DNA from: Cyanidioschyzon merolae
Lineage: Eukaryota
Assembly (NCBI GenBank): GCA_000091205.1
Contig: AP006490.2
Length of the DNA stretch: 64,000 bases
Strand: one strand, 5' to 3'
The notes under the pieces were generated by a model. It had not been told where the DNA came from. It searched no databases and saw nothing but the letters and a program-made list of their open reading frames with translations. Both the position numbers and the translations under genes were made by a program. This document shows, piece by piece, positions 1-64,000 of the stretch (its first letter is position 1; the number at the start of each line of letters is the position of its first letter).

Positions 1-2260
1 ATGAAAGATGAGAGTACGACGAGATGGTAGTGAACGCCTGTCTTCTTGGACATATCAAGGACCCCTACGAGCAAGAGACGCAAAAGGCCGTCAGAAACCG
101 TGTGGAGTCGTACTCCAGGAGTGTTAATTACGCCTCTTTGGGACTGATGTATATGGCGAGGGAGATGTATCGCGACGTCACGCACATCAAAATATTCGAG
201 ATTCCGGAAGAGTTTTTCAACAAGACCTTTATTGGTGACCTAATATTTGGCACAGGGTAAATGTCGATGAGAAATGAGCGATTACATGCCCTCCACGAAC
301 ATCACTCCAACTACCGCTTCAACGGTACTCGATAGAGGGGTGACTCGCGTATTTGCGAATACGGGGCGATCAAGTCCCTCACGAACCTAAAGACCCATAT
401 GGCCATGAACCTGGAACGCTTCATGAAACGCTCCAATTTTGCTCTCTACTTGGGCGTCTCACACTGGGCGAGATGGACCATCATTGCCAGCATCACGAAC
501 GATAGTAAGAATGGACAGGAGATCGAATTTGTCGACAAGAAGACATCAACCAAGAGCACGAATGCAGCTTCTGTGATCCCTGCGGCTGCTCAAGAGCACC
601 GTGCGGTCCTGGGGCTGGTCAGCCCAGCAGAATAGGTATCAGATATGGAAAAAGATATTATCCCCTCATCCTGCGCTATTTCGTGTTCCTGAACCGAGAA
701 TTCGAACGCAAGGCCGAACTGCAGATGAGTAGGGGGAAAATAGAGAGTCGGCGAAACGGATGGCTGTGTTTCCGGAGAGGCGCTTCAGCGTCGTTGCTCT
801 CGGCGGCGTCAAGTCACATTTTGTGACAATCGACGCCAGCGACATTCACAACGTAATGCTGGAGATCAGTTCGGAGTTAGATGTAAGCGGGGAGGCATCT
901 ATTGGTGGAAACCTCTAGACTTCTTGGAAAACTATATCCGACTTCAAACGTCTCAATAAGGGCAAGAAAAAGATATTCACGGGGATAACCGAAAGCGATG
1001 GAGTACCCGTATGTGCACACTATCGGCTCTTGAAGGCGGATCGTCCAGTTCCGTCTTCGGCTTCGCACTCGGCGAAGCATGAAGAAAAGAAGGATGCGGA
1101 ACCTGCGACGCAGGAGGTGCAGGAGACCGACTTTGTCGTTGATGCGGCGAAGCATGAAGATGAGAAGGAGGCGGGTCATGCGACGCGAGAAGTACATGAG
1201 AACGACGTTGTCGTTGGCGCGGACCCCAGAAACACGAATATTATAGCCATCGCAGCACCCAAGCGCGCGGAAGAGGCATTGAAGGCAACTTAAGTCAGAA
1301 AGACATGCGTCTTTTAAAGCTCTCGAGAGCGAGATACTATCGAGAATCCGGTATGATGAATGCGAGGAAGAAAATCGAGATGTGGAACGAAGGAATGAAG
1401 GACCACCTGGAAGCTATGAGCGAGGTGACGAGCCGCGGAGCGGACTTTCAGACTTTTCTGAAATTCATGGAAGTTCGCGCTGCTCATTGGGAGGCGCTGT
1501 GGAAAGAGTATACAAATCGCCGGTGGGCTCCTCTGCGTGTGAACCTGTATTGTGGGAAGCGGCGCGCGCTCGCGAACTTTTTCAATCAGTTGAGCGCCCT
1601 GAAGGAGCACAAGAGTCAGAGGCTCGTAGTGGCATACGGAGCAAGGCGCTGGGCGTCGAAAAAAAGGTGTGCGCCATCTCCAACGACACGAGCGTACAAG
1701 GAGTGCGCATACCGTTTCGTCACGATACCGATAGATGAGTTCCGAACGACCAATACACACCACCAATTGGGGTGTAAACGTCAGAGATTGGAGATGAAAA
1801 GTGCCAGCAGACCCCTGAGGATATAAAAATGTTCGGAGCGCTGACGAAAGAGCAAGTGGAAAGGAGGACGAAAGTTCGTGGACTACTTGCACTAGTGAGT
1901 CCAACTACCAATGGCAAGAAACGCATGCAGTTTGTGAATCGAAACTTTAACGCCGCTATCAATATAAGGAAATGTGCGGTGATGGAAAGAAGACCTCCGG
2001 AGTTGACAAGAGAATATTTTGTTGGACAACCGCTTAAGGTAGGATTATATGAGAAAAAGTTGGAACCAGTAGTGGGTGGCCGGTCGAAAGAGACTGGGAG
2101 GCGTCTGCACGTTAGTTGGAGACGTCTTGTCTAGGGCGGCTTCCTCGCTACTACTGTCCACCGCCGGCAGCAACGTTTTTCTTTTGAAAGGCGTTCGCTG
2201 TCGCTGTCGTGGCCTGCACAGAGCGAGCGCTCAGGATATTCTTCTAGCAACTAAGGTGTC
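1..2260 (+). mobile_element. Fanzor/TnpB-like element, family 1, copy 1 (5' part lies before window start; coding capacity decayed)
   Basis: Consecutive + strand ORFs 24..260, 399..635, 1030..1293, 1305..1826 and 1829..2134 together form one broken protein. The same protein is seen in the copies at 15.5-18.0 kb, 50.2-52.2 kb and 45.8-46.6 kb. The ~120 bp after the stop (cgctgtcgctgtcgtggc) is shared with copy 2, so the element probably ends near 2260. Confidence 0.7.
24..2134 (+). pseudogene. TnpB/Fanzor-like RuvC nuclease remnant (frameshifted)
   Basis: RuvC-I-like NDVVVGADPRNTNIIAIAAPK is at 1030..1293. RuvC-II/Zn-finger region QRLVVAYGARRW...IPIDEFRTTNTHHQLGC is at 1305..1826. RuvC-III MQFVNRNFNAAINIRKC is at 1829..2134. 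Several stops and frameshifts separate the pieces. Confidence 0.7.
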
Positions 2261-2386
2261 CTGGGTTGAAAGCCTGGTATCCTGCGCAGTCAGAAGTACT
2301 TTTACTGGCACGTGATGATTGGAAGCAGTGGAGCTGTGCTCCGGGGCTTCCAGGTTTCGACTTCGTGATTCAGAGCCAGCTTCAAA

Positions 2387-5300
2387 ATGCTTCACTATGA
2401 AAAGACTGCAGCGGCGGAGATTCTGAGAGGCGGTAACAGCCTGGCAGTGTTCAGTCGCGGCCTAGACTTAGGTTCTCTCGTTGCCATCGTTGCAGCGGAA
2501 AAGCTTCTGCTAAGCGAAGGGAGACCTATTTTGGCACTCAACTTCCCGAAAACTGTTTTTCAGCGACTTGGCCGTCTGCTAGCGACGCACCCTGCAAAAT
2601 TCCCGATCCACCTGCTCCCAAGACATGTGAGTTCCAGCGTTTCAGCGGTTGAACGCTTCGAAGTCTACGGATGTGGAGGAATCATCGCTGCCACACCGCG
2701 AACTTTGGCTGTGGACCTTCTTACAGCAGTATCTCAGCTGGGTGATCACGGGGCAAAAAAAGTCCCCACGCTGAGTTTTCTGGGTATTCTGATTTATAAC
2801 GCACATGAAATCTCAGAACATCGAAGCGAAACTTTTGTAACGCGTCTTTTTAGAGAATACGTAGGAAGATGTGAACTGGAGGATACCTTCATACACGCCT
2901 TTAGTGACGCGGCACCAGCATTGTGCCGCGGATTTCACTCAGCAGAAAAACTGATGCGCCTTCTCGGACTCGAAAGGTTACTGCTTTATCCTCGTTTTCA
3001 CGTTGATGTCGTTACCTCCCTTGAGCACAAGACAGAAAATCCACAGAGCTACGTAGATGGAGGTTATGGGACTCATTCCTCATCGAGCGCGGGAATAGAG
3101 TTGCTGGAATTGCATCAGCCTATGACTGCACTGATGAAAGCCATTCAGGACGAGATCCTTGTGCTCATGCGATCCTGCTTTTTCGAATTAAGACGCAGTT
3201 CGCCGGCCGCGGAACTAGATGAGAGTGATTTGAGGGTAGCGGCTACCAGTAGGAGCATCTTACAAGCCGCCCAGCGCATCGGGCAAGAATGGCGGCGATT
3301 GAATTCTCGTAGCAGGCAGCTGTTGCAGGATATCCAGAACCTGAATAGCATTCTTTCGAGTCTGCTGGACGATGACTGTGTCACATTTTTGGCATATTTA
3401 GAGTCATTGAGGGATACACAAGGAGCGACCAGTTTGTGGATGGCGATGGAATCGGCGCAAAATCTGTATAGACTGGCCAGGGAGAGAGTCTTCCGAGGCA
3501 CCGACACTGGGGGAGACTCCAAACTAATGGGAATGCAGGATGCAGCGCTTGACCTACGAGCCAGCGAGACTGGTGAGTTACCGTTCGAATTCAGCCAGAA
3601 GCTTGTCTGTCCGGAACCGAACAGCAAATGGGAACTTTTGAAAGAGTTACTTGATGAAGTTGTAAGTATGCTCATGGGTCATCAGAGGCATGGAAACGTA
3701 TCGGACGCATCGACTCGTCGAGTTCTTGTTCTGGGGAGAGAGCCCTGCACTATTCAGTTTCTCGCCGAGTATCTCCACTATCGTGAAGGCGCTTTCGACG
3801 CATTGCATCGACGACTGCTTTTGTATCTTGGGACGAAATCCGGTGGAAAAGCCCGTGAGTCTGTCAGACCGACGACGGCAACAATGTCGAAAGCGGTGCC
3901 GTCACTTAGGGTCAAGTCAGATGCCATAGATGCCTCGCAATCCTCGTCGAACGCGGAAAGTGAGCACTCGAGCGCTTGTACTGATATGCGACAACACGCA
4001 CCAAATCAGAGGATCACAGCAGAACACGATTCCCCTGGGCAGAAATTCGGTCACCTACAGGGCGATGCCGCAGGGCATGCATCCCCCCGCGAATCAGCGT
4101 CGGATAACTACAATTCAGCTCCCGCGCATGCCAGTAGTGCCGTGTCGCAGTGTGCAGATGCAGCGCGTGTAGAGATTTTGCTCAAATCCTATGGCAGGAG
4201 ACAGAGCAGCACGGGCGTTGAAAACCTCATCGGACCCTCCACCATACTGCCTTTCTTGCTGGATTCGCAACCGTGTTCAATTATTATGTTGGATCCTACC
4301 CTGCAACACGTCCGAGAAATCGAAGTATACCAAGCCGCTTACTCGAGATTTGCAAAGATCCGGGTCTATGCAGTATTTTACGAAGAATCCCCCGAATATG
4401 AGCTATATTGTAATGCAATAGCAGATGAGAAGCACGCATTTCAAACCTTGATCCGCCATAAGGCGTCGATGGCCGTTCGACTCGATCAGAGCTCTGCCGT
4501 GGCTGTACCGGATACTGGGCCCGAACGCATTTATTGGCCACTTTGGGCGGGATCCCTTGCGAAGGCGGATAGACCTTCGCCCTCGTCTGGACGTCCCCAG
4601 ATTCTTGTGGATGTACGAGAATTTCGCTCGACGCTTCCTGGTTGTCTGTATCAAGCGGGATTCGAGCTGCTTCCTCGGACCCTGAAAGTAGGGGATTATG
4701 TACTCACACCGGATATTTGTGTCGAGCGCAAAAGTATCCCGGATCTGACGAGTTCTTTGGCGTCTGGGAGACTTTATACGCAATGCCAAGCAATGTGTCG
4801 ACTATATAGATACCCGTTGCTGATGATCGAGCTCCAGGAAGATGACATCGGGAGCACGGGAGCGAAAGCACATGTGACAAATCTGTTCGCGCCTAGTCTC
4901 TCCTTTCAGGAGAATTCCTCGCATGGTCCTGCCACGGGAATCGGGAAACTGTGCCTACTGACAATTCATTTTCCTCGTCTACGCCTACTGTGGTGTCGAG
5001 GTCCCCAAGCAGGTGCCGAAGTGTTTGGCACATTAAAAATTGGGGAAGCGGAACCGTCGGGTGAACCGACGGGCCAGATTTCAGGCGAATCCGAAGCGAC
5101 CGAGGACTCATCCGCAGAAGCTTCACTTTATTCGGTGATGAATGCACGAGACGCTTTCGCTATGCGTCCTTTTGACATGCTTCGTTGTCTGCCTGGCGTC
5201 GAGAATGCAACTGTGTTTGCGCTCATGCGCCAGTTTCGAACGCTGACGGATCTGGCGAACGCTGAAGCTGATAATATGGCGAAGCATTTCGGGCCGACTC

Positions 5301-5425
5301 TTGCAAAGCAGCTCATCTCCTTCATCAACACGGAGTTTCGTGATCCGAATGAGGTTTCTGCATCGGCTGCCGGAGCTGAACCAGTTAGCAAAAAAATTCG
5401 GTCTACGTCACCGGCCGACTTGTAG
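2387..5425 (+). CDS. XPF/ERCC4/RAD1-family structure-specific DNA repair endonuclease
   Basis: A 1012-aa ORF. The N-terminal helicase-like region (LHYEKTAAAEIL...VFSRGLDLGSL) resembles XPF. The ERCC4 nuclease domain is ILVDVREFRS...GDYVLTPDICVERKSIPDLTSSL...YTQCQAMCRLYRYPLLMIE, with the GDxn-ERKx3D metal-binding signature intact. A C-terminal helix-hairpin-helix region is present (RPFDMLRCLPGV...). Confidence 0.9.
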   Translation: MLHYEKTAAAEILRGGNSLAVFSRGLDLGSLVAIVAAEKLLLSEGRPILALNFPKTVFQRLGRLLATHPAKFPIHLLPRHVSSSVSAVERFEVYGCGGIIAATPRTLAVDLLTAVSQLGDHGAKKVPTLSFLGILIYNAHEISEHRSETFVTRLFREYVGRCELEDTFIHAFSDAAPALCRGFHSAEKLMRLLGLERLLLYPRFHVDVVTSLEHKTENPQSYVDGGYGTHSSSSAGIELLELHQPMTALMKAIQDEILVLMRSCFFELRRSSPAAELDESDLRVAATSRSILQAAQRIGQEWRRLNSRSRQLLQDIQNLNSILSSLLDDDCVTFLAYLESLRDTQGATSLWMAMESAQNLYRLARERVFRGTDTGGDSKLMGMQDAALDLRASETGELPFEFSQKLVCPEPNSKWELLKELLDEVVSMLMGHQRHGNVSDASTRRVLVLGREPCTIQFLAEYLHYREGAFDALHRRLLLYLGTKSGGKARESVRPTTATMSKAVPSLRVKSDAIDASQSSSNAESEHSSACTDMRQHAPNQRITAEHDSPGQKFGHLQGDAAGHASPRESASDNYNSAPAHASSAVSQCADAARVEILLKSYGRRQSSTGVENLIGPSTILPFLLDSQPCSIIMLDPTLQHVREIEVYQAAYSRFAKIRVYAVFYEESPEYELYCNAIADEKHAFQTLIRHKASMAVRLDQSSAVAVPDTGPERIYWPLWAGSLAKADRPSPSSGRPQILVDVREFRSTLPGCLYQAGFELLPRTLKVGDYVLTPDICVERKSIPDLTSSLASGRLYTQCQAMCRLYRYPLLMIELQEDDIGSTGAKAHVTNLFAPSLSFQENSSHGPATGIGKLCLLTIHFPRLRLLWCRGPQAGAEVFGTLKIGEAEPSGEPTGQISGESEATEDSSAEASLYSVMNARDAFAMRPFDMLRCLPGVENATVFALMRQFRTLTDLANAEADNMAKHFGPTLAKQLISFINTEFRDPNEVSASAAGAEPVSKKIRSTSPADL

Positions 5426-5426
5426 G

Positions 5427-5867
5427 CTAACGAAGCGATTCATGGTCTCTGAAAGCAGTGGCGTCCCTAAATACCTTCTGTAGCTTTTCCTCAAGCTGGA
5501 AGATTAGCTGAACAGCTTGAGTAAAAGAATCCCTTGCACACTCGAGGTGAAGTCCGCGACTGTGCAGGCGCTCTATTGCGTTCGGTTCGTACTCGCTTTC
5601 CACGCTGTCTGGCAGCGCTCCGGTTCGCGCAGGCTGTACGTCTCGATCGTTCGGTTTCGTAGCGGACGATATAGATCTCGAAGCGTCGAGCTGGTGTAAT
5701 TCCACGTGTTGCGAGCGACTGCGTCGACGCTCGAGTGCGAGCTCAAAGTACCCTCTTTTCAAACAGGTCTCCAGATTGGCACGTAAAATAAACACCTCGT
5801 CCAAGAGGTCCAGACACGAAAAGAAAAGCGTATCGTTTGAACCCTCTGGTTTAGGGTTCGACGACAT
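5427..5867 (-). CDS. hypothetical small coiled-coil protein (unsupported by homology)
   Basis: A 146-aa ORF convergent with XPF. Its stop lies 2 bp from the XPF stop. I recognise no family, so it could be a chance ORF. Confidence 0.15.
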   Translation of the reverse strand: MSSNPKPEGSNDTLFFSCLDLLDEVFILRANLETCLKRGYFELALERRRSRSQHVELHQLDASRSISSATKPNDRDVQPARTGALPDSVESEYEPNAIERLHSRGLHLECARDSFTQAVQLIFQLEEKLQKVFRDATAFRDHESLR

Positions 5868-5971
5868 ATATGAGACTTGTCATAAGGAATATAAGTTTGA
5901 GCGTCTGTACCAGGCGATCATCCTTGACACATTACACGCATGTAAGTATCAAATATGACAGATTCTGTAAC

Positions 5972-6400
5972 ACCGGCGCATACTCTAAAGCTTGGATCCC
6001 TTTTCACACATCCTCAATAGCGGACTCTACGGGCTTTTTCTGCGACTGCTTGTTCTCCCCTCTCTTATCTCCTGCATTAAATACGCCGGTCTATCCCGTA
6101 CCTCCAGCTCCGTTGACTGCAGACGAAGGGTGTTGATAGCAGCAACAAAGTCTTCATTTAACCGTTGCTGAATGTCGTCGATGCATTTCATACAGAGGCG
6201 GTAGTTGCGATCTACGTATCGCTTTCCATTTTCAATTTCTTTTATACAGCCCAAGTGCGCCCTTCTCGGCGAAAACAGTCGACTGTGGTTAGCTGATCCC
6301 AGAAGTCCGCGACATGTCTGCGCGACACCCTGTAGCGCGTGGACGCTCGCACCATCGCTCGGATTGCACCCTAGACGAGTCCATGAGGCGCTCATCGATG
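5972..6400 (-). mobile_element. family 2 TnpB-like element, 3'-terminal fragment with conserved terminal module
   Basis: ORF 6027..6395(-) ends ...YRLCMKCIDDIQQRLNEDFVAAINTL, which is a Zn finger plus the RuvC-III DxNAAxNI motif. On the + strand, 5975-6085 (gcgcatactctaaagcttgg...cttttcacacatcctc...ctgcgactgcttgttctcccctctcttatctcc) matches the terminal module of the copies at 10.2, 23.4, 32.4 and 52.2 kb. Confidence 0.55.
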
Positions 6401-8136
6401 CCCTCCTCGGTTTCCGTACCTAGTATCGTACCCTACGATCGCATGCTACTTCTTGCCGATTTACTTGGCGAGAACTCTGTCCGCTACAGGCGCAAACGCC
6501 TCCTGTCTTATTCGGTAAGGGATTTGCAGCGCGCGGTCTTGTAAATAATGAAACGAGTTCCGGACGAAAATTTCGGGCTGAATTACAAGTCAGGCATACT
6601 CGATCCCTCTACGCTTCCTTCCCGCAAAGCGGTAATGCAAGCTCTACTGGAAGCGATCGCTTCAGTGACTCAGTTCCGAGGTCAACACATTTTTCCATGC
6701 AAATAGCAGAGATAGACCTCTTTGGTACCGTGTCCCGTTATAGGCGCCTTGCCGGTGCCGGATTCCGTCTCGTCGCTGGCCAATAACCGCGATGGATTCG
6801 TATTCCGAACGTAATCGATAATTCGATGCGACAAGGTCACTAGTATTTCCGCATAAACGTGTAAAGTTGGCGTCAACGGGTCACGTCGAGTTCTCTCCTC
6901 GTCAGTCGAGCGGCCGAATCGCTGCGGCGACGAGTTGCCCCGAAACTGAAAGATCGAAACCGTAACCACTTCGTGATTTGAGCCTGGTAAATGTAAGGAA
7001 CGAGATCAAATCGAGGTTTACACCCACGAATTTGTCGATCATAGTGGTCATCTTCAGAAACCGAAGTCGAGTGCATCGAGAATCATCTTCATGCCGGTTA
7101 CGCGGAGAATTACTCCCGCAAAAGATTTGAAGGAGCCACGCTGACCAGGCAACCAAATATCCGAAATCCTAGTAGGAATCGATAGGCCCTTGTTATTGGG
7201 CTTTGAATGTCGAGGCTGTATATTCCAGAATAGTTCGGAAACAAATTGAAAGGCGGGAACTGATCGAGGAATTCGGTTTTCCATTTTTTATGACAATTGT
7301 TTAGAGCTCATGTTTATCATATTCAGTAATGTGGCACAGCGTAAGCAAATGGGCATTCCATCTAGTCAAGGGCATTTGCGAGCGATCTATTTGCCGTGTC
7401 TTGAACAACGAATTCCGCAGATTGTAGAAACGGCGAAAGTTTTTTCAGATACCGACAAGAACGTCATCCAAAGGCAGCGGCCCTGTGCTAGTTGGCCTCG
7501 CTCCTCCAGAATACTACGCATGTATCGTCGATTTCGCATTAAAGCCGTGTCTGTGCGAGCGTATGTATGCATGTATGCATGCAGGGAGCCAGTGAAGTTA
7601 CGCGTGCCTATGCCCGAGGCGCAAATGGTGGCGAAAACCGACGCTACGCCTCCGGGCACGTAGGCGACTAAACCGAGAATCGCAGCGCACGCGTGACTCG
7701 CTCCCCGTTGGTGCGCTGTTTCTTCCGGACTTCCTATGGACGAGTGTCCGAATCGAAGGTTTTATTTTGGCCCTGAACCATCCGAGGAAACGAGAGCTCC
7801 ATTTTTTATTGGGCTAGCATTCGAACTCAATGCTTTTTATTCGAAGAGCAGCTGCAGGCTGTGAGTCGGTGACGAAAAAATTTTCTTGTTTTCAACGAGC
7901 ATCTCGACAAAGAGAAAGTCTCCAGTCATAAGTTTGTTGCAGTCTGCGGCCTGGCACGAAGCACATACTCATGCCAACTTTCTGCCCAGAGAACCAGACC
8001 TACTCGCGGAATGGTCCAACATGCTGCGAACGGACATGCTCAATGCTCTTTTCGCCCCCTGCGATACAAAGCAGAAACTCGAGGCCGGGTTGCGCGCTCA
8101 ACGCGCGAGCGGGTTTTGCTTCGTTGCCTTTTTGAT

Positions 8137-9183
8137 ATGAGACTCGTACATAACGTTTATGACTCTTTCGAGGATGCTATAGGAAACACGCCGCTGATCA
8201 AGCTAAGGCGTGCCTCCGAGCGGACTGGCTGCAACATCTATGGTAAAGCCGAATTTATGGAACCCGGCGGATCTGTGAAAGACCGCGCTGCTCTCTACCT
8301 TCTCACCGACGCTGAAAAGCGAGGGACGCTCAAGCTCGGCTCAATTGTGGTAGAAGGCACAGCAGGGAACACTGGTATCGGTTTAACGCTATTGGGAAAC
8401 TCCCGCGGGTATAGAACGGTGATAGTTATTCCAGAAACACAGTCTGAGGAAAAGAAAGAGTTTCTCCGATCCTGTGGTGCCGAGCTCGTGCAAGTTCCAG
8501 CTGCGCCATACAGAAACCCGAACAACTACGTACGCCTGAGCGAGAGGCTAGCCAAGGAACTTGGTGCATTCTGGGCAAACCAGTTCGATAACCCTGCAAA
8601 CCGCAGAGCTCATGAGGAAACTACCGGTCCAGAAATTTGGGATCAACTCGATGGTCATATTGACGCGTTCAACTGTGCTGTCGGCACTGGCGGCACGCTG
8701 GCGGGGGTCAGTGCATTTTTGCGCGCAAAGAATCCTGGCATTAAAATTGCACTAACGGATCCGCAAGGGGCCGCTCTCGTGCGATACTATCAATGCGGAG
8801 AGCTCGTCTCCGTCGGCGATTCTATTACCGAGGGCATTGGTCAAAGTCGAATTACTGGGAACCTTGAAGGATTCGTACCAGATATGAGCTTCGAGATCAG
8901 TGATGCAGAGGCACTGCAAGCAGCTTATGATGTCGTGCGGCACGAAGGGTTGCACATTGGCCTCTCAAGTGGTATCAATATTGCCGGCGCGATCAGGGTT
9001 GCAGAGAGTCTCGGCCCTGGGCATACCATCGTGACGATCCTTTGTGATGGCGGTTCTCGCTATCAAAAGAAAATGTTTCAGCCGAGTTTTCTCGAGCAAA
9101 AGAAATTGCCGATCCCTACCTGGTTGTCGGATTCCATGAAACCAGATTTGGCTGCTGCGCTGTCTAAAGTGTATGTCCCCTGA
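8137..9183 (+). CDS. cysteine synthase / O-acetylserine (thiol) lyase (PLP-dependent, Trp-synthase beta superfamily)
   Basis: ORF 8011..9183. The likely start is the internal Met (MRLVHNVYDSFEDAIGNTPLIKL). PLP-lysine region is GGSVKDRAALYLL. Glycine-rich loop is GTAGNTGIGL. Also IPETQSEEK and GTGGTLAGV are present, as is typical of CysK/CysM-like enzymes. Confidence 0.88.
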   Translation: MRLVHNVYDSFEDAIGNTPLIKLRRASERTGCNIYGKAEFMEPGGSVKDRAALYLLTDAEKRGTLKLGSIVVEGTAGNTGIGLTLLGNSRGYRTVIVIPETQSEEKKEFLRSCGAELVQVPAAPYRNPNNYVRLSERLAKELGAFWANQFDNPANRRAHEETTGPEIWDQLDGHIDAFNCAVGTGGTLAGVSAFLRAKNPGIKIALTDPQGAALVRYYQCGELVSVGDSITEGIGQSRITGNLEGFVPDMSFEISDAEALQAAYDVVRHEGLHIGLSSGINIAGAIRVAESLGPGHTIVTILCDGGSRYQKKMFQPSFLEQKKLPIPTWLSDSMKPDLAAALSKVYVP

Positions 9184-10173
9184 GTGGGAACACTGGGAAT
9201 TTCTACTCTATCGTCATCAGTGCTTTTTGAAGCGTTTTGCCAGAAAGCACTGAGATTTCCGAAACGCTAGCCTCTTGATACCCAGACCGGCCGCCTACGA
9301 TGCAGTGCGCAGGATGCTCTCTGCTCGGCGCAAGAGTGCGTTTTCAATACTGTGCACCCGTTCTACATTGAGAGCGCAAGCGTTCCCGGTTAGTAAGCAA
9401 CTTGCGCTTCGGGCAACGCGCATCCGACTATCATGGGCAAGGGGCCGAACTCGACGCGCTGTCGCTCTGATAGACGGCCAACGGCTTCAGACCGCGTCCC
9501 TGTGGAGTGCCTCGCCTGGAATAGGAACATAGGTCAAACACCACAGCAGAGTATGGCACCGGGCACCAGTTGCCGGTGCTTCTATGCCACCACAGGCGCA
9601 GAATTTTCCACCGTTCAAGGACGGCACTCGTTGGACTAGACTGTTTTCGCAGCGTAAAGCAGACAACGCAGCTCTCTCTTGAAGCGTCCTGTCGGGAACA
9701 CCGGCAGTTTCTCGCCGAATCCAGACCTTAAGGCAGATACTTTGTATGTGCTCATGGGTAAACACGGCCTTAGTCCAGCAGCCGCTCCAAGAGCCTTATC
9801 TGGTGTTGAGCATTAGAGCGCAAGCGCTGCTCCAGCTGTGCTCCTCGTCTCCGGAGCTGGCTGACCAAGCGCTCACACTCTCGATGGAGCAAGTCCTCTA
9901 CCGTTGCAGAATCACCAATAGGTTGAGGAGTTGCGTGTTGGTCCGAGCTTTCCAGCGACTGTTTCTGCGACTGCATACGACCTGGAGTGCGCAGGGAACC
10001 ACAGGCGCCACCTAGTCGGCCTGGCAGCGCTGACGCCCTGCGGGATAGCGATTTGAACGGCGGCGCAGCGAACACGCGTCTCCGATGATACCGCATCTTC
10101 AAGAGTTTGCGGTCGAGCATCGAACCGGAATCCGCCGCTACACGATACCTTCTATGTCAGAATAGAATGGAGC

Positions 10174-10720
10174 GGATCCTCTTCGCTAACTCTGGAGTAC
10201 GCACTAAAATTTTGCTCTCATGTCACCGTCATCAGAGGAAGCCTGTGTGGCCCTTATCTGCAACTGCTTCCTTTTCGTCTCTCGGATCTCCGGCTTTCAC
10301 CAGGCTGGTCTTTTATTTTCCTCTATATCTATTGCCAGCAACAGAAGCATACTCATGACTGCTTTAGAGTCCAGATTTCACTACTTCCGGCCGGCGTTCA
10401 TGCATTCCATGCACAGTAAAGCGGTTTGATTAAAGCTTCGTTTGCAACTTTCATGTGCTCTGAATATACCCTGGGTGTGCCGTTCGCAGCGGATGCGCTT
10501 GGCTGTATTCAGTTGTTCCCATACGCCCGCGGTATTTTGTCTTCCGAGGGCTACCAACTGGCGCGAGCGTACTCGCTTCATTGCTAGGTACGTCCACTTG
10601 TCGTGTGCAGAAACCGCTCTCGAAGGAGTGCTCGGTTTCCGAGCCCGGTGCCGTAAGATGCGATCGCCAGCTTTGTGTATATGAAATCCTCCACGAATTC
10701 TCTGCCCGCTGTGCACGAAA
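10174..10720 (-). mobile_element. family 2 TnpB-like element, 3'-terminal fragment with conserved terminal module
   Basis: ORF 10381..10716(-) ends ...HESCKRSFNQTALLCMECMNAGRK, the Zn-finger part of the family-2 consensus; the NAA motif has been deleted. The + strand 10176-10345 carries the conserved module (gctaactctggagtacgcactaaaa...catgtcaccgtcatcagagg...ctgcaactgcttccttttcgtctctcggatctccggcttt). Confidence 0.55.
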
Positions 10721-11559
10721 GATCATGCTATGCAATTCGTTATCTCAACGTTCGCTTCCGTGCATGCTTTTCATTTTCTGTATGTTGTGCCCATAAATTT
10801 TTCGGAGTCGTATGAAGGGCGCCAAGGCAGGTCATATACTCGTGAGCATCGAGTCCACACGGTCTACCCGCTTGCGAGAATGGATCCAAGGGTTCTTAGA
10901 CTCTACTCTGTTCCATAAGGTATTCAGTCCATTCTATCATTCGCTCCCTTATACTTAAGCCAAGATGACAGACGCGCAGGAAGAACTTCCGGCAGTTGCT
11001 GGAAGTCGGAGAAGCTCAATTTCGTGGTCCCCGAGCATCGTCGATTACCAAACAGTAGCGTGGAACTCGTCCGCGGGTCTCTCGGAAGCGCAGCTCTAGA
11101 GGTTCGCTCTACACTTACCCTGGCCGATGTAGATCGCATTGCGCAGCAAGTCCGCCGGGCCATGCATTTACCTTGCTCGTTGCTTACGAGCGTATCTGCT
11201 CGCCTGAACCGGGGTACGTTTCGGCAGTGGACGGGTTGTACAGCTTGAAAGACGTTCGCGTTCGCTGGCAATGGATAGTGTCTCGCTATCGATCTCGGTC
11301 AAGAATGTGACTGATCCTCGCGGAAGCACGAAACTCCCGTCTCTCTCCCCTCGATTCCACTATTTTCGCATCTTTCTTCGCTTTTCGCCACTGCCCCTTC
11401 CTACAGTGGATCGTAAGCCCTTCAATAGCACCAGATAAGACGCGCATCGCTCGCCGCACGAACTGCATGTCGTCGATCAACTGCTATTCTCCTTTGGTAC
11501 ACTCATTATTCAAGCAATGCATTGGCCAAGCATTTGCGCGGCAGCGCCCCTCCACAACA

Positions 11560-11800
11560 AAGCTGAAAAACACAGGTTCGATTCTGGAAGGATGCGCGAT
11601 TTCAGCATGCTCTGGGCAGGGACAAAAGAAGAGTGTGAATTTGAACGCGTGCATTGAATAATGATGGCGTTTACTCTATGAACACTCGTTCGAGGGCAGC
11701 GTGAATCATCTTGATCTCGGTGACATTGCGAATTCCAACGGGAAAGCGTCGAAAGCGCTACTCCGCAATGACAATCGAGAATCCTGAAACTGCACATGAA
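11560..11800. repeat. dispersed repeat (family 3), second copy at 53200-53470
   Basis: The block ctcgttcgagggcagcgtgaatcatcttgatctcggtgacattgcgaattccaacggg here matches cctcgttcgagggcatcgcgtatcactttggtttcggtgacgtgacgaattccatcgac at 53.3 kb. By eye this is about 70% identity over ~240 bp. Minus-strand translations are similar (GIRNVTEIKMIHAALER here, GIRHVTETKVIRDALER at 53.3 kb). Confidence 0.5.
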
Positions 11801-12200
11801 TCCGTAAGCCCCTCTAACTGTACTTTGAACGTAGGGGATGCACGTCTAAAAACGTTGGGTGATGTAATCGAAACGCAGAAAGCTAGCGAGCATTTGAATG
11901 TTCTATTTCAATCAGAGACGGCTGTTGGATGCAAAAGTTGCGGCTCGAGGTACCGTTTATCCGGCAGGCGATCCGAACGGGTGCGCATCCGCTCCGGCGG
12001 CGGCGCTTGCGATGTGTGCTAGAGACGGGACCCGCGCCGTGCGGCGCGTTCTCCGCCACGGAGCCCGTGGTCTCTGAGAGAGCGTAACGCTAACGGCTGC
12101 CAGCGGCTGAACGAGGAATTGCAGTCGTGCGTTTCGGGTGACAGTGTGTGCGTGTGTCGGGAGATTTCGTGCTAATCCAAAAGTGAAACGATCGAGCTCT

Positions 12201-12608
12201 ATGGCTTCGACTGGCTGGAGTAACTTTCGTCGGACGTGGTTGAAGACGGAGGTGTTGCCCGTGCTGAGTGCTGTCGGCCTGGGTGTGGTGGTGGCATTCT
12301 ACCACTTTTCCCACAAGGTGCTGAACTCTTCTAGCATCACATTCAATCGGCGAGACCGCAGCGTGGGCGGCATCGAGAGGTATAACCGCCTAGACGAAGA
12401 GCAGGTTTGGCGGGACCAACACGGTTTAATGTCTTTCGCTATAGATAAGTCGGAGAGTATCTTTCACAATGACAGAAGAATATATGAGGCAAAACGCTTA
12501 CCGAATCCTGAGTACGTGCCTCCGCAGTCAGCTGAACTGACACAAAGTGCTGGCACAGGCGAGGTTCTCGCAGACGATCTGGCCGCTAACGCTCAAGCGT
12601 CTCCATGA
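12201..12608 (+). CDS. small single-pass membrane protein, B12D/NDUFA4 (MLRQ)-like
   Basis: MASTGWSNFRRTWLKTEVLPVLSAVGLGVVVAFYHFSHKV...NRRDRSVGGIERYNRLDEEQVWRDQHGLMSFAI has a short N-terminus, one TM helix and then a region resembling the plant B12D / NDUFA4 family. The comparison is from memory only. Confidence 0.35.
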   Translation: MASTGWSNFRRTWLKTEVLPVLSAVGLGVVVAFYHFSHKVLNSSSITFNRRDRSVGGIERYNRLDEEQVWRDQHGLMSFAIDKSESIFHNDRRIYEAKRLPNPEYVPPQSAELTQSAGTGEVLADDLAANAQASP

Positions 12609-13325
12609 AGTGCTGCGGACTAATTGCATGGCGCAGAGGTGGTCTCACTTGCGAGCAGTACGTAAGACCTTGTCGCCAGTACTCGCTCGCCATCGGCAAC
12701 GATGGCTTCGCTGAAGAAAGAGCTTGCATTGCACGATCCGATGGACACGTCGGCACGAAAACCCACCACATGCGTTTCTAAATACGGTTACAGCGTTTTC
12801 CAATTCATTTTGTCATCACTCGCTTTGATTTAATCTGCCTTGACGGTATGTTCGCTCCACAAGGTCCCGGATGGCTTCCAGAGGCGCCTGGCTGGGCGCA
12901 GCAGTCATCATGCACCGGCCGCTCCATACATCCAGCTCCCAGGGTGGCCAGTGTGTAAACCCAAGACTGCAAAGGTTCGTACCATGCCTGTCCAAAATTG
13001 GAAGAAAAGAATCATTTCGCATTCGTGCGCTCGCCTCGAGGCGGCGGGCGCCGGCTGCGGCACCTCGAGCGTCGGCGGAGCGCACACACAATTCGCGGGT
13101 ATTGGGCTGTGTCGCGAATCGCCGCGCGCCGCACGGTCGCGTCGCCGTCGAGGAAGCGCACGCATGTTCCGAGGGTGCTGTGCGTGCGTTGCAACTGTGA
13201 AAAGTTGTTGGTGTGCGAACAGGTGACCAGGCCGGGGACGTGCCATCGAATAGGTCAGCAGGTACCATAGATCCTGAGGAAAACACAAGAATTTGCTATG
13301 AGCCAGATACCAATATAGGATTTAA

Positions 13326-14717
13326 GTGTCCATAACGAGTACACGCTGTGTCGGCGCCTTCAGTTTCGCTAGAGCTTGCACCGTCTTGGTCAGTGACCGG
13401 GCACAACTTTGCGAGCAAGGCAGAGAGGTGCACAACAGCGTTGGGTTGTGTCCAACGGCGCCTTGGGGCAACAGGCGGTTCTTTCGCGTTGACCTGAGTG
13501 GTGGCATTGTAGAAATGGGAAGAAACGAGAGCGCCGGCATGAACTGGTCGGCCTACGCGGGAATCACGCTTAGACTTCCGTGGACAGAGAGCGGGGTCGT
13601 AGAGGCAGCGCATACGCCAACCGATGCCCGTGTGTGCGACCGGAGCACGCCGGTCGGACTCACGGAAGTACCTGTCTTGCGTCACTCAGACCAAAGCAGC
13701 GTGTTTGTGAACCGTAGTGGGGCCTCTTCGGGAGACGATTGCAGCCCTGCGTCGGTGCATCTTGAAACCGGGCAGGATGCAGTGTTTCTACGCCATTTTC
13801 CGGAATGGGCACGGGATGGAAGACACGAACGGCATACTTTGGATTCCGCATCGACAATGCGCTTGTACTTTTCAAAGTCAGCCGATATTTTTGAGGACTT
13901 TTCGAATCAACGCAAGCTCTGCCCGTCGCCATCCGCTTCCCTAATCTCCTGGAGTGCCGAAATTAACAATGATCGCGAAAAGGGCGATCTAGTCGGGCGC
14001 ATACTCAGTGCCGCTTTGTTGAGCTGGGTCGCGGACAACGAACAGACGAGAGCGAGAGGAATGCAAATGCAGGAAGCATCACCTTTCCATGCCAGTCGAA
14101 TACCATCTATCTCCGTGGAGGCGTATTTCGAGAGGATCTACACGTTTGCTTTCTGTAGCAAAGCATGTTACGTGATTGCGCTTCTGTACCTGGATCGTCT
14201 GAGCGCTCGCAATGCGAACCTCGCGCTGACAAGCTTTACCGCGCACCGCCTGCTCATCACAGCTGTTATGCTCGCCGCCAAATTCTTCGACGATATTTTT
14301 TACAATAATGCGTACTATGCCAAGGTTGGCGGTCTGCCCCTGTCTGAAATGAATGCTCTTGAAGTTCGAATGCTGCGAGAGCTATCATACCAACTGAATG
14401 TATCAGTGGAAGAATTTTACAATTTCGAGAGCATGCTCATCAATAGAGCCGTCAGATCTGCCCCGGAACTTGGTCGACAACTGTCCGAGTCAGGGTTTCC
14501 GCTCCACCATACTCTTTGGCATCCACTCAGCCCTAGTTTGCCCATACCGCCGGCATGGGGCAACTTATGCCAGAATGCTCCTGGAAATGATCCGCAGACT
14601 CCGAAAGTTGTCGCCGGGTGGCCATGTGTATGGATCAAACAGCCGCTGCAGATAGACTGCCCCAAAATAGAGGGTGCAATGCATGCGGAGAGCAGGCGTG
14701 TCTCATATTGGCACTGA
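13326..14717 (+). CDS. PHO80-like (CYC2/cyclin-U type) cyclin; true start probably internal
   Basis: The cyclin box is SPFHASRIPSISVEAYFERIYTFAFCSKACYVIALLYLDRL...LTSFTAHRLLITAVMLAAKFFDDIFYNNAYYAKVGGLPLSEMNALEVRMLRELSYQLNVSVEEF, characteristic of PHO80-like cyclins. The 5' third of the ORF lies in a GC-rich island and may be non-coding. Confidence 0.75.
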   Translation: MSITSTRCVGAFSFARACTVLVSDRAQLCEQGREVHNSVGLCPTAPWGNRRFFRVDLSGGIVEMGRNESAGMNWSAYAGITLRLPWTESGVVEAAHTPTDARVCDRSTPVGLTEVPVLRHSDQSSVFVNRSGASSGDDCSPASVHLETGQDAVFLRHFPEWARDGRHERHTLDSASTMRLYFSKSADIFEDFSNQRKLCPSPSASLISWSAEINNDREKGDLVGRILSAALLSWVADNEQTRARGMQMQEASPFHASRIPSISVEAYFERIYTFAFCSKACYVIALLYLDRLSARNANLALTSFTAHRLLITAVMLAAKFFDDIFYNNAYYAKVGGLPLSEMNALEVRMLRELSYQLNVSVEEFYNFESMLINRAVRSAPELGRQLSESGFPLHHTLWHPLSPSLPIPPAWGNLCQNAPGNDPQTPKVVAGWPCVWIKQPLQIDCPKIEGAMHAESRRVSYWH

Positions 14718-14726
14718 CAGCGCAAG

Positions 14727-15521
14727 CTACTTTGGAGACCAGGGGCGCAGAGCGCTCCAAGACTTTGGATCGGAAACAGCAAACTCTAAAAGACAAGCTC
14801 CAATCGCATGGCCATCCTGTGGAACCTTAAGGCTAGCCGCTGCACTCCAATACGCGTCAAGTTTGAGTCTGCCCCTTTCAAGACTTGAAGAAAGCAGCGC
14901 GGGCATGAGTTCGGTCGTTGCGCCAAACTCAGGATGCCCCTGCAGGCACAGAATACGATCTTCGGGAAGCAAGTATCCTTCCACAGGACAAGATGGACTC
15001 GACGCCAATAATACAGCACCTGGCGGAAGTACCTGCACTTCGTCAAAGTGGAAGTATATCAGACAAACCGTGTCCGCGTCCAGGGTGCCCCCCGAGAGCC
15101 GTCGGAACAGCTCGCGTCCACGAGCAGTCAGCTGCGTCGAGACGCAACCAACCTCCGGGCCGGCGGCTACGGACCCGCACTTTCCACCCAGTGCCTCCGC
15201 TATGACCTGGTGGCCAAAACAGATCCCCACAAGGGGAATTCGACCACGTGCTCTTTGGATATTGTGTTTGAGCGTTTGAATCCACAGGTCTTCATCGTAC
15301 GCTGAGGAAAAAGAACCGCTTATGAACACGGCCCTCAGAGAGGAATCATCGAGATCAGGGAACTCACCCCGTGCTGCCTCATACCGTGTGTAGACCAAGT
15401 TCTTCTGTCCTGTTTGTTCAAAAAGTTGGACAAAGGCATCGAAAAACCCGCTGCAGCCTGTTCGTTGTTTCACAGCTTCCGGCAGCGTTTGGCAGTCAAC
15501 AACAGCTATTTGATCTATCAT
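14727..15521 (-). CDS. class I glutamine amidotransferase-like protein (stand-alone GATase1 domain)
   Basis: A 264-aa ORF with the nucleophile elbow GICFGHQ and the His/Glu motif LQGHPEF. It is convergent with the cyclin gene, and the two stops are 10 bp apart. Confidence 0.8.
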   Translation of the reverse strand: MIDQIAVVDCQTLPEAVKQRTGCSGFFDAFVQLFEQTGQKNLVYTRYEAARGEFPDLDDSSLRAVFISGSFSSAYDEDLWIQTLKHNIQRARGRIPLVGICFGHQVIAEALGGKCGSVAAGPEVGCVSTQLTARGRELFRRLSGGTLDADTVCLIYFHFDEVQVLPPGAVLLASSPSCPVEGYLLPEDRILCLQGHPEFGATTELMPALLSSSLERGRLKLDAYWSAAASLKVPQDGHAIGACLLEFAVSDPKSWSALRPWSPK

Positions 15522-15544
15522 ACATAAACGAAAAGATGCGGAGA

Positions 15545-17960
15545 ATGCCTTGCACTGTACTGTTCTCTAGACACTTCAGGACGCCCTTTGCGCGTCGACA
15601 CAAGCGGTCGTGCCCGCGAGCAGCAGCGTACCCCAGTGTGTGAGGGCGAGGCAACGAAGGTTTCAACGGAGCGAAAACGTTTCGCGACTGCAGAGTACAC
15701 CAATACCGACGTACAGACGCCTCCCCGTCTTTTTCGACCGGCTGGCTGCCATCGGCTTCAGCTTTTCCTTGTACATTTCGACCCGGAGAGGTTCCCCCAC
15801 AAAATTGGCTCTTGTAAACTCCAGAGGTCTCCTCTCCGGCACCGCACATCTCCATATATTTGTAGCGGCGTTAAAGTCTCGATTCACGAACTCCATGCGT
15901 TTCTCTCCGTTGTGGCTGTACTCAATAATGTGAGTAGTCCTCGAACTTGAGCCCTCCGCTCCATTTCCTGTTCTGTCAGCTCTCCGTGCTTTTCTATATC
16001 CTCAGCGCTCCGCCGGCACTTTTCCATCTCGACCTGCTGAAATTTACACCCCAGCTCGTGGTGTATACATGACGTTCGAAACTCATCTACCAGTATTGTG
16101 ACAAAACTGTGTGCGCACTCCTTGTACGCTCGTGTCGATGAAGCTGGTATACTCCTTTTTTGGGAACCGAGCGCCCTGAACCGTATGCTATGATGAGCCT
16201 TGGACTCTTGGTCTCTTTGAGAGCGCTCAACTGATTGAAGAGATTGGAGAATGCATGTCGCTTCCCACGGTACAATTTCATACGCTGACGAGCTCAGCGG
16301 GGCTTTGTGTACTCTTTCCCCAGCTCCTCGTGATGAGCAGCTCGTGTTTCCATGAACTCTAGAAAAGCTTGAAAGTTCGCTCCGCGGCTCTTCACATTAC
16401 TGATCACTTCCAGGTGCTCCATCGCTCCTGCGTTCCGTTTCTCACTTTTTTCCTTGCATTCATTATTCCCCATTCTCGGTAGTATCTCGCTCTCGAGAAC
16501 ATTAAAAGACGCGTATCGTTTCAGCATAAGTTGCCTTTGGTACCATTTTTGCTACATTTGGGAGCAGGGATGGTCATGATGTTCGTGTTCCCAGGGTAAA
16601 GGACTACGACAACGTCGTTCCCCTGCAGCTCCTGCGTCGCAAGATGCGCCTCCTTTTCTTGATGCCTCGCCGAGGACGAAGCTGTAGACACAATAGGACG
16701 ATCTGCCTTCAAGCGCCGATAGTGTCCATACATGTATACTCCATCGCTTCCGATCATCCACGTGAACACCTTTTTCTTGCTCATTTTGCGACGTTTGAAA
16801 TCGAAGATATATCTACAAAATGACTCACGGTTTTCGCCAGTGAACTCCTCCCTGCTTACATTGAACTCCGAGCTGATCTCCCTCATGATACCGTCATGGG
16901 CTGCGAAGTCGATTGTCACAAAGTGCTACGTGATCTCGCATATCGGAACGACATGGGAGCGCTTCCCCAGAAGCGCAGCCTTCCGTTTCTCCGACTTTTT
17001 TCCCACAACCGGCTCCATTTCGGCCTTGCGTTCGAGTTCTCGGTTCACGAACGCGATGCAGCCCAGGATGAGAGGATAAAATCTATTTTCATCTTTGTTT
17101 CATATCTGATACCTATTCTACTGGGTTGACCAGCCCCAAAACTGCACGTTGCTCTTGAATAGTCGCACGGATCACAGAGGCGTCATTCTTTCCTATGTGT
17201 GATGTGTTCTCGTCGATGAATTCGATCTTCTTTTCATTCTTACTATCGTTAGCGATGCCATCGACGAGGGTCCATCTTGCCCTGCGAGATACGCCCGGGT
17301 AGAGTGCAAGTGTGAAGCGTACCATGAAGCGTTTGAGGTTCACGATCATGTAGTTCCTCAGGTCCGTGAGGTACTTGATCTCCCCGTAGGAGAAAATATC
17401 CGCGTCACCCCTGTGTCTAGTACCGTCGAAGCGGAATACGGGGTGAATTTCGTGGAGTGCACGTTCTTGCTCATTTCTCCTGGAGGTTTCCCCAATGCCA
17501 AATATCAGTTGACCAATAAAGGTTTTGCTGAGAAACCCTTCCGGGACATCGACTGTTTTGATGTGCGGCACGTAGCGATACATCTCCCTCGCCATATGCA
17601 TCAGTCCCAAAGAAGTGTTACGAACACTGTTCGCGAAGGAAGCGACACGGTTTCTGATGGCCCTTGCATCTCTTTTCTTGTACAGATCCTTTATACGGCG
17701 TTGAAGACAGGCTTTCACCAGCATCTCGTCGCACAGTTCTCTTTCGTGTAGCGTTTGACGTTGGGCCTCCTGCTTCTGCTTCTTTGTGTTCTCGTGTTCC
17801 GCTTTGCTCGGCACAGTTTTTCGTTTTTTTTCCGGCGGCCAACGACACCGTCCCTTTAGGATATTCTACTTCCATGTCTATATCCATGAGCGAAAGTGAG
17901 GCCGCCGAATAAATCCTCTGCAGATAGAACGGATGATGTCCTCTTTCTCATCGAGCTCGA
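15545..17960 (-). mobile_element. Fanzor/TnpB-like element, family 1, copy 2 (most complete copy; frameshifted)
   Basis: Minus-strand ORFs 17113..17814, 16521..16919, 16294..16527, 16087..16281 and 15663..15896 are collinear with copy 1. The 3' non-coding tail 15545-15662 shares cgctgctgctcgcgggc with the copy 1 tail. The 5' boundary is approximate. Confidence 0.75.
15663..17814 (-). pseudogene. TnpB/Fanzor-like RuvC nuclease remnant (about 700 aa equivalent, at least 4 frame breaks)
   Basis: RuvC-I is NDVVVVLYPGNTNIMTIPAPK. RuvC-II region is PRLIIAYGSGRS.... RuvC-III is MEFVNRDFNAATNIWRCAVPERRP. The N-terminal 233-aa piece is intact here and matches the two pieces of copy 1 (24..260 and 399..635). 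Confidence 0.75.
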
Positions 17961-20937
17961 TCATACGCACAACGGACTCCCTCTCCGCAAATAATCACAC
18001 ACGCTCCGACCGGTTCGCCCGAAGCAAGTCTCACTGACAGAAAGGAATCGACTTCCCTGTGCTTCAGACCGATCGCAACGTTCCAGGAAAGCTGTTATTG
18101 CGAATTCGATGGAAGACAGCCGTGGGTGAACTAGGGCTCTGTTTTTGTGACAGTATTCGATTGTTTTCAGGACCACACGAACAAACTGGTGAGAAATGAA
18201 GGCGCCCGTTATGGCTTCTATCGTCGCTTTTGCCTTTCATACGATGAAAAATCGGTGGTTTCCTACCACGGACCGAAAGCACGCTTTGAGAAAGCCGGCT
18301 CTATGGCGCAAAGCGAATACATTTGTTTCTTTCAGTGCTCCCCACCCAAATGAGTACTGTGGTACGACTGGCCAGAAGGGGAAAGGCAATCTTTCTGGCA
18401 CTGTCCAGTGAGGAGTACATGCTACAGGCAATTCGTCTACGATCTATAAGGTACGTTGCATCGTGATTTCGACTACATAACATACACCGCAGCGAGGATG
18501 AAATAATATTCTGTTGAAAGAACATAATCGAAGTCTCTGACTGCAGAGGTCTTGATTTGGTTTGAGATACAGGTAGCAGCCCCTATTCCAGATAAGCAGT
18601 GTACTGCGTGATGCCGTTCTCCTTGCACCTTTGAACGGGATGTTTTCGTCTTGATGTTCTTCGAAACATGTGCAGCAGCCAGCCCCGTGTCAGATCAAAA
18701 AGAGAGCACTTCACTTCTCTCTCTATTCCAGCTTTCCGATATTACCTAACTGCTTTACATGAACACTCTTGACATCCAAAGTGCAGCAACGCGCTGTTAT
18801 GGGTTCATACGTAGTTCTAGGCATCCAGGCCGTCTCCTGGACTATCTGCCTTAGGGCTTTGCTCCTGGAAATCTTCGCGTCACTGAAATTATGATAAATC
18901 CGCAACGCTTTCGAATAAGCGTTTGTAAAAGAATCGATTTCATTATCCAATTCATACGTTCTAGTCTCCAAGCTTCTCCTTTCCTTCCATGCAGCATGCT
19001 CGAATTTCAGAGTTTCCAAGCTTCGATCTCTCCCTTTCAGGGCGACTCGTGAGCGCGGCAATTGTCGCTGCTGGGTTGACAACGGAAAATCAGCCGACGA
19101 CTTTCCTTGAAAAATTCATTCCAAGCTCATGCCGAATGTTGACGTCGCTTCTTACGCCTAATTATTGGTACCATAATTTAGATAAATTGTCGTCTGTTTG
19201 TAGCTATCGAAGAAAGGGGCTTCCACAATAGCATGCTACCTGTTATGCGTTATGCTCCAAGTTGATTCCATGTCTTCTTCTTAGCTGGAAAGCGTCTTAG
19301 AATCGGAATGAACGCTTCCCAGTTATCCCTTCTGGTAGAGCGGGCGCCAATGATTTCAACGAAGGTAGCATAGACGAATCGAAATTCTTCGACTTGTCGC
19401 CCAAACTGGATATTCCTTGCCATAGGTATTCGATCATGGACACCATCGCACTCCACAAATAATCTGTCGAATGAGAGAGCATGCGCTTGCATGTGCAGCA
19501 CACAAAGTGCTCGCCGTTTGGATTGCCTAGAACAAGTCCACGATCGTACGGGTAAGGCACCGGGAGCGGAAGCAGTAATGGGCAACAAGGGTGAGCCTTC
19601 TGTACCCCTCAAGGACATCCAACGAGAAAGAGTGCAAGCGATCACGCGACGCTTTACTGCGCTCCGAGGAGTAGGTGTGGTGCGCATATAGGAGCACCTG
19701 ACAACAATGAAGTGGCACCGCTTCGAAGCGCTCACCAAGGCTCTATACTGGAAACATGGACATGTTTAGCGAAGCGTAGATCGCGTTTTTGGCTGGTGCA
19801 TCAAATGCATAGAGAACAGCCGGCAACTGCGAAAATGGGATTTTGATGCTTTTATCAATATCAGTTGATTGCTGGCAACGGAACCGGAGGGAATAGAGAG
19901 ACCGGCGTGTGTAGAGTTGGAAATAAGAGAGAGAAAAAGGAAGCAGTCGTGGGAAACCCCGCAAACGGTGGTGTTGATGAAGACCGAAGAGACTCAAATG
20001 CTAGTGTGTACACCAGAGTCCGATTCGTGGACTTGTTTCTTTCATTTTGACATGGGTGTAGGACTCTCCTGCCGAATACCGCACCCGTCGCAAACAAAAT
20101 ACGAGAGTCGGTACGCGCATTCAAAGTGCACGTGGTGCTGCGAATCTCCGATGCTCCCCTGTTCTGGAAACTCTATGCCCTGAAGCCTGGACGGCAACCT
20201 GGTTGGAAACCTATCTGTCACGAACAACCTTGCGAACTACGTTTAAGCCCTGCAGCATCACAGAAAAGCTGACTCAAATCCGAGCTGGAAACGTTGCACT
20301 CGGTGCAGTGTTGCTTTTTCAGGGTAAAGCGCGAAACAAGGTCGCGTGTGGGAGTTCACCAAAACGAACAGTATTCCATTCGAAAAACGTGCAAGTCGTT
20401 GCCATGTTGCTTGCAACAACACGTTGTGGCGTCTTTTCGGTTCGTTGCGCATAATCGCCGGTGTTAAGCGAGTTGCCTGGGTGAAGAGCGGAAATGTAAC
20501 GCGATACTAGCAACGATGCGTATCCCGTGAACGAGAGGCAGGTAGGAGCCCGCGGTCTCAAAGAGCAAGGCGATTTCCAAAATCAGGCCAGAACGATTTC
20601 TTCCAGCCAAATCTATCAACAGGCGAGAGCTTCATTGGCCGGGTGGGTATTAAACTCAACACACAACGGCCTCCGTGATCCACGACTCCCGTTCTGCATT
20701 CCTCGGAGGAACACTGGCTCGATCGATCTCGTGAGCCGCAGTGTGCTGTGCGCGAACGCACGCCGCTTCCGGTAACGCTGCCGGTAGGCCGATTTCGGGC
20801 GATGAAGCGGGCGCTGCGAACGCTTGCAACTGCGCCCACTTCTGACAGCTCTCTCGGCGCGTGAAAACTCGGGGCGACTTCCGGTCGCGATCGTACGCTT
20901 CAAGAGAGCCTGGGGCTAGAGGAGAAGCTGTAGACAC

Positions 20938-22071
20938 TTGCGCGACGTTTTTCGGTTTTGCGTAATGTCGCAAAAGTTGGAAGAAACGGCGCGAAGCACC
21001 GGCAAGGTGCTGTGTGCGTTCACAGTGTTGCTGTCTATGAAACAGAGCCACAGGGCGCCTCTTCGTGCTTGGAGTCGAATTCAACCATGCTTTGGAAGCA
21101 GTTGCCATCCCCTTTACAAAAAAGGTACCGGTGCGACTCGCCTGAGCCGGAATAACCGTACAGGGCGAGCAGCTTTGTGGCCGCAGTTGAACGTTGAACA
21201 CCGCAAACCTCGTGTCCAGCGGGAACGAAACGCGCTGAAGGTACGGGCAGACGTGACTGCTGAGCGGGACACCTCAGAAACCTCGAAACTCAGGCAGTTT
21301 GTTCCGAAAGCTATTATATTCGACTGCGACGGCGTGCTGGTGGAGTCCGAGGAACTGCATCGGGTTACGTACAACGAAACATTTGACGCAGAGGGCCTCT
21401 CGCATATTCAATGGTCCCAGGACTATTACGAAATATTGCAGAACAAGATCGGTGGTGGCAAAGAAAAGTACTTGTATCACTTTCAAAATGAGGGATGGCC
21501 CACACCCGAGCAGTGCGGATTCGACACCACGACGCCCAGCGGGCGTGAGGCGCTGATTCAACATCTTCACCAAAGCAAATCAGCGCGTTACGCGGAAAGA
21601 ATACGGAACGATGACTCCATCAGACTGCGACCCGGAGTAGGTGAGATTATCGATACAGCACATAAGCGGGGCATCCGGCTGGCGATCTGCTCTGCCTCGA
21701 ATCGAGAATCCGTGGAGGCTGTTCTGAAACGAATTCTTAGCGAGCGCCCGCCAGGCGCATCGCGATCCAAATCACGTTTTGAAATGTTTGAATTCATAAT
21801 TGCGGGCGATTCTGTGCCAAAGAAAAAACCGGACCCATTGATATACGAGGTTGCTCTGGAGCGTCTAGGTGTTGCTCCGAGCGATTGTCTGGTAATAGAA
21901 GACAGCGCCATTGGCCTCGCAGCCGCTCGCGGGGCTGGCATCCGCTGCGTGATCACGTACACTTGGTACACGAAATCACAGTCTTTTGACGGTGCCACTG
22001 CGATATTCGGGGAACTAGATGGGGTCTCACTGGACGACATCCTTGATGCGGTTACCGTATCGTCGAACTGA
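20938..22071 (+). CDS. HAD-superfamily hydrolase, CbbY/beta-phosphoglucomutase-like, with ~110-aa N-terminal extension
   Basis: HAD motif I is KAIIFDCDGVLVESEE. Motif II/III region is RLAICSASNRESVEA...KKKPDPLIYEVALERLGVAPSDCLVIEDSAIGLAAARGAGIRCVITYT. The basic, S/T-rich N-terminal extension is consistent with an organelle presequence. Confidence 0.8.
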   Translation: MRDVFRFCVMSQKLEETARSTGKVLCAFTVLLSMKQSHRAPLRAWSRIQPCFGSSCHPLYKKGTGATRLSRNNRTGRAALWPQLNVEHRKPRVQRERNALKVRADVTAERDTSETSKLRQFVPKAIIFDCDGVLVESEELHRVTYNETFDAEGLSHIQWSQDYYEILQNKIGGGKEKYLYHFQNEGWPTPEQCGFDTTTPSGREALIQHLHQSKSARYAERIRNDDSIRLRPGVGEIIDTAHKRGIRLAICSASNRESVEAVLKRILSERPPGASRSKSRFEMFEFIIAGDSVPKKKPDPLIYEVALERLGVAPSDCLVIEDSAIGLAAARGAGIRCVITYTWYTKSQSFDGATAIFGELDGVSLDDILDAVTVSSN

Positions 22072-23368
22072 AGTCGAACTTGATACGTGGAATCACAGTC
22101 ATTTCAATGCGTGAAGGCGATATTTTTGGGTACTGGGCGAGGTCTCCATTGGCGACATCCTCGAAACCGTTACCACATCATGGAAATAAGATTCAGTCGG
22201 GCGGATATATCGGGGATCTGGTAGAGCATATGCGCGCTGCACGCGAAAGCAGCGCTTTTGCGTCGTATCCATCGTGCACTGCTGGGGCAAAGCATCAAGT
22301 TCCCGTAGAGTGTTTTCCAGATTCCATCGGATGCCGCGGCGTGTGCAGCGATGAGCGACAGTCTGTGTACGGGGTGTTCAGTTGCAGGCTGAAGATTGAA
22401 GCCGTTTACGCGTCCGTTAGCGTGTAAGGCACGCTCACGGAACGGCAGAGCAGCTCGGACCTCTGCGGTTGCTTTGCCTTGTGCAGCAGGAGTCTGGAGG
22501 ACCCCGACACATACGTTCCGACGTTTAGAGTAAAGACCAACCAGCCTCGCTAGCAAAACCGAGTACGGCAACGAAATCAACTTCGTGTCTGAATGAAATT
22601 TTTCAATGCTGCCGATTACGTAATATCCGATAACCTGTTACGTCGAACTGTACGAGATTCCCCGCATGTATCCTCGTCGCATAGCGCGTCTCGCGATAAC
22701 TGTTATGCCAGCGCTCTGCACGTGTGTACGTGCAATGGCTCGAATTTCCTTCGAAACCAGTCTGAAAGGCTGCATGATGCTGAACTTTTCACACCATCAC
22801 TTTTTGAGTTTCTCACAGTTCAGTATTTGGTGCGAGAGCAACGACCAGCCAGATGGCTCGCGAAACTCAGGACGGCACCGGTGAGGTCATCTGGCCAGCC
22901 TCGGACGCCGAATTCGGCATGCGGCTTTTACAATGATCCGGAGACTTCTCCAACGTGAGATTTTGCTGGTAACGCCATCAAGCTACGCAATCGCTTGTCC
23001 ACTGTCATGTGCCCCGAAATGAGCAGCTTCTCGACAGCCGCAGAGGCTGGCTTCGTACGCGAAGACTGTGTTCAGTATGTTGACAAATCAGTTGCGGAAA
23101 TTTTCATGTCACGTTGCCTGGCTCCACTCAGTTCACGGGAGAAGAAGATGATAGTTATTGCCGGAGGTTGCCAAGAGCCCGGTCTCACGGCGATTTCGTA
23201 CGGGACGGTGCTGGACGCAAACCCATTCAGTGAGTTTATCTGGCGAGGTATCTGTGCAAGCCCTCCGAAGTTAAAAAAATGACGTTTGCTAAACCCGCAT
23301 CGTTGCGCGCTCGAAAGTGCGGCTTTGCGATCATGAAATCTTCGGCAGAATGAAATGGAACTGATTCA

Positions 23369-24130
23369 GTTCGTAAACTCGGGAGTACACACCAAAACTT
23401 GATTTTCTTGTCACCATCATCGAGGTCAGTCTGTAGGGGCATTGTCTGGAACTGCTTCCTTTTCCTGTCTCTTATCTCCGGTTTTCAATACACCTGCCTT
23501 TTATTTTCATCCAACTCTATTGGCATCTGCAGAACGATATTCGTAACAGATTTAGTGACCAGATTTTGCTGCTTGCGGCTATGCGTCGAGCGATTTTTGG
23601 TGGTCTCCATTCAGTACGCAGCGTGGGCATGTTGCTGAAAGGCGGAAGAGTTTCGATAAGAGGAAATCTTTGACCAGGAGAGATAGGACTTCGTTCTCGC
23701 CTACAACTAGACACTGCTGTGGTATGGTCAGCAATGCCGCAACGCTGGAATATCGAGTATATTCACTGTGAGCGATATTCTTTGGCAAGCACTGAACGGT
23801 AGAGGTGCTCCATGATGCGATCTCGCTGCGCATATTTGCCGAGGGAGGCATAGGCGCGAGCGCACAAACACGCCGCTCCCTACGTTTACTCGACTTTTTT
23901 GACCAAGAACGCACCCATCGACAGAACGATCGGAGCAGCGCTTCGGCGATACTAAATGGTAGTGGAGCCTTGAAGACCACGTTCTGGCAGACACTAACCT
24001 GGCGTGCGCTGCGCTGCCCGACCAACTGCCCTCGAGCACCATGCAGCGGAGACGAGAGCTGCGCAACGTCTTCGCGGCACCAGCAGCATACGCAGTTTCG
24101 AATGATACGTTGAATAGCAATAGCCACGGA
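23369..24130 (-). mobile_element. family 2 TnpB-like element, 3'-terminal fragment with conserved terminal module
   Basis: ORF 23579..24127(-) ends ...LFRLSATCPRCVLNGDHQKSLDA, a CxxC Zn finger. The + strand 23372-23560 carries the conserved module (cgtaaactcgggagtacacaccaaaac...cttgtcaccatcatcgagg...ctggaactgcttccttttcctgtctcttatctccggtttt...tctattggcatctgcagaacg). Confidence 0.55.
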
Positions 24131-24221
24131 ACCCCTTCATCCTGTTGATGGCTATCTCCAGGATGCTCTAGAGTAACGCATGGCTAGCTTCGACTTAACA
24201 ACGGCGCTAAGTGTGCGTTCT

Positions 24222-25811
24222 CTATCGGGAAGGTAGAGTTGGTGCACGCACAGGGCTCTCGCCCGGCGCAGGGTAAATTTCTTGCGAGGTTTCTACTGAG
24301 GCTACCTGCTGAGGCGCTGGATAGTCCCCACGAGCGACAACCTCAAACTGATGGGCTACACCAGGCTGAGGAATTCGTGGCTGCATGCGGTACGGCACGC
24401 GGTAGATCGGGTGCATGCTACGATTCCCGAACTCGCGTTTGTAATCAATTTTCAGATGCGCATTTTCGAAATGTCGTGTGGTTGGAACAAAGTTACCGCT
24501 TCGGTACTGTTCGATTGCTCGATCGCGAGCCTTCTCCGAAACAAAGACAATAAATGCGAAACCACGCATCGGACGATAATCCACCTTGTGGATTGGACCA
24601 AATCGAGAAAATTCAGCGCGGATCAGATCTTCAGTACTCCCCGGAGGAACGCCGCCAACCCAAATCGTACAAGCAAATGGGAGGTCATCTGCTGCTTTCA
24701 CACCGGAAGACATGGGTATATTCGCTGGTACTGCACCGGGATTCATCCCATAGACAGGCTGTGGTGGTATGAAACCCGGCATCTGGTAGCGCCCCTGCAT
24801 CATTCGGGTCACGTCCGCTGAAGCCAGCACATGCGCATTCGGCAGAGTGCCGAAAGGGTACGGGAAAAAAGGCATCATGCCTGTGCGCTGGAAGTTGCCC
24901 GCGTACGAAAGCGGTTGCGGTGATGGTGCAAACGGGTACATCGGCCCCTGGTGCGCTGCAGGCATTATCACTCTCTCCTGCTCGGCGTCGAGGCCAGCGC
25001 GCGAGAATTGTGGAACGGAATCACTTTGACCATCGCTCGTGTGGGTTGCGGGCGGCAACCAATTCAGAATGTTGCCGTCTAAATAACGCAACACATCGTG
25101 ACATATCCAGACATGGATCGCATCCTGATTGTTATTGAAGAACGCAGCATTTTTTTCGTCGCTTTCCGCCTTCACTTGCTTAAGCCTGAGCCTAAACGTC
25201 TGGATGAATGGGAATAGCGCCACGTATTTCAGCAGCGACACTGGCACAGGCTCCGCATTCCATGCGGGACGAGGCACTTCCGACACATGGATGGAACCGA
25301 CTGCTACTACGTACACGTCGCTTGTCACCGAACCTGGGTGACCTGGGCTCGTGATTTCATCCACATCGTACGAGCTGATTCGAATATCGTAGTAAACCGC
25401 TGGAAGCGCGCTCTGGATCGCTGCTTGCAACAGTCCGACCGCAGTTTCAAGCGGCATCTGCTTTGGATCAAAACTAAACTCCGAGATACGAAACTCAGCG
25501 GGCGACCCAGAGCCACCGTCAACAGAAGCGTGAGGTACATCAGCCCTGCTCCAGCCCGCTGGGGCAGCGTCGCCAGGGCTCTCGGCTGCCGGGGTACGTG
25601 TCCCCGGCAGTGCCTCCTCAGGCAGAGACCCACTGCGCAGTGGGATCCACGGCAAGGTCACTCCACGCAAAACGTAATCACATGTAAGCTGACCTTCCTT
25701 GTCTACATAGAAGCGATGAAAACCTTCCAATTGTCTGCTTAGGGCGCTGTAGTAGGTTTGCAGGAAAGTCTCAATCAGCTGTTTGTGACTGTTGCTCGCT
25801 CCTTTTCCCAT
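24222..25811 (-). CDS. NTF2-like + RRM domain protein (G3BP-like)
   Basis: The N-terminal NTF2-like fold is HKQLIETFLQTYYSALSRQLEGFHRFYVDKEG...VYVVAVGSIHV, with a long insertion. The C-terminal RRM is FACTIWVGGVPPGSTEDLIRAEFSRFGPIHKVDYRPMRGFAFIVFVSEKARDRAIEQ. Confidence 0.7.
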   Translation of the reverse strand: MGKGASNSHKQLIETFLQTYYSALSRQLEGFHRFYVDKEGQLTCDYVLRGVTLPWIPLRSGSLPEEALPGTRTPAAESPGDAAPAGWSRADVPHASVDGGSGSPAEFRISEFSFDPKQMPLETAVGLLQAAIQSALPAVYYDIRISSYDVDEITSPGHPGSVTSDVYVVAVGSIHVSEVPRPAWNAEPVPVSLLKYVALFPFIQTFRLRLKQVKAESDEKNAAFFNNNQDAIHVWICHDVLRYLDGNILNWLPPATHTSDGQSDSVPQFSRAGLDAEQERVIMPAAHQGPMYPFAPSPQPLSYAGNFQRTGMMPFFPYPFGTLPNAHVLASADVTRMMQGRYQMPGFIPPQPVYGMNPGAVPANIPMSSGVKAADDLPFACTIWVGGVPPGSTEDLIRAEFSRFGPIHKVDYRPMRGFAFIVFVSEKARDRAIEQYRSGNFVPTTRHFENAHLKIDYKREFGNRSMHPIYRVPYRMQPRIPQPGVAHQFEVVARGDYPAPQQVASVETSQEIYPAPGESPVRAPTLPSR

Positions 25812-27089
25812 GTGTGATCAACAAGCCAGAATTGGCTCAGTCCCGTCACGGCAATACTGTTCTGCGCAGTACTTGGCCCTCAGGTTCCCCGTGAAGAGTC
25901 TCTCTCTCCACGGTCACGCGTCCACCGTGAAGGCTGCCGCACAACTCGCACCAACGATAACGCTCTGTCTACGCGTATCGTAGTCGGCTGCGCGCGAGCG
26001 ATGTGACCGAAGCGCATGGAACAGCATCACGTGACATTTCACGGCGAGCCAGGCAGGGCCTGCGGATCATGCGATGCTCGCATTCCGCACGCGCACGCAC
26101 CTGGCACCATCGTCTCGAACCCGTCAGCGCAAAATGGTAGAATCGCGCTTTCCCGTAGCCTGAGACATGCCCTGAGGAACAGAGCGGCATCATCGATGGG
26201 TCCGGAAGAGACGGCCATTACAGTCGAACTTTCTAGAAGATAGCCGTCGACAAACATTGGGGACTGGCTTTTATGAGGAACGGTGCCGCTTGCACTAACT
26301 GGTATCTGGGCAGTCTGCATGTGCGCAGCGCGCTTGAGGCGCTTTCATGCGTGCTGCAGAATGGGGCATAATGCCTGCTGTGAGGGGCGAATGCACGGAA
26401 TGGGATCAATGAGGCTGGCAGCGTTTGGAACGTTTCGGGTCAACGTTGCGGTGGGAAAGTCGAACGAAGCGAGCATGGCAGGTATGCAAGCGATTCCGAA
26501 AACCCAATCATGAAACGGTTCCGAAACCGCGGCAGTCGATTCAGTGGGTACTCGATGCCTGTGGGATCGCGGCGTTCAGAAGCATCGACGGACAGCATCT
26601 GATATGAACGCGCATCCTGACGCTGTTTCGTCAACGTATTAGAGGATTGATATAGGGCCAACACATCAAGGACCGGCCTCATGCGATCAAATGAGGCTGC
26701 ATTGCGGAACCGATCCCTGTCGCGAACGGGATGGCTTTCGGATGAACGAACAGAGGTAGCGCACCCCCTGCGCATTCTATCAAGCTGCAAAGTGAGACAC
26801 GACAAGCAAAGGCACGCAAACAATCAACCTTGATGTAGGCGTCGTCCGCAAACGCCCGCTACAACACTTCTACGGATCACGTGCTTTTGAGAATCAAGGC
26901 ACGGTAGAAAAGCGAAAGCTTTCGTTACCGTCTTTGCACAGGGTCGCTGCAGCGCGCCGCCTGTTATGCTGTGTGGACGATGGCCCCGGGGGCTGGCGAT
27001 CGATCCAATTTTTCTTCATTGACAAAACGTTTACCTAGACCAGCGATCTCCGTTTATGCGCTTTTTCCTTTCTTTTTGTGTTTTTTCTC

Positions 27090-27300
27090 AGCGCACGGTG
27101 AAGTATCCATCAAACCCCTACCTCCAATTTACATTACCTATACTTCTTCTCGGATATACTGGTCGTTTCGTACGTCCAATCGTGTGCCTAGTGCCTGCCG
27201 AAAGCGACAGCAATAGCGCCTACAGCGCCGGTGCGGTCGCTGCACGGAGACAGAACGGCGTTGCTGTACCACAGAGCGCGTCGGCTCGAGGATTGATCCG
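27090..27300 (+). repeat. dispersed repeat (family 4), second copy at 49380-49580
   Basis: The block cctccaatttacattacctatacttcttctcggatatactggtcgtttcgtacgtccaatcgtgtgcc...ggcgttgctgtaccacagagcgcgtcggctcgagg here matches cctccaaattccattatttatacttgctttcgggtgtactggtcgttttgtacgttccatcgtgtgcc...agcgttgccataccgctgagggcgtcggctcgagg at 49.4 kb. By eye this is about 75% identity. Confidence 0.55.
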
Positions 27301-27388
27301 TGGGGCGCGCGGGAGCGCGTCTTCCGTTGACGCCACTCTACTTGGGAGCCGCGCTCGGCAGGTGCACCCCTGGAGAGCGAGCTCAGCC

Positions 27389-28408
27389 ATGGGTAGCGAA
27401 CTTGAGACTGGACACGCGGACCGGAGCACAAGTCGCTCTGATGATGGGCCAACGCCGACCCAAGGTTCTTTTGAACCTGGGGAAGAACCTTCGGAGCTAC
27501 ACCGTTCGCGCACGGAGGCCACGACGCCTCCGAATCGCTCGCGCCTCCGCCAGATTCTCTGCGAAGAGCCTTCCACCGAACTGGTTCACTCGTGGATTGG
27601 TCCATCTGATGAAGTGGAACAGAAAGGAACGCCGCGGAGCGTCCCAAAAACTGAAACGAAGCTTTTGACACGAACAGCTTACTCGGAACTGCGGAGAAAC
27701 CTAAAATCGGAACGGCTCAATCGTAGGCTTTTCATGAAAGAACTTGACGAGGCCGTTACTGATTTTGAGCGGACCGAAATTATTCTGCGTTCACAAGAGC
27801 GCGAGCTTCACCAGGGTCTAGCTCTCCTGAACCATCAGGCAAGTGGGTCAGCCGAGGCGAGTGCCGCCCCGAGTCCGAACAGACCGAGCCCTGAAATTGT
27901 ACAGGGCAGTTCGGTACTTCGGCGACGGAGACTGACGCCTGCGCGGGAACGCAGTTCAGGTTTAGACCCTGGCCTGGCAGCTCTGAGGCTCGATGCCGCT
28001 GATGTTGAAATTGAAAAGCTCGGGGCCGAAACGAAAGCAATTTTCCTACAAACGCAGCAGGTCTCGGCGTCACTTGCACAGATGGCCCAAGTGTTGGGGA
28101 CGCTGCTCAATTCAATGAACGATTTGAATCGAAGAGAACCGCTCGACGAAACTCGTTCTAGTCAGGGACACGCTCCGGCTGACGTGCACGAAACCAGCAC
28201 GGAGCGTCGCACGGAATCGGGTGCGCAGACCTATCCGGCTTCGTTCTGGAAGGAACCAGCATGCAGTCAGCAGCACGTTTGCCAATCGAAGAGAACGAGC
28301 ATGAGCGCGCTGCTTAAGGTCGGTGGTGCTCTCACTGTGCTATCTGTTCCTGTCTATCTGTTGGTGCTCTGGTTGCTCTTTGAAGAAATGACGTACTGGC
28401 TCGTGTAG
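27389..28408 (+). CDS. tail-anchored coiled-coil membrane protein (function unknown)
   Basis: The ORF is open from 27056, but its first ~110 codons overlap a dispersed repeat, so the Met at 27389 (MGSELETGH...) is the more plausible start. The acidic N-terminus is low-complexity. Heptad-like segments follow (ELHQGLALLNHQ..., IEKLGAETKAIFLQTQQVSASLAQMAQVLGTLLNSMNDLN). A single C-terminal TM (ALLKVGGALTVLSVPVYLLVLWLLF) lies 8 residues from the stop. Confidence 0.4.
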   Translation: MGSELETGHADRSTSRSDDGPTPTQGSFEPGEEPSELHRSRTEATTPPNRSRLRQILCEEPSTELVHSWIGPSDEVEQKGTPRSVPKTETKLLTRTAYSELRRNLKSERLNRRLFMKELDEAVTDFERTEIILRSQERELHQGLALLNHQASGSAEASAAPSPNRPSPEIVQGSSVLRRRRLTPARERSSGLDPGLAALRLDAADVEIEKLGAETKAIFLQTQQVSASLAQMAQVLGTLLNSMNDLNRREPLDETRSSQGHAPADVHETSTERRTESGAQTYPASFWKEPACSQQHVCQSKRTSMSALLKVGGALTVLSVPVYLLVLWLLFEEMTYWLV

Positions 28409-29131
28409 GAGTGAAGCGCGGGTAATCTCGCAAGAAGAATACTGATCTTTAGTGGATAGCATAGATCGCCACAGGAGACCTTGGCAGGGCCGCGAAGATC
28501 CTCACATACCCTCTGGTGCGAGACAGAAAGCGTCACGGGTAGTGGATCGCAGTCGAAGAGCGTCGGCGATGAACTGCTCCAGGGACCTGCTGTCCCTGTT
28601 CAAACGATCTCTCGAGCGCAGATGCAACAATTCACGGAAAAGATTGGATCCGAACCCTTCAACTGTACATTGCTTACAAGGGAGAAAGAGCGATGCCGGT
28701 ACATTTTCCCTTTCATACGATGGTGCAGCCTTGTGTCGCTAGGGCATTGTCGCCTGTTCCAATGATCGTTTTCTAAAAAAGCTTGCTCCAGTCTCTGTGC
28801 ACCGAGGCAACAATTGCAGCGCTGCGAAGAACGCCATAGAAGATTGCATCGACGGGGAGCTTAGCTGAACGCCTGCCGCGGCGAGCTGTCCAGAGCATCC
28901 GGTCGTATTCCGGACACAGTCCATGAGCATCGTTTCCCGCTGCGGACGCTCGCATCGAACACTTTGATATGGTTGCAGATTTGCAGCAAAATGAACCGCT
29001 TTACTTGATATTTGGAGGCGTCTGTCCGTTCTCCATGTCACAAAACGTCTCAAAACTTTACAGGTGAGAAAATTGGTAAGCGTATGGCTTCAGGCTGCGC
29101 ACCGAGCGCGCCGCGCCCTCTATAAACGCAG

Positions 29132-29839
29132 CTAGAGCTCTTCGCCGTCCGGGCACTCTTCTATACGAGGTCCTTGGCCTGTCTTGCTTTCAAGCGCTCT
29201 TGCTTCAAATCCTCGATTTGCGATTGTTCGGTTCTCCCCAGTGCTGGAGTCACGCACGGTGCGAGTTTCCTCCACGGTGCCGTCGGGGGCGCGTCTCGTG
29301 GTTACGGTTTCCTCGTAGACGCTCCCGTCCGGCCTTGTGCGTCGAATGGTTCGGGTCGACTGCGCGAAACTATGCTCAGACGTGTCTGCAAGAACGCTAT
29401 CGAACGTACTGAATGCCCCAAAATGGCTATCAAGGTTGCGGAAAACAGAGTCCATCTCCGTCATCATGCTGCGCATCATAGAGAATGGATCACTAAAGCT
29501 ATCGCCGCCCCAGATACTCAACGCGTCCCGGTTCAGTAAGTCGCGATGGTGGTGTCCCGGGTAGTCCCACGCGTCCACGCCCGCCGAGCTTTGCGCTTCG
29601 TTCTCGTCGGGAGGCTCTTCGATTATGGGTCTCGCACGACTTTCAACCCCATAGCCCAGGTGCGTGTCGTCGTAAAAGTCGTTAGACGAACTAACGTTCT
29701 CTGTGCGCGAATTCGTGGACCGATCCTTTGATGAGTTTCGGGAGCTGAAAAGTCTTCCGAACCCTGGCATTTTCCGCAGAGCGACACCTACAAAACGAAG
29801 GCTCGCGATCAACTGGTACAGTTTGCACGCGTCAATCAT
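29132..29839 (-). CDS. myeloid leukemia factor (MLF) family protein
   Basis: DPFSMMRSMMTEMDSVFRNLDSHFGAFS...EHSFAQSTRTIRRTRPDGSVYEETVTTRRAPDGTVEETRTVRDSSTGENRTIANRGF...KTGQGPRIEE aligns by eye with the conserved core of animal MLF1/MLF2 (HSF-x-S...TRRAPGG-x-ETR...DS-x-G...KTG..EE). The likely start is the Met at 29770 (MPGFGRLFSS..). Confidence 0.65.
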   Translation of the reverse strand: MIDACKLYQLIASLRFVGVALRKMPGFGRLFSSRNSSKDRSTNSRTENVSSSNDFYDDTHLGYGVESRARPIIEEPPDENEAQSSAGVDAWDYPGHHHRDLLNRDALSIWGGDSFSDPFSMMRSMMTEMDSVFRNLDSHFGAFSTFDSVLADTSEHSFAQSTRTIRRTRPDGSVYEETVTTRRAPDGTVEETRTVRDSSTGENRTIANRGFEARALESKTGQGPRIEECPDGEEL

Positions 29840-30974
29840 AGATCGGCTCGGGGCGTCACGGCGCGGCAGAGGATCGCGGATGCGTTTCTGATTGTCCGCG
29901 GTCTCGCGCTGCCCAGCGGTGCATCTGCTGGTGCTCGGGGATCTCTGGTTGGACCCACCGAACTTACACCGAACAGATTGCTATGTCTCAGCTATAGCGC
30001 GGGCGATCTGTCACCCGACGTCCTTGCCTAACGGTCTCTATGCGAGGCATATCTGGTTCGATTCATCGACCGCATTCCGTAAGAAACAGGTTACGTTTCT
30101 GGATTGGGAAGCGCTGGGTAGCTCGCGAATCTGCCGAAAGCACGCCTTCTGCACTTTCCGCGATCAAGGCTGTGTCATCCGGAACATGGCAGGGTATGGT
30201 ACTGCATGCCTGGCGTGCCTATACAAACTGCGGACGGGATCGGGTCGATGCGATTCCACTACTGGAGAGTGCGCGCGCCGTTGCAGGGCAACTGTTTTCC
30301 GTCGCCATGCGAATGCAATCGGTCGTGTTGCCGGACCCAGGTGCAAGGCGCAGAAGTCCAGTGTACCTACGACGATTGCGATGCAGAACGTGCGATGACG
30401 CGCAACGTGCCTGCGACGGGCATGGCACCTGTAACGCCGCTGGATCCCCCGAGTCCCTCCTCTATAAAGGGGTTCGATCTGGAGCATGTGATGCATAGAC
30501 GCGCCTTTAGACGATTTCAGAAATTATTATAGATTCGAGCCAGTTTCATCGCTACCTCGGCAACTAGTTGAGGTCATCGATCTGACACCGCACGAATACA
30601 GACACGCAGCCAAGGCGGGCATCATCGACGATTTTTCTGGTGCAGGATCGATGCATCCAGTCCCCGATTTTGGTGTTCAGGCTATCGGCGTCCATTTGCG
30701 ATATCGAAGACGCTCTCCCGGGCGCGGCTGGCAGTCGTGAAATCGGGCATTCCGTGTTTCTGTCAACGCTCTGTCGACCAAGAGAGCATATGCGCTCCTG
30801 CTGCCGCCGCAGCAGCTGCCTGGCGCAGGTGCGACGTCCAAGCCGCAATCGCCGCCCGCATCCGTGCCCGGCTGCCGTCACGTGACATGGCGTGCGCGGC
30901 GTCCACGCCGACGCGCGGGTTGGCCATAAGAATGGCATTGACGGGTATTGAGTATATCCTGCGCTCGGTCGAGA
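29840..30974. promoter_or_regulatory. GC-rich divergent intergenic region between MLF-like (-) and RPS14 (+) genes; putative bidirectional promoter
   Basis: This is 1.1 kb between two divergently oriented start codons. It is very GC/CpG-rich, with spurious ORFs open in all six frames (29892..30398, 30040..30498, 30164..30496 and others), as is typical of GC-island sequence rather than coding. Confidence 0.3.
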
Positions 30975-31427
30975 ATGGCATCGAAAAAGCGTCAGGCAGT
31001 TGTTTCCGAAGAGGTTTCTCAAGGGCCGCAACTCCGTGAAGGTGAAGAGTGCTTTGCGGTTTGCCACATTTACGCATCTTTCAATGACACCTTCATCCAT
31101 GTCACGGATCTGTCGGGTCGAGAGACCTTTGTCCGGCGGTCTGGCGGCATGGAAGTGAAGGCCGATCGGGATGAGTCCTCGCCGTACGCAGCCATGATTG
31201 CCACACAGAAAGTTGCTGAGCGTTGTAAGGAGCTAGGCATTACTGCGTTGCATATCAAAGTGCGTGGCACTGGCGGATCCAAGGCTAAAACCTTTGGGCC
31301 GGGAGCTCAGGCCGCTATCCGGGCGTTAGCTCGCAGCGGGATGAAGATTGGACGCCTCGAGGACGTGACGCCCATACCACATGACGGTACCAGGCGAAAA
31401 GGAGGTCGCCGTGGTCGAAGACTCTAG
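30975..31427 (+). CDS. RPS14: 40S ribosomal protein S14 (uS11)
   Basis: [150 protein letters not shown] is near-identical to eukaryotic RPS14 over its full length. The ORF opens at 30948 and the likely start Met is at 30975. Confidence 0.95.
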
Positions 31428-32381
31428 GCTGTACTGTCCGCTGGGGGCACACTGCGGCGCTTCTCTGTTACTGGCGTCGCTTAGAGTATGACATCGAGGG
31501 TAGCTGTTGGCGTCTCCGAGCGTTTTCCGCTTTATCCAGCGTTCACGATCTATCTACAGTGTAGCGCCCCAAATTCTGAGAACTGGAAAGAAGCGAGCGC
31601 AAATGCGTTCCCTTTCTGTGAGCCCTCTTGGCTGCTGCGAGACAACAGCAAAGCCACACTGAAAAGGCAGAGCTCCGACAACATTTTGGGGTCTTCCAAA
31701 ACTTGATAGGATCCGTGCGCGCCCCAGATAAACGATTTTACCACGTATTTCACTTGTGACAGTGGACGTTTTCACGGGAATCTCCTCGAAGCACTGGGCA
31801 GCCGCGTCGGGGTACGCACTTGCATGTTTTGGCGATGCCCGATCTACACAGGGCTCGTTGCATCGAGTCGCATGGCGTCGGTCCTCGCAGATAGCATCGT
31901 AAGATGAGGCATCTTGAGGCAGCTTCAGTCTTGACTGGCCTCCGTGGAGTGGTTGGCATTTGCCGGTGTCACGATCGAATGTACATGCCAAGGTTCAGCG
32001 ATCGCAGATACATCTTTGTGACTGCTGGTTCACTCAGAGCATCTTGCTGCTCTCCGTTCGCTACGTACAATGCATACTGATTGAATCACCGGGGCAAAAT
32101 GAATCAGTTCTGTCATGTTGCTGGCATCGCGCAACCCTAACTCGCGCGCCGTGCGTCGTGTCGCATCCGGTCGCTCTACAGCTGGCAAGGGACTATGCAG
32201 GCAGCAACTGCACTGCTGCTGGCGACGAGGCCTATGCCAGCCCGAGGAGGATTCTCTGCTACAGGTTCTGGTCAGACGATTTTCATCGTATGCTGCATAA
32301 AGAAGAGGGAGCTACATCATTAATTTGATGTTTTTTTAAGAAATACAACCACGCCAGGAGAAAGGTAAAAGTTCCCTGAAC

Positions 32382-33170
32382 ACAAGCGCATACGATAAAG
32401 TTTGGGTTTCTTGCCACTGTCATCAGCACTAGCCTTTGGGGGGGGGGGGGTTCTCTGCACCTGCTTCCTTTTCCGCTCTCATATCTACGGCTCGAAGTAT
32501 CCCGATCTCTCGCTACCTTCTAGCGCCGTTCTCAGCTGTCCTTAGATATTGATTTCGGCGTTAAAGTCCCGACTTTGCCGCTTCCAACTGTTGTTCACGC
32601 AATGCATACACAGGAAAAAGTTGCAATCTACGCTTCGTTCGTTTTTTATCATCTTCATACACAGCCTGGTTGCCCATTTGCAGTGTTGAAAATTGACTGT
32701 GATCTGATGTTCGCTTGTGTCGAGCACAACGTCCGCACCGAGAACCGCCCTGTGGCACGTAAACGCACGCTTCGTCGCTCAGTATCTGCCCTTGATGGAT
32801 ACAGAAGGCTTCTATCGATGCTGCGCTACTTTCCGCACCCGGTTTCGTACCCTGGGATCACGTGCTTCTTTGTGGAGACCCCCTCGACGAGTACGCTGTC
32901 CGCTGCAGAAGCGAAACGCTATTCTACTCGATAGAGGATTTGCGGAATGCAGTGTTGTCCGTTGAGCCACAAGTACCGAGAAGAAGATTCAAGCGGGGGC
33001 GAAAGCCAGGAAATTTCGATTCGTTTATGCTCCCTTTGTGCAAAGAGTTGACGCGCTCCCCACTGGAAGTGGTTGATGGTGTGGCTGAAGTCTCAGACCA
33101 AGACCCTTGCCGTGCAAAAAAGAGGGTCAGAAAACCTCCGGGCGCATATCCCGTGGCGGGGATCATGATG
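32382..33170 (-). mobile_element. family 2 TnpB-like element, longest fragment (C-terminal ~200 aa equivalent + terminal module)
   Basis: ORF 32542..32727(-) ends ...HCKWATRLCMKMIKNERSVDCNFFLCMHCVNNSWKRQSRDFNAEINI (Zn finger + RuvC-III). Upstream, 32924..33166(-) contains LLLGTCGSTDNTAF, which is RuvC-I-like. The + strand 32384-32530 carries the conserved module (gcgcatacgataaagtttgg...cttgccactgtcatcagcac...G13 run...ctgcacctgcttccttttccgctctcatatctacggctcg). Confidence 0.55.
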
Positions 33171-34177
33171 GTGCGGATTGCCGTTTTCTCGATTGGTACA
33201 GAGATGGTGGTAGATTTTTCGGAGCGATCCGATTATTTGGCGCGGAAAGTTCAGTAAACATTGGGTACGAATGTGCGAAGCAGTTGTCAACGGCCGAGGT
33301 CGCGTTATGTACGTCCTCATTCCAGCGGCGCGGACTGCTGTGCCTACGAGTCGCCTTGACACAGGCAGATCAATATTTTACAGAACGCTCGCTTCGGGCA
33401 TGCCAAATGTGAGGAAAGGAAGAAGATTGGATGCTCATGTGCTTACTAATTGGATGATGATTCGATTACTTTAAAAGTCCCTGTTCGAGAGCGTCGCAAT
33501 GCACCTTGATTCCGGTGACCAAACGAATTTCAGCAACAGAACATCCAAGGGGCCATTTCCAAAAAGCAACATACAGACAGGAAACCTAAAATTACGTACG
33601 AATCCCTAATCACCTATTAATACACTTCGCGTGTCCACTGTTCAAGAAGAATGTTCGGAATATAATGAAAATTCAACAACAGAGCGAGCAGTTCAGTCTT
33701 CCATTGTAGCCTGACAAATATGCACTGCCTACCAATCGATCACCAGCGGATACATTTGGGAGAAAATAGTCCGTTCGTGCGAACTGAAGTTTGCCGAGCC
33801 CGCCGTGAGTGCCAACCACGACACCTGCAGCGCCACCGCTGGCGGAGCATGAAGAAAAAACAGCTTTACCCGTTCCCTGTCGGACTTTGATTCGACAAGT
33901 GCAGCGTTTGGTTGCACATTTACGCGCTTGGAGGTCATTGCGCTCGCTCGTACCCTTCATTTTTATAAACGAACCTGGTACCCGTCCACAACTCGCCGCT
34001 GAAGCCGTGCGACGCGTATCGCAGCCGATGGCGGCATCATGTCCAGTCCGCGCCGGGCGTCTGGCGCGCAGGCGTCGCTCCAGCCGCTCGAGGCGCTTGC
34101 CAACAGATTGAGGCCGAGCGCTGAGCTCCGAACTTCAGCCGCAACAGCGATACGACCTTTGGGCTCGTTTACGAAAC

Positions 34178-35422
34178 ATGTTCTGCATAAGTGAACCGTT
34201 TACCCTATGTGCTTCACATACGGAACACCATAGGCGTGCATTGTGTGGCAAACAGTCAGTGTGGGGATGCTTTACAAACACGACTAGCTGGTTTGGGCGC
34301 AACCGAGGGGTCCGGAACTCGGCGTTCCTCGCTGGTGCAGCGGACGCGTTCAATTCACGTAGCAAAGCCCGGAACCTGTCGAGACGAGCTTCACTATCGA
34401 TGAAACTTCCAATGTCGTGTCGTGCTGATACGATCGGGTCGAAGCGTTGCCTGGTCATAGGTGGGACGCGCTTCAGCGGCGTCTATCTGGCGAAGGTGCT
34501 GGGAGACCTCGGCCATGAGGTCGTCCTTTACAACCGAGGCAGCAAGCCCCTTCAGCGTGTACCAAACGAGCCGGAGGGTGAGTTTGCGGCAAGAGCTGCT
34601 ATGAGCTCGACCATTATAGGTGACCGCACAAAGCCCGATGAAGTGAAGGAGAAGCTAGCATCGGAAAATTTTGATGCGATCTTTGACATGAATGGACGAG
34701 AACTCGAGGATACTCGACCATTTGCTGAGCTCTTTGCCGGAAAGATCGATCACTATGTCTACATGAGCAGCGCTGGTGTCTACTTGCAGTCGCCGGTGCT
34801 ACCACATATCGAAGGCGACGCCTGCGATCCCAAATCCCGTCACTTGGGGAAACTTCAAACGGAGGAGTTCCTAGATAGCCACGGACTGCCGTGGACCGCC
34901 ATCCGCCCGACCTACATATACGGTCCTTCGAACTATAATCCCATCGAGGAATGGTTCTTTGCTCGTATCGCGGAAGATCGTCCGATCCCAATTCCAGGCG
35001 ACGGCACCTACATGACTGGCCTGGGCCACGTGGCAGATCTGGCCAATGCGTTTGCCGCCGTACTCGGGAATCCCAGGGCAGTAGGCAAAGTCTACAACAT
35101 TCAGGATCGCAAGTCGGTAACGTACAATGGTATTGCGAAAATGTGCGCTCTTGCGATGGGACGCGATCCCGAAAGCATCCGCATCGTCCACTACGATCCT
35201 AATCGTGTGGATATCGGGAAGGCCAAGGCGTTTCCCTTTAGGTTGCAACACTTCTTTACGAGCGTGAACCGTGCGCTGAGAGAACTGGATTGGGACGTGG
35301 ACTTCGATCTCTTGGATGGTCTCCGAGATTCGTACCATAACGATTTTTTGCCCAAAAAACAAGCAGGAAAGCTTCAAGTAGACTTCAAAACGGACGACTT
35401 GATCCTCTCCCAGGTTTCTTGA
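34178..35422 (+). CDS. CSP41-like atypical short-chain dehydrogenase/epimerase (chloroplast stem-loop-binding protein 41 family) with N-terminal extension
   Basis: Rossmann start is KRCLVIGGTRFSGVYLAKVL. The match to CSP41a/b is strong: HYVYMSSAGVY...PHIEGDA...EEWFFARIAEDRPIPIPGDGTYMTGLGHVADLANAF...VYNIQDRKSVTYNGIAKMCA...IVHYDPNRVDIGKAKAFPFRLQHFFTSVNRALRELDW. The ~90-aa N-terminal extension begins MFCIS... Confidence 0.8.
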   Translation: MFCISEPFTLCASHTEHHRRALCGKQSVWGCFTNTTSWFGRNRGVRNSAFLAGAADAFNSRSKARNLSRRASLSMKLPMSCRADTIGSKRCLVIGGTRFSGVYLAKVLGDLGHEVVLYNRGSKPLQRVPNEPEGEFAARAAMSSTIIGDRTKPDEVKEKLASENFDAIFDMNGRELEDTRPFAELFAGKIDHYVYMSSAGVYLQSPVLPHIEGDACDPKSRHLGKLQTEEFLDSHGLPWTAIRPTYIYGPSNYNPIEEWFFARIAEDRPIPIPGDGTYMTGLGHVADLANAFAAVLGNPRAVGKVYNIQDRKSVTYNGIAKMCALAMGRDPESIRIVHYDPNRVDIGKAKAFPFRLQHFFTSVNRALRELDWDVDFDLLDGLRDSYHNDFLPKKQAGKLQVDFKTDDLILSQVS

Positions 35423-37646
35423 ACTTTGCTTGATCAGAGGAGCTGAGGCCACATTGAACAATAACCAAGTCTTACGCTTATGAGCACACTCCATGGTATG
35501 TGTACTGGATTCGGGACAGAAGCGCTAGAGGGGCGTGTGCTCCACCTGTTGGCGGGCCACGGAAAGAGCGTGCCAGTAACGTTGCCGCCGGTACTGCTGA
35601 CGGAGATTTTCGTACTCATACATGTGGACGCACAGCTTAGCCTCCTGTTCAGTAGGGCGATCCCTCAGTATCCATTTATCAGGTAGTTGAATTGGTATCA
35701 CCATCGTGGAGCCGGATGCACTCGGCCTATAGTATCTGACAGGGGAACAGTTTCATGCGATGCACGAACTTGCGTAAAAAATGCCCTCTCCGGTCTTTGC
35801 GAAAGCTCTTGTCTATTACGAGAACGGCGCTCCGGCTCATTGCATCATACCGGCGCTCAACTTTGCGTCTGGGCCTCGATCAGAGCGGTTTCGCTGCATA
35901 TCAGGAGTGCTTACGTACAAAGCAAATTTCATATTGAAATGGAGCGGATCTATTCAGCTAACTTGGGTATACGCGCTGAAGTTTTGGTTTCTTCCCACTG
36001 TTACCAACACCGGCGTTTGCGAGCTTTATCTGCAACTGCTTTATTTTCTCCTCTCTAGGCTTCGACATAAGATACACTGGTCATTCATTTGCCTCCAGAT
36101 CCGATTCAGCAGACGGATGATGTTGATGGCATGCTAAAATCCTGATTTCACCGCTTTCGACAGTAGTCCACATATTCAACGTGCCGGCTGTATACACGAC
36201 TGCCTTGCATACCATTTTCATCTCTATACACGGCATCGGTGCGCCCTTCGCATCTTTAGCACTTGCCCGTTGTCAGCTGTTCCTGTGTATCCATCAAACC
36301 TCCTCCGATGGTCGCTGCATGGCGCGTGAACGTCTACTTTATCGCTCGGCAGAAGTCCTTGACGGTTCCAGGAGGTGTTCGTGCATGCTTTCCTCCGTTT
36401 CTGCGCCAGATGCCATGCCTACGATCAGGGGTTTCTTCTGTAAGATCCCTTGGGCGGGTACTCTGTGTTCTGCTTGCGCAAGCGCACGCTGTTCCATTCG
36501 ATGACGCAACATTCGCCTTCTTGCACGCTCTTCATTTTCTCAAAACTCTGACTACAAAGCGTTGGCTCAAGCATGATGGGCATCGAGTTACATAAGACAC
36601 TCGCGGGTATCCTATCCATACATTCCACCCGAAAGTGATGCTGCGACGAAGGCTTCTGCAGAAGCCGTCTGTTTCGCTCGCTTCGCGAACGATTCTTTTA
36701 TTCCTTTCCTTCCTCTGATACTAGATTTAGGGGCACTCGAGCACAAGTTCTGGCGTTGGGCACAAGTCGGAGGGTTCGAAACCCGTGACCCCAAAGCGTT
36801 GCAGTTTATCGCAGGTCGGACCGCTCTTCAGGTATCATGGTGGCGCATGTGTGGCGCGTCGCTCTCCCGCGTTCCGACCTATGCAGATCGCGTTCGGTGG
36901 CAACTTTACGATGCTATGTGTCTGTATTAATCGTTATTCCTCTCGGAATTTCTCCTCCTAAGAAAGGAAGCGTATGAGCTCTAAGAGAGCCGTGAATCGT
37001 TTTGTGACGTTTGCGTTCGATGTCGGCGGGTGTCCGCACGAGATCGGTTTTGATTGAGGACAATATATCTCCTCCACGTTGCGCGAACCTCCCTTTCCCT
37101 CCTCCTGCTTTGCCATAGCATTTTTCTTGAACTACAGTCTCTTTTTTCCTACCGCGGTTCATGAGCGCTTTAACAAAGGAGGGCATCGGTTCGATCCTTC
37201 TTTACCCGTCAAGTGCATGCGCCAAACGATAAAGCAAGCCGCCATGCGCCACAGAGCGGCGCATGGAACAGAATATGTGGTGGACAGATCAGAGCACATG
37301 ACCATAGTCAAGTGTTAGGGATGCGAAGGGCGCACAAAGACTGGTTACCCTGAGAATGAAAATGGCTAGCCAGGCATAGCCCCCAGCTTTCAGATGTACA
37401 TTGCATGTGTCGAGAACATCAGGCAGCGGCGCAAACCGGACCTTTATCACTACTATCGATATCCTTCGACAAATGAGAACGGCGCTCGAGCGACACGAGA
37501 GACCGATGTATTTCAAGCCGCAGAGAATGAAAAGGAAAAGACAGCAGTCGCGGATAACCATCCCAAAGCCTTCTGCATGTGACACTGGGGAAGACCCGAA
37601 GTTTAGCGTGTGACCGCACGAGTTAGCTGAGTGGACCCGTTCCATT

Positions 37647-38384
37647 TTAGCCTGACATGGGTTTAAAGCGACGCGCAACTGGCTTGACGACGAACTGGTC
37701 TACAAGCGGCGCCAAGAGCAATGCACCCGCAATGCGAAACGGACGGGAGAAATTATTCAACAACCACATGCCCGCCACAACTTTCAAAAAGTTTTGCCAG
37801 GTTAGTGGTGCATTATCTGTCGCCCTTTTGAAAGTGATAAGTGCGATAACGAAGCTCGCTGAATAAGTGATTGCGTCGAAAAAGCCGTACGCGAGGATTG
37901 CAGCGAGCCCGTATGAACGCAGCCGTTGAAGCGCTGTTTCCTTCTCCGGGAACAAGTTAGTGAATGCACCCTGCAACCGCTTCCAAAACCCCTGTCGTTT
38001 CCGCGCTGTGTTCATGGCCTGCTCCGGAGCGCTGTCTCTCGGTCTGACAGCGTTATTCGACTGCTCCAAGCGCCGTTGCTCCAGCTGCTCAAGGTACGAC
38101 AAAGGGCGCGTACTAGTCGAGCTTGAGGAGCCATCCTCCATAGGCGGACGCCGCGTACTTTCAAGCCATTTCATATATTGGTCGGTTTGGCCGGTGCATG
38201 AAAGTCGCAACGCAAACGGAGGCGTCCTGTGGAAGCCTCGTGGAAGCTTCCGGCGAGCGCACTCTGAATCCACTGTTCGGTGTCCGTGCACGATGAAGTC
38301 GTTACGCGCTTGTTTGACTGAGGAAAACCTTTTTGCGTGCAGCGGCGCTGTGAACTGTGTTGCCGTGTTCAGAATCAAGAACAT
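37647..38384 (-). CDS. predicted multi-pass membrane protein of unknown function
   Basis: The 245-aa ORF has a charged, S-rich N-terminal half. The C-terminal half is hydrophobic (LRSYGLAAILAYGFFDAITYSASFVIALITF...LKVVAGMWLLNNFSRPFRIAGALLLAPLVDQF). A weak resemblance to DUF1279/FAM210-type proteins is not established. Confidence 0.3.
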   Translation of the reverse strand: MFLILNTATQFTAPLHAKRFSSVKQARNDFIVHGHRTVDSECARRKLPRGFHRTPPFALRLSCTGQTDQYMKWLESTRRPPMEDGSSSSTSTRPLSYLEQLEQRRLEQSNNAVRPRDSAPEQAMNTARKRQGFWKRLQGAFTNLFPEKETALQRLRSYGLAAILAYGFFDAITYSASFVIALITFKRATDNAPLTWQNFLKVVAGMWLLNNFSRPFRIAGALLLAPLVDQFVVKPVARRFKPMSG

Positions 38385-38819
38385 TATGCTGGCTCCTTCT
38401 TGTTCTTCTCACGAGAGCAGCAGCGCAAAATAACCGTTTCTTCGAGTGATTTGAACGCAGGGTCGTCCAGGGCAGTCTCTCGTAACATGATGGACATAGC
38501 GGACAGTGCCGCATTGAATGTTAGGGCGCTCTGCGCGCTCCCTCGTGATAGCTCTTGGATTAGAGACTTCAACCAGTAGTGAAGCGAACGCTGGTTTGAC
38601 CGGGAAACCTCGGGTAGAGAGCGGGCTAGTATAGTCTAGCACAGCGTTTTCGTGGGAATGGAACGACGAGTTTTCGAAAAGTCGCGGACTCTTTGTCGCG
38701 CAACGCGGGGCTGCTCAGCGTCCTCGCAGTGCGTGCAAGCAGCAGGGTCAGAACGAGGCAGATTGGCGATTTGACCACTGCAGCTTGGCCACTCTTTTGG
38801 AGCAGTTTGCGTACTCCTC

Positions 38820-39836
38820 TCAGAACGTTTCCCTTGACAGCAGATGTTTGGCGTACGGGAGGACGCGAGCGCGCCACACCGCGCCGCGCCTCGAGAAATC
38901 GACTGCCACGTCTCTGCCGAGTGGTACGGACCAGGATTTTTGCATGACCCCAGGCGGCGAGCTCGGAGGTACCGCACGACGGCGCAAAGTTTCGGCTCGC
39001 CGGCGGCAACGCACCCTTTTGTTTGCAAAATAATCGTTCACCTGCCGCAGGGTTAACCCGCTTCGAAAGGCGAGTTCGCATTTCTCCCTCTCGGAAGGGT
39101 ATGGGTGATCAAAATGCTTGAAAAACCAGTCTTCAAGAATAGAACGGTCTGGGCAGTACGTGCAACTCCGTGATTGTAGAGTATCGCTTGTCTCGCGAAG
39201 ATCTCGCTTTGTATTGATGGATATATTCCCGCTGTCTTGGCTGCTGGAATCGAGATGCGCTGCAGATATAGGACTCGCTGGTCGGCGGCGACCAGCGCCC
39301 GTCGCTTCGGCATCTGGAAGGAGCAAGTCGAGCGTGTCCGCGGGTGTGTTGAAACGTTGCAGAGCGACCCAAGCCTGCAGGTTCCGTACATAGCAAACCG
39401 CCGCAGCGAGGGTATCCAGGATCGTAAGTATTTGTAGCTCCTCGGCGGAGGAATCTGCCGGCGGTGCCACTACTACATCTTGTACGCCGCTTGCTAGTTT
39501 TCCGAAGAAGGAATGGCTACGTACGAGGGCGAGCAACTGATGGAAAGGTACCAGCAGACCGACGGCACATACGTTCACTGGTCGCTGAAACTGTGACTGG
39601 AGACACGTATGCATTGCGCCAGCTGACTTTCGAGTTCCCCAGCAGCTGTTACCCGATCCAGGTGATAGCAGTGGCTTCTCTGCTGCTCCTCCTTGGCTGT
39701 CCATCGAAGAAACCTCGGCCTGTATGGCCGCTGCCAGGGTCTCAGGCCCGCTGTTGATACGATTTCGCTCTGTTTGTGTCTGTTTGAATGTGCAAGGAGG
39801 GTACATAATATGGCCATCCGACTTGGCGAACGCCAA
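38820..39836 (-). CDS. TALE-class homeobox protein (KNOX/BELL/MEIS-like)
   Basis: The homeodomain at about 38997-39164 is SILEDWFFKHFDHPYPSEREKCELAFRSGLTLRQVNDYFANKRVRCRRR. It has the diagnostic three-residue P-Y-P loop extension between helices 1 and 2, and the WF-x-H-x3-PYPSE pattern. Helix 3 reads DYFANKR rather than the canonical NWF-x-N-x-R. Confidence 0.75.
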   Translation of the reverse strand: MAFAKSDGHIMYPPCTFKQTQTERNRINSGPETLAAAIQAEVSSMDSQGGAAEKPLLSPGSGNSCWGTRKSAGAMHTCLQSQFQRPVNVCAVGLLVPFHQLLALVRSHSFFGKLASGVQDVVVAPPADSSAEELQILTILDTLAAAVCYVRNLQAWVALQRFNTPADTLDLLLPDAEATGAGRRRPASPISAAHLDSSSQDSGNISINTKRDLRETSDTLQSRSCTYCPDRSILEDWFFKHFDHPYPSEREKCELAFRSGLTLRQVNDYFANKRVRCRRRAETLRRRAVPPSSPPGVMQKSWSVPLGRDVAVDFSRRGAVWRARVLPYAKHLLSRETF

Positions 39837-40318
39837 CAGCCATACTGTTAAAAAGACAACTCAGGAACACGAAACGCTCTATCGAACTGGAACGGGTGGC
39901 GGCTTCTGAAAGTGGTCCATTGCCGCGGAAAACAGCTGGACTATGTCACGGCTGCTGGCGATTTGAGAAACAGCCGCGGCGAGCCCTGGCGCGTCCAGGA
40001 TCCGCGTTGTCCTTTTCGTCTATAATTGAGAGTCAGATTAAAATAGGACATTTAGCGACACGTTTTTTCCAGCATATTCTTTTTCTTTCGAACCATGTTG
40101 TTAGATACACAGCCTCGATACTCGAATTGCAGCAATAAGGGCCTACGGATTCATAGACCTTTTTGACGCTCTCGGTCTTCATTTTCGAAAAGTGCGAGCG
40201 ACTCTTTGCCACTGGAAATCGTTCCGCGACGGGAATCAAGATGATGCGCGGTGCCTTCGAACAAGGTTTCGTAAAATAACCAATTCCATGATCAGATTCA
40301 TTTGTGAAATCATCGACG

Positions 40319-40351
40319 CCTCTCCTCTCCTCTCCTCTCCTCTCCTCTCCT
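40319..40351. repeat. (CTCCT)n microsatellite, about 6 units
   Basis: ctcctctcctctcctctcctctcctctcc seen directly in the sequence. Confidence 0.9.
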
Positions 40352-41596
40352 TACCTATCGCCTGCAACAAGCAAGCCTTCTTCAAGTGCACGATCTTTTT
40401 TCTCATGAATACCCTTGGTCACGGTAATTCGCGACCCTGGAGGGACAAGCGAAGAACTCGACGTCGTCTCATGAGGACTTTTTACCATCTCACGCCGGAA
40501 GTTTTCTGTATATGTACCGTCAAATAATCGATTCCATTCGAAGCACAAATCCTCCCCTTTTTGTGGCCAAAGAAGACACTCTATTCGACAGCAACAGAAT
40601 GATAGATTTCACGGGAAATGCTCCCAGAGGTCCCTGGATCTTCTGTTTCCATGGAACGGCGCCTCGGATTCGGAACTGAGCTATCGCAGCGATCGCATCC
40701 AGTGGGGACCGCATAAGCGCTTTGCACGATGTGAGCATAGACGGATCGAAATTTCTTGACTTTTACCCAGAATGAAATTTTTTCAGCTACTTGTTCCTTC
40801 GTGATAATCATCACTTTCCACAAAAATCCTCTATTGAATCGAACAGCTTGCGCTTTCATGTGCGGCAGGTAATGTTCTGGCGGAGAATATAGCCCCGGAA
40901 AGCCCATTAACGCACGATACAGCATCGGGCGAGGAAACGGAGGAGCGTATCCAGAGAACCTTTCTGTACTCTTCTATTGCATGCACGGAGTGGTATAGCA
41001 AGCGTTCACGTGCCAACGGTCGATCCCGGAGAAAAACGAGGAGTCGTGGACAAATGATAAAACCTGAAGACAGTCAAGTGCCAACTGTGCAAAGGCGCGC
41101 ACCGGGGTTGCATACAAATAAGTTGACAATGGCAAGCGATGTGTAGATCGCAGCTACCACCTGTGAATGAAATGCGTTGACAACTGCGGGAATCAGCGAA
41201 ATCGGGAAATTAACGCTGCTACCAACATCCTTCGAATGCTGACTACTCGGCGCACGATAAAACCTATGAAACGAGCAATATATCCGAGAAGAATGGCTTA
41301 TGGAACTTGGAAGCAGAGCGTGGTATGATGGATGGTTCACTGTGCGCTGATATCAAGCGCGCTGTTGTGGAACGATGGCCTGCGTCAACGTCTTGACAAA
41401 TTGATACGAATAACAGCTCGCGTTGTACGAACAGGAAGCATTCACTTGTCAGAGTGAGCGTGCATGAGTTGCTCATAGCCGCACCGGCGTCAAACGGGGA
41501 AGAATCGCTCTTCGCTGAACTCGAACACCTGGCTGACAGACCCTACAGCAAAAGAACGTACAACTGAGACGCGCCCCGCGTGAAACTGTTTCTGCT

Positions 41597-42124
41597 ATGT
41601 TTCTTACTGCTGCGCCCTGGTCTCTGCGACGGAGTAAACGGAGCTGCAGTCAGTGTCCGCGAACGCTCTTTTGTTGCACAGGTACGACGCGTATGGGAGC
41701 GGAGGGGTCACTGTGGCGTTTGGCAAATGCGGGACACGCGTTGCTGTTAGTAGACCACGGCAGCCGGCGTAAAGAAGCGAATGAAGCGCTTTTCGATATG
41801 ATTGAGCTATTGAGGCGTAGAGCACCACCCGGAATAATCATCCACGGCGCTCACATGGAAATGGCAGAACCGACGCTGGACGACGGTTTTCGCGCCTGTG
41901 TGGAGGCCGGAGCGCGGCATATCGTTGTGGTGCCGTATTTTCTCGCTCCAGGGAGGCACTCTACGACCGACATTCCGAATATGGCTGCAGAAGCAGCTTC
42001 AAAGCACGCCCATGTTACCTATACCGTGACCGCGCCACTGGGTGTACATGAAAGCATCGGCAACGTGGTCATTGAGCGGGCAATGGAAGCCATGGGGCTG
42101 GACGCTCTGCGAGAGCGCGACTAG
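41597..42124 (+). CDS. CbiX/SirB-type sirohydrochlorin ferrochelatase-like protein with short N-terminal extension
   Basis: ALLLVDHGSRRKEANEALFDMIELLR...IHGAHMEMAEPTLDDGFRACVEAGARHIVVVPYFLAPGRHSTTDIPN matches the small CbiX/SirB chelatase fold (HGSR...EA...E-P-L...vvPlFL-G-H---DIP). The N-terminus is MFLTAAPWSLRRSKRS.... Confidence 0.7.
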   Translation: MFLTAAPWSLRRSKRSCSQCPRTLFCCTGTTRMGAEGSLWRLANAGHALLLVDHGSRRKEANEALFDMIELLRRRAPPGIIIHGAHMEMAEPTLDDGFRACVEAGARHIVVVPYFLAPGRHSTTDIPNMAAEAASKHAHVTYTVTAPLGVHESIGNVVIERAMEAMGLDALRERD

Positions 42125-42580
42125 CGCGACCTGGTTTGGAGCCATACGCCCGAAGCGTATTAGGAAGCTCGCGGGAATGTACGAGCGCTGGTGCGTGAAG
42201 TGGAATCATCGGGGTAAGGCAATATGGAGGCCTGAGTCTCGTCCGCTCGTGACTTTGCATCCAGGTCGCATCTCAGGAAAGGTACGTAGAAAATGTTCGA
42301 AGTTGTGCTGCAGGGTCTCTTGCTCCGTAATCCAGGAATCGGCACTGGCCGAGTTCAGTGACGTACAGCCGGATACGGGACTTGTATGTAGCGGCCCGCT
42401 ACACCACTGGTAGCAACGCGCGGACCAGAAACTTGAGATCTCTACTCGAAAGTTGCCGAAACTCCTTGAATGGTCGGCATTGTTCTGACTGAGAGCGAGA
42501 CAGAAGCTGCGTGCACGTGTCAAGGACCTGATCTATCCCGCATGGGCATACGCAATCCGCTTACAGACCACGAAGGACTG

Positions 42581-42595
42581 TTGTTGTTGTTGTTG
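42581..42595. repeat. (TTG)5 microsatellite
   Basis: ttgttgttgttgttg seen directly. Confidence 0.85.
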
Positions 42596-43776
42596 GAGGC
42601 ATCCAGGAAAATACCTGCCGGGGAGCCGCTGCGCGAGCCCGTGCGAAGAGCTGCGTCACTCAGATTTGTAAGGTCACTGGCTGGTACCTTGACCTGCGGC
42701 AAGTCTTCTTTCCATGACGAGGTGCTCGCTTGACTCCATGCTCGATGCGTGAATACGCTGCAGATCAGTGAAGAGTTCCCTTGCGAGGACGAATGCATGT
42801 GATAGCGCTTTCGCCTGTTGAACAAGGCTGCCGAAGAACATGACGGCTCCTTAAGGATTCTGTTCGCTTACCCAATGACATGAACGAGCATGCTCCGCAC
42901 CACAGCGGTAACCTCGCGAAGTTCCGACGAAAAACTTGAAGAATATTTTACGAGACCGCGTCCACTGAAATGATGCATCTGACGTGACGCATCTCCCGGA
43001 TCGAGTCCCATTCGACACCAGAGACGGGTCGTTCAACTACTCGGCGAACTCTTTGATCGCGGTTGAGTTCAGCGCCCACAAGGTGATGTGCGCGCTGCGT
43101 ATACAACCAACAATACCCTGAAACTCTCCGCAGAGAGGCATCATTGGGCATTGCAAACTATCAGGTGCGTTCCAGGTAACTCGCCCGTGCCTACAAGAAA
43201 GAACACTCAAATTTTGAGGTTTACGGCGTCTTTTCCGTGACATCAGGCATCCGTGGAAGTCCTGAAGCCCTCTGACTCCTGACTGGCTGTGTCTGCGCAT
43301 CCCTGGAACACAGAAATGTTTCATGCGTGTTTCACCTTAAGCGAGTTGCGAAAAAATCACGTGAACAGGCGAGCATAGAGTCCACGGGCATCCCCGATCT
43401 GGGATTAACCCCATGAATTTTGTCCCAAACGATGATACAGACTTTAGAATGCATTCACTGCTCCCGAGACGTCGAACATGCACCATGAACTCATGAAGTC
43501 TTCGACCGACGCCCGCAAGGGTATGGCAATGGCATTATCTCTCAATGCAGCGTTTGCACGGTGCTGTAGACATCACAAAGAACGTTCGCGGCAGGCACGT
43601 AGCACCTGAAGAATCGTGTAAACTGTCGAGTTGACGTCCGCGAGGTTCCGCCAAAGCGGGTCTGTCTATGTGCAGTGCTAGCACGGACGTTATTGGCATC
43701 ACAGCGGACACTCACGGCTGGCGTAAGGCTCTTTGGCGATCGTACGAACTGACCAGCATCCCCTAAGGTATGTTTC

Positions 43777-43808
43777 GGTGGTGGTGGTGGTGGTGGTGGT
43801 GGTGGTGG
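43777..43808. repeat. (GGT)n microsatellite, about 10 units
   Basis: ggtggtggtggtggtggtggtggtggtggtgg. It gives poly-Pro and poly-Thr runs in the spurious minus-strand ORFs 43542..43919 and 43699..44019. Confidence 0.9.
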
Positions 43809-45779
43809 CTCGCGGAACATGCAGGTTTGATGCAAAGTGGTAACCGCTTCCCTTGCTACGAAAAACCATCTCGCAAACTGGAATTTTCTGGTTAGGTTCA
43901 ACGATCGCACGGACTCCAAAAACAGCTGACGACTGAGTGCTGTTGCCTCTGACCTGAGCGGCGCCCCGTTTCCCCTCCGGCGATGCTGGCGGAAGCTTGT
44001 ACTGAGACGCTTGCACCAAGATTCACCCCAGAGGCGCGCAGCATCTGCGACCAGACCGCAATAGCGCGTCTACAAACTCGAACAGACGGAACTAAGAACT
44101 GTTCGAAAAGAAGGTCGCGGGACACGCCGTCTCTGACGTCTCCGGGCGTAGCCGCCGCTACCCAGAGCGCACGCCGTCTGTTCACGCTAACAAGTCGTTG
44201 CAACTTGTGTATGATGCCGCAAACGGTTCCACGGCATTGAAGGCCTTTGGCAAAGGACGCGGTAAGATCAGCACCTGGAGCATTGCTGTTGAAAAAGAAT
44301 TCGCATTCCGCCCGGGCCTATGAGGAGCATTGTCCAGGAGACAAGCTGCGACGCCGGGTTCGCCACAAGACCCCGGCATTGAAATATGCTCTACTCGGAA
44401 TAATATTTCTGGAATACCTCTACCTGGATACCATTTCTGTGCTTGTTTGTATCTCTCGAAGGTATTCAACAAAAGGATACATCCTATGCACTGGAGAAAT
44501 GTTGAGCGAAGACATTATGCTGTTAATGGAAGTTTGCTACAAAGCGCTCGCTTGTCCAAGACAGTCATTCGAGCGATAGCAGGAGGATGAACTGCTCTTT
44601 TCGCAGTCCTAATCCTGAACGTCCTGCACCAGAACGGAACTCATGAAAATGCTATCTATGGGACTGTATAGTGGTCAATCCGCTCCACTCTATTCCTTCT
44701 GTGGAAAATGCTTCCGAAGAAGACAACGGATATGAAATATCCGCACCATTGATACGAACGACAGTGAACAATTGCTGATGGATAAAGAGAAAACCACGCT
44801 TTTTGGAAGACCGCTGCGCGTTCAAAAGCACACGATCGATTTCGTGCTGAAACGCGAACGCTTATATCATGCAAAGCTAATGATCGTCTCACCTGATGAG
44901 ACTTCATTCGGGAGGAATGGCATCTTTTTATGTGAGTCCTCCAAAAAAGGGAAACTGATGTTCGTGAAGAAGAGACAAGCGAGCATGCCGACAACTTCAG
45001 CATTAGCGGAGATTCTGCCGTGCGGTCGACTATAAATCGCCAAACGAACAGGACCATTGAATAATTCATGCTGCGTCGAAGCACTTTGCGGCCTGTACAT
45101 TCCACATTCTTCCGTCCTGCTCTTCCACAGCTTTGCTTTCCATGACTAAAATATGTTCATCGATTACACAGCTGAGATTCGTGCTGAGCTGCTCTTTTTA
45201 CCAACCTCTGATCCTCTTTCAAATCAGTCGAAGGCGCCTCCTTTTTCGAACGGCATTTCTACGCGCACAGATCGATAGACGACTCGTCCGTATCTTTGAT
45301 ACCCATGATCCTTCATAGGTCGTTCTCTACAGTCTCCAGCCCTGACCTGCTCTGCTGCTTCTCCGTGCGTGGGCATGTGGGAGCGGAGAGCCGCGCTGCG
45401 GTCCGTATGCATCTTCGCTATGGAAAGGTGGCGACGATGTACTCGAGGAACGCCAGATACGTGCAAATATAGAAAAGGCAAGTTTCGGTCCCATCGGCCA
45501 TCCAGCGCCTCCGAATTAGGCGAAAAAGAACGAATATCGAGGTTTTTGACTACAAAGATGCCACCACGCCAACTGAAGAAGCTGTGACCAAGGAGCAGAT
45601 CTCTGAGAACGAGTATAAAGCATTCAAATAACTTCGCGGAGAGCATTTCTGGAGCTCCTTCATGCTCTCTCGTTTAGAGGCCGGATAGCGGGAAGAATTT
45701 TCCAAGGACGACGGAGACCGATGGAATTTCAGTCTGTATGGAACTTGCGAAAACCTAAGCCTGGAATGAGCAACGAAAC

Positions 45780-46600
45780 CCGTTTCCAACCGTTCGGGGT
45801 AAGGGAACAGAAATGCATCGTGGGGCGCGTCGTAGCCGTCTCCGTAGGTCTTAATCAAGACGAAGGAGCCCAAATTCTCAACAGAATGCGTACGAATCCG
45901 TTCAATTTATCCAGGCCTCGTTATAATCGGGAGGCGGCCATGGTCACCACCCTGAGGCATACTAACAAAGGGATGACGGCTTCAGCATACGAGTCTCGAC
46001 GCTCTGAGCACCGCTTCGAGAAGCAGAGACGCCTTGCACGCTTCTTTCCCGATAGTGTACATGAACTTCCATGGGGCTTTTTCGAACGATGTATGGCTTC
46101 GGTACATAAAGGTGTGCTGGGGTCAGCGACGGTTTCGGGTGTACGGCGGTAAGAGGCGTGCATTCGCCAACTAGTGCAATAAGTCGAAGAGGAATACAAT
46201 GGATAATTCGCGTCGTTTGGCGGTAGCATACGGTGCTGGTCGTGCTGGAGCGCGCAATAGTTGCGCTCCTGCTCCTTCGACGAGAGCGCACAAGGAGTGC
46301 AGGAATCATCCTGCGCGATTCCAATCGATACATTCGGTACGACGAACACGGTTCATGAGTACGAGTACGCACTGAAACAGTTGGATAGGAAGAGAATGAA
46401 CCAGGGACAGACGCACGAGATGTTGTGCGGTCAACTGCATGGACGTCAGATGGAGAGGCAACCGATCACGAGTTACTTCCTAAGGTTTGATGCTACAAGC
46501 GGCAATGCGCAAAAGCTCATCCCGTGCCGATACTTCAGCGCCTCGATTGACATCCGGAAATGTATCGTGCTTTCGGCGCCTTCAGTGGCTTAGAATCAAG
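45780..46600 (+). mobile_element. Fanzor/TnpB-like element, family 1, copy 4 (highly degenerate internal fragment)
   Basis: The frame around 46195 reads RRLAVAYGAGRAGARNSCAPAPSTRAHKEC (copy 1 has QRLVVAYGARRWASKKRCAPSPTTRAYKEC). ORF 46261..46593 has IPIDTFGTTNTVHEY (RuvC-II IDEFRTT) and PCRYFSASIDIRKCIV (RuvC-III NRNFNAAINIRKC). ORF 45721..46152 has GRVVAVSVGLNQDEGA, which is RuvC-I-like. Confidence 0.45.
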
Positions 46601-46913
46601 CGAACGTTCGAGGGACTACTTTAGTATTGAGTATGAGCATTTTACTGGAACGCGTATCGCCTCTGATGAAAAGAAACAGTTGTCAGGAGAGAATGGACTG
46701 CATTCTAGACTGGAGGAAGACGCTGGAGCGATACGGTGCAGATATCCAGCAAAGCCACAGCGCCGTACCTATCCACGTAAAACGATTCTCCCAAGCAACT
46801 GGTAAACTATAATAGGGTTCTTTATTGTGCATAGCTGATTATATGGTTCTTTTAAGGAAGACTTTTCAAAAAAGGTTTGCAAACATCACGAATGTAGACT
46901 GTTGAATTATGAA

Positions 46914-48710
46914 CTAATCACCGATTTGCATGGAGATTGTCAAACAATCCGCTCCATCACCGTAAAACTGCATCGGACCGACGATACGATAGTCGTCGGA
47001 GAGGGCCCAGCTGTGCCGTTCTCTCTTGAAGTTCTGGAATATGGGACCCGCCATATCGACCACAGACTTGCTGATGACGGGGATATCCCGGCCTTTGCGG
47101 CGCTCGATGGTCATCATGGCGGTAAGCGGCACGCCGCCAACGTGCCACAGCTCAGGCGCCTGAGTCAAACCAGTTGCGCGGGCTATATAGCCATTGCATC
47201 CGTTTTCAACGAGACCTCCAGCAACGAGACCCAGTACATAGCAGTAGTTACAATCGAAATTCGATGGCAAGCCGCAGCGACCCTCATAGCCCAAAAAATG
47301 CGTCACCGCTGAGAATTTTCCCCGGTAGGTACCCTCTTGCTTGCGCTTCTCGAGTTCGCGCTCCACCATTTCCGCGACAAGTCGTTCTGACTCTATTTTG
47401 CTTACCTGCACATTGCCGTGAGGATCCCGGTCCATGCAAAGCTGAACCGCAAACGCAGATGGAAGTGAGCTCAGTAGCTCCGCGGATTCTTTGCTAAGCC
47501 TCTGGGCAATGCGGCGGATGACGACCAGAGACGCATCCGGATCGCCGAGGGCATTCGCCTCATCGGCTTCCTCGGAGGGATTCTGTGGTGCGTCTCCGGC
47601 GGCAACGCCGTTCCGCGCTGGTGCTTGAGCGAGCACTTCGTTCAGTTCTTGGATCAGGCTTTTGATATCGGGCATGAACTCGACGAGTCCTTCGGGCAGG
47701 ATAATGACACCGTAGTTCTTTGCAAGGGCGGCTCGCTCGCAGACCAGATCGGCAATTGTATCCACGATCATGCCCAAGGTTTGTTTGTGTGCAGCAACTT
47801 CTTCGCTGATAATCGCCAAGTTTGGATGTGTCTGGAGAGCCACCTCCAGTGTAATGTGTGAAGCAGAGCGCCCCATCAAACGGCAGATATGGTAGACTTT
47901 TTGCGCTGAAACGGCATCCAATGCCAGATTGGAGACAATTTCGGCATACAACTTGCAGGCAGAATCGAAACCAAAACTCGCTTCAATGTAGGCGTTCCGC
48001 AAATCGCCATCGATCGTCTTGGGAACGCCAACCACACAGGTCGTGCCACCTCTTGCAGCAATGTACTCTGCCAGTACACATGCATTGGTATTGGAGTCGT
48101 CACCACCGACAATGACAAGGCCGTCCAGTTGCAGACGTTCACAAGTGGTGAACGCAGCATCGAGCTGCTCAGGCGTTTCAATCTTGGTCCGTCCTGAGCC
48201 AAGCAAATGAAACCCGCCCTGATTGCGGTAGCGGAAGAGCGTCTCTTCTGTGATCTCCTTGTATTTGCCCTCGATCAGACCGGAAGGGCCTCCTAAAAAT
48301 CCAACTAATGAGCTAGAAATATTCCGGGAGGCTAAAAAGTCATGCAGACCGGCAAGAACATTGTGACCGCCAGGAGCAGGTCCGCCCGAAAACAGCACCC
48401 CCAAGCGTAGCGGTCGCCCGATGCTCATTGGCTTCTCACCGTCATGAAATGCGATCTCTACAATGGGCTTGTGATGAACGTGGGGAAACAACGCCTTGAT
48501 TCGTTCGTCATGGTCCATAGCGGACTGCGGTGACGAGGCGCGCCGCACCGTGAAAGCTCCCCGTAGTACCGGTGGGCATCGCGGCCGATACAAGTGCCGC
48601 TGCAGGGCGAGTGGCGTATGCTTCTCGACACGGATGCCAAGTCGTTTGCGCGATAGCTCAATCGCTTCCGGATCTTGCTCGTAGGGCAGCTTTGCAAGCG
48701 TCAGTGGCAT
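46914..48710 (-). CDS. pyrophosphate-dependent phosphofructokinase (PPi-PFK / PFP, long form)
   Basis: The 598-aa ORF has the PFK fold. GGDDS is present (LVIVGGDDSNTNACVLAEY); Asp in place of the Gly of ATP-PFK GGDGS is the classical PPi-specificity signature. Also PKTIDGDL, MGRSASHITLEVALQTHPN and LPEGLVEFMPD. Confidence 0.88.
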   Translation of the reverse strand: MPLTLAKLPYEQDPEAIELSRKRLGIRVEKHTPLALQRHLYRPRCPPVLRGAFTVRRASSPQSAMDHDERIKALFPHVHHKPIVEIAFHDGEKPMSIGRPLRLGVLFSGGPAPGGHNVLAGLHDFLASRNISSSLVGFLGGPSGLIEGKYKEITEETLFRYRNQGGFHLLGSGRTKIETPEQLDAAFTTCERLQLDGLVIVGGDDSNTNACVLAEYIAARGGTTCVVGVPKTIDGDLRNAYIEASFGFDSACKLYAEIVSNLALDAVSAQKVYHICRLMGRSASHITLEVALQTHPNLAIISEEVAAHKQTLGMIVDTIADLVCERAALAKNYGVIILPEGLVEFMPDIKSLIQELNEVLAQAPARNGVAAGDAPQNPSEEADEANALGDPDASLVVIRRIAQRLSKESAELLSSLPSAFAVQLCMDRDPHGNVQVSKIESERLVAEMVERELEKRKQEGTYRGKFSAVTHFLGYEGRCGLPSNFDCNYCYVLGLVAGGLVENGCNGYIARATGLTQAPELWHVGGVPLTAMMTIERRKGRDIPVISKSVVDMAGPIFQNFKRERHSWALSDDYRIVGPMQFYGDGADCLTISMQIGD

Positions 48711-49379
48711 TTTTAGAGATCCGTCGCTTGAGAAACAAAGGAACGCGGCACACTATGAAATCCGGCTACTTGGAAGTGCGGATACGAACGATCAAGCGTG
48801 CAGAGAGATAGATCGGTGCGCTGCAGAGCTGATCCACGCTTCTCGGAAGTGCTGAAACAAAAGATCAAGCGTACGATGAACCAGATCACTGCCTCGCGGA
48901 CCTGATACACGCACAACTAGCCAGATCGAGCGCTACTCAAGTTCTGCACAGCCGTTGACTCTTCCAGTACCTTGGAGACACCAGGTTTTCAAAGCGCTAA
49001 CAAAGTTGCAGTTTAGCAGATCTGAAGAAGATCACAAAATCTCTCAACAAACGTATTCGAATCAGGATTACCAGGAAAAAACTGGTCACCGATAAGTCAC
49101 GATTCCGCGTACCAGGTGTGGCGTTCACGAATCCGTATCTATTGTATGCGCTGCTGCGGCGTCATCGCCGAGTGGCATCTCGCCGTTCGGTGAGGGATTC
49201 GTGGAGGCGTAGCGGTGGACGCCTGCGCTCGCCGCGCCTCATCGTGCGGCCTCCAGAGCGCATTCGATTCGCGATGCTCTGCGGCGTGTTTTGATTCTCT
49301 TCCGATGGACAGAGCGTCGTCGCCATTGACCATGGATTCCAGCTTGCGGGATGGATATTTTCATTCGGGAAAGCGTGCA

Positions 49380-49580
49380 TCATGCTGCTGCACCCGACCT
49401 CCAAATTCCATTATTTATACTTGCTTTCGGGTGTACTGGTCGTTTTGTACGTTCCATCGTGTGCCGAGAACTTGACTGCACCCGCCTTAACGCTTATACC
49501 GCCGGAGCAGATGCATCACGGAGGCAGAACAGCGTTGCCATACCGCTGAGGGCGTCGGCTCGAGGCGTGGTGCAACTGAC
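49380..49580 (+). repeat. dispersed repeat (family 4), copy of 27090-27300
   Basis: See the 27090-27300 entry. ORF 49351..49689 reads PLFILAFGCTGRFVRSIVC...ASRRQNSVAIPLRASARGVV. ORF 27056.. reads PILLLGYTGRFVRPIVC...AARRQNGVAVPQSASARGLI. Confidence 0.55.
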
Positions 49581-50159
49581 TTGGAATCTGGATTCAATAT
49601 CATTCTGGGCTCCTGAAAGTTGTGCTGATAGACCTACTGCCTGCGGCAGCGCGAAGCGATACACTAGGAGTCCACTGCGAACAGTGTGACGCTTAGGCGC
49701 AGCCCATCTGCTCATAGTTCCTGAGTGAACTGCGTTTCGGACATGCTGCTCAGATCTCGCCACAGCACCTGCCTCTGAGGGAGCGTATGAAGAATTCGCC
49801 TAGCAGACTCGTCCGGCTCGCTGGACCTTACGCCTGTAGGGTAAACTTTCGACATTACGGAGAGCTTTTCGTGCTTTTAACGCTTACCGTAGAGGGGCAA
49901 GGAGATTGTTATCTCGTTTCGAGTTCGTGGTCAGCCACTGTTCTTTTTATGCAGCGCGGTCGAGACACGCACCACCAAACCGAGCAGGAATGAGAAACGA
50001 CGCGCATCTCGCGGTTGAAGGGATATGCGATCCTGATCATTATCGCGTAGTTCTAAATTACAAGATGCGTCCAGGCTGAAGCCATGACAAAGTATAGTGT
50101 TTCATCTCAATTGTTTTTCGACCATCAAGTCAGTGTATTCACGTGATTTTTCGGGGCTT

Positions 50160-52206
50160 TATAGCAGAAGCGTTCTAAATACGTTCGTTTTCAAAGATAA
50201 GAAAGGAAAAATTGGGGGGTGCAAGTCGAGGATCCTGGAGGGCCGGTATCGTCGGCTGCCGTAAAAAAAACGAAAAACAGAGCAGCATAAAGGGCAGCAA
50301 GACAAGACGAAGAACCAGAAGCAAGAGGCTATCAGAAACCGTGTCGCGTCCTCCTCCATGGGTGTTTGGGAGGCTTCTTCAAGGACGATGCATTTGGTGA
50401 AGGAGATGGATCGCGACGTCGCGGATATCAACACAGTCGAGGCTCCGGAAGAATTTTTTAACAAGACCTTCATCTGTCTCCTGATGCTTGACACGGGGGA
50501 AACGTCGAGGAGAAATGAGGGAGTGCACGCCCTCCACGAAAATCACGCCGAATTCCACTTCAACAAGACTAGATACAGGGGTGACGCGGATATTTATATT
50601 TACGGGGCCATCAAGTGCCTCATGAACCTGAAGAACCACTTGGCCATGAACGTCAAACGCTTCATGATACGTTCCATCTTTGCACCCTAGCCGGGCCTGT
50701 CTCGGAAAGAGATATGAGCATCATAAACGGCATCACGAACGATAGTAAGAATGAACAGGAGATCGAATTCGTCGACAAGAAGACATCACACAGGAGAATG
50801 AATGAAGCTTCTGTAAACCGTACGACTATTAAAGAGCACCGCGCGGCTCTGGGGCTGGTCAACCCAATAGAGAACGTATCAGATATGGAAAAAGATAAAA
50901 AAAGCTGTTCCCTTATACTGCGCTATGCCGTTTTTCTGAACCGAGAGCATGAACGCAAGGCAGTGATGGAGCCGGATGTGGAGCATAATGAAGAGTCGGA
51001 GAAATGGAAGGCTGCGCTTCCAGAGAAGCGCTTCAACGTCGTTCCGATATGCAACATCAAGTCGCATTTTGTGGCAATCGACTCCAGCGTCCTTCATGAC
51101 ATTATGAAGAGGATCAGTACGGAGTTCGATATAAGGAGGGAGGAATTTATTGGTGAAAACCCGTAGACTTACTGGTAAATTATATTCGACTTGAAGCGCG
51201 TCAACACGAGCAAGAGAAAGATTTTCAGGGCGACGATCGAAAGCGATGGAATCTCGGTATATGTGCACCCTGCAGGCGCCTAAAGGTAGATCGTCCAGTT
51301 CCGTCTTCGTTTTCGCACTTGACGGAGCAAGCAGACAAGAACGGGGTCCTGATGCGTACAAGGCACAGGAGAACGACTTCGTAGTCGGCGCGGATCTCGG
51401 GAACACGAATGTCATGACCGTAGCAGTAGCCAAGTGTGGGGAAGCTGGCATCGAAGGCAACTTACGACAAAAGGACATGCGTCTTTTAAAGTTCTCAATA
51501 GCGAGATACTACCGAGAATCGGGAATGGTGAATCCGAAGGGAAAAAGATAGAAATGGATCTCAGGAGTGAAGGGGCATCTGGGAGCGATCAGCCTGGTGA
51601 CTAGTCGAAGTGCGAACTTTCCAGCTTTGCGGGAATTCATGAAAGTTCGTGCTGCTCATGACGAGGAGCTGTGGAAAGAGTATACAAAGCCCCGGTGGGC
51701 TCGTCAGCGTATGAAATTGTACCATGGGAAGCGACATGCATTCTCCAATCTCTTCAACCAGTTGAGCGCTATCAAAGAGACCAAGAGTCAAAGGCTCGTA
51801 GTAGCATCCGGAGCAGGACGCTGAGCGTCAGGAAAAGGGAGCATACCGATTCCGTCGACTCCAGCGTACAAGGAGTGCGCACACCGTTTTGTCACAATAC
51901 TGGTAGGTGAGTTTCGAATGTCATGCATAGACCACGAGCTGGGGTGTAAAGTTCAGAAGGTCGAGATGGAAAAGTGCCAGCGGAGCGCTGAGGATATAGA
52001 AAAGCACGGAGAGCTGACAGAACAGGAAATGGAACGCAGGGCGCAAGTTCGAGGACGACACGCATTACTGATTACAGCCAACGAGCAGAGAAGCATGGAG
52101 TTCGTGAATCGAGACTTTGACGCCGCTACAGATATATGGAGATATGCGGTGCCGGAGAGGAGACTCCCGGCGCTGATGGGAGCGAATTTTCTCGAAATAC
52201 CACATA
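50160..52206 (+). mobile_element. Fanzor/TnpB-like element, family 1, copy 3 (frameshifted; 3' end truncated by adjacent family-2 element)
   Basis: The + strand ORFs 50358..50690, 50615..51166, 51246..51551, 51567..51824 and 51918..52220 are collinear with copies 1 and 2. The upstream block gccgtaaaaaaaacgaaaaac is shared with copy 2. Homology to copy 1 stops at about 52205, where the family-2 terminal module begins. Confidence 0.7.
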
Positions 52207-52220
52207 GCGAATGCATGTAG
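50358..52220 (+). pseudogene. TnpB/Fanzor-like RuvC nuclease remnant
   Basis: RuvC-I is NDFVVGADLGNTNVMTVAVAKCG. The zinc-finger region is SCIDHELGCKVQKVEMEKC. RuvC-III is MEFVNRDFDAATDIWRYAVPERR. A frameshift lies near 50650, and the reading frame is truncated after ...ANFLEIPHSECM. Confidence 0.7.
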
Positions 52221-52830
52221 CTAACTTAGGCGTGCTTTCTAAGGATTAGTTCTCTCCCTGCTGTCATCAACACCAGTCTTTGCGGGATGTTCCTGCGCAT
52301 GCTTCATGTTTCTCTCTCTTAGCTCCGGCTTGGGATACGCTGGTGTCTCTGTTCCCAGCAGTTCTGCTGCCAAGAGATATTGATCGTTAATCACATTTTT
52401 CATAGCCAAATTTCGCAATGTCCGGCTATTACTGACGAATTTCATGCACAGGTGCAAGTCGCGATCGACGCTTCGCTTGCCATTTCCATCGTATTGTTTA
52501 CACGACCTGTGCCGCCTCTGCACCTGTGGCAATTTGCTCCAGTCCGGCGTACCCAGATGTCGATCGAACCTTCTTCGATGGCTGCCCTGTGGCACGTGAA
52601 CACTTGCTTTAAAGATCGGTGCACACCCTTGAGAGGTACAGAAGGCTCCGCTGGATGACCTCCTACTTTTCTGTTCCAGGTGCCGTTGCTTAGGGTCATG
52701 GGTTTCGTCTGGGAGACACCCCTGGCAATTACCCTGTCCGCTGCATGCGTCATCGCGCGCTGCTCCATTCGACAGAGGATTCGTTGAACGCAATACTTGT
52801 CGTGGCGAAACTAGTGCCAAAAGGAGAATT
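52206..52830 (-). mobile_element. family 2 TnpB-like element, 3'-terminal fragment with conserved terminal module, abutting family-1 copy 3
   Basis: ORF 52239..52820(-) contains ...RSCKQYDGNGKRSVDRDLHLCMKFVSNSRTLRNLAMKNVIND, a Zn finger plus a degenerate NAA motif. The + strand 52208-52370 carries the conserved module (gctaacttaggcgtgctttctaaggattag...ctgctgtcatcaacaccagtc...cgcatgcttcatgtttctctctcttagctccggcttggg). Confidence 0.55.
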
Positions 52831-53199
52831 CATGTTGGAGAAAACGATGAGCGTTTTCGATCCGTTGACGCCCCGACGTGCAAAGCTATGACGCACGCGT
52901 CACTGGAAGTGATCGCTGCGATGACTGATGACTATGCCCAAGACCCTTTTCCATGCAAACAGAAGAGAGGAGAGCCTCTGGGAGCAGATCCTGCGAGATG
53001 TATCATGTTTTTGTCGAATGTCGTTTCTTCTGTGACCATAAAGAAAGAAAGATTCGTATTTTGAACGAAATGGATTATTTGGCGTGAAAGGCTAAGTGAA
53101 CTTTTGGTATAAACTTGCGAACAAGTCTTCAGGAGACCACAACGTCGAATGTTTTTCGCTCGTCGATCCACCTGCTCGAATTGTGACGCCACGAGTTGC

Positions 53200-53470
53200 T
53201 TGGAAACACCAAGATCGATAACTTGAAGCATGCGTGAATTGAACATGCCGCACGTAATGAAAGGAGGAGAACGCAACCTTGCACTTCTGAACTGGATGAT
53301 TTTTTTCGATTCTTTTACGAGCCCTCGTTCGAGGGCATCGCGTATCACTTTGGTTTCGGTGACGTGACGAATTCCATCGACAAAAAGATTCGAGAGCGTT
53401 TTGCCCGATAAACAAGCGAGAATCCTAAGACTTCCTCTGAACCCATACGCCCTCATTACTGTGCTGTGAG
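53200..53470. repeat. dispersed repeat (family 3), copy of 11560-11800
   Basis: See the 11560-11800 entry. The shared coding remnant reads LFVDGIRHVTETKVIRDALERGLVKESKKIIQFRSARL in minus-strand ORF 52932..53486. Confidence 0.5.
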
Positions 53471-54970
53471 TGTCGAGGCAGCGCATCTACAAAACCTGAG
53501 AAAAAAGAAATCTTAGGGTAGGAACAGAGCGCGCAGCTCACTTTTCTATTTCTTTACTGAAACGAGTCTAAAAGTCCATGAAGGACCGTGTGCCCGAAAG
53601 AGAAAACCGTCCCGAGTCTGCGTTGCTCGCTGATGTCGTGATTGAAACTCGATGCTAGACGTATTCTTTACTTACGAGATTTTCCAAATGAGCCCATTCC
53701 AGAAACCTGTTGGTGGCTGCTCGATTTCTAGAGCCAGCTTGTGCACGCTGGCGGCCACCAGGTACAGGAAGAGCTAAACGCAGACTTGAAAAATAGGCCG
53801 CTCGGCAAGCAGGTGCCAACTGGCCAACGTAGCGCCCTAAGCTGCTTTGTAGTCGCACCTAACCATTCCATGCAGGATCGCAGAGGATGCAATTCATCGA
53901 TAGCTCTCCACCGTTGCGTGAGCATGCTTCCAATTCAACAACACGCTGGTATCACATCGGATCCATATACTGCATGCAGTTTTGCGAAGCATGCATCGAA
54001 CGAATGCATCGCTATCGATCCTATATACATTTTTGCATTTTCATACTCGTTTGTACTCCGTTTCGTGTTGTCCATGCGCTCATTTCCAGATTCTCGTCAA
54101 TTATCCTGGGTATTCGCAGATGGTGCAAGTCAGCGAGCATCCTGCAGCTGCCCCAAGTGAGATGCATTCTGTGAGCTCCTGGGTCCGAGTCTTCAAAATT
54201 ACATTGCTGACGGTTTCACTGCCAGAAAAATTATCTTCCGAATATTGACCGATCCTCAATTGCCACGGGAACATATCCACGCTCGCCGACAACGGGTCTA
54301 CTTGCGTAAGAGCAGGATCAGGCCGTGTATACACATCCGAGGATACCGTGCGAGCGCTCCAGTGAGCCGTACACCAAGTGTCTCTGTTCCGTGATATACG
54401 GTTAGCTCTAAACCGCAGTTCTGCCTCTATCGATGCGGTAATATGAACTTGAAACAGTCCTCCAGTAGACTTTTGCGGCAGAAACAAAGTAATCTATGCA
54501 GAAGCGTTTTTTTGCCCCGGAAACGCTTCTGAATAGTCGTTAGGCGTGATCGTCATCCGCTGAGGATGCAAACGCCTATCCGTAGACATCGTCTGACTTG
54601 AGTGCAAAACTCAAGCACGGCAGCACCATAACTTTGTGAACCTCAACAGGTCCCGCGCTTTGAGACACGCAGCCTGCACGCGTGTCGCCGACTCCACTCG
54701 AGCGCTGCTCGGCATATCGGGTGTTTTCAGCAGTCTCACAGGTCTTCTAAACACACCCCACACGTTGAAGAGAGGGCTCGCTGCCCTTTCTTTTTATAAG
54801 CCAGTGATCAGCGCTTGCCCCCGCAAACTACCTCGAGCAATTATCTGCAACGCACAGAGCGTACAGCTTAATGGACGGCCATTGAGATGTGCGCTGCGGC
54901 ATCGCTGTAGCCGCCTGGCAGCAAACACGCCGCTCGATGACGGTGGACTCTCGCGACTTGCAAACACGCG

Positions 54971-57900
54971 TTGCTAGCCACACATGCGTCAGAGCTTGTA
55001 TTCGAAAGCGTTTGGGTTTCAGAAGGAACTTGCTCATTGAAGCTCCACGCTCATCTGAAGATGGAAAGCAGCGAATTGGCGGACTCTGAACCCAGTGCAC
55101 AACAAGACGGCGTCGCTGCGAGCGACAGCCCAGCGTCTACCGATGGCACTCATGAGCCTCGGAGCGGCAAGTCTTCTGAACACGAAGCCCACAACTTTCC
55201 CAGAACGGGCAGCATCATGGAAGTAGAACTTGAGTTTGATTACATCGAACATCTCTTAGAAGAGAAACTGCACCGAATCTTGGAAAAACTCTGGGAGCAA
55301 CGGCGAGTTGAGCGTTCGCTCGTGACCGCTGCCACAGCACGACTCTTTGCAGCTCAAACACTTCGCAGGGTGAAGTTGGAGATTCGCGATGCGCACGGAA
55401 GCCTGCTGGGGTCTACCTCATACGTCGACTACGACAAGCAGTCTAACAAGGTACAGTTTCGTCGGCAAAAGGTGAAGTTTTTCGTGCACATCGCAGACAA
55501 GCCTACCGCTAGAGACCTCATCCGCGTGAACGTCATTGGCCGAACAACGCCGCTGAAAAGGTATTCATCGTATGTGCTGCCAATCCCGCCAGCGCTGGCG
55601 AAGCAAGCAGCAGCTAGTGAGCATGCTACCTTGGAGCACCAATCGCTTGCGGTTCGAGAGCAATACTTTGCGAGCTTGCCTGTGGATGAGAGCGCTGCCT
55701 TATCTCCAGTGCCTTTCCCCAGCAAGCTTCTTCTGGAGCATTCCAAGCGAAAACCCACGTCAAGCGCAGTGCACCAAGACGCGACACGTGGCGCATCCAC
55801 TGTGGATACTGAAGACGAGCCAGAGGCGCTGCCGAACACGCAAAATAGCACTGAGGCATCACCGCCGACGGATGCTGCTGTTGCTTCTTCCCATCATAGC
55901 TTACATTCGACTAGGATCCATTTAGGTCACTGCAGCCTGGAGCTGCATCGCCTGTGGGCACACCAGGGTAATGCGGTGTACCACGCCCTCCATGCAGCGG
56001 GGCGTCACGCACGTTTGTTGCTGCGTCGTCAGGTGCACCTGTTGCCGTTCTGCTCGCTATCATTGGCGGCACGACTCCCGACCTTCCCGCACGGCAGCTA
56101 CTCTATAAGGATTCATGTCCATGATGTATCGATCTTTCAGTCAGGTCCGAAGGCTTTCACATCTATGAATCCAGTCGTTCACGTGTACGCTCTGGGCGAT
56201 ACCCAGCACACGCAGGTGTGTCGCTGGTCATTCACTGCAATCTTCGACCGAATGTTGTTCTTCAGCAAGACGCTGGGTCAAGAGCAGATCCGCGATGAAG
56301 TGATCACACTGGCTGTGTGGAACTGGAACTTTTGGCGACCTTCGCAGCTTATCGGCTCCTATAGCTTTGATTTCTTAGCCTTGTGGAACCAGAAAGATCA
56401 CTGTTTCAGAGAGCGGTGGCTTCCTCTCACCAATACGACTGGCAATGAGGACGATCTTGTTGGTTATATTCGCATCTCTGCTGTTGTCTACGGACCAGGT
56501 ATCATGCCGGTTGCAGAGCACTCGACACACGCAGCACGTACAACTGCAGCCGCTCCTCGTTTGCTCAAGAATCTGGTCATTCAGCGCCCGAGCTTATTGA
56601 TAGAGCGCTGGAGACTGTATATTGCGATTCTGGGTATCGAGCTGGCGCCATCGACGCCAGAGGCGGCTCTCAATGCCTCAGAGGCATCGCATACGCCAGC
56701 TGGCACCAACGAGAAAAGCTCCAAGCTGACGAGACATCGGGCGAGCCAAGCACGCCTCCTATCGAGAAGGTCAGAGGCCGGGGAGTCCAATGGGAAGCAA
56801 GTATACTGTGAAATTGTTTTTGCGGGACGCGAGAAAAAAGCCGTTATCGCGTCCGAAGTTGTGCGCGTTGGGTTCGGCAAGGAAACGAGTTTGTCCATGG
56901 GATTCTGTCTCCCGATCTCGCTTACCAATCACGAGGAGGCCAATTTTGAGGACATCTTACTGCGGCTGCGAGAATCTCCCAGCAGTCGCCTCATAGCGGA
57001 TGTTCATTTGCCCTTGAGCGGCTTGCTGCAGCGGGGATGTACCGCAAGCATCCAGTATCGCGATCAAACGCAGCTGAGTCTAACTGCAGATACAGAGATG
57101 CACCATCACCGCACAAGTGCCGCGAGTTCGCACTTGGGTCATCGCACCCACGGCGAATCCACGACCAAGCTGGAGCGTTTGTTCCGTATCGTGCATTGGC
57201 TGGAGCAACTTGTCCACAGTCACCTGCTCCACCAGCACAAGCAACACGGCCACATCCGCGAGCGTCGAGTGTTTGAGATGCGGCCGCACTACATCCATCT
57301 GAATGCGTCTCCCACGAAGTATGTGGGGAGAATTCTGCTCGCTGCCCGAATGTGGCCGCATTCGCCCCATTGCAAAGCGATCCCGCTGTGGTACCAGCGG
57401 CTGAACTGGGCTGAGCTGTTCACGGCCAGTCAGCGGGCCCCGCATCGTCTCCAGTACACGCTGTATGTGAGACTGCAGCGCATCACAGAGCTCCCACTGC
57501 CGGATTCCAGCTTGGTTCGGGTGTACCTGAAGATCGGCGACCGCCTCATTGCCCAGACTGACTTGGCTCCGGTGCATCATCACAGTGCGGTGACGGGGGC
57601 GCTGCTTCCGGTACCACCGGTTCAGTCGGTGACGAACCAAAAGACGCAGGCCATGAAGCTGGAAGTAGAGCAGGACCTGCGAAATATTCCAGACTTGTTT
57701 CTGCAAGTATTCTATCGGATGGGGCACGATGCCCCAGAACGATATTTTTCGCTGTTGCGGCTGCCAGCGTCGCTGCTTCACGCTCTGCCGGATGACGGCC
57801 TGTGTCGATCCTGGCTCATGGATATGCCTGTGACGGAAACGGAGGGCACTGATGTGTCCGTTGCCGGCACCGCGTATCTCTATATCTGTTTGCGGCACCA

Positions 57901-60900
57901 GGGGGATGCGCACGCTCCGACCAAAGTCACCCGAGAGCCATCCAGGTCGCGTCATTCAGGGACCAGAGAGGTGTCGTCAACGGGACCTGTGGACGGACAC
58001 AATATCTCAGCAGATACTTACTGGGTTGAGTGCAATATTCTTCGCTGCCGAAATTTACCGGCAGCGGACCCTACCGGCTTCTCGGATCCTTTTCTAGTTG
58101 TGCGCTTTGGGGCGGCGCGAGCGTTTGGCACCCGTCTCTGTCACCAGACTTGTGATCCGAGCTTTCAGGAACGACTGCTGGTGGGTCCTGTGCAGCTCAG
58201 CCGCTTCGAAGCGCTACCACCGGTGTCCGTCAAAGTCTTCGATTGGGACGATGACCCAGCCGCGTTTGATCCTAGAAAACTTGATAAGGCGGAATATCTC
58301 TGTCGTGCTGAGGTGGATCTCACAGCGTTGGACGCTTCGGAACCCACCTGGTTTGACATGTTCATCACGAACCCCTTGATTGTACATGGCGGTATGCTGG
58401 CAAGCTTCAGGCTGCTAAATTCGAGCCTAGCGAGTCCGAGCGCGCTCGAGACACGAGTTCTGCGGGATCCGCACATCCATTTGCGAGCGCATGTAGATAC
58501 TCCGACGCAGGCGCTTACATCAGGTAACAACCCGCAGTCGCCAGACCAACGAGACGGGGATATGGCGGTGCAGCGGCCGCCGCTGACGATTACACCAAAA
58601 CCTGCCGACCTGCAGTCGCAACCTAGTCGCGGACCCGCTGCCTCGTATTGGATGCTCGTGGGTCTTGTGTCCATTCACCATCTGGGTCTGGGCTGCTTTG
58701 GTCTCGATCCGAGCCGAGACTCACTCAGTTTGCGAATGTTTCTCAACTTTCGTGATGGAATGCAACGAAGCGAGCCGATCCACCTGAGTGCTGGCAGCAG
58801 CGGCAGTCTGGGCGCAGACCAGAACCATATAGGGGATGTTGTGATCCTGCGGTTGCCCCCTGATATTGGTGATCTTTCCTCACTGCATATTATACTCGAG
58901 AGCCGAGATGGTGAGCGCTTCTACGCGAGCGCGAACATCACTCCAGAGGAATTTGCAAAAAAGCATCTACTCGTCGGCGGCCTCCAGCAGTACGGCCTAG
59001 AGTATCTGGAGCAGAGGGTGCTCATGCGGCGTGCGAAACGTCAGCACGGGCCGCTTGCGGGTATGCAAGAGGCCTTGGAAACTGCCAGCAATGGAGCGCC
59101 TCAACGAAGCGGTTTCGATCTGAGCAGCTTTCGCCGACAACTCAAGCAAGTCTGGCAGCACGACGTGCGCGCATCGGGACTGGCGCTATGGGCAGCGCTT
59201 GTGAATTACCTCGTGGAGATTGCTCCTGAGATTGCACTGCGATTTGGACTGGAGGAGATGGAATTTCCGTCATCGCGCCTGACGCCGTGGCTTCTCCGTT
59301 TCTTTCGCCTCTTGCACCACCGGGGCCTCGTGACGGCCCTAGAGCATTACGAGAGATCCGTCATTGGTGGGCGCTCTAAGGGCCCCGAAAGGCCAGACCA
59401 CGCTGTTTCAGACAAGTCGGACGCACACGGCGTTCACTCGGTCTCCGATGAGCTCGAGCGAAGCCTTGAACCGCATGCCCAGTTCAGCGAGGCCCTTCTC
59501 CGACATGGCCTCGTTCGCCGCAAGAGGCGCCGGGTCAACCTGACTGCTACTGGCGAGCGCGGAATGCTTACCGGAATCAAGAAGATGCGCTTACCGCAGA
59601 TTCGGCCGAGTTTCCGAGCGGAGCCGTCGCGGAAGCCGCGGCATGCTCCGAGCACAATACATCCAGAGGCCGCCGCACTCGAACAAACAGCACCTGCTCC
59701 ATGCAGCGTCCTTGCAGCGGAAACGCCGAACTCTCCCGCCACCGAAGATGCTGAAGTTGTCGCGGAGGAGCGTTCCTTGTCAGGGGCTCAAGCGGGTCCC
59801 ACTGCGGGTACGGTAACCAGACGGTCATCGTCGACAGCGGTGTGCGCGGCTGTAAGCCCGGTGCGAAGACGCCTCCGAAGCGGCTCAGGGCATGAACGTC
59901 GAGGTGCGAGACCTCTGAGGCGAGGTCGCGTCTCCGGCCGTGCAACCGCCTCGATGCTATATCGTAGAGATGAAACCGAGCGCCGACTCAGTCTCTTGCA
60001 CCACGAGTCGAGGCGTTACAATGACCCGGTTCCGGTGGGCAAGCTGGCCCTCGACTGGCGCATCGTGCGAACCGGATACGCTGCAGTCGCTGCTGACACG
60101 AACGTGGTGACGGCACTGCAGCGCGTCGAGGATGTTTCCGATCTGGAAGCATACGCGGCAGCGTTTCGAGAGCAAATGCGACGCCGCTACGTCGAACGGA
60201 ACGACGTGGTGGTGCGCTTGCATGTATATCATGCACGCGGCCTTAGAGTACCCAGCGGAGATCCAAACATCTACCTCAAAGTGGAGCTCAACGGCGGCGA
60301 GAAGACCCTATCGACGAAGCGATCACCGGTTCGGCACTCTTTGAACCCGGACATATTCCAGTCGTTCGAGTTCACCAATGTGCGCCTGCCTGGCTCTCGC
60401 CTCACGATCCGAGTGAAGCACTTTGCCGGTCCGGACTTTGAGGTACCGAATGCCGCAGCGCTGGTGCCCAGGTATGCGACCTGGACGTTTGGCCCATTTG
60501 TCCACCGTGCGATGAGCAGGGACGTGCGCGTGGACTTGGTGCGGGCGGGAATCGGACGCGCCCTGCTCCTCGGCGAGACAGAGATCGACCTGGACCAGCG
60601 TTGGTACACGGACTTGCCGCCGTTATCTCGTCTGGAATCGCCAATGGAGACGCGGCGTCTGTTTGTGCCAGACCGTGTCATACCCCGTGGCGAGCTGACG
60701 CTACGACTTGAGCTGCTCAGCGCTGAAGAGGCAGCGAATAGACCGTTTCGTCCACTGGAACCGCTCGATCCGCACCAATACGAGCTGCGGCTGGTCATAT
60801 GGCGCGTCATAGGTTGCAAACTGGAGAGGGTCTCGGAGCCAGTCCATGGCGGCGATGTCGATGGAGCTGCGGACGGTGGGCGCACCAGGGGAACGACCGC

Positions 60901-61651
60901 GTCAGCAGCGGTCGGCACGACTCCAAGTGGCAACGCCAACGCGTCTGTGCCGTTGCAGGACCTCCAGGTGCGAGCGCAGCTCGGAAACGACACCTCTTCC
61001 GAGATTCATACCTCTGTTGTCCATAATTGCGACGATGGGTCTGCGAATTTCAATTACCGCCTCGTGTGGCGCCCGCTGCACTGGCCGGATCCAGAGCTGG
61101 TGCCACGGCTGCGACTGCACGTCTGGGACGTCCACAGTCCGTCGGGCTTCCCGCTCGTTGGTCAACTGGCGCCATCTGATCCGCAGCTGTTAGCGACTGT
61201 CACTTTAGACCTTTCTTCCATTTTCGAGGAGGCCCATCGGAACAACGGGCGAGCGCAGCGCTTCCGCCAGTGGATTATGATGCATCGAGTGGGCTCCGGG
61301 CCGGTCGCCGCATCGCCGCGCATACAGGTCTCGCTCGACCTGCTCAGCAAAGAGCAGGCCATGCAGCATCGGGCAGGCTCGCAAGTCGGTCAGAGTGGCC
61401 TCCCGGAACCGCTGCAACCGGTGCCATTTTCAGCCTTTGCGCCTCAGAGGTACATCCGCTACCGCATTGCTCGGCAGTGGCAGGATGGATTCTGGTATTT
61501 CGTGCAGGCGGTCTTGCTGGTGCCTGGCGGCATCGCTGTGCTCAAAATCCTTGCAGCGCTGCCGCTGCTGCTGTACATTGCCGGTGCGATTGTTGGGATT
61601 TTCCTGGTCTTGCGTATGCGTCGAGTCGAGCAAGAGCTCGAGGCCATGTAA
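54971..61651 (+). CDS. ferlin-like giant multi-C2-domain protein with C-terminal transmembrane anchor
   Basis: The ORF is 2226 aa. There are at least four C2-type beta-sandwich segments. The clearest is YWVECNILRCRNLPAADPTGFSDPFLVVRFGAARAFGTRLCHQTCDPSFQERLLVGPV...VSVKVFDWDDDPAAFDPRKLDKAEYLCRAEVDL. Others are VVVRLHVYHARGLRVPSGDPNIYLKVELNGGEKTLSTKRSPVRHSLNPDIFQSFEF..., YELRLVIWRVIGC...PRLRLHVWDVHSPSGFPLVGQ..., and an N-terminal ...WNWNFWRPSQLIGSYSFDF.... A single TM lies at the extreme C-terminus (FWYFVQAVLLVPGGIAVLKILAALPLLLYIAGAIVGIFLVL). Several C2 domains plus a C-terminal tail anchor is the ferlin architecture. FerA/B and DysF motifs were not confirmed. Confidence 0.5.
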   Translation: MLATHASELVFESVWVSEGTCSLKLHAHLKMESSELADSEPSAQQDGVAASDSPASTDGTHEPRSGKSSEHEAHNFPRTGSIMEVELEFDYIEHLLEEKLHRILEKLWEQRRVERSLVTAATARLFAAQTLRRVKLEIRDAHGSLLGSTSYVDYDKQSNKVQFRRQKVKFFVHIADKPTARDLIRVNVIGRTTPLKRYSSYVLPIPPALAKQAAASEHATLEHQSLAVREQYFASLPVDESAALSPVPFPSKLLLEHSKRKPTSSAVHQDATRGASTVDTEDEPEALPNTQNSTEASPPTDAAVASSHHSLHSTRIHLGHCSLELHRLWAHQGNAVYHALHAAGRHARLLLRRQVHLLPFCSLSLAARLPTFPHGSYSIRIHVHDVSIFQSGPKAFTSMNPVVHVYALGDTQHTQVCRWSFTAIFDRMLFFSKTLGQEQIRDEVITLAVWNWNFWRPSQLIGSYSFDFLALWNQKDHCFRERWLPLTNTTGNEDDLVGYIRISAVVYGPGIMPVAEHSTHAARTTAAAPRLLKNLVIQRPSLLIERWRLYIAILGIELAPSTPEAALNASEASHTPAGTNEKSSKLTRHRASQARLLSRRSEAGESNGKQVYCEIVFAGREKKAVIASEVVRVGFGKETSLSMGFCLPISLTNHEEANFEDILLRLRESPSSRLIADVHLPLSGLLQRGCTASIQYRDQTQLSLTADTEMHHHRTSAASSHLGHRTHGESTTKLERLFRIVHWLEQLVHSHLLHQHKQHGHIRERRVFEMRPHYIHLNASPTKYVGRILLAARMWPHSPHCKAIPLWYQRLNWAELFTASQRAPHRLQYTLYVRLQRITELPLPDSSLVRVYLKIGDRLIAQTDLAPVHHHSAVTGALLPVPPVQSVTNQKTQAMKLEVEQDLRNIPDLFLQVFYRMGHDAPERYFSLLRLPASLLHALPDDGLCRSWLMDMPVTETEGTDVSVAGTAYLYICLRHQGDAHAPTKVTREPSRSRHSGTREVSSTGPVDGHNISADTYWVECNILRCRNLPAADPTGFSDPFLVVRFGAARAFGTRLCHQTCDPSFQERLLVGPVQLSRFEALPPVSVKVFDWDDDPAAFDPRKLDKAEYLCRAEVDLTALDASEPTWFDMFITNPLIVHGGMLASFRLLNSSLASPSALETRVLRDPHIHLRAHVDTPTQALTSGNNPQSPDQRDGDMAVQRPPLTITPKPADLQSQPSRGPAASYWMLVGLVSIHHLGLGCFGLDPSRDSLSLRMFLNFRDGMQRSEPIHLSAGSSGSLGADQNHIGDVVILRLPPDIGDLSSLHIILESRDGERFYASANITPEEFAKKHLLVGGLQQYGLEYLEQRVLMRRAKRQHGPLAGMQEALETASNGAPQRSGFDLSSFRRQLKQVWQHDVRASGLALWAALVNYLVEIAPEIALRFGLEEMEFPSSRLTPWLLRFFRLLHHRGLVTALEHYERSVIGGRSKGPERPDHAVSDKSDAHGVHSVSDELERSLEPHAQFSEALLRHGLVRRKRRRVNLTATGERGMLTGIKKMRLPQIRPSFRAEPSRKPRHAPSTIHPEAAALEQTAPAPCSVLAAETPNSPATEDAEVVAEERSLSGAQAGPTAGTVTRRSSSTAVCAAVSPVRRRLRSGSGHERRGARPLRRGRVSGRATASMLYRRDETERRLSLLHHESRRYNDPVPVGKLALDWRIVRTGYAAVAADTNVVTALQRVEDVSDLEAYAAAFREQMRRRYVERNDVVVRLHVYHARGLRVPSGDPNIYLKVELNGGEKTLSTKRSPVRHSLNPDIFQSFEFTNVRLPGSRLTIRVKHFAGPDFEVPNAAALVPRYATWTFGPFVHRAMSRDVRVDLVRAGIGRALLLGETEIDLDQRWYTDLPPLSRLESPMETRRLFVPDRVIPRGELTLRLELLSAEEAANRPFRPLEPLDPHQYELRLVIWRVIGCKLERVSEPVHGGDVDGAADGGRTRGTTASAAVGTTPSGNANASVPLQDLQVRAQLGNDTSSEIHTSVVHNCDDGSANFNYRLVWRPLHWPDPELVPRLRLHVWDVHSPSGFPLVGQLAPSDPQLLATVTLDLSSIFEEAHRNNGRAQRFRQWIMMHRVGSGPVAASPRIQVSLDLLSKEQAMQHRAGSQVGQSGLPEPLQPVPFSAFAPQRYIRYRIARQWQDGFWYFVQAVLLVPGGIAVLKILAALPLLLYIAGAIVGIFLVLRMRRVEQELEAM

Positions 61652-62026
61652 AGCGTGCTATGTCGCAAACACCATCACTGTTATCACCAGCGGCTACGGC
61701 AGCAGCCGGCCTTCTTATACGAGTCTAAGACGCAACGGCTGCGTTGCCAGCGGATTGATATGATCCGGCTACTGGGAGAGCCTGCTACCCACGCAGCGGA
61801 GCGCTTGTTGCGAGAATCTGCATGCTTGGGCGGTACTGTCCCACGCAGCCATGTACACCAGCATCTCTACTACAACTACTTCTGATACTACGACTGCTGA
61901 GAAAGAGACCAGCGGATTCTTACTGCCTGTCCTTGTAACGACAAATGCCTGCTAGCGTTCACCATTTGCCGCCATCGCATCCATGCGTGCTGCTGTGCAC
62001 GCATCTACAGAGGCACGCATCGCTTA

Positions 62027-62259
62027 ATATCTATGCACGCATATCCCGAATCATGAATAAAGTGCTGTGCTGTCTATCTATGCACGCATATCCCGAATCA
62101 TGAATAAAGTGCTGTGCTGTCTATCTATGCACGCATATCCGAATCTTGAATAAAGTGCTGTGCTGTCTATCTATGTATGTATATCCCGAATCATGAATAA
62201 AGTGCTGTGCTGTCTATCTATGCACGCATATCCCGAATCATGAATAAAGTGCTGTGCTG
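62027..62259. repeat. 47-bp minisatellite, about 5 tandem units
   Basis: The unit ctatctatgcacgcatatcccgaatcatgaataaagtgctgtgctgt repeats with period 47 (atatcccg recurs at 62041 and 62088). Units 3 and 4 carry point changes or a 1-bp deletion. Each unit contains AATAAA. Confidence 0.9.
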
Positions 62260-62713
62260 GTGGCGGAGCGCGAAAGCGGCATCCGGCATGAATCACCCAC
62301 CATAGCGCCGCATTGATGCGGGTCTACAGCACGCGAGCGCTCTGTCAAAGCGCGCAACTGAACTCGTTGAATGCCGCCGCGTCTGCGATACGCTGCGATC
62401 CACAGAACGTCTCTACTGACCATGGATTCCCGGATTGCGCACTGGCGATCGGTTTGTCAAGCCATCTGCGCTGCTACGTGTCCGTGTGGCAATCGCAGCA
62501 TGGCGCAATCGGCGCGTCGCATTGCGGGTCGTGTACCGAGCGTTGGGCGCGCGATGCAAGCCGCAGCGCTTGCGGTTCATCCATCGCTGCCTGGGGCGGG
62601 GCGAGTCTCGAGCGGAGACTAGTGCTCCGCGGAAGTGCGGGTTTTCTCAGGCGCTTTGTTCATGGGTACAAGGCGTGTTTCCATTGACTGGCACGTCACG
62701 CACTGAAGTCCAC

Positions 62714-64000
62714 ATGTCGTATGGAGGACACGAAAGCTCTCTGCAGAAGAGGGCGTGGTCTGCTAGAACGCGCTCGACGCCGACTGCAGACGGGGCGAGC
62801 ACCTCTGCCTCCGCTGGTGCGCGTCAGCGGAAGCCGCTGCTGGAGCTCCTAACCACCGATATTTTACGCACGTACCGACGAGTATCTTCCGTATTCGAGT
62901 ACGATCCGAAGCTGAATCCTCGAAGAACTTTGACGAGGCCAGACCAGCCGCGGTTTAACAACGGCTACGATAATGAGAATCACGACTTCATTCTCCGTGT
63001 GCATGATGCTATTCGCTCCCCGAACGGGGACGTTTACGAAGTGCTGGACCTGCTTGGTGTGGGCACTTTTGGACAGGTAGTGAAATGCTTAGAACTGGGC
63101 AGCAGCCGGACGGTGGCTCTCAAGGTGGTGAAAAACCAAGAGGCATACCTGCGACAGGCCCTCATGGAAGTCTACGTGTTGCAGATGCTCCATCGCACTT
63201 TTCCTGCGGAACGCGTCCGCCACGTGGTTAAGTTACTGCAGCACTTTCAGTTTCACCATCATCTATGCCTCGTCTTGGAGAAGCTGGGAATGTCCTTGTT
63301 TGATCTTTTGAAACAGAATCGATTTCGAGGCTTGGGCCTCCTCATTGTTCGTTCCGTGCTGCAGCAGTTGCTTCCGACGTTGGATCTGCTCGCGCAAGCG
63401 GGAATCATCCACTGCGATTTGAAGCCTGAGAACCTGCTCCTCTGCCGAAACGATGGTGTGGAGGTGAAACTCATCGACTTTGGCTCGGCGTGCCAGGAAA
63501 ATCACGTCATATATTCGTACGTCCAGTCGCGTTTCTATCGCTCACCCGAGGTGATCCTGGGACTGCCCTACGGAACGAAGATCGATATTTGGTCTCTGGG
63601 CTGTATCGTTGGGGAACTGTTTTTGGGTTTGCCACTGTTTCCGGGCCACGACGACGAAAACATGATTCAGCGAATGGTGGACATGCTTGGTATGCCGCCG
63701 GCGTGGATGATTCAAAGCGGCAAGCAGAGCCATCGCTTCTTTCACAACGGGCATCTTCGCGGTCTGACTTCGGACGCGCTGACAGGGCAGGGGCCTGTAC
63801 CCTGGAAACAGTACTTTAAGCACCGGAAACTGGAGGATATCATTGTGAAGAGCCCCATGAAACCAAACACGGATGAGCGCGAGGAACTGGCACAGCGGCG
63901 CGCACTGCTCAGCCTCTTGCGCGGAATGTTGGAGTGGGATCCTGGTCGGCGTTGGACGAGCACCGAATGCATGCTGCATCCGTTTCTGAGTGGACGCGGC
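62714..64000 (+). CDS. DYRK-family dual-specificity protein kinase (5' part; CDS continues beyond window end)
   Basis: The ORF is open from ATG 62714 to the last base and is not in the supplied track because it has no stop. Translation gives YEVLDLLGVGTFGQVVKC...VALKVVKN...HHLCLVLEKLGMSLFDLL...IIHCDLKPENLLLC...VKLIDFGSACQENHVIYSYVQSRFYRSPEVILGLPYGTKIDIWSLGCIVGELFLGLPLFPG.... This is a close match to the DYRK subfamily, including the activation-loop Y-x-Y (here YSY) and the SRFYRSPEV motif. Confidence 0.85.
   Translation, partial: MSYGGHESSLQKRAWSARTRSTPTADGASTSASAGARQRKPLLELLTTDILRTYRRVSSVFEYDPKLNPRRTLTRPDQPRFNNGYDNENHDFILRVHDAIRSPNGDVYEVLDLLGVGTFGQVVKCLELGSSRTVALKVVKNQEAYLRQALMEVYVLQMLHRTFPAERVRHVVKLLQHFQFHHHLCLVLEKLGMSLFDLLKQNRFRGLGLLIVRSVLQQLLPTLDLLAQAGIIHCDLKPENLLLCRNDGVEVKLIDFGSACQENHVIYSYVQSRFYRSPEVILGLPYGTKIDIWSLGCIVGELFLGLPLFPGHDDENMIQRMVDMLGMPPAWMIQSGKQSHRFFHNGHLRGLTSDALTGQGPVPWKQYFKHRKLEDIIVKSPMKPNTDEREELAQRRALLSLLRGMLEWDPGRRWTSTECMLHPFLSGRG

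What the first reader, a model, noticed from the sequence alone, without database searches (positions are those of the whole stretch)
10174..10345. Conserved ~170-bp non-coding module at the 3' end of every family-2 copy: candidate omega-RNA scaffold / transposon right end
Immediately downstream of each family-2 ORF stop lies the same non-coding block. On the + strand it reads ...gctaact-(ctgg/tagg)-agtac(g/a)cac(t/c)aaaa...ttgtcacc(a/g)tcatc(a/g)agg...ctg(c/g)aactgcttccttttc-x-tctct(c/t)(g/a)(g/t)atctccgg(c/t)ttt.... Copies are at 5975-6085, 10176-10345, 23372-23560, 32384-32530 and 52208-52370. In bacterial TnpB and eukaryotic Fanzor systems the guide RNA (omega RNA) is transcribed from exactly this position, overlapping the 3' end of the nuclease ORF and running to the element boundary. 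Conservation of the non-coding tail that is at least as good as that of the coding part is what an RNA scaffold would produce. The copy at 32.4 kb carries a G13 homopolymer insertion inside the module.
Basis: inference. Interest (0 to 1): 0.8.

Follow-up and report, generated by a model that had tools for sequence, protein, structure and literature searches.

The report
Fossil right end of Fanzor transposon
The repeated 170-base block is the decayed tail of an old, internally deleted mariner-type jumping gene of the red alga Cyanidioschyzon merolae that once carried a Fanzor RNA-guided nuclease; only its outer ~80 bases match the probable guide-RNA scaffold of intact relatives, and here it is a dead relic.

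Summary
The window is Cyanidioschyzon merolae 10D nuclear DNA. The block is real and is repeated 8 times in the window, not 5. It is not a selected non-coding module.

"Family 2" is a 1,381-bp element bounded by TA and ~27-bp inverted repeats. Its consensus encodes residues ~11-227 of a Tc1/mariner-type DDE_3 transposase, joined out of frame to the last ~190 residues of a Fanzor1 nuclease. It is therefore a ~2.1-kb internal-deletion derivative of a composite transposase + Fanzor1 transposon. Intact 3,476-bp versions occur in hot-spring metagenomes.

About two thirds of the reported block (10207-10345) is former coding sequence for the Fanzor C-terminal tail. The rest is stop codon, a short 3' region and, just outside the reported coordinates, the right inverted repeat.

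All 33 full-length copies examined are dead. Divergence is flat along the element and across codon positions, and the copies show no consensus structure or covariation.

In 12 relative lineages (most with an intact nuclease gene) the right end does carry a right-end-specific ~25-nt block. It also carries a sense-strand stem (UACGCC/GGUGUA, with a covarying seventh pair) that closes the repeat at the element boundary. This mirrors the SpuFz1 omega-RNA.

This is a new member of a known kind, of low-to-moderate interest.

The parts
10146..11926 (-). Family-2 copy B, the whole element from TA to TA, of the 'long' subtype (1,781 bp). It keeps the left end plus the transposase N-terminus, and Fanzor residues ~314-765.
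   Evidence: nhmmer; tblastn with the L063 Fanzor gives residues 314-451, 453-571 and 606-620 at 11449-10480; end mapping
10146..10147 (-). Flanking TA (target-site dinucleotide or terminal dinucleotide) at the right end of copy B
   Evidence: The sequence reads ga-TA-CCTTCTATGTCAGAAT. TA flanks both ends in the consensus and in the intact copies L063-L066, whose flanks diverge right after GGTGTA.
10148..10174 (-). Right terminal inverted repeat of copy B (consensus CACCCATGTCAGAATAAAATGGAACAG)
   Evidence: Left and right ends of the consensus match at 26 of 28 positions, then symmetry stops; alignment of the ends of 26 copies
10175..10193 (-). Spacer between the inverted repeat and the TACGCC motif. 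It is the distal part of the predicted terminal hairpin, and its length varies between lineages (the whole TACGCC-to-GGTGTA interval is 22-67 nt).
10194..10199 (-). Decayed copy (TACTCC) of the right-end-specific hexamer TACGCC, which in related lineages pairs with the terminal GGUGUA
   Evidence: Mapping; the hexamer is invariant in 12 lineages
10200..10224 (-). Remnant of the ~25-nt right-end block (consensus GAAGAGACCCAAACTTTAGAGTG). It contains the ancestral stop codon TAG at 10204-10206.
   Evidence: The block is coding in some lineages and 3'UTR in others.
10207..10344 (-). Former coding sequence of the Fanzor C-terminal tail. The ELEGxERPxYL motif remnant lies at 10297-10329 and the basic, NLS-like RKRK cluster at 10252-10284.
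   Evidence: Consensus translation; homologues P0035, P0037 and P0039 and the intact Fanzors keep ELxGxERPxYL plus a basic cluster
10345..10380 (-). Remnant of the RuvC-III motif RNRDFNAAINIL
5933..7303 (-). Family-2 copy A (1,371 bp); right-end block at 5933-6129
18680..20060 (+). Family-2 copy C (1,381 bp); right-end block at 19863-20061. This is the best preserved end (TACACC...GGGTGTA).
23335..23583 (-). Family-2 copy D: a solo right end, 5'-truncated
32344..33724 (-). Family-2 copy E (1,381 bp); right-end block at 32343-32543, with a G13 run at 32438-32450
35919..37187 (-). Family-2 copy F (long subtype, 5'-truncated); right-end block at 35929-36119
37173..37665 (+). Family-2 copy G (5'-truncated, inverted next to F); right-end block at 37462-37665
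40023..41229 (+). Family-2 copy H. Its 3' end, including the block, has been replaced by another repeat.
52190..53570 (-). Family-2 copy I (1,381 bp); right-end block at 52191-52376. The terminal repeat is damaged where it abuts a family-1 copy.

Best explanation
The block is the right-terminal ~200 bp of a dead, non-autonomous DNA transposon.

Shown:
- The window is C. merolae 10D.
- Family 2 is a 1,381-bp element with TA flanks and ~27-bp terminal inverted repeats.
- Its consensus encodes residues ~11-227 of a Tc1/mariner-IS630-type DDE_3 transposase. This stops right after the second catalytic 'MDNIAFHKS' motif.
- That part is joined, out of frame, to the last ~190 residues of a Fanzor1 nuclease: the RuvC-II glutamate, the C4 zinc ribbon, RuvC-III 'RDFNAAINIL' and a basic tail.
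- Intact parents exist in hot-spring metagenomes. They read TA-TIR, a 317-aa transposase, a 765-aa Fanzor1, 40 nt, TIR-TA. They total 3,476 bp and sit at four or more different insertion sites.
- Family 2 is therefore a ~2.1-kb internal-deletion derivative. It was amplified in trans and has since decayed neutrally.

Anatomy of the reported block, read on the nuclease strand: Fanzor C-terminal tail codons (ELEGxERPxYL, then an NLS-like RKRK cluster), the ancestral stop codon, a short 3' region, and the right inverted repeat.

Inferred: in the live ancestor, the last ~60-110 nt was transcribed with the nuclease mRNA and processed into the omega-RNA scaffold. This stretch comprises a ~25-nt right-end-specific block, then UACGCC, then a variable hairpin containing the inverted repeat, then GGUGUA at the very boundary. 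The flanking host sequence would have served as guide, as in SpuFz1. There a two-stem, 75-nt scaffold spans the stop-to-IR region and stem 2 abuts the guide. The nuclease would cut the emptied donor site after mariner excision and so promote repair from a copy that still carries the element.

In C. merolae family 2 the nuclease is deleted and the RNA motifs are eroded, so the module does nothing today.

Probabilities: anatomy and origin about 0.9; omega-RNA role of the terminal ~80 nt in live relatives about 0.55-0.6.
For: Organism: exact matches to C. merolae 10D proteins.

Copies.

Consensus coding content: DDE_3 PF13358 at 40.8 bits (E = 2.5e-10, profile positions 3-117 of 146) and PF07282 at 30.5 bits. 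BLASTP to the intact L063 transposase covers residues 11-227 (41% identity, E = 8e-56). BLASTP to the L063 Fanzor covers residues 537-756 (42% identity, E = 6e-40).

Composite parents: L063-L066 and L072 carry DDE_3 and Fanzor genes in tandem, and L063-L066 have four different flanks.

Fanzor identity of the parent: the signature D433...T611 T612..C615xxC618...C688xxC691..R703 D704. The top five Foldseek PDB hits are all Fanzor1 (SpuFz E = 1.9e-8, then PpFz and GtFz).

Ends: TIR and TA.

Neutral decay: flat conservation along the element; mismatch rates of 0.26/0.25/0.27 at codon positions 1/2/3; no ORF longer than 184 aa.

Right-end RNA-like element in relatives:
- The block and TACGCC are conserved whether coding or 3'UTR.
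- Cross-lineage identity is 0.47 in the last 30 nt against 0.26 further upstream.
- RNAalifold finds only the UACGCC/GGUGUA stem.
- The seventh pair covaries: UA x5, CG x3, AU x2, GU x1 and one mismatch; permutation P ~3e-4.
- The stem is in the sense MFE in 10 of 11 lineages and in the antisense MFE in 0 of 11.
- The block is absent from left ends.
- A profile built from these relatives' right ends, without family 2, hits the family-2 consensus right end at E = 5.6e-11.

SpuFz1 layout: PMC10432273.
Against: - No RNA data are available, so transcription and processing of the right end are untested.
- Six of the seven stem pairs are invariant. Covariation rests on one pair, and the lineages are not phylogenetically independent.
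- An inner inverted copy of the terminal motif could also be a protein-binding site.
- One left end (L071) also has GGCGTA 13 nt inside its repeat.
- No convincing conserved stem-loop 1 was found in the ~25-nt block.
- Individual window copies are too decayed to match the relatives' right-end profile (best E = 0.027, and over the TIR only).
- The TA duplication is not proven, because no empty site was found.
- The AlphaFold model is mediocre (pLDDT 63.6), and PDB sequence searches found nothing.
Confidence: 0.8

Rival explanations
1. The whole ~170-bp block is a non-coding RNA scaffold kept by selection in C. merolae. It would be transcribed from each copy and used by a resident TnpB/Fanzor nuclease, for example as 'ghost' omega-RNA donors for another Fanzor such as family 1 / CMe-1A.
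For: The position is right for an omega-RNA (PMC10432273; PMC10530073). SpuFz1 accepts omega-RNAs from ORF-less ghost loci. C. merolae has another Fanzor1 family, with some ORFs reported intact (PMC3627910). Family 1 in this window is Fanzor1-like. The WSV486-like repeats are reported to be transcribed (PMC1955436).
Against: Two thirds of the block is former coding tail. Conservation equals that of the rest of the element and is lower in the real non-coding part. RNAalifold gives 0 pairs on 37 copies. The consensus hairpin is kept in 64.7% of cells against 64.1% in shuffles. TACGCC and GGTGTA are eroded in nearly all window copies. The family-1 Fanzor is a different lineage, with no tblastn match at E <= 1e-3 to the family-2-type Fanzor.
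Confidence: 0.04
2. A purely DNA-level transposon end. Even in live relatives, the right-end block and the TACGCC motif would be subterminal transposase-binding or 3'-end-formation (polyadenylation or termination) signals, and no guide RNA would be made from them.
For: TIRs and a cognate DDE_3 transposase are present. TACGCCN is an inverted near-copy of the terminal TACACCN, so co-variation could reflect shared protein recognition. One left end also carries GGCGTA. Single-sequence fold z-scores are weak (-1.8 for 54 nt and -0.6 to -1.0 for longer windows).
Against: The block is confined to the right end, next to the nuclease stop, whereas transposase sites are normally present at both ends. 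The constant G at position 4, and several other G.U pairs, make the stem form only in the nuclease-sense RNA (10/11 against 0/11 lineages). The stem ends exactly at the boundary, where a guide would start, as in SpuFz1 stem 2. The intervening sequence can be replaced entirely (L073) while both hexamers stay.
Confidence: 0.3
3. A host-domesticated intergenic element. Family-2 ends would have been retained because they act as promoters, terminators or insulators between C. merolae genes.
For: Copies lie in intergenic spaces of a compact, almost intron-less genome.
Against: Copies occur in both orientations relative to neighbouring genes. Decay is uniform and neutral across the element and across codon positions. 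There are truncations at arbitrary points (copies D, F, G, H) and insertions into other repeats.
Confidence: 0.02

Closest known systems
SPu-1 / SpuFz1 Fanzor1 element of Spizellomyces punctatus and its 'ghost' loci (Bao & Jurka 2013, PMC3627910; Saito et al. 2023, PMC10432273)
   Same: The Fanzor1 gene sits between ~30-bp inverted repeats with TA-type ends. [quoted passage not shown] Its last stem abuts the guide and has a variable distal part. Many ORF-less derivatives keep the ends.
   Different: The parent here also carries its own DDE_3 transposase gene upstream of the nuclease. The nuclease clade is very divergent, with no PDB sequence hit and only fold-level similarity. The derivative is a transposase-N-terminus/Fanzor-C-terminus chimera rather than an IR-to-IR ghost. 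The C. merolae copies are far more decayed (~27% from consensus). No RNA or activity data exist.
Mariner/Tc1-associated Fanzor1 elements (Bao & Jurka 2013; Jiang et al. 2023, PMC10530073, Fanzor1c clade)
   Same: An autonomous Tc1/mariner-type transposon encodes both a transposase and a Fanzor. The guide RNA is reported to overlap the right inverted repeat.
   Different: I did not place this Cyanidiales clade in their phylogeny. Red-algal examples are only mentioned there as 'rhodophyta'. The right-end motif described here (block + UACGCC...GGUGUA) is not described in the papers I read.
CMe-1A Fanzor1 family of C. merolae, the 'WSV486-like' 253-copy repeat (PMC3627910; Nozaki et al. 2007, PMC1955436)
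   Same: Same genome, same protein superfamily, and old, dispersed, mostly dead copies. Family 1 of this window looks like it.
   Different: Family 2 is a different element. It is 1.38 kb rather than ~3 kb, it has TIRs (CMe-1A is reported to have none), it carries a transposase remnant, and its Fanzor part does not match family 1 by tblastn. I could not compare with the Repbase consensus.
ISDra2 TnpB omega-RNA (IS200/IS605)
   Same: The guide RNA is derived from the 3' end of the nuclease gene plus the transposon right end, and the guide is the flanking DNA. In several lineages here the scaffold overlaps the end of the ORF.
   Different: The bacterial element moves by a Y1 (HUH-type) transposase and has no TIRs or TSDs. 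Its omega-RNA has a pseudoknot. Here the carrier is a DDE cut-and-paste element.

Membership tests
Fanzor1 / TnpB RNA-guided nuclease (protein) | The signature D-X(125-275)-[TS][TS]-X-X-C4 zinc ribbon-X(5-50)-RD (Bao & Jurka 2013) | tested here: not met
   The family-2 consensus keeps E-H-L-T-T, CxxC...CxxC and RNRD. It lacks the RuvC-I aspartate and everything upstream, because the homology starts at Fanzor residue ~537 (short type) or ~314 (long type). The intact relatives P0040-P0050 meet the full signature.
Fanzor1 / TnpB RNA-guided nuclease (protein) | A match to the Pfam OrfB zinc-ribbon / Cas12f1-like TNB domain (PF07282) above the gathering score | tested here: met
   28.0 and 30.5 bits against a cut-off of 26.3 for two consensus versions
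Fanzor1 / TnpB RNA-guided nuclease (protein) | The fold of solved Fanzor1 structures | tested here: met
   This holds for the intact relative P0041 only. The AF2 model (pLDDT 63.6) gives five top Foldseek PDB hits that are all Fanzor1: SpuFz at E = 1.9e-8, then PpFz and GtFz. The model is weak in the RuvC part.
Tc1/mariner-IS630 DNA transposon | A DDE_3-type transposase with an N-terminal HTH | tested here: met
   PF13358 at 40.8 bits (cut-off 28.6) plus weak HTH_Tnp_Tc3_2 and HTH_32 matches on the family-2 consensus. The match is truncated at profile position 117 of 146. Full 317-326-aa genes are present in L063-L066 and L072.
Tc1/mariner-IS630 DNA transposon | Terminal inverted repeats | tested here: met
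   ~27-34 bp in the family-2 consensus and in L063, L067, L068 and L069
Tc1/mariner-IS630 DNA transposon | TA target-site duplication | tested here: inconclusive
   TA is present at both ends of the consensus and of all intact copies, and flanks diverge immediately outside it. No empty site was available to separate a duplication from terminal bases.
Omega-RNA (guide RNA of OMEGA / Fanzor systems) | Encoded at the 3' end of the nuclease gene and running to the transposon right end | tested here: met
   By position and homology, the block lies between the RuvC-III motif and the right TIR, and it matches the right-end profile of related, mostly intact elements at consensus level.
Omega-RNA (guide RNA of OMEGA / Fanzor systems) | A conserved secondary structure supported by covariation | tested here: not met
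   In the window and related family-2 copies, RNAalifold gives 0 pairs and there is no excess pairing or covariation. In 12 relative lineages there is one 7-bp stem with a single covarying pair and clear strand asymmetry, which is suggestive only.
Omega-RNA (guide RNA of OMEGA / Fanzor systems) | A discrete transcript with a variable 3' guide taken from flanking DNA and bound by the nuclease | not testable with these tools
   No RNA-seq or biochemistry is available here.
Omega-RNA (guide RNA of OMEGA / Fanzor systems) | A cognate intact nuclease in the same genome | tested here: inconclusive
   None of the 33 full-length family-2 copies is intact. A protein search with the family-2 consensus found only fragments and no NCBI C. 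merolae protein. The whole C. merolae genome could not be scanned.

The most novel reading that the evidence does not exclude
The right-end motif found here is a ~25-nt block, then UACGCC, then a variable hairpin holding the inverted repeat, then GGUGUA at the boundary. On the most novel reading it is the omega-RNA scaffold of an uncharacterised Fanzor1 clade found so far only in C. merolae and hot-spring metagenome contigs (apparently Cyanidiales). That clade rides an autonomous, apparently still mobile Tc1/mariner element in hot-spring red algae. The ~1.4-kb deletion derivatives would have spread as guide-RNA-bearing hitch-hikers, and a few less-decayed C. merolae copies might still supply guides to a resident nuclease. 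If so, this would be a compact Fanzor/guide pair from a thermoacidophile, and a natural case in which nuclease-less derivatives exploit the homing system.
Probability: 0.1. Interest if true: 0.6.

Novelty: new member of a known kind. Interest (0 to 1): 0.3.

Why it matters
For this window it mostly settles an annotation question. About 17% of the 64 kb is relics of one mariner/Fanzor transposon, and another ~10% is a second Fanzor family. This contrasts with a genome described as almost transposon-free.

The wider interest lies outside the window. Following the relic led to intact composite transposase + Fanzor1 elements in hot-spring metagenomes. It also led to a right-end-specific RNA-like motif that ends exactly at the element boundary. 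Together these give a concrete, testable candidate omega-RNA for a very divergent Fanzor1 clade from thermoacidophilic algae.

The case also illustrates a general caution. Equal conservation of a 'tail' and a 'coding part' among dead copies says nothing about function. Comparison with live lineages is what separates the scaffold from the former coding tail.

Tried and rejected
- tblastx of the window against itself was too noisy to define frames; hits appeared in all frames. Consensus building worked instead.
- Looking for intact family-2 proteins in the 5.8-billion-protein set gave only 106-216-aa fragments.
- RNAalifold and pair counting on 37 family-2 right ends gave nothing. This is uninformative about the ancestor, because the copies decay neutrally.
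- An nhmmer profile of the relatives' right ends against the window gave no significant hit for individual copies. Only the consensus matches.
- Rfam gave no match for the window block or for the L063 right end.
- PDB sequence searches with P0041 and with a 10-sequence profile gave nothing. Only the fold search worked.
- I looked for a conserved stem-loop 1 in the ~25-nt block. The small stems were inconsistent between lineages, so no claim is made.
- I considered that family 1 plus family 2 form one ~3.4-kb element. I rejected this because their relative order and orientation differ between loci and copy I simply abuts a family-1 copy.
- I considered a trypanosomatid, oomycete or other origin before the exact protein look-up identified C. 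merolae.
Full report
ORGANISM AND CONTEXT. Three long ORFs of the window are identical to annotated proteins of Cyanidioschyzon merolae strain 10D. They are XPF (BAM79736, 2387-5425), a CSP41-like protein (BAM79746, 34178-35422) and PPi-phosphofructokinase (BAM79750, 46914-48710, minus strand). All lie on a 739,753-bp record. The window therefore comes from a nuclear chromosome of a nearly intron-less red alga. Between the housekeeping genes lie two dispersed repeat families.

THE OBSERVATION. A profile of the last 204 nt of family 2 finds the reported block at all five coordinates given. It also finds the block at 19863-20061 (+), 35929-36119 (-) and 37462-37665 (+), with E = 1e-33 to 1e-43. 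A ninth family-2 copy (40023-41229) has lost this end. The G13 run is at 32438-32450. So the repeat is real and far beyond chance.

The block sits at the left end of each copy as written on the + strand.

WHAT FAMILY 2 IS.
- No copy has a long ORF.
- I aligned seven window copies, then fetched 59 related loci from metagenomes with the consensus C-terminus. This gave 33 full-length copies of ~1.38 kb, and all are degenerate; the longest ORF is 184 aa.
- The majority consensus of 26-32 copies resolves into two reading frames.
- The first two thirds translate to a Tc1/mariner-IS630-type transposase fragment. Pfam DDE_3 scores 40.8 bits (E = 2.5e-10, profile positions 3-117 of 146), with weak Tc3-type HTH matches.
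- The last third translates to a TnpB/Fanzor C-terminus. Pfam PF07282 scores 30.5 bits, and the RuvC-II 'WEHLTT', CxxC...CxxC and RuvC-III 'RNRDFNAAINIL' motifs are present.
- The ends are TA|CACCCGTGTCAGATTAAAATGGAACA...TGTTCCATTTTATTCTGACATGGGTG|TA. This is a ~27-bp terminal inverted repeat with TA outside it.
- Three window copies measure exactly 1,381 bp from TA to TA.

THE PARENT ELEMENT.
- A search with a full-length relative found in the metagenome loci (L030, 712 aa) returned eleven Fanzor-like proteins of 551-863 aa.
- The loci of one of them (P0041, present in 81 sample blocks) show a 317-aa DDE_3 transposase gene. A 765-aa Fanzor gene follows it on the same strand. Four copies have different flanks, which diverge exactly outside ...GGTGTA and TACAATC.... 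That element is 3,476 bp.
- L072 has the same architecture.
- The family-2 consensus aligns to transposase residues 11-227 (41% identity, E = 8e-56) and stops at the 'MDNIAFHKS' motif. It also aligns to Fanzor residues 537-756 (42% identity, E = 6e-40).
- 3,476 minus 1,383 bp is the ~2.1 kb expected for a deletion from mid-transposase to late Fanzor. Family 2 is therefore an internal-deletion derivative.
- The 'long' subtype, which includes copy B of the finding (1,781 bp), keeps Fanzor residues ~314-765.
- Other derivatives exist: Fanzor-only elements of 2.6-3.0 kb (L067, L068, L069) and a transposase-N-terminus/Fanzor fusion (P0047).
- The relatives carry the full D...TT..C4...RD signature.
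- Sequence searches of the PDB find nothing. However, an AlphaFold model of P0041 (pLDDT 63.6) retrieves only Fanzor1 structures as significant Foldseek hits: SpuFz at E = 1.9e-8, then PpFz and GtFz.

ANATOMY OF THE REPORTED BLOCK (copy B, minus strand; and direct reading).
- 10345-10380: RuvC-III remnant.
- 10297-10329: ELEGxERPxYL remnant.
- 10252-10284: basic RKRK cluster.
- 10204-10206: ancestral stop TAG.
- 10200-10224: right-end block.
- 10194-10199: TACTCC, a decayed TACGCC.
- 10175-10193: spacer.
- 10148-10174: right inverted repeat.
- 10146-10147: TA.

Homologues from other organisms keep 'NAAINIL..ELxGxERPxYL' followed by a KKRK or RRRRR cluster. So 10207-10345 was coding for a conserved motif plus an NLS-like tail. 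The NLS role is inferred from the composition and from the reported NLS acquisition of Fanzors (PMC10530073). The block is thus about two thirds former coding sequence.

IS IT UNDER CONSTRAINT IN THESE COPIES? No.
- Match to consensus is 0.70-0.78 along the whole element. It is 0.73-0.75 in the coding part of the block and 0.55-0.69 after the stop.
- Mismatch rates are equal at codon positions 1, 2 and 3. They are 0.265/0.257/0.277 in the transposase part, 0.261/0.248/0.269 in the Fanzor part and 0.248/0.254/0.262 in the tail. After the stop they are 0.31-0.34. This is neutral decay of dead copies.
- RNAalifold on 37 non-redundant right ends predicts no pair.
- The consensus hairpin is paired in 64.7% of cells against 64.1 +/- 1.2% in shuffles.
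- The consensus 54-nt post-stop RNA folds at -16.7 kcal/mol with z = -1.8. Longer windows give z = -0.6 to -1.0 and the opposite strand +0.8.
- Rfam has no match.

WAS IT AN OMEGA-RNA IN THE LIVE ELEMENT? Dead copies cannot answer this, so I compared the right ends of 11 related lineages (most carry an intact nuclease gene) plus the family-2 consensus.
- All have TACGCC, then 22-67 nt that usually contain the inner part of the inverted repeat, then GGTGTA, after which the flanks differ.
- Just upstream of TACGCC is a block, GA(A/T)(G/C)ACCC.A.GCTTTAG.AGAA. It is conserved whether it is the end of the ORF (stop 5-9 nt before TACGCC in L063, L030, L014, L027) or 3'UTR (stop 23-51 nt before it in L018, L067, L068, L070, L073, L074).
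- Cross-lineage identity anchored at TACGCC is 0.26 at -90..-61, 0.27 at -60..-31 and 0.47 at -30..-1. The C-terminal tail codons upstream are not conserved as nucleotides, but the last ~25 nt are.
- Left and right ends are symmetric only over the ~27-34-bp repeat. The block and TACGCC are right-end-specific. There is one exception: a GGCGTA inside the left end of L071.
- UACGCC pairs with GGUGUA, including a constant G.U pair. RNAalifold on 11 lineages predicts exactly this stem and nothing else.
- The seventh pair covaries: U-A five times, C-G three, A-U two, G-U one, and one mismatch. A permutation test gives P ~3e-4, uncorrected for relatedness.
- The stem is part of the MFE fold in 10 of 11 lineages on the nuclease-sense strand and in 0 of 11 on the antisense strand.
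- A profile of these right ends, built without family 2, matches the family-2 consensus right end at E = 5.6e-11. It matches the consensus left end over the repeat only.

This layout matches the one solved Fanzor1 guide RNA. [quoted passage not shown] It has two stems and a 6-nt linker. Stem 2 abuts the 14-15-nt guide and has a protein-free, variable distal part (PMC10432273).

I therefore rate an omega-RNA role of the terminal 60-110 nt in the live elements at about 0.55-0.6. In copy B only ~10146-10224 is homologous to it.

MECHANISM (inferred from TnpB/Fanzor biology, not shown here). The DDE transposase excises and reinserts the element at TA sites. The nuclease mRNA 3' end is processed into a scaffold plus flanking-sequence guide. 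The nuclease-RNA complex then cuts donor sites that have lost the element, which favours repair from a copy that still carries it. Deletion derivatives such as family 2 kept both transposase-binding ends and were mobilised in trans. They have no nuclease, and in C. merolae all are now eroded.

WHAT IS KNOWN.
- Fanzor1 in C. merolae was reported as CMe-1A: ~150 copies, ~3 kb, 'no TIRs' (PMC3627910).
- The genome paper describes 253 copies of a 3.2-kb WSV486-like repeat and eight bacterial-like transposase relics (PMC1955436).
- Family 1 of this window is Fanzor1-like and is probably that repeat. Family 2 is a different element.
- Fanzor-mariner associations, guide RNAs overlapping the right repeat, and ORF-less 'ghost' derivatives are all established (PMC10530073, PMC10432273).
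- Hence the rating: a new member of a known kind.

VERDICT. The block is the fossil right end of a mariner-type, Fanzor-carrying transposon. Most of it is former coding tail. The candidate guide-RNA scaffold is its outer ~80 nt including the inverted repeat, and nothing indicates present-day function in C. merolae. Interest 0.3.

Noticed in passing
window 3-2112 (+), 15709-17874 (-), 50220-52190 (+): Family 1 (~2.1 kb, 75-77% pairwise identity) is itself a Fanzor1-type element. Its three-copy consensus translates to DPGNTNIMTI (RuvC-I), VVAYGAGRW, VDEFRTS (RuvC-II) and NRDFNAATNIW (RuvC-III). It is probably the CMe-1A / WSV486-like 253-copy repeat of the literature. It does not match the family-2-type Fanzor by tblastn.
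   Followed up: partly
window ~52185-52200: Family-2 copy I and the 3' end of a family-1 copy meet tail-to-tail. The family-1 copy is cut short relative to the other two, and the family-2 terminal repeat is damaged, so one element inserted into or next to the other.
   Followed up: partly
window 44874-45143 (+): An isolated DDE_3 transposase relic lies outside any family-2 copy (tblastn to L063 transposase residues 136-225, 31% identity, E = 5e-5).
   Followed up: no
window 27088-27291, 49393-49565 (direct); 41245-41350 (inverted): A third small dispersed repeat (~75-82% identity). The copy at 41.2 kb replaces the 3' end of family-2 copy H. The copy at 27.1 kb overlaps the start of the ORF 27056-28408.
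   Followed up: no
window 61981-62259: A tandem array of about six 46-47-bp units (TATCTATGCACGCATATCCCGAATCATGAATAAAGTGCTGTGCTG) lies just downstream of the 2,226-aa C2-domain ORF.
   Followed up: no
L063-L066 (P0041 loci), L072: An apparently live composite transposon in hot-spring metagenomes: TA-TIR, DDE_3 transposase (317-326 aa), Fanzor1 (765-769 aa), a 40-nt tail, TIR-TA. The identical protein is present in 81 sample blocks and at four or more insertion sites. The two readable left flanks both end in TC before the TA.
   Followed up: partly
L069 406-2997 (P0047, 863 aa): A Fanzor ORF whose N-terminal ~100 residues look like the HTH part of the transposase (..AISTLSRWN..NPFLTRKELK..). 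This is another deletion derivative, here fusing the transposase N-terminus in frame to a full nuclease.
   Followed up: no
L030 419-853: A second, unrelated TnpB/Fanzor-like C-terminal fragment (..NRDFNAAKNISRCF..) lies directly upstream of the 712-aa Fanzor ORF. The main ORF of L030 has a frameshift before its second zinc-ribbon CxxC.
   Followed up: no
L071 ~90-136 (minus strand): The left end of this Fanzor-only element also has GGCGTA 13 nt inside its inverted repeat. It is the only left end seen with the otherwise right-end-specific hexamer, and it lacks the upstream block.
   Followed up: partly

Follow-up and report, generated by a model that had tools for sequence, protein, structure and literature searches.

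What left behind the four broken loci in this stretch of the Cyanidioschyzon merolae genome (contig AP006490.2; all 64,000 nucleotides analyzed are referred to here as the window)? A preliminary description, made from the letters alone, had read them as four decayed copies of one transposon-borne TnpB/Fanzor-type RuvC nuclease, the remains of an old burst. Nine proteins of the window, encoded beside the loci, agree exactly with proteins listed for chromosome 8 of C. merolae 10D. Very probably the loci are fossil insertions, namely three copies of the known element CMe-1A and the remnant of a Fanzor1 gene that is older and more divergent, and the idea of a decayed, transposon-borne nuclease from an old burst is borne out by a match to CMe-1A of 80-87%, a profile match and a fold match.

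CMe-1A is a non-autonomous DNA element whose sole gene encodes a Fanzor1, a eukaryotic relative of TnpB, the RNA-guided nuclease of bacteria. Its published consensus has 3169 bp with one ORF for a 734-aa Fanzor1, and the element was reported with about 150 copies, each about 80% identical to the consensus, without TIRs and without TSDs, its 5′ 635 bp being TE-N2_CMe (Bao and Jurka, 2013, PMC3627910). Three loci of the window belong to it:

3-2195, plus strand: CMe-1A copy 1, pseudogene (blastn against consensus 1041-3169, 81-87% identity)
15705-17887, minus strand: CMe-1A copy 2, pseudogene (blastn against consensus 905-3092, 79.6%)
49324-52190, plus strand: CMe-1A copy 3, pseudogene (blastn against consensus 18-2996, about 80%)

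Using blastn, the copies are 79.6-87.3% identical to the published consensus over 2.1-2.9 kb and 75.2-77.5% identical to each other over 0.8-1.9 kb (E=0). The view of four copies of one element at about 80% nucleotide identity therefore holds for these three, at the slightly lower pairwise values, whereas the fourth locus is a divergent relic that aligns at the protein level only (34-41%). The family of copies 1-3 has been in the literature, together with its consensus, since 2013. After alignment with this consensus, the borders given before had to be shifted: copy 1 ends at 2193-2195 instead of 2260, copy 2 occupies less than the 15545-17960 assigned to it, and copy 3 starts at 49324 and not at 50160, as its 5′ side includes about 900 bp that are non-coding. 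In detail, copy 1 is cut on its 5′ side by the window start and has a complete 3′ end reaching the last consensus base. In copy 2 the 904 bp of the 5′ non-coding part are missing altogether, as are the last ~77 bp, the sequence diverging past consensus 3092. Copy 3 has a nearly complete 5′ end, an internal deletion of ~97 bp and a 3′ truncation of ~173 bp.

Measured against the consensus ORF, copy 1 contains four frameshifting indels and five premature in-frame stops, copy 2 eleven and three, and copy 3 fourteen and five. With 4-14 frameshifts and 3-5 premature stops each, copies 1-3 are pseudogenes, and the different breakpoints that had been seen by eye were confirmed, as stops and indels are independent between the copies in a three-way alignment. 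An intact ORF is absent from all four loci of the window; they are broken and perform none of the Fanzor functions proposed below. Copy 2 was also found at the orthologous site in eight hot-spring metagenome contigs with 99.5-99.9% identity and is fixed in wild populations. Altogether, 344 stretches of hot-spring metagenomes match CMe-1A, and the best 80 environmental copies are 74-88% identical to the consensus. A strictly intact copy was not found among the best 80 environmental loci, the best candidate (L001/P0001) lacking about 35 C-terminal residues. A 747-aa ORF at another locus (L025) was rejected as an intact copy, since its N-terminus is out of frame and its end is a read-through. The expectation that intact copies exist elsewhere is in agreement with Bao and Jurka (2013).

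The assignment of the encoded protein to Fanzor1 needed a family profile and a fold search. Single-sequence searches of Pfam-A and PDB with the stitched consensus protein of 731-733 aa gave no match, its homologues had none above the Pfam-A threshold (Cas12f1-like_TNB stayed sub-threshold at E about 0.2), and the precomputed Pfam label of these homologues is PF26935, merely a DUF (DUF8286). The CMe-1-type Fanzor1 family has 4159 representatives at E<=1e-3, and searching PDB with the family profile retrieved Parasitella parasitica Fanzor1 PpFz1 (9cf0) with E=3.2e-11 in two collinear stretches, with DPG, DEFRTS and NRD in register. As the window copies are broken and cannot be modelled, P0034, an intact relative with 41% identity to the window consensus (alignment A1), stands in for them. 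Its AlphaFold model (pLDDT 72.5) best matches SpuFz1, PpFz1 and GtFz1 (Foldseek, E=7e-16 to 1e-13, TM 0.4-0.58); Cas12f and ISDra2 TnpB (8h1j) rank behind these Fanzor1s. Based on this model, the family is predicted to hold the WED/REC/RuvC/TNB fold. The published consensus could be aligned with the window copies, the modelled intact member showed a RuvC fold, and CMe-1 is a Fanzor1 by family profile and fold.

The family layout comprises the D of GADPG, AYGxG at the canonical RuvC-II site, the E in DEFRT and the D in NRDxNAA; the catalytic D, E and D as well as the AYG motif are invariant in all 11 family members. The motif DEFRT, which had been taken for RuvC-II, is the Fanzor-typical relocated glutamate, with AYGxG at the canonical position, and this relocation is the typical Fanzor layout (Jiang et al., 2023, PMC10530073). 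In copies 1-3 the motifs are located as follows:

1070-1216, plus strand: 75-bp in-frame tandem duplication in copy 1, two units, just upstream of RuvC-I (Tandem Repeats Finder)
1210-1239, plus strand: RuvC-I of copy 1, VVGADPRNTN, catalytic D kept
1731-1751, plus strand: relocated RuvC-II glutamate motif of copy 1, IDEFRTT, aligning with LIDEFRTSS of Parasitella Fanzor1
1931-1960, plus strand: RuvC-III of copy 1, FVNRNFNAAI, catalytic D changed to N
16581-16610, minus strand: RuvC-I of copy 2, VVVLYPGNTN, catalytic D lost (GAD to VLY)
16070-16090, minus strand: RuvC-II of copy 2, VDEFRTS, intact but frame shifted
15861-15890, minus strand: RuvC-III of copy 2, FVNRDFNAAT
51381-51410, plus strand: RuvC-I of copy 3, VVGADLGNTN
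51906-51926, plus strand: RuvC-II region of copy 3, GEFRMSC, E kept and the preceding D changed to G
52101-52130, plus strand: RuvC-III of copy 3, FVNRDFDAAT

The RuvC-I, -II and -III motifs described before are thus present in copies 1-3, some of them mutated, and the catalytic triad reads D/E/N in copy 1, lost/E/D in copy 2 and D/E/D in copy 3; at the fourth locus the catalytic residues are lost. As GtFz1 naturally has N at the RuvC-III catalytic position and is active (PMC11423790), the D to N change of copy 1 alone is not disabling. The tandem unit of copy 1 encodes KHE(E/D)xKEA..ATxEVxENDxVV and accounts for 75 nt inserted with respect to the consensus; the same unit occurs four times in the metagenome locus L001.

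The fourth locus, previously placed at 45780-46600, is extended on both sides by the profile:

45690-46617, plus strand: eroded C-terminal (RuvC) half of a divergent Fanzor1 relic (profile positions 332-659, best E=4.9e-24)

Its motifs read VVAVSVGLNQ, IDTFGTT and YFSASIDIRK, which means that all three catalytic residues are lost. The tblastn match has 41% identity over 102 aa, and by blastp the locus is 34% identical to CMe-1 (E=1e-30) and 37% to P0034 (E=2e-36). Blastn gave no nucleotide match to the consensus or to copies 1-3 even at word size 7, and judged by its sequence the locus appears to be a separate, older Fanzor1 relic and not a CMe-1A copy at the DNA level. Motif order and orientation match CMe-1 and the scores against CMe-1 and P0034 are nearly equal, as would also be expected if the locus were a much older and further decayed CMe-1A insertion without a distinct Fanzor1 lineage. 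We consider this alternative possible but rather unlikely, as copies 1-3 and the best 80 environmental copies are all 74-88% identical to the consensus, unlike the fourth locus with its missing nucleotide similarity, and as the locus is marginally nearer to P0034 than to CMe-1; the single family that Bao and Jurka (2013) gave for the C. merolae genome is also counted against it.

The Cys cluster that had been noted behind RuvC-II did not hold up: it has the form H-H...C...C, is no C4 finger and is not conserved in relatives. A C4 zinc finger is part of the Fanzor/TnpB motif in Bao and Jurka (2013). Between RuvC-II and RuvC-III of CMe-1 the canonical C4 finger is absent, with H, H, C and C alone in TSYTHHELGCTLQRVEMEKC; the relatives P0042-P0045 have no CxxC pair, in 47 of 60 close representatives the segment contains at most two Cys and lacks an early CxxC, and in the alignment with PpFz1 the positions of CPKC...C...C are replaced in the CMe-1 family. 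A resurrected CMe-1 would, by this analysis, apparently be a zinc-finger-less Fanzor1. C. merolae is a red alga growing at temperatures of about 42-45 °C and a pH of about 2, so that such a protein would also be a thermotolerant Fanzor1.

Beyond the stop codon, hairpins are conserved in the CMe-1A copies, and copy 1 provides the complete end in the window:

2134-2195, plus strand: 3′ non-coding end of copy 1, candidate omegaRNA scaffold end and right end of the element
2134-2149, plus strand: remnant of hairpin H1, copy 1
2174-2195, plus strand: terminal hairpin CGTTTTTC-TTTT-GAAAGGCG followed by TT, copy 1

H1 remnant and terminal hairpin are separated by the conserved spacer ACTACTGT(A/C)CAC. 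The 3′ hairpin is kept across 32 distinct copies with one covarying pair (GC 13 versus CG 12) and a G-U/G-C alternation on the sense strand. As the compared copies are mostly pseudogenes, these counts reflect common ancestry as well as selection. The 3′ end folds with modest z-scores (-0.9 to -2.2), and RNAalifold on 32 copies returned a weak consensus structure of -6 kcal/mol. It missed the terminal hairpin because this exists in two sequence versions, each of which folds, and the alignment does not bring the two into register. A pairing of CGCC(A) with (T)GGCG was dropped for H1, its covariation being no higher than in shuffles, and Rfam gave no match in the window. The conserved terminal hairpins suggest a candidate 3′ guide RNA (omegaRNA).

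How an active copy would have worked can be proposed from the characterised Fanzor1s SpuFz1, GtFz1 and PpFz1 (Saito, 2023; Xu, 2024). The protein would be imported into the nucleus via its K/R-rich N-terminus and would bind an omegaRNA whose template is the 3′ end of the element itself. This RNA would comprise the end of the ORF and about 60 non-coding nt behind it, with the hairpin last, and roughly 15-20 nt of flank would serve as guide, the sense omegaRNA ending about 15-20 nt past ...GAAAGGCGTT. The active nuclease would cut double-stranded DNA beside a short target-adjacent motif, and cutting may help the element to persist or spread.

The left end of the element is present in copy 3, and two solo fragments resembling its 5′ module lie elsewhere in the window:

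49324-49952, plus strand: TE-N2_CMe-like 5′ module of copy 3 (consensus 18-645)
49954-49970, plus strand: left-end palindrome of copy 3, GCGCG-GTCGAGA-CACGC
27117-27295, plus strand: solo TE-N2_CMe-like fragment (blastn 83%, consensus 84-260)
41245-41332, minus strand: solo TE-N2_CMe-like fragment (blastn 78%, consensus 70-159)

Near the fragment at 27117-27295, at ~27041, there is a related terminus with a T-run in front of it. The left-end palindrome marks the start of the part common to all CMe-1A copies, and both the start of this shared core (~consensus 646) and its end carry a palindrome. Ahead of the left palindrome stands G(C/A)AT, in several contexts that differ from each other, and the right hairpin is followed by TT in 28-29 of 31 copies. 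The 15 nt past the 3′ hairpin contain much G and T but little A and show a loose three-base rhythm. TE-N2_CMe is not the only 5′ part present in environmental copies: the core can also be linked to one of at least three further repeated modules. These varied 5′ modules are absent from the description in Bao and Jurka (2013). With the modular 5′ ends and the conserved terminal hairpins of environmental copies, the boundaries published for the element can be drawn more precisely.

On the basis of environmental pseudogene copies, it can be speculated that the mobile unit is a core of about 2.5 kb (consensus ~646 to 3169 plus TT) with a palindrome at each end and not the 3169-bp composite, which would make it a hairpin-bounded, IS605-like element of a red alga with a zinc-finger-less Fanzor1; we give this reading only a small chance. 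Such a core would be preceded by G(C/A)AT, followed by TT and the ~15-nt G/T-rich tract, and linked to four or more distinct repeated 5′ modules, and it may spread either with a transposase acting on single strands or through cutting guided by Fanzor and copying into other repeats. No transposase gene, including TnpA (Y1 HUH), was seen in or near the copies examined. Replitrons (HUH transposons) were set aside as a class, being reported absent from red algae.

The same ends bear on amplification via an RNA intermediate by a retrotransposon reverse transcriptase, with Fanzor having no part in the spread. Mostly complete 3′ ends combined with variable 5′ ends (consensus 1, ~646-690, ~869-905 and ~1215), a start of copy 2 exactly at the ORF start and the lack of TIRs and TSDs would fit this route, the G/T-rich 15-nt tract slightly resembles a simple-repeat tail, and adjoining TE-N2-like repeats end with an A-run on one strand. 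However, the Fanzor-sense strand is without a poly(A) tail, in many copies the 5′ end falls sharply at the palindrome (~consensus 646) instead of at scattered truncation points, and the terminal TT and hairpin are position-specific, so that we regard an RNA-based spread as improbable.

The lack of an associated transposase and the coding capacity, unusually long-lived for a non-autonomous family (Bao and Jurka, 2013), would also be in line with a host gene family, i.e., a domesticated Fanzor with paralogues, in which the window loci are ordinary dead paralogues. We assess this as extremely improbable in view of ~150 copies in a 16.5-Mb genome and the 344 hot-spring metagenome stretches, the conserved non-coding ends beyond the ORF, the termini shared by dispersed copies, the nearly complete conversion to pseudogenes and the insertions, which are all intergenic.

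As the loci are dead copies and the way in which Fanzors work has been known since 2023, the window itself is of little significance. The family may be of wider use: CMe-1A has an unusually high copy number for a genome of 16.5 Mb but no known transposase, which makes it a compact system for studying Fanzor's role in elements. A study of a C. merolae Fanzor protein was not found in the literature, and C. merolae was not found in the 2023 Fanzor papers or the supplements of Saito et al.

Compared with known systems, the closest is CMe-1A of Bao and Jurka (2013) itself. Copies 1-3 share its organism, element and single ORF, show the reported divergence of about 80% and, in copy 3, the TE-N2_CMe-like 5′ part; they are essentially the same, merely truncated or broken individuals, and the fourth locus stands outside the family at the DNA level. 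IS200/IS605 elements with TnpB, e.g., ISDra2, have a RuvC nuclease of the same superfamily (TnpB 8h1j being among the fold matches), are likewise without TIRs and TSDs, carry palindromes near both ends (in CMe-1A those of the shared core) and have the expected guide RNA source at the 3′ end. They differ in carrying TnpA, for which no counterpart lies in or near the CMe-1A copies examined, and the host of CMe-1A is eukaryotic; furthermore, the CMe-1 protein is twice as long as TnpB, with a large REC region and a relocated catalytic glutamate.

The characterised Fanzor1s, whose identity to the P0034 model is just 11-16%, are carried by transposons of identified superfamilies; CMe-1A is unclassified. 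The NUC domain of SpuFz1 has a zinc finger that CMe-1 lacks, and the CxxC...CxxC of the TNB/NUC domain of characterised Fanzor1s is replaced by ...HHELGC...VRGLLAL(V)ST... without the four Cys. The fold of SpuFz1 (8gkh, 9ceu), PpFz1 (9cf0) and GtFz1 (9cer), however, is common with the CMe-1 family, as are the D...E...D order with the glutamate in DEFRTS just ahead of the TNB domain, the basic N-terminus and, in CMe-1A, the position of the gene at the 3′ end of the element, followed by a short structured non-coding tail.

Nine long open reading frames in the window encode proteins identical to annotated ones of C. merolae 10D chromosome 8, among them XPF (BAM79736) and the PPi-phosphofructokinase beta subunit (BAM79750). 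Fanzor proteins were named by Bao and Jurka (2013, Mobile DNA 4:12, PMC3627910), who gave one Fanzor1 family for C. merolae, CMe-1A. Its consensus is about 3 kb long (3169 bp) and shares its 5' 635 bp, at 95% identity, with the repeat TE-N2_CMe; TIRs are absent and TSDs could not be determined. They described about 150 copies, each ~80% identical to the consensus, and a 734-aa protein encoded in one exon, which some copies still encode intact. CMe-1A and the Fanzor1 of C. merolae were already known, and three loci in the window belong to this published family.

In a self-comparison of the window, 15705-17887 (-) matched both 3-2112 (+) and 50220-52190 (+) at 75-77% identity over 0.8-1.9 kb (E=0), and a three-way alignment showed that each of these copies has its own stops and indels. 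The preliminary description, which had claimed four copies of one element at about 80% identity, was therefore borne out for three loci. Their majority consensus yields a protein of ~730 aa, for which two frame changes are needed, with the motifs VVGADPGNTN, VDEFRTS and FVNRDFNAATNI. The CMe-1A consensus, taken from Additional file 2 of Bao and Jurka (2013), was aligned to the window.

CMe-1A copies in the window
3-2193 (+): copy 1, consensus 1041-3169, 81-87% identity, 5' side cut by the window edge
17882-15705 (-): copy 2, consensus 905-3092, 79.6% identity
49324-52190 (+): copy 3, consensus 18-2996, ~80% identity, internal deletion of ~97 bp

Scored against the consensus ORF (906-3110), copy 1 contains four frameshifting indels and five premature in-frame stops, copy 2 eleven and three, and copy 3 fourteen and five. 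All three are pseudogenes and non-functional fossils. Of the three, copy 1 alone retains a complete 3' end; copy 2 stops ~77 bp short of it and is also missing the whole 5' non-coding region, and copy 3 stops ~173 bp short. A premature TAG at consensus codon 256 is common to copies 1 and 2 and another at codon 354 to copies 1 and 3; some copies could descend from already defective sources, or the stops could be parallel mutations. Directly before RuvC-I, an in-frame unit of 75-78 bp (KHEEKKEA..QEVQENDFVV) varies in copy number, with one unit in the consensus, two in copy 1 (window 1070-1216) and four in the metagenome locus L001, which encodes the relative P0001 (L001:11221-11376).

The supposed fourth copy, located at 45690-46617 (+), has no nucleotide similarity to copies 1-3 or the consensus and was found by the family protein profile, of which it covers positions 332-659 only (best E=4.9e-24). 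In translation it shares 34-41% identity with the family and reads VVAVSVGLNQ, IDTFGTT and YFSASIDIRK, with all three catalytic positions mutated. This locus is what remains either of a Fanzor1 gene that is more divergent or of a far older insertion; it does not represent another copy at ~80% identity, and its first description needs revision.

For the environmental sample we fetched the 80 best copies of 344 stretches encoding a relative of the query, which originate from hot-spring metagenomes with Cyanidioschyzon populations ~99% identical to 10D. Almost all of these 80 copies are broken. The longest apparent ORF (747 aa, L025) was ruled out as an intact copy because its start is out of frame; the best candidate is P0001, which keeps all three motifs and lacks ~35 C-terminal residues. 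Copy 2 is present at the same site, with 99.5-99.9% identity, in eight contigs from different metagenomes and is therefore an old, fixed insertion. Only ~180 bp separate its decayed 3' end from the downstream start codon of a glutamine amidotransferase gene (14727-15521, -; gap 15521-15705), so that a remnant fixed in the wild occupies the promoter-proximal region of this gene.

The part common to all environmental copies begins around consensus position 646 and opens with one of two palindromes, GCGCTC-GGT-GAGCGC or GCGCG-GTCGATA-CGCGC. Upstream of this position the environmental copies carry at least four distinct repeated modules (examples among L010-L089 are L020:2220, L033:2215, L018:2215-2300 and L012:1604-2261, and in the window 49324-49970), whereas the published consensus contains only the TE-N2 version of the 5' end. 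Besides this TE-N2_CMe module, another includes the TE-N2 terminus in reverse complement with an A-run after it, and in several module contexts the palindrome is immediately preceded by G(C/A)AT. This hints at a hairpin-bounded core of ~2.5 kb as the real unit; alternatives to such a core are composite elements mobilised in their entirety or retroposition with 5' truncation.

Other repeats in the window
27117-27295 (wider 26990-27295): TE-N2_CMe-like solo fragment, from the alignment of the consensus to the window
41245-41332: TE-N2_CMe-like solo fragment, from the same alignment
32747-33541, 40518-41177, 52435-53385, also 6043-6265, 19725-19980, 41092-41234, 52264-52489: dispersed repeat family
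62028-62259: 47-bp tandem repeat, five units, 94% matching, downstream of a 2226-aa ORF (54971-61651)

The TE-N2-like fragment near 27041 starts with a T-run, followed by CATTGACAAAACGTTTAC, and the repeat thus ends in an A-run on the other strand, reminiscent of a retroposon tail. The dispersed family is another old, intergenic and unclassified one with 64-74% identity; one copy lies directly downstream of copy 3, and relatives occur in L001, L010 and L075.

By analogy with characterised Fanzor1 enzymes (Jiang et al., 2023; Saito et al., 2023, PMC10432273; Xu et al., 2024), an active CMe-1, the protein of CMe-1A, would associate with an omegaRNA derived from the element's own 3' end and, guided by the adjoining 15-20 nt, cleave double-stranded DNA adjacent to a TAM. 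Across 32 distinct copies, a hairpin H1 (GGCG..CGCC) lies behind the stop codon (GTCTAGGGCG); it contains one cleanly covarying pair (GC 13, CG 12) next to a pair that, on the sense strand, is G-U in some copies and G-C in others. After a conserved ACTACTGTACAC spacer comes a terminal hairpin in two sequence versions, CGTTTTTC-TTTT-GAAAGGCG and CGTCGTTCGA-CTT-TCGAACGGCG, both of which fold as 10-11-bp stems. TT stands directly 3' of it in 28-29 of 31 copies, followed by a G/T-rich, A-poor tract that reaches background level by ~+16. Over the whole three-helix structure 83% of cells are paired, compared with 37-64% with partners slid, and the observed covariation score was reached by no shuffle; the alifold consensus is weak, the folding z-scores range from -0.9 to -2.2, and the compared sequences are mostly pseudogenes related by descent. 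The 3' end is compatible with, although not proof of, an omegaRNA scaffold whose end coincides with that of the element, and it is equally possible that the palindromes act at the DNA level. Small groups of copies have 12-16 nt of "flank" beyond the terminal hairpin in common (window 2134-2212; alignment A3); the element may in truth extend 2-16 nt past the published consensus on its right side, or a target or guide preference may be involved.

The stitched protein alone matched nothing in Pfam-A or PDB. Among 5.8 billion proteins searched we found 45 relatives, nearly all from JGI metagenomes and with a DUF as sole label (PF26935, DUF8286), and an eleven-member profile matched one PDB sequence, the Parasitella parasitica Fanzor1 (9cf0, E=3.2e-11), with GADPG aligned on DPGRRD, VDEFRTS on IDEFRTSS and NRDLNAA on NRDQAAV. 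An AlphaFold model of the intact relative P0034 (699 aa; pLDDT 72.5; 41% identity with the window consensus in alignment A1) is closest in Foldseek to solved Fanzor1 structures (TM 0.40-0.58), namely SpuFz1 (E=7e-16 to 1e-14), PpFz1 (6e-15 to 1e-13) and GtFz1 (5e-14), and Cas12f, Cas12o and ISDra2 TnpB rank after them. Together with the CMe-1A consensus match, this confirms the initial reading as a Fanzor/TnpB-type protein. In an exhaustive profile search the family comprised 4159 representatives at E<=1e-3, of which 505 remained at E<=1e-30.

The CxxC...CxxC zinc finger, part of the defining motif of Bao and Jurka (PMC3627910), is present in SpuFz1 and PpFz1 but absent from CMe-1. CMe-1 keeps H-H...C...C only, and more distant members have none. 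Both flanking motifs were locatable in 60 close representatives; in 47 of these, the segment between them contains at most two Cys and no early CxxC. Hence, the "Cys cluster" reported after RuvC-II does not constitute a C4 finger. In close representatives, the finger is replaced by a conserved (V/L)RGLLWC.ST motif. Among the close members of this Fanzor1 clade (P0133-P0281, P0042-P0045), most lack a C4 finger between RuvC-II and RuvC-III. We regard this absence, the conservation of the terminal hairpins and the modularity of the 5' ends as modest leads, not as discoveries.

As natural N at RuvC-III in GtFz1 and the active SpuFz1 D606N indicate (Xu et al., 2024), the D-to-N exchange in RuvC-III of copy 1 alone would not disable the protein. 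The canonical RuvC-II position reads AYG, which is invariant in the family, and a conserved glutamate lies ~35 residues downstream in DEFRT, directly before the TNB domain. Therefore, the motif first assigned as RuvC-II represents the relocated glutamate. SpuFz1 E541 is its counterpart by motif, and the invariant residues of the family form the same "rearranged" Fanzor-type active site as described by Jiang et al. (2023).

What the first reader, a model, noticed from the sequence alone, without database searches (positions are those of the whole stretch)
32382..33170. Family 2: a second TnpB-like family present only as co-oriented 3'-terminal fragments
Five loci carry the C-terminal end of a distinct TnpB-like ORF: 5972-6400, 10174-10720, 23369-24130, 32382-33170 and 52206-52830. 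The consensus is (R/H)SCK...LCM(K/E)C...RDFNAAINI. All five are on the minus strand. All are truncated toward the 5' side at different points but keep the same 3' end. No copy retains the N-terminal two-thirds of the protein. Five of five in one orientation, with preferential retention of the 3' end, is unusual for a cut-and-paste DNA element. It may mean the 3' module is selected for independently of the nuclease, or that it propagates as a miniature derivative.
Basis: partly seen in the sequence, partly recalled or inferred. Interest (0 to 1): 0.7.

Follow-up and report, generated by a model that had tools for sequence, protein, structure and literature searches.

The report
Decayed mariner-type Fanzor transposon relics

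Summary
The window is nuclear DNA of Cyanidioschyzon merolae 10D, so "TnpB-like" here means Fanzor. The description is incomplete, though. The window holds nine copies, six on the minus strand and three on the plus strand. Four are complete units of about 1.38 kb and one is a 1.78-kb variant. Adding 45 further copies from Cyanidioschyzon-like metagenome contigs gave a clean consensus. It has 26-bp terminal inverted repeats flanked by TA. Its 5' half is the N-terminal part of an IS630/Tc1-mariner DDE transposase (Pfam DDE_3). Its 3' part is the last ~200 residues of a Fanzor1 (RuvC-II, zinc finger, RDFNAAINI). Intact parents, with a DD34E transposase, a 770-800-aa Fanzor1 and matching end sequences, exist in metagenomes. 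Family 2 is therefore an internally deleted, non-autonomous mariner-Fanzor1 element that spread in an old burst and then decayed neutrally: about 57% pairwise identity, uniform along the element, with no RNA covariation. The Fanzor tail survives because it lies next to the right end, which transposition requires. The orientation bias and independent selection of the 3' module are not supported.

The parts
32346..33722 (-). Copy E, the locus of the finding. Complete short-form Family 2 element (~1.38 kb), decayed.
   Evidence: nhmmer against the 49-copy HMM: model 10-1439, E=2.9e-306. The left TIR outer end at 33722 was found by pattern search. The right end at ~32346 is placed by model coordinates only, because no TIR match was found there.
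33697..33722 (-). Copy E left terminal inverted repeat (CATATTTGTCAGGCTACAATGGAAGA).
   Evidence: 8 mismatches to the 26-nt TIR consensus CACCCRTGTCAGAWTAAAATGGAACA. The consensus TIRs agree at 26 of the first 28 positions, terminal TA included.
32950..33645 (-). Copy E transposase-derived half: HTH plus DDE_3 up to the second catalytic D. Boundaries are approximate and read from model coordinates.
   Evidence: Family consensus frame +1 hits Pfam DDE_3 (E=4.4e-10, 40 bits against a cut-off of 28.6) plus HTH_33 and HTH_Tnp_Tc3_2. It aligns to intact transposases tp60 and tp45 at E=9e-54 and 5e-57.
32400..32950 (-). Copy E Fanzor1-derived tail: RuvC-II E, CxxC...CxxC zinc finger and RDFNAEINI. 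Boundaries are approximate.
   Evidence: Profile of 7 intact relatives matches hmm 570-709 (iE 2e-14). ORF 32542-32727 carries the motifs. Consensus hits PF07282 at 1.4e-7.
5935..7310 (-). Copy A, complete short form.
   Evidence: nhmmer model 10-1440, E~0. Right TIR at 5935-5960 is preceded by TA. The left end is placed by model coordinates only.
10149..11924 (-). Copy B, long form (1,776 bp). It has both TIRs, about the first 95 aa of the transposase, and Fanzor1 from about residue 320 to the end. It is an independent deletion derivative.
   Evidence: TIRs with 5 and 6 mismatches. fz45 aa 321-458, 460-578 and 613-627 map to 11449-10480. Profile hmm 337-707 includes the TDG and degenerate RuvC-I region.
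18682..20058 (+). Copy C, complete short form on the PLUS strand (1,377 bp).
   Evidence: nhmmer E~0. Both TIRs were found, with TA outside the right one. tp45 aa 2-186 maps to 18759-19361 and fz60 aa 627-782 to 19581-19913.
23337..23595 (-). Copy D, right-end fragment only (~260 bp).
   Evidence: nhmmer model 1189-1440, E=8.5e-42. Right TIR at 23337-23362.
35921..37187 (-). Copy F, long-form type (B-like middle), truncated at the 5' side.
   Evidence: nhmmer with B as query: B positions 553-1849, E=2.7e-70. P0003 aa 245-398 maps to 36713-36247. Right TIR at 35921.
37168..37663 (+). Copy G, the 3' ~500 bp on the PLUS strand. Its broken 5' end meets the broken 5' end of F.
   Evidence: nhmmer model 941-1439, E=1.7e-90. 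Best-preserved right TIR, 4 mismatches. Only 59% identical to F, so it is not a recent duplication.
40025..41255 (+). Copy H, short form on the PLUS strand. It lacks the last ~180 bp and is cut by a TE-N2_CMe/CMe-1A 5' fragment at 41244-41398.
   Evidence: nhmmer model 21-1252, E=7.6e-242. Left TIR at 40025. CMe-1A positions 4-160 map to 41398-41244.
52197..53590 (-). Copy I, complete short form. Its right end abuts the 3' end of a CMe-1A copy (49318-52203).
   Evidence: nhmmer model 4-1421, E~0. Profile hmm 519-622 (iE 3e-22) and 633-706. No TIR match was found, so both ends are approximate.

Best explanation
Family 2 is a family of dead, non-autonomous DNA transposons of the Tc1/mariner-IS630 superfamily. 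They derive by internal deletion from a composite element that carried a DD34E transposase gene followed by a Fanzor1 (eukaryotic TnpB-like, RNA-guided nuclease) gene between ~26-bp terminal inverted repeats.

Shown. The short form is about 1,385 bp counting a TA at each end. It consists of the left TIR, transposase residues ~1-245 (HTH plus the first two catalytic Asp, without the Glu), one shared deletion junction, the last ~200-240 residues of Fanzor1 in a different reading frame, ~30 nt, and the right TIR. A longer variant (copies B and F) has different breakpoints. Intact elements with both genes and matching end sequences exist in metagenomes. Copies are about equally distant from one another (~57% identity), and the decay is even along their length.

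Inferred. A full-length element of about 3.5 kb lost about 2 kb internally. The product kept both ends, which are the only cis requirement for cut-and-paste transposition. Transposase supplied in trans mobilised it to TA (possibly CTAG) sites in one old burst in the Cyanidioschyzon lineage. It has drifted neutrally since. The Fanzor tail is a passenger remnant, kept only because it lies next to the right TIR. It lacks RuvC-I and cannot be a nuclease. Later deletions and nested CMe-1A insertions produced the truncated copies D, F, G and H.
For: Organism: window proteins match C. merolae 10D entries BAM79736, BAM79737, BAM79746 and BAM79750 exactly, on a 739,753-bp chromosome.

Copies: nine in the window.

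Distinct from CMe-1A: nhmmer and tblastn with the Bao and Jurka consensus hit only Family 1.

Related copies: the metagenome scan found 199 relatives and kept 80 loci. 54 of 80 nhmmer hits span essentially the whole 1,381-position model. The same contigs carry CMe-1A copies, so they are Cyanidioschyzon-like.

32-copy consensus: DDE_3 at 40 bits (cut-off 28.6) plus HTH domains in frame +1, and PF07282 at 32 bits (cut-off 26.3) in frame +3.

Collinearity with intact elements: tp60 aa 10-271 maps to nt 112-915 (E=9e-54) and fz60 aa 561-782 to nt 798-1286 (E=2e-31). tp45 and fz45 give the same picture.

Intact parents: L060 and L047 have a transposase with full DDE_3 (98 bits) and the residues ISIDETGFD, LLMDNIAFHK and YSPWFNPIE, followed by an 802-aa or 796-aa Fanzor1. 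L045 is similar.

Ends: consensus TIRs agree at 26 of the first 28 positions and were recovered in window copies with 4-9 mismatches. TA is the modal flanking dinucleotide, exact in about 7 of 20 ends against about 1.25 expected. The right end ...TGTTCCATTTT...GGTGTA follows the stop codon of every intact relative.

Neutral decay: identity is flat at 55-62% along the element. All-against-all identity has mean 0.571, with 5th-95th percentiles 0.54-0.59. There is no covariation.

Fanzor1 type: P0003 against CMe-1p gives E=1e-13 and includes IETDGV, DPG, YGxGR and NRDFNAAINI.
Against: No empty (pre-insertion) site was found, so the TA duplication rests on a consensus, not on a demonstrated case. 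TA is palindromic and could instead be the outermost TIR bases.

No autonomous copy was seen in C. merolae itself. The intact relatives are only 38-55% identical in protein to the consensus, so they are cousins and not the actual parent.

Three of nine window copies (D, F, G) keep the right end and lack the left. Random decay explains that less neatly than a polar process would, although the number is small.

The metagenome loci were selected through C-terminal Fanzor peptides. Copies lacking the 3' end could therefore not be sampled, which inflates the apparent integrity of that end.

TIRs were not recognisable at five of the fourteen searched ends in the window.
Confidence: 0.85

Rival explanations
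1. The 3' module (Fanzor tail plus right end) encodes a guide-RNA (omegaRNA) scaffold or another functional RNA or DNA element. On this view it is retained by selection independently of the nuclease, and the copies act as dispersed guide-RNA genes for a Fanzor supplied in trans.
For: In TnpB and Fanzor systems the omegaRNA overlaps the 3' end of the ORF and runs to the right end of the element (my own background knowledge, not tested here). Eight of the nine window copies keep the right end. The consensus 3' 228 nt folds somewhat better than shuffles (z=-2.5, 2 of 200 shuffles as good). An invariant TACGCC that can pair with the terminal GGTGTA is kept in all relatives, intact or decayed.
Against: Identity among copies is no higher in the 3' region than elsewhere. 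RNAalifold finds no shared structure in the window copies (-0.08 kcal/mol). For the consensus-derived structure, pairing and covariation fall below the shuffled mean, with 466 of 500 and 434 of 500 shuffles at least as high. The 5' transposase half is kept just as well in 54 of 80 related hits. Copy H has lost the module. No intact Family-2-type Fanzor was found for C. merolae.
Confidence: 0.05
2. The copies arise by a polar, replicative process that starts at the 3' end. Candidates are target-primed reverse transcription, or one-ended or rolling-circle transposition as in Helitron-borne Fanzors. Such a process would yield 5'-truncated copies with a common 3' end.
For: D, G and F keep the right terminus and are cut at different 5' points. 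Bao and Jurka describe one-ended transposition for Helitron-associated Fanzor1 elements (PMC3627910).
Against: Most copies, in the window and elsewhere, have both ends at the same positions with inverted repeats. The element encodes a DDE_3 transposase remnant, not RT or Rep-helicase. There is no poly(A) or Helitron-type 3' hairpin-CTRR end; the element ends in a TIR. In the metagenome set, 3'-truncated copies (L028, L064/65, L075/76, L021b) are about as frequent as 5'-truncated ones (L040, L043, L087).
Confidence: 0.05
3. The unit encodes, or once encoded, a functional chimeric protein: transposase DNA-binding N-terminus fused to the Fanzor C-terminal zinc-finger/RuvC part. On this view it was a domesticated fusion gene that multiplied.
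For: The 32-copy consensus has long open stretches in both parts. On virus-like contigs an intact 610-aa ORF (P0004), identical on 17 contigs, ends in a Fanzor tail with a similar breakpoint.
Against: In the consensus the two parts lie in different frames, +1 and +3, with a stop after the transposase part, so there is no single ORF. Every window copy has multiple stops and frameshifts, and the longest stop-free piece is 193 aa and partly out of frame. Star-like ~57% identity with uniform decay indicates no purifying selection.
Confidence: 0.03

Closest known systems
Mariner-type elements carrying Fanzor1 (PUl-1, PUl-4, PGv-1; Bao and Jurka 2013, PMC3627910)
   Same: The architecture of the inferred parent and of the intact metagenomic relatives matches: a Tc1/mariner-type transposase gene at the 5' side, a Fanzor1 gene at the 3' side, TIRs and TA flanks. 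Derivatives that carry Fanzor1 but no transposase yet keep mariner TIRs are already described (PUl-4).
   Different: The host is a red alga. The copies are deletion derivatives that keep only ~30% (short form) or ~58% (long form) of the Fanzor together with a truncated transposase. Copy number is high, whereas PUl and PGv elements have 1-8 copies. I did not compare the sequences directly with PUl or PGv elements.
CMe-1A / TE-N2_CMe, the described C. merolae Fanzor1 repeat. I infer it to be the '253-copy WSV486-like repeat' of Nozaki 2007, from its size, copy number and Fanzor-like ORF.
   Same: Same genome and same Fanzor1 clade features (IETDGV, DPG, YGxGR, NRDFNAAINI). Both are old, abundant, mostly degenerate and interspersed in intergenic DNA, and they are often adjacent to each other.
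   Different: There is no DNA similarity. CMe-1A is ~3.2 kb with a 734-aa Fanzor, no TIRs and unknown class, and its copies are ~80% identical to their consensus. Family 2 is 1.4-1.8 kb, has TIRs and a DDE_3 remnant, and is much older (~57% pairwise identity).
MITE-like internal-deletion derivatives of Tc1/mariner-IS630 elements (such as Stowaway-type MITEs and deleted mariner copies)
   Same: They retain both TIRs and subterminal sequence, lose internal coding sequence, depend on transposase supplied in trans, use a TA target, and amplify in a burst from one deletion event.
   Different: At ~1.4 kb this family is larger than classic MITEs, and it still shows recognisable remnants of two different genes.
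Prokaryotic IS200/IS605-IS607 TnpB elements and their omegaRNA-bearing remnants
   Same: The nuclease tail is homologous (RuvC-II, zinc finger, RuvC-III 'RD'), and it sits at the right end of a mobile element.
   Different: There is no Y1 or serine-recombinase TnpA and there are no subterminal hairpin ends. Mobility here is DDE cut-and-paste. An omegaRNA is not demonstrated.

Membership tests
Fanzor/TnpB (motif of Bao and Jurka 2013: D-X(125,275)-[TS][TS]-X-X-C4 zinc finger-X(5,50)-RD) | RuvC-II Glu followed by [TS][TS]-x-x-CxxC...CxxC zinc finger (Pfam PF07282) | tested here: met
   The consensus reads 'VVDIWEHLTTAKCHRC...RLCMKC'. PF07282 scores 32 bits against a cut-off of 26.3, E=1.4e-7. 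The motifs are degenerate but visible in copies A, E and I.
Fanzor/TnpB | RuvC-III 'RD' motif near the C-terminus | tested here: met
   The consensus has 'NRDFNAAINI', identical to CMe-1. Copy E has 'SRDFNAEINI'.
Fanzor/TnpB | RuvC-I Asp 125-275 residues upstream, which a complete nuclease needs | tested here: not met
   Short-form copies match only profile positions ~515-710 of 717, so the RuvC-I region is deleted. In copy B the region is present but reads 'GQGKCRANL' where intact relatives have 'GLDPGRVNL'. These are gene fragments, not functional members.
Fanzor1 (as opposed to Fanzor2/IS607-type) | Clusters with Fanzor1 proteins, and is associated with a eukaryotic transposon superfamily, not with an IS607 serine recombinase | tested here: met
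   The closest intact relative P0003 aligns to the CMe-1 Fanzor1 over 430 aa (E=1e-13), with the IETDGV, DPG and YGxGR motifs. The neighbouring gene is a DDE_3 transposase, not a serine recombinase. No phylogeny was built.
Fanzor/TnpB | Guide RNA (omegaRNA) encoded at the 3' end | tested here: inconclusive
   Consensus fold z=-2.5. There is no conserved structure or covariation in the window copies. Among intact relatives the only candidate is an invariant 6-bp TACGCC/GGTGTA pairing. There are no Rfam hits.
Tc1/mariner-IS630 superfamily | DDE_3-type transposase with N-terminal HTH domains | tested here: met
   The consensus hits PF13358 at 40 bits (cut-off 28.6) plus HTH_33, HTH_Tnp_Tc3_2 and HTH_32. 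Intact relatives score 98 and 90 bits.
Tc1/mariner-IS630 superfamily | Complete catalytic triad D, D, 34 residues, E | tested here: not met
   The intact relative L060 has ISIDETGFD, LLMDNIAFHK and YSPWFNPIE. The Family 2 consensus leaves the transposase frame right after IMDNIAFHK, so the Glu is deleted and the element is non-autonomous.
Tc1/mariner-IS630 superfamily | Terminal inverted repeats | tested here: met
   Consensus ends TACACCCGTGTCAGATTAAAATGGAACA and TACACCCATGTCAGAATAAAATGGAACA agree at 26 of 28 positions. TIR matches with 4-9 mismatches were found at nine copy ends in the window.
Tc1/mariner-IS630 superfamily | TA target-site duplication | tested here: inconclusive
   TA is the commonest dinucleotide just outside the TIR at both ends, exact in about 7 of 20 scored ends, and a preceding C is frequent. 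No empty site was available to prove duplication.
CMe-1A (described C. merolae Fanzor1 repeat) | DNA similarity to the 3,169-bp CMe-1A consensus | tested here: not met
   nhmmer with CMe-1A and tblastn with CMe-1p hit only 3-2193, 15704-17884, 49318-52203, 45989-46619 and some 5' fragments. None of the nine Family 2 copies was hit.
IS200/IS605 or IS607 TnpB elements | Y1 or serine-recombinase TnpA and subterminal hairpin ends | tested here: not met
   The upstream gene or remnant is a DDE_3 transposase, and the ends are inverted repeats.

The most novel reading that the evidence does not exclude
The retained Fanzor tail plus right end may be the guide-RNA (omegaRNA) module of this Fanzor1 lineage. 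The many miniature copies would once have formed a dispersed set of guide-RNA genes, each with a different flank-derived guide, used by a Fanzor1 supplied in trans, possibly from a giant virus or an autonomous element. The invariant TACGCC...GGTGTA pairing at the right end would be the last scaffold stem next to the guide. A weaker form of this reading is that the family records repeated exchange of mariner-Fanzor1 elements between giant viruses and cyanidiophyte algae.
Probability: 0.05. Interest if true: 0.7.

Novelty: new member of a known kind. Interest (0 to 1): 0.3.

Why it matters
This mainly settles a curiosity. The apparent selection for the 3' end of a TnpB-like gene in one orientation came from seeing only the recognisable protein motif of a worn-out miniature transposon.

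Three modest points remain.

[quoted passage not shown] Together the two make up about 30% of this 64-kb window. I found no description of this family in the papers I could read.

Second, the family supplies a clear transposon class for a cyanidiophyte Fanzor1 (mariner/IS630, DD34E, TIRs). The class of CMe-1A is still listed as unknown.

Third, intact relatives from metagenomes, some on virus-like contigs, give full-length transposase plus Fanzor1 elements that could be tested as thermo-acidophile-associated RNA-guided nucleases.

Tried and rejected
1. I first assumed a bacterial or cyanobacterial origin. Pfam hits to XPF, cyclin, homeobox and C2 domains and exact matches to C. merolae proteins ruled that out.

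2. I considered that the conserved DNA after RDFNAAINI might be a non-coding omegaRNA tail. It is mostly the C-terminal ~47 codons of the Fanzor, as in P0003. Only about 30 nt plus the TIR is non-coding.

3. RNA structure. RNAalifold on the window copies found nothing. The consensus MFE structure showed no covariation. Intact relatives share only an invariant 6-bp stem. Rfam at gathering thresholds found nothing.

4. The first consensus, built from window copies only, gave just a weak HTH_Tnp_Tc3_2 hint (E=3e-4). I could not interpret the 5' half until the metagenome copies improved the consensus.

5. I tried to read the 5' half as a diverged Fanzor N-terminus, with 'AFDTS' as a possible RuvC-I. 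I dropped this once the frame matched DDE_3.

6. A scan of IMG/VR viral contigs with P0003 found no relatives.

7. An nhmmer hit linking 23409-23813 to 46429-46823 was not reproduced by blastn, and I dropped it.

8. I looked for orthologous or empty sites. L001 and L002 are 99.4-99.6% identical to the window and contain copies E and F, so they give no information on insertion. The other loci share only transposable elements with the window.

9. I tested whether G and F are a recent inverted duplication. They are only 59% identical.
Full report
ORGANISM AND SETTING. The window has few long ORFs, no tRNA genes and no Rfam hits. Its long ORFs encode eukaryotic proteins: XPF/ERCC4, cyclin, an RRM protein, a KN homeobox, a C2-domain protein and PPi-phosphofructokinase. 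Four of them match proteins of Cyanidioschyzon merolae 10D exactly (BAM79736, BAM79737, BAM79746, BAM79750), on a 739,753-bp chromosome. "TnpB-like" in this genome therefore means Fanzor, the eukaryotic TnpB homologue.

CHECKING THE OBSERVATION. Self-comparison and nhmmer change the picture, however. The family has nine copies in the window:
- A, 5935-7310 (-)
- B, 10149-11924 (-)
- C, 18682-20058 (+)
- D, 23337-23595 (-)
- E, 32346-33722 (-), the locus of the finding
- F, 35921-37187 (-)
- G, 37168-37663 (+)
- H, 40025-41255 (+)
- I, 52197-53590 (-)

Six minus to three plus does not differ from chance (p=0.51). Even five of five would give only p=0.06. A, C, E and I are collinear over about 1.38 kb and share a 5' boundary. 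H shares that boundary but lacks its last ~180 bp. B is a 1.78-kb variant. Only D, G and F are truncated at the 5' side. Mean pairwise identity among the long copies is flat at 55-62% along the whole element. The 3' end is no better conserved than the rest. It is simply the only part whose protein motifs are easy to recognise by eye.

RELATION TO THE KNOWN C. MEROLAE FANZOR REPEAT. Bao and Jurka (2013, PMC3627910) describe one Fanzor1 family in this alga, CMe-1A. Its consensus is 3,169 bp, it has about 150 copies, it encodes a 734-aa protein, and it has no TIRs. Its 5' 635 bp also exists as a separate repeat, TE-N2_CMe. I searched the window with their consensus and protein. None of the nine Family 2 copies is hit.

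RELATIVES ELSEWHERE. A consensus protein from the window copies found six metagenomic proteins, including the intact P0003. P0003 aligns with the CMe-1 Fanzor1 over 430 residues (E=1e-13), with the IETDGV, DPG, YGxGR and NRDFNAAINI motifs. It has 380 relatives at E<=1e-3 among 1.84 billion representatives, mostly 600-850 aa long. The nearest are all metagenomic, and the first named one is from the green alga Tetraselmis. A profile of seven intact relatives (717 positions) was matched against three-frame translations of the window copies:
- Short-form copies match only positions ~515-710.
- B matches 337-707, including a degenerate RuvC-I region.
- F matches 459-706, G matches 566-707 and D matches 665-706.

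THE DECISIVE STEP. A scan of JGI metagenome contigs found 199 relatives, of which 80 loci were kept. Most lie on long contigs of about 54% G+C that also carry CMe-1A copies. They therefore come from Cyanidioschyzon-like genomes. With the window-derived DNA model, 54 of 80 hits span essentially the whole 1,381-position model. Family 2 is thus a discrete unit of about 1.4 kb and not a set of random fragments. The 49 non-identical full-length copies, including four from the window, are all about equally distant from one another. Mean identity is 0.571, with 5th-95th percentiles of 0.54-0.59. That star-like pattern fits one old burst followed by decay.

A consensus of 32 non-redundant copies resolves the 5' half. 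One reading frame encodes the N-terminal ~245 residues of an IS630/Tc1-mariner transposase. Pfam DDE_3 scores 40 bits against a cut-off of 28.6, and HTH_33, HTH_Tnp_Tc3_2 and HTH_32 also hit. A different frame encodes the Fanzor tail, with PF07282 at 32 bits against a cut-off of 26.3. The consensus ends are inverted repeats, TACACCC(G/A)TGTCAGA(T/A)TAAAATGGAACA, which agree at 26 of 28 positions. The unit measures 1,385 bp counting the terminal TA at each end. TIR matches with 4-9 mismatches were found at nine copy ends in the window. TA is the commonest dinucleotide just outside the repeat.

INTACT PARENTS. Loci L060, L047 and L045 carry a 318-342-aa transposase with a full DDE_3 domain (98 and 90 bits). 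It is followed by a 772-802-aa stop-free Fanzor1 ORF. The L060 transposase has the DD34E residues ISIDETGFD, LLMDNIAFHK and YSPWFNPIE. An end sequence like the Family 2 left repeat precedes the L060 and L047 transposase genes. Every intact Fanzor gene is followed within about 30-90 nt by the same right end...TGTTCCATTTT...GGTGTA.

The Family 2 consensus is collinear with these elements:
- Transposase residues ~10-245 map to nt 112-~830 (E=9e-54 and 5e-57).
- Fanzor residues ~530/560 to the end map to nt 798-1364 (E=2e-31 and 5e-38).

About 2 kb is missing between the two blocks. The missing stretch covers the transposase C-terminus, including the catalytic Glu, and about 70% of the Fanzor. Copy B has different breakpoints, with transposase residues ~1-95 joined to Fanzor residues from ~320. 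It is therefore an independent deletion derivative.

HOW IT WORKS. The anatomy, the collinearity with intact elements, the TIRs and the uniform decay are shown. The rest is inferred. A composite mariner/IS630-Fanzor1 element lost its interior. The product kept both ends and was mobilised in trans by the DD34E transposase into TA sites, possibly CTAG. It multiplied in one old burst and has drifted neutrally since.

The Fanzor tail is a passenger remnant. It lacks RuvC-I, lies out of frame with the transposase part, and is broken by stops in every window copy. Retaining the terminal parts is what a cut-and-paste element's deletion derivatives are expected to do. It is not an anomaly for that class. 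The truncated copies fit later damage. H is cut by a TE-N2/CMe-1A fragment. F and G meet at their broken ends but are only 59% identical to each other.

THE SELECTED 3' MODULE OR GUIDE-RNA IDEA. The window copies share no RNA structure. The consensus 3' 228 nt folds moderately better than shuffles (z=-2.5). On the copies, however, pairing and covariation fall below the shuffled mean. Across intact relatives the only shared pairing is an invariant TACGCC with the terminal GGTGTA. Because it never varies, it says nothing for or against a structure. I rate this reading at about 5%.

LITERATURE CONTEXT AND NOVELTY. Nozaki et al. (2007, PMC1955436) report transposons as 0.7% of the genome, with eight class II elements, plus a 253-copy, 3.2-kb WSV486-like repeat making up about 5%. 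From its size, copy number and Fanzor-like ORF I infer that repeat to be CMe-1A. In this window Family 2 covers 10.6 kb and CMe-1A-related sequence covers 8.7 kb, together about 30%. Mariner elements carrying Fanzor1, and Fanzor-only derivatives with mariner TIRs, are already described (Bao and Jurka 2013). This is therefore a new member of a known kind. I could not check Repbase or Dfam.

LIMITS.
- No whole-genome search was possible.
- No empty site was found.
- The metagenome sample was selected through C-terminal peptides, so copies lacking the 3' end could not be sampled.
- The intact relatives are cousins (38-55% protein identity), not the actual parent.
- The virus-like nature of some contigs carrying relatives rests only on gene content: Rpb2, RNA ligase, Peptidase_S74 and many orphan ORFs.

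Noticed in passing
window 44620-46619 (+): There is a decayed IS630/Tc1-type transposase remnant at 44620-45500 (matches tp60 aa 69-342). About 500 bp downstream, at 45989-46619, lies a diverged CMe-1-like Fanzor1 C-terminal piece (41% identity to CMe-1p aa 493-592). This may be a third transposase+Fanzor1 deletion derivative. It hints that the CMe-1A lineage, whose class is listed as unknown, once rode a mariner-type element.
   Followed up: partly
One fragment truncates Family 2 copy H. One full copy abuts the right end of copy I. CMe-1A copies also lie within 4 kb of many Family 2 copies in the metagenome loci.
   Followed up: partly
right ends of all relatives, e.g. window 32346-32420 and L060:3560-3637, L045:4727-4769, L042:4718-4779: An invariant TACGCC lies 25-75 nt inside the right terminus in every relative, intact or decayed. 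It can pair with the invariant terminal GGTGTA. Its function is unknown; it could be a transposase-binding subterminal site or the last stem of a guide-RNA scaffold.
   Followed up: partly
L004-L007 and L050-L053 (contigs of 20-57 kb with RNA polymerase Rpb2 and many orphan ORFs): P0004 is an intact 610-aa ORF, identical on 17 contigs that look like giant-virus genomes. It ends in a ~245-aa Fanzor tail whose breakpoint (fz45 aa 558-760) resembles that of the algal short form, and it reads through the right TIR. So a Fanzor-tail fragment sits inside a conserved virus-like ORF.
   Followed up: partly
whole window: Fanzor-related repeats cover about 30% of these 64 kb, and almost every intergenic region holds a Family 2 or CMe-1A copy. 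That is far above the published figures of 0.7% transposons plus a 5% interspersed repeat for this genome. Either this region is unusually repeat-rich or old repeats are under-annotated.
   Followed up: no
window 62028-62259: A short tandem repeat with a unit of about 94 bp and copies 95-100% identical lies downstream of the 2,226-aa C2-domain ORF.
   Followed up: no
L001 and L002 against window 32175-37422: Two environmental assemblies (ENA ERZ27249350, Logan SRR29605940) are 99.4-99.6% identical to the window across CSP41 and Family 2 copies E and F. Near-identical C. merolae strains therefore occur in sequenced environmental samples, and these copies are fixed in them.
   Followed up: partly

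Follow-up and report, generated by a model that had tools for sequence, protein, structure and literature searches.

The window, a stretch of 64,000 nucleotides analysed in full, contains long uninterrupted open reading frames that encode typical eukaryotic nuclear proteins together with several bacterial-type enzymes. In an exact-sequence look-up the products of 11 ORFs were found to be residue-for-residue identical, from the first residue to the last, to annotated proteins of Cyanidioschyzon merolae 10D (BAM79736, 37, 40, 41, 42, 43, 46, 47, 49 and 50; tags given include CMH044C, CMH045C and CMH048C). The matched proteins keep their deposited order in one 739,753-bp record, that of chromosome 8, within the consecutive accessions BAM79736-BAM79750, and for the chromosome 8 genes CMH042C-CMH051C (BAM79741-BAM79750) protein sequences, order and starts are identical with no sequence differences. 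Eleven exact matches on a single record settle the source genome: the window comes from chromosome 8 of the nuclear genome of C. merolae 10D, a model organism and the best known of the fully sequenced red algae. The original prediction, made from the letters alone, of a rhodophyte- or glaucophyte-type nuclear genome with a primary plastid was therefore correct, the source being a rhodophyte.

Among the eukaryotic-type proteins of the window are XPF/ERCC4, a cyclin, a KN-type homeobox protein, an RRM protein and an Mlf1IP-like protein, and further genes encode ribosomal protein S14 (Pfam S11), a PPi-dependent phosphofructokinase and a 2,226-aa C2-domain protein. Scans of the whole window found no tRNA genes and, at gathering thresholds, no Rfam families. 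Since the ORF translations are the complete deposited proteins, the genes are single exons, as had been supposed, and this agrees with the well known near-absence of introns from the C. merolae genome. The further expectation that third codon positions would not be strongly GC-biased also held, GC3 over 12 genes being 0.545 as against 0.529 for the window, whose G+C content is ~53%. The contig of a near-identical environmental strain (L001) differs from the window by a few residues, and the neighbourhood of RPS14, CSP41, a CMH048C-like gene, homeobox, CbiX, PFK and HAD genes recurs on a contig (L002) of a more distant and more compact relative, in which the upstream frames of all these genes are open and of similar length. 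One 90%-cluster representative (P0001) was called as a gene on metagenome DNA and has an artificial extension at its upstream end.

The first of three plastid-type genes to be considered, CMH047C (34178..35422, + strand), encodes a CSP41-type atypical SDR/epimerase-fold protein of 414 aa that is an exact match to BAM79746.1 / XP_005536032.1, is deposited as "similar to mRNA binding protein CSP41 precursor" and begins, as had been described, with MFCISEPF. A Pfam Epimerase match spans residues 92-308; identity to the best named red-algal CSP41b-like proteins is 54-60%, the red-algal relatives being those of Rhodosorus, Porphyridium ("CSP41b"), Compsopogon and Galdieria, and the cyanobacterial homologues ("mRNA-binding protein") are ~57-60% identical across the whole domain. 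The motifs GGTRFxG and SRHxGK are invariant across the CSP41 alignment; we take the former to replace the dinucleotide-binding glycine motif and the latter to stand where extended SDRs have YxxxK. The chloroplast stem-loop-binding proteins CSP41a and CSP41b and their cyanobacterial homologues are of the same atypical SDR type, although CMH047C differs from the cyanobacterial proteins by a 12-residue insertion in the E-x-x-F-x-A-R region that only red algae and red-derived lineages have. A PDB sequence search with the protein returned only remote epimerases (E of at least 4e-7) and no solved CSP41; NCBIfam gave, for this protein as for the two below, no more than sub-threshold equivalog matches, which were of no help in naming. 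A transcriptome paper on C. merolae names two homologues of CSP41, of which CMH047C is one, and characterised CSP41 acts on chloroplast mRNA (PMC3372377). The family assignment stands on the Pfam match, the identities and this prior naming, and the gene is predicted to encode a CSP41-type RNA-binding/endoribonuclease-like SDR protein, clearly of the cyanobacterial type.

The second gene encodes a CbbY-like HAD phosphatase of 368 aa (20965..22071, + strand), deposited as "hypothetical protein, conserved", which matches BAM79741.1 exactly from its ATG and whose locus tag, from the accession order, is presumably CMH042C. The ORF had been given as 20938..22071; the frame is right, but 20938 is the first TTG after the stop and the annotated start is the ATG at 20965, so that the annotated protein begins MSQKLEE, with the HAD domain starting at residue 113-115. 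The best PDB matches are CbbY of Arabidopsis (4UAV, E = 2e-51) and of Rhodobacter (4UAR, 1.5e-36), with the next HAD enzyme (3KBB, 6e-14) far behind, and the named database matches are overwhelmingly plant "CBBY-like protein"; NCBIfam gave only sub-threshold matches to the beta-phosphoglucomutase family. With the CbbY structures so far ahead and the plant proteins so named, the name CbbY-like is justified, as had been proposed. The HAD-IA fold of Arabidopsis At3g48420 (4UAV) and Rhodobacter sphaeroides CbbY (4UAR/4UAT) aligns throughout the catalytic domain, and the alignment takes in the DCDGVL nucleophile motif; the C. merolae protein differs from the Arabidopsis enzyme by an insertion of ~17-20 residues around residues 255-275, and its presequence is much longer than in characterised CbbY. 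Characterised CbbY homologues are xylulose-1,5-bisphosphate phosphatases that remove a Rubisco inhibitor, and the C. merolae gene product is predicted to be a CbbY-type sugar-bisphosphate phosphatase. Literature searches for CbbY together with Cyanidioschyzon, and for CMH042C and CMH050C, returned nothing.

The latter tag is probably that of the third gene, at 41597..42124 (+ strand), which encodes a short CbiX/SirB-type sirohydrochlorin chelatase of 175 aa, an exact match to BAM79749.1 (UniProt M1V7G5). The ORF begins MFLTAAPW, as described; its product was deposited as "hypothetical protein, conserved" and is named "sirohydrochlorin cobaltochelatase" in UniProt. Pfam CbiX (PF01903) covers residues 54-159 with E = 1e-28 and 100 bits against a cut-off of 22, and the PDB matches are SirB (6JV6/5ZT7) and CbiXS (6M25), at E = 6e-17 to 7e-14, which together confirm the proposed assignment to the CbiX/SirB group; the NCBIfam matches to Ni and Co chelatases all lie below their cut-offs. 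The DHGSR of the C. merolae protein aligns with GHGSR of SirB, a metal-binding His motif, and this conserved motif and a single CbiX domain are shared with Bacillus subtilis SirB (5ZT7/6JV6) and Archaeoglobus CbiXS (6M25). Unlike these, the C. merolae protein carries a eukaryotic presequence; having one domain, it is half as large as Bacillus SirB and presumably forms a homodimer, by analogy with CbiXS. It is most likely the ferrochelatase of siroheme synthesis, the SirB role being deduced from the pathway needs of the plastid.

That an N-terminal extension precedes the conserved domain was found for all three proteins, and bacterial homologues lack it. The presumed transit peptide of CMH047C comprises residues 1 to ~88 (34178..34441, + strand), cyanobacterial proteins starting at the position of R90; the presumed presequence of the CbbY-like protein is ~112 aa (20965..21300, + strand), residue 3 of Rhodobacter CbbY aligning with residue 115; and the presumed transit peptide of the CbiX protein is ~46 aa (41597..41734, + strand), residue 9 of Bacillus SirB aligning with residue 47. 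These lengths of 46-112 aa compare with 30-45 aa in the CSP41 presequences of Rhodosorus and Porphyridium. All three extensions are basic, rich in Ser and Thr (S+T 11-19) and poor in acidic residues: K+R 15, D+E 4 and S+T 18 in CMH047C; K+R 9, D+E 2 and S+T 11 in the CbiX protein; K+R 24 versus D+E 10 in the CbbY-like protein.

The annotated starts are merely the first ATG of each ORF, and prokaryotic gene callers applied to metagenome copies chose internal Met codons, M75/M79 in CSP41 and M33 in CbiX, giving versions of 340 and 143 aa. It could accordingly be argued that the extensions are annotation artefacts, that the true starts are internal (M75/M79 of CSP41, M33 of CbiX, M25 of the CbbY-like protein) and that the Met-Phe beginnings are untranslated; the open stretch of 32 codons upstream of CbiX M33 has an estimated chance probability of ~0.2, from (61/64)^32. 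Against this, the 88-residue CSP41 extension stays in frame at equal length in a 74%-identical relative, which also has 414 aa, starts MLCF and has no stop in its presequence, poorly conserved though this is. In the L002 relative the CbiX orthologue has an equally long extension starting MAFMNACC, and the CbbY-like orthologue an open upstream frame starting MHVRMGF. In every relative examined the open upstream frame starts with Met and has, within the next 1-11 residues, a Phe in an A/G-F context. The conservation of frame and length and of these Met-(x)n-Phe starts weakens the argument for internal starts; moreover the extension composition is typical of a transit peptide, and an internal start would deprive plastid-type enzymes of any targeting signal. 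Untranslated extensions are thus improbable, though they are the alternative that survives best. Because length and open frame are kept in the relatives, the extensions are taken to be translated, and the annotated start codons are probably those used.

Start-codon usage may nonetheless vary among strains for the CbbY-like gene. Its codon 15 (21007..21009) is GTG in the window and ATG in near-identical environmental strains, which read …GKMLCAFTV… in place of …GKVLCAFTV…, and initiation there in the ATG strains would give a protein beginning MLCAF, with Phe at position 5.

The Met-Phe start pointed out for two of the three proteins is present in CSP41 (MFCISEPF) and CbiX (MFLTAAPW). The CbbY-like protein is the exception, its first Phe lying at residue 19 from the annotated start, within VLCAFTV, and being preceded by an acidic stretch (MSQKLEE). 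Transit peptides of red algae and glaucophytes have been described as carrying a Phe-based motif, which an Omp85/Toc75-type channel is thought to read (PMC7038456, PMC2222254, PMC3095331); these papers agree with the original prediction that an N-proximal Phe is a hallmark of import in these two groups, and the N-termini of orthologues support it. The transit peptides of Cyanophora pFNR (MAFV...), Porphyra and Porphyridium have, as here, an early Phe in hydrophobic context and a net basic charge, and lack a signal peptide. In C. merolae CSP41 and CbiX the Phe stands at position 2, directly after Met, whereas M-x-(x)-A/G-F-V is commoner among orthologues.

Could the Met-Phe starts be a coincidence, or could the presequences be signals for mitochondrial or dual targeting and not specifically for the plastid? 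Only three genes are involved, picked after the fact; early Phe residues occur in other genes of the window (CMH044C, MRFF...; CMH048C, MF...), and a basic, acid-poor composition is also that of mitochondrial presequences. The chance of Met-Phe at two of three starts is nevertheless only ~0.003-0.007 if Phe frequency is 3-5%, a figure to be read with the choice of genes after the fact in mind. Stronger evidence than this estimate is the conservation of the Phe. Where C. merolae CSP41 has MFC, the red-algal orthologues start MLCF, MEVAF, MDLGF, MVAAF and MKMGF, and further, unnamed relatives MAAFVG, MAFAAP and MSAPAF; orthologues of the CbbY-like protein start MHVRMGFV, MHRERAGFA, MVQRSEPRPQAFV and MAFVAAL, and MVQRSEPRPQAF is also listed among them beside MAFV, MHVRMGF and MHRERAGF. 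In red-algal orthologues the Phe is thus kept at positions 2-5 while the residues around it, the remainder of the presequence, diverge. In addition, characterised homologues act in plastids, CSP41 on chloroplast mRNA and CbbY on the Rubisco inhibitor, and the literature on the motif has proposed that in red algae it is the Phe that distinguishes plastid signals from mitochondrial ones. Coincidence or mitochondrial targeting is thus quite unlikely, marginally more so than the annotation artefact. A literature search for localisation, N-terminal sequencing or transcript-start data on the three proteins returned none.

It had further been claimed that no signal-peptide-like leader precedes the three proteins. 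As measured by the highest Kyte-Doolittle mean of any 11-residue stretch among the first 40 aa, a crude index and not a trained predictor, this is so for CSP41 (1.29) and CbiX (0.67), whereas secondary-plastid orthologues from Ectocarpus, Fibrocapsa and Discosporangium, used as positive controls, score 2.30-3.09; in these brown-alga and raphidophyte proteins an obvious hydrophobic signal peptide precedes an aromatic residue. On the same scale the CbbY-like protein is a borderline case, reaching 2.48 from its annotated start owing to VLCAFTVLLSM. As C. merolae is known to have a primary plastid, the point is moot. A source in a lineage whose plastid is secondary and of red origin (ochrophyte, cryptophyte, haptophyte or apicomplexan relative), in a glaucophyte or in a green alga has a negligible probability, since, although the CSP41 and CbbY homologues of ochrophytes come close in score to the red-algal ones and the N-terminal hydrophobic run of the CbbY-like protein scores like the controls, the exact protein matches to C. 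merolae 10D refute it and CSP41 and CbiX lack the signal-peptide core that the Ectocarpus, Fibrocapsa and Discosporangium orthologues possess.

The window is thus, with high confidence, best explained as a whole as C. merolae nuclear DNA that carries intronless bacterial-type genes whose products have Phe-type plastid transit peptides. According to this explanation the three proteins would be synthesised in the cytosol, each with an N-terminal transit peptide that can be cleaved off. This peptide would be basic, with many hydroxylated and few acidic residues, and would bear a Phe near its N-terminus in a hydrophobic context; the Phe would be recognised by an Omp85/Toc75-type channel in the outer envelope of the primary plastid, as has been proposed for red algae and glaucophytes. 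We infer from the presequences that the CSP41-like, CbbY-like and CbiX proteins are localised to the plastid and that their import in C. merolae is Phe-dependent.

A possible fourth protein of this kind is encoded between the CSP41 and homeobox genes. CMH048C (37647..38384, - strand; exact match) is a hypothetical protein of 245 aa that starts MFLILNTATQF and has hydrophobic C-terminal segments; its orthologue in the L002 relative starts MVLAFCGSAAV. Pfam, even at E <= 1, assigned it to no family, and at the same threshold gave nothing useful for CMH044C or for a 184-aa ORF. From its N-terminus CMH048C is possibly another member of the Met-Phe plastid-targeted set.

A more ambitious set of proposals, namely that the CbbY-like protein is a red-algal plastid CbbY, that CbiX is SirB, that CMH048C is a plastid membrane protein and that the CbbY start codon is polymorphic, is tentative when taken jointly, and it is rather doubtful that all of these hold together. 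If they did, CbbY would work beside a red-type Rubisco in removing a Rubisco inhibitor, and the GTG of strain 10D would move the import-critical Phe of the CbbY-like protein from position 5 to position 19, which would make the start-codon polymorphism a natural experiment on how close to the N-terminus the Phe has to lie.

The C. merolae genome, the annotation of CMH047C as CSP41 and the rule of Phe-based transit peptides were already published. The additions are small: names for two "hypothetical" genes (CbbY-like and SirB-like), a possible fourth Met-Phe protein in CMH048C and the possible CbbY start-codon polymorphism. The result also has value as a calibration, a red-algal nuclear genome having been correctly deduced from three ORFs of plastid type, two of which start Met-Phe.

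Apart from the genes, long gene-poor stretches of the window hold three degenerate copies, 73-88% identical, of a ~2.1-kb repeat, located at 76..2112 (+ strand), 15709..17874 (- strand) and 50220..52190 (+ strand). The translation of the repeat consensus has the pattern D…(about 170 aa)…TS-C…C…RD, with VVGADPGNTN, DEFRTSC and NRDFNAATNI. Pfam and PDB searches with this translation gave no matches, so that its assignment is drawn from the motif pattern and the literature only. On that footing the repeat fits both the published TnpB/Fanzor motif and what has been described for the Fanzor1 element CMe-1A of C. merolae, whose copies number about 150 and share about 80% identity each with the consensus (PMC3627910).

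Codon 15 of the CbbY-like HAD phosphatase gene (annotated ORF 20965..22071) is GTG (Val) in the window (21007..21009), whereas near-identical environmental strains have ATG (Met) at this position, their proteins P0208 and P0213 reading ...STGKMLCAFTV... around it. Initiation at codon 15 would yield MLCAF..., with the N-proximal Phe typical of red algal and glaucophyte transit peptides; the annotated ATG at 20965 puts the Phe at residue 19, preceded by an acidic stretch. The CbbY orthologues of relatives likewise have Phe at residues 7-12 (MHVRMGF, MHRERAGF and MVQRSEPRPQAF).

Among other N-termini in the window, the Met-Phe start of CSP41 is found also in CMH048C (MFLILNTATQF), a 245-aa orphan protein encoded on the minus strand at 37647..38384, between the CSP41 and homeobox genes. 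Its C-terminal segments are hydrophobic, its orthologue at L002, a contig of a relative, has the N-terminus MVLAFCGSAAV, and zero Pfam families were matched even with the cut-off relaxed to E <= 1; CMH048C is a candidate for an uncharacterised plastid membrane protein. The cysteine synthase OAS-TL2 (8011..9183, plus strand) has an N-terminal extension of ~50 aa, MVQHAANGHAQCSFRPL..., in which the first Phe is residue 14. Counted from its first ATG, the Mlf1IP-like ORF (29132..29839, minus strand) encodes 235 aa, as compared to only 212 aa in the deposited C. merolae CMH045C, and the 235-aa form is present in the metagenome copies.

The gene layout of L002 (ENA ERZ1300892 NODE_68, 72 kb) was compared with window positions 20000..62000. 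CSP41 of the two shares 65% identity over the full alignment and 73% in the conserved domain, and CbbY shares 56%. L002 fits into ~17 kb the same genes for which the C. merolae 10D window needs ~40 kb, its G+C is visibly higher, and its gene order departs from that of C. merolae in that HAD adjoins PFK and the C2-domain gene adjoins Mlf1IP. The additional DNA of C. merolae 10D relative to L002 is largely degenerate repeats.

One dispersed repeat is ~2.1 kb long; its three diverged copies in the window (76..2112 and 50220..52190, plus strand; 15709..17874, minus strand) show 73-88% identity and are all interrupted throughout by stops and frameshifts. Their sense strand is purine-rich, which accounts for the skew peaks in the window's composition profile. 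The consensus translation displays a TnpB/Fanzor-like pattern, VVGADPGNTN followed after ~170 aa by DEFRTSC..C and NRDFNAATNI, and as a query the consensus gave zero matches in Pfam and PDB sequence searches. The copies probably belong to CMe-1A, the published Fanzor1 element of C. merolae, with ~150 copies each ~80% identical to the consensus (PMC3627910).

Other dispersed repeats, intergenic and of low identity, comprise a 241-nt pair with 72% identity (10151..10391 and 23339..23579) and a four-copy, 78-nt family with 62-74% identity (at 7045, 11668, 33463 and 53307). Within CMH044C, two stretches of its ORF near the 5' end, each 76-78 nt (27116..27291), are matched with 78-82% identity at 49393..49565, in a gene-poor region ~22 kb downstream, a resemblance pointing to an incomplete paralogue or the fragment of a pseudogene. 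A short way downstream of the C2-domain gene (54971..61651; product 2,226 aa), a 47-bp unit occurs five times in tandem with 94% matches (62028..62259).
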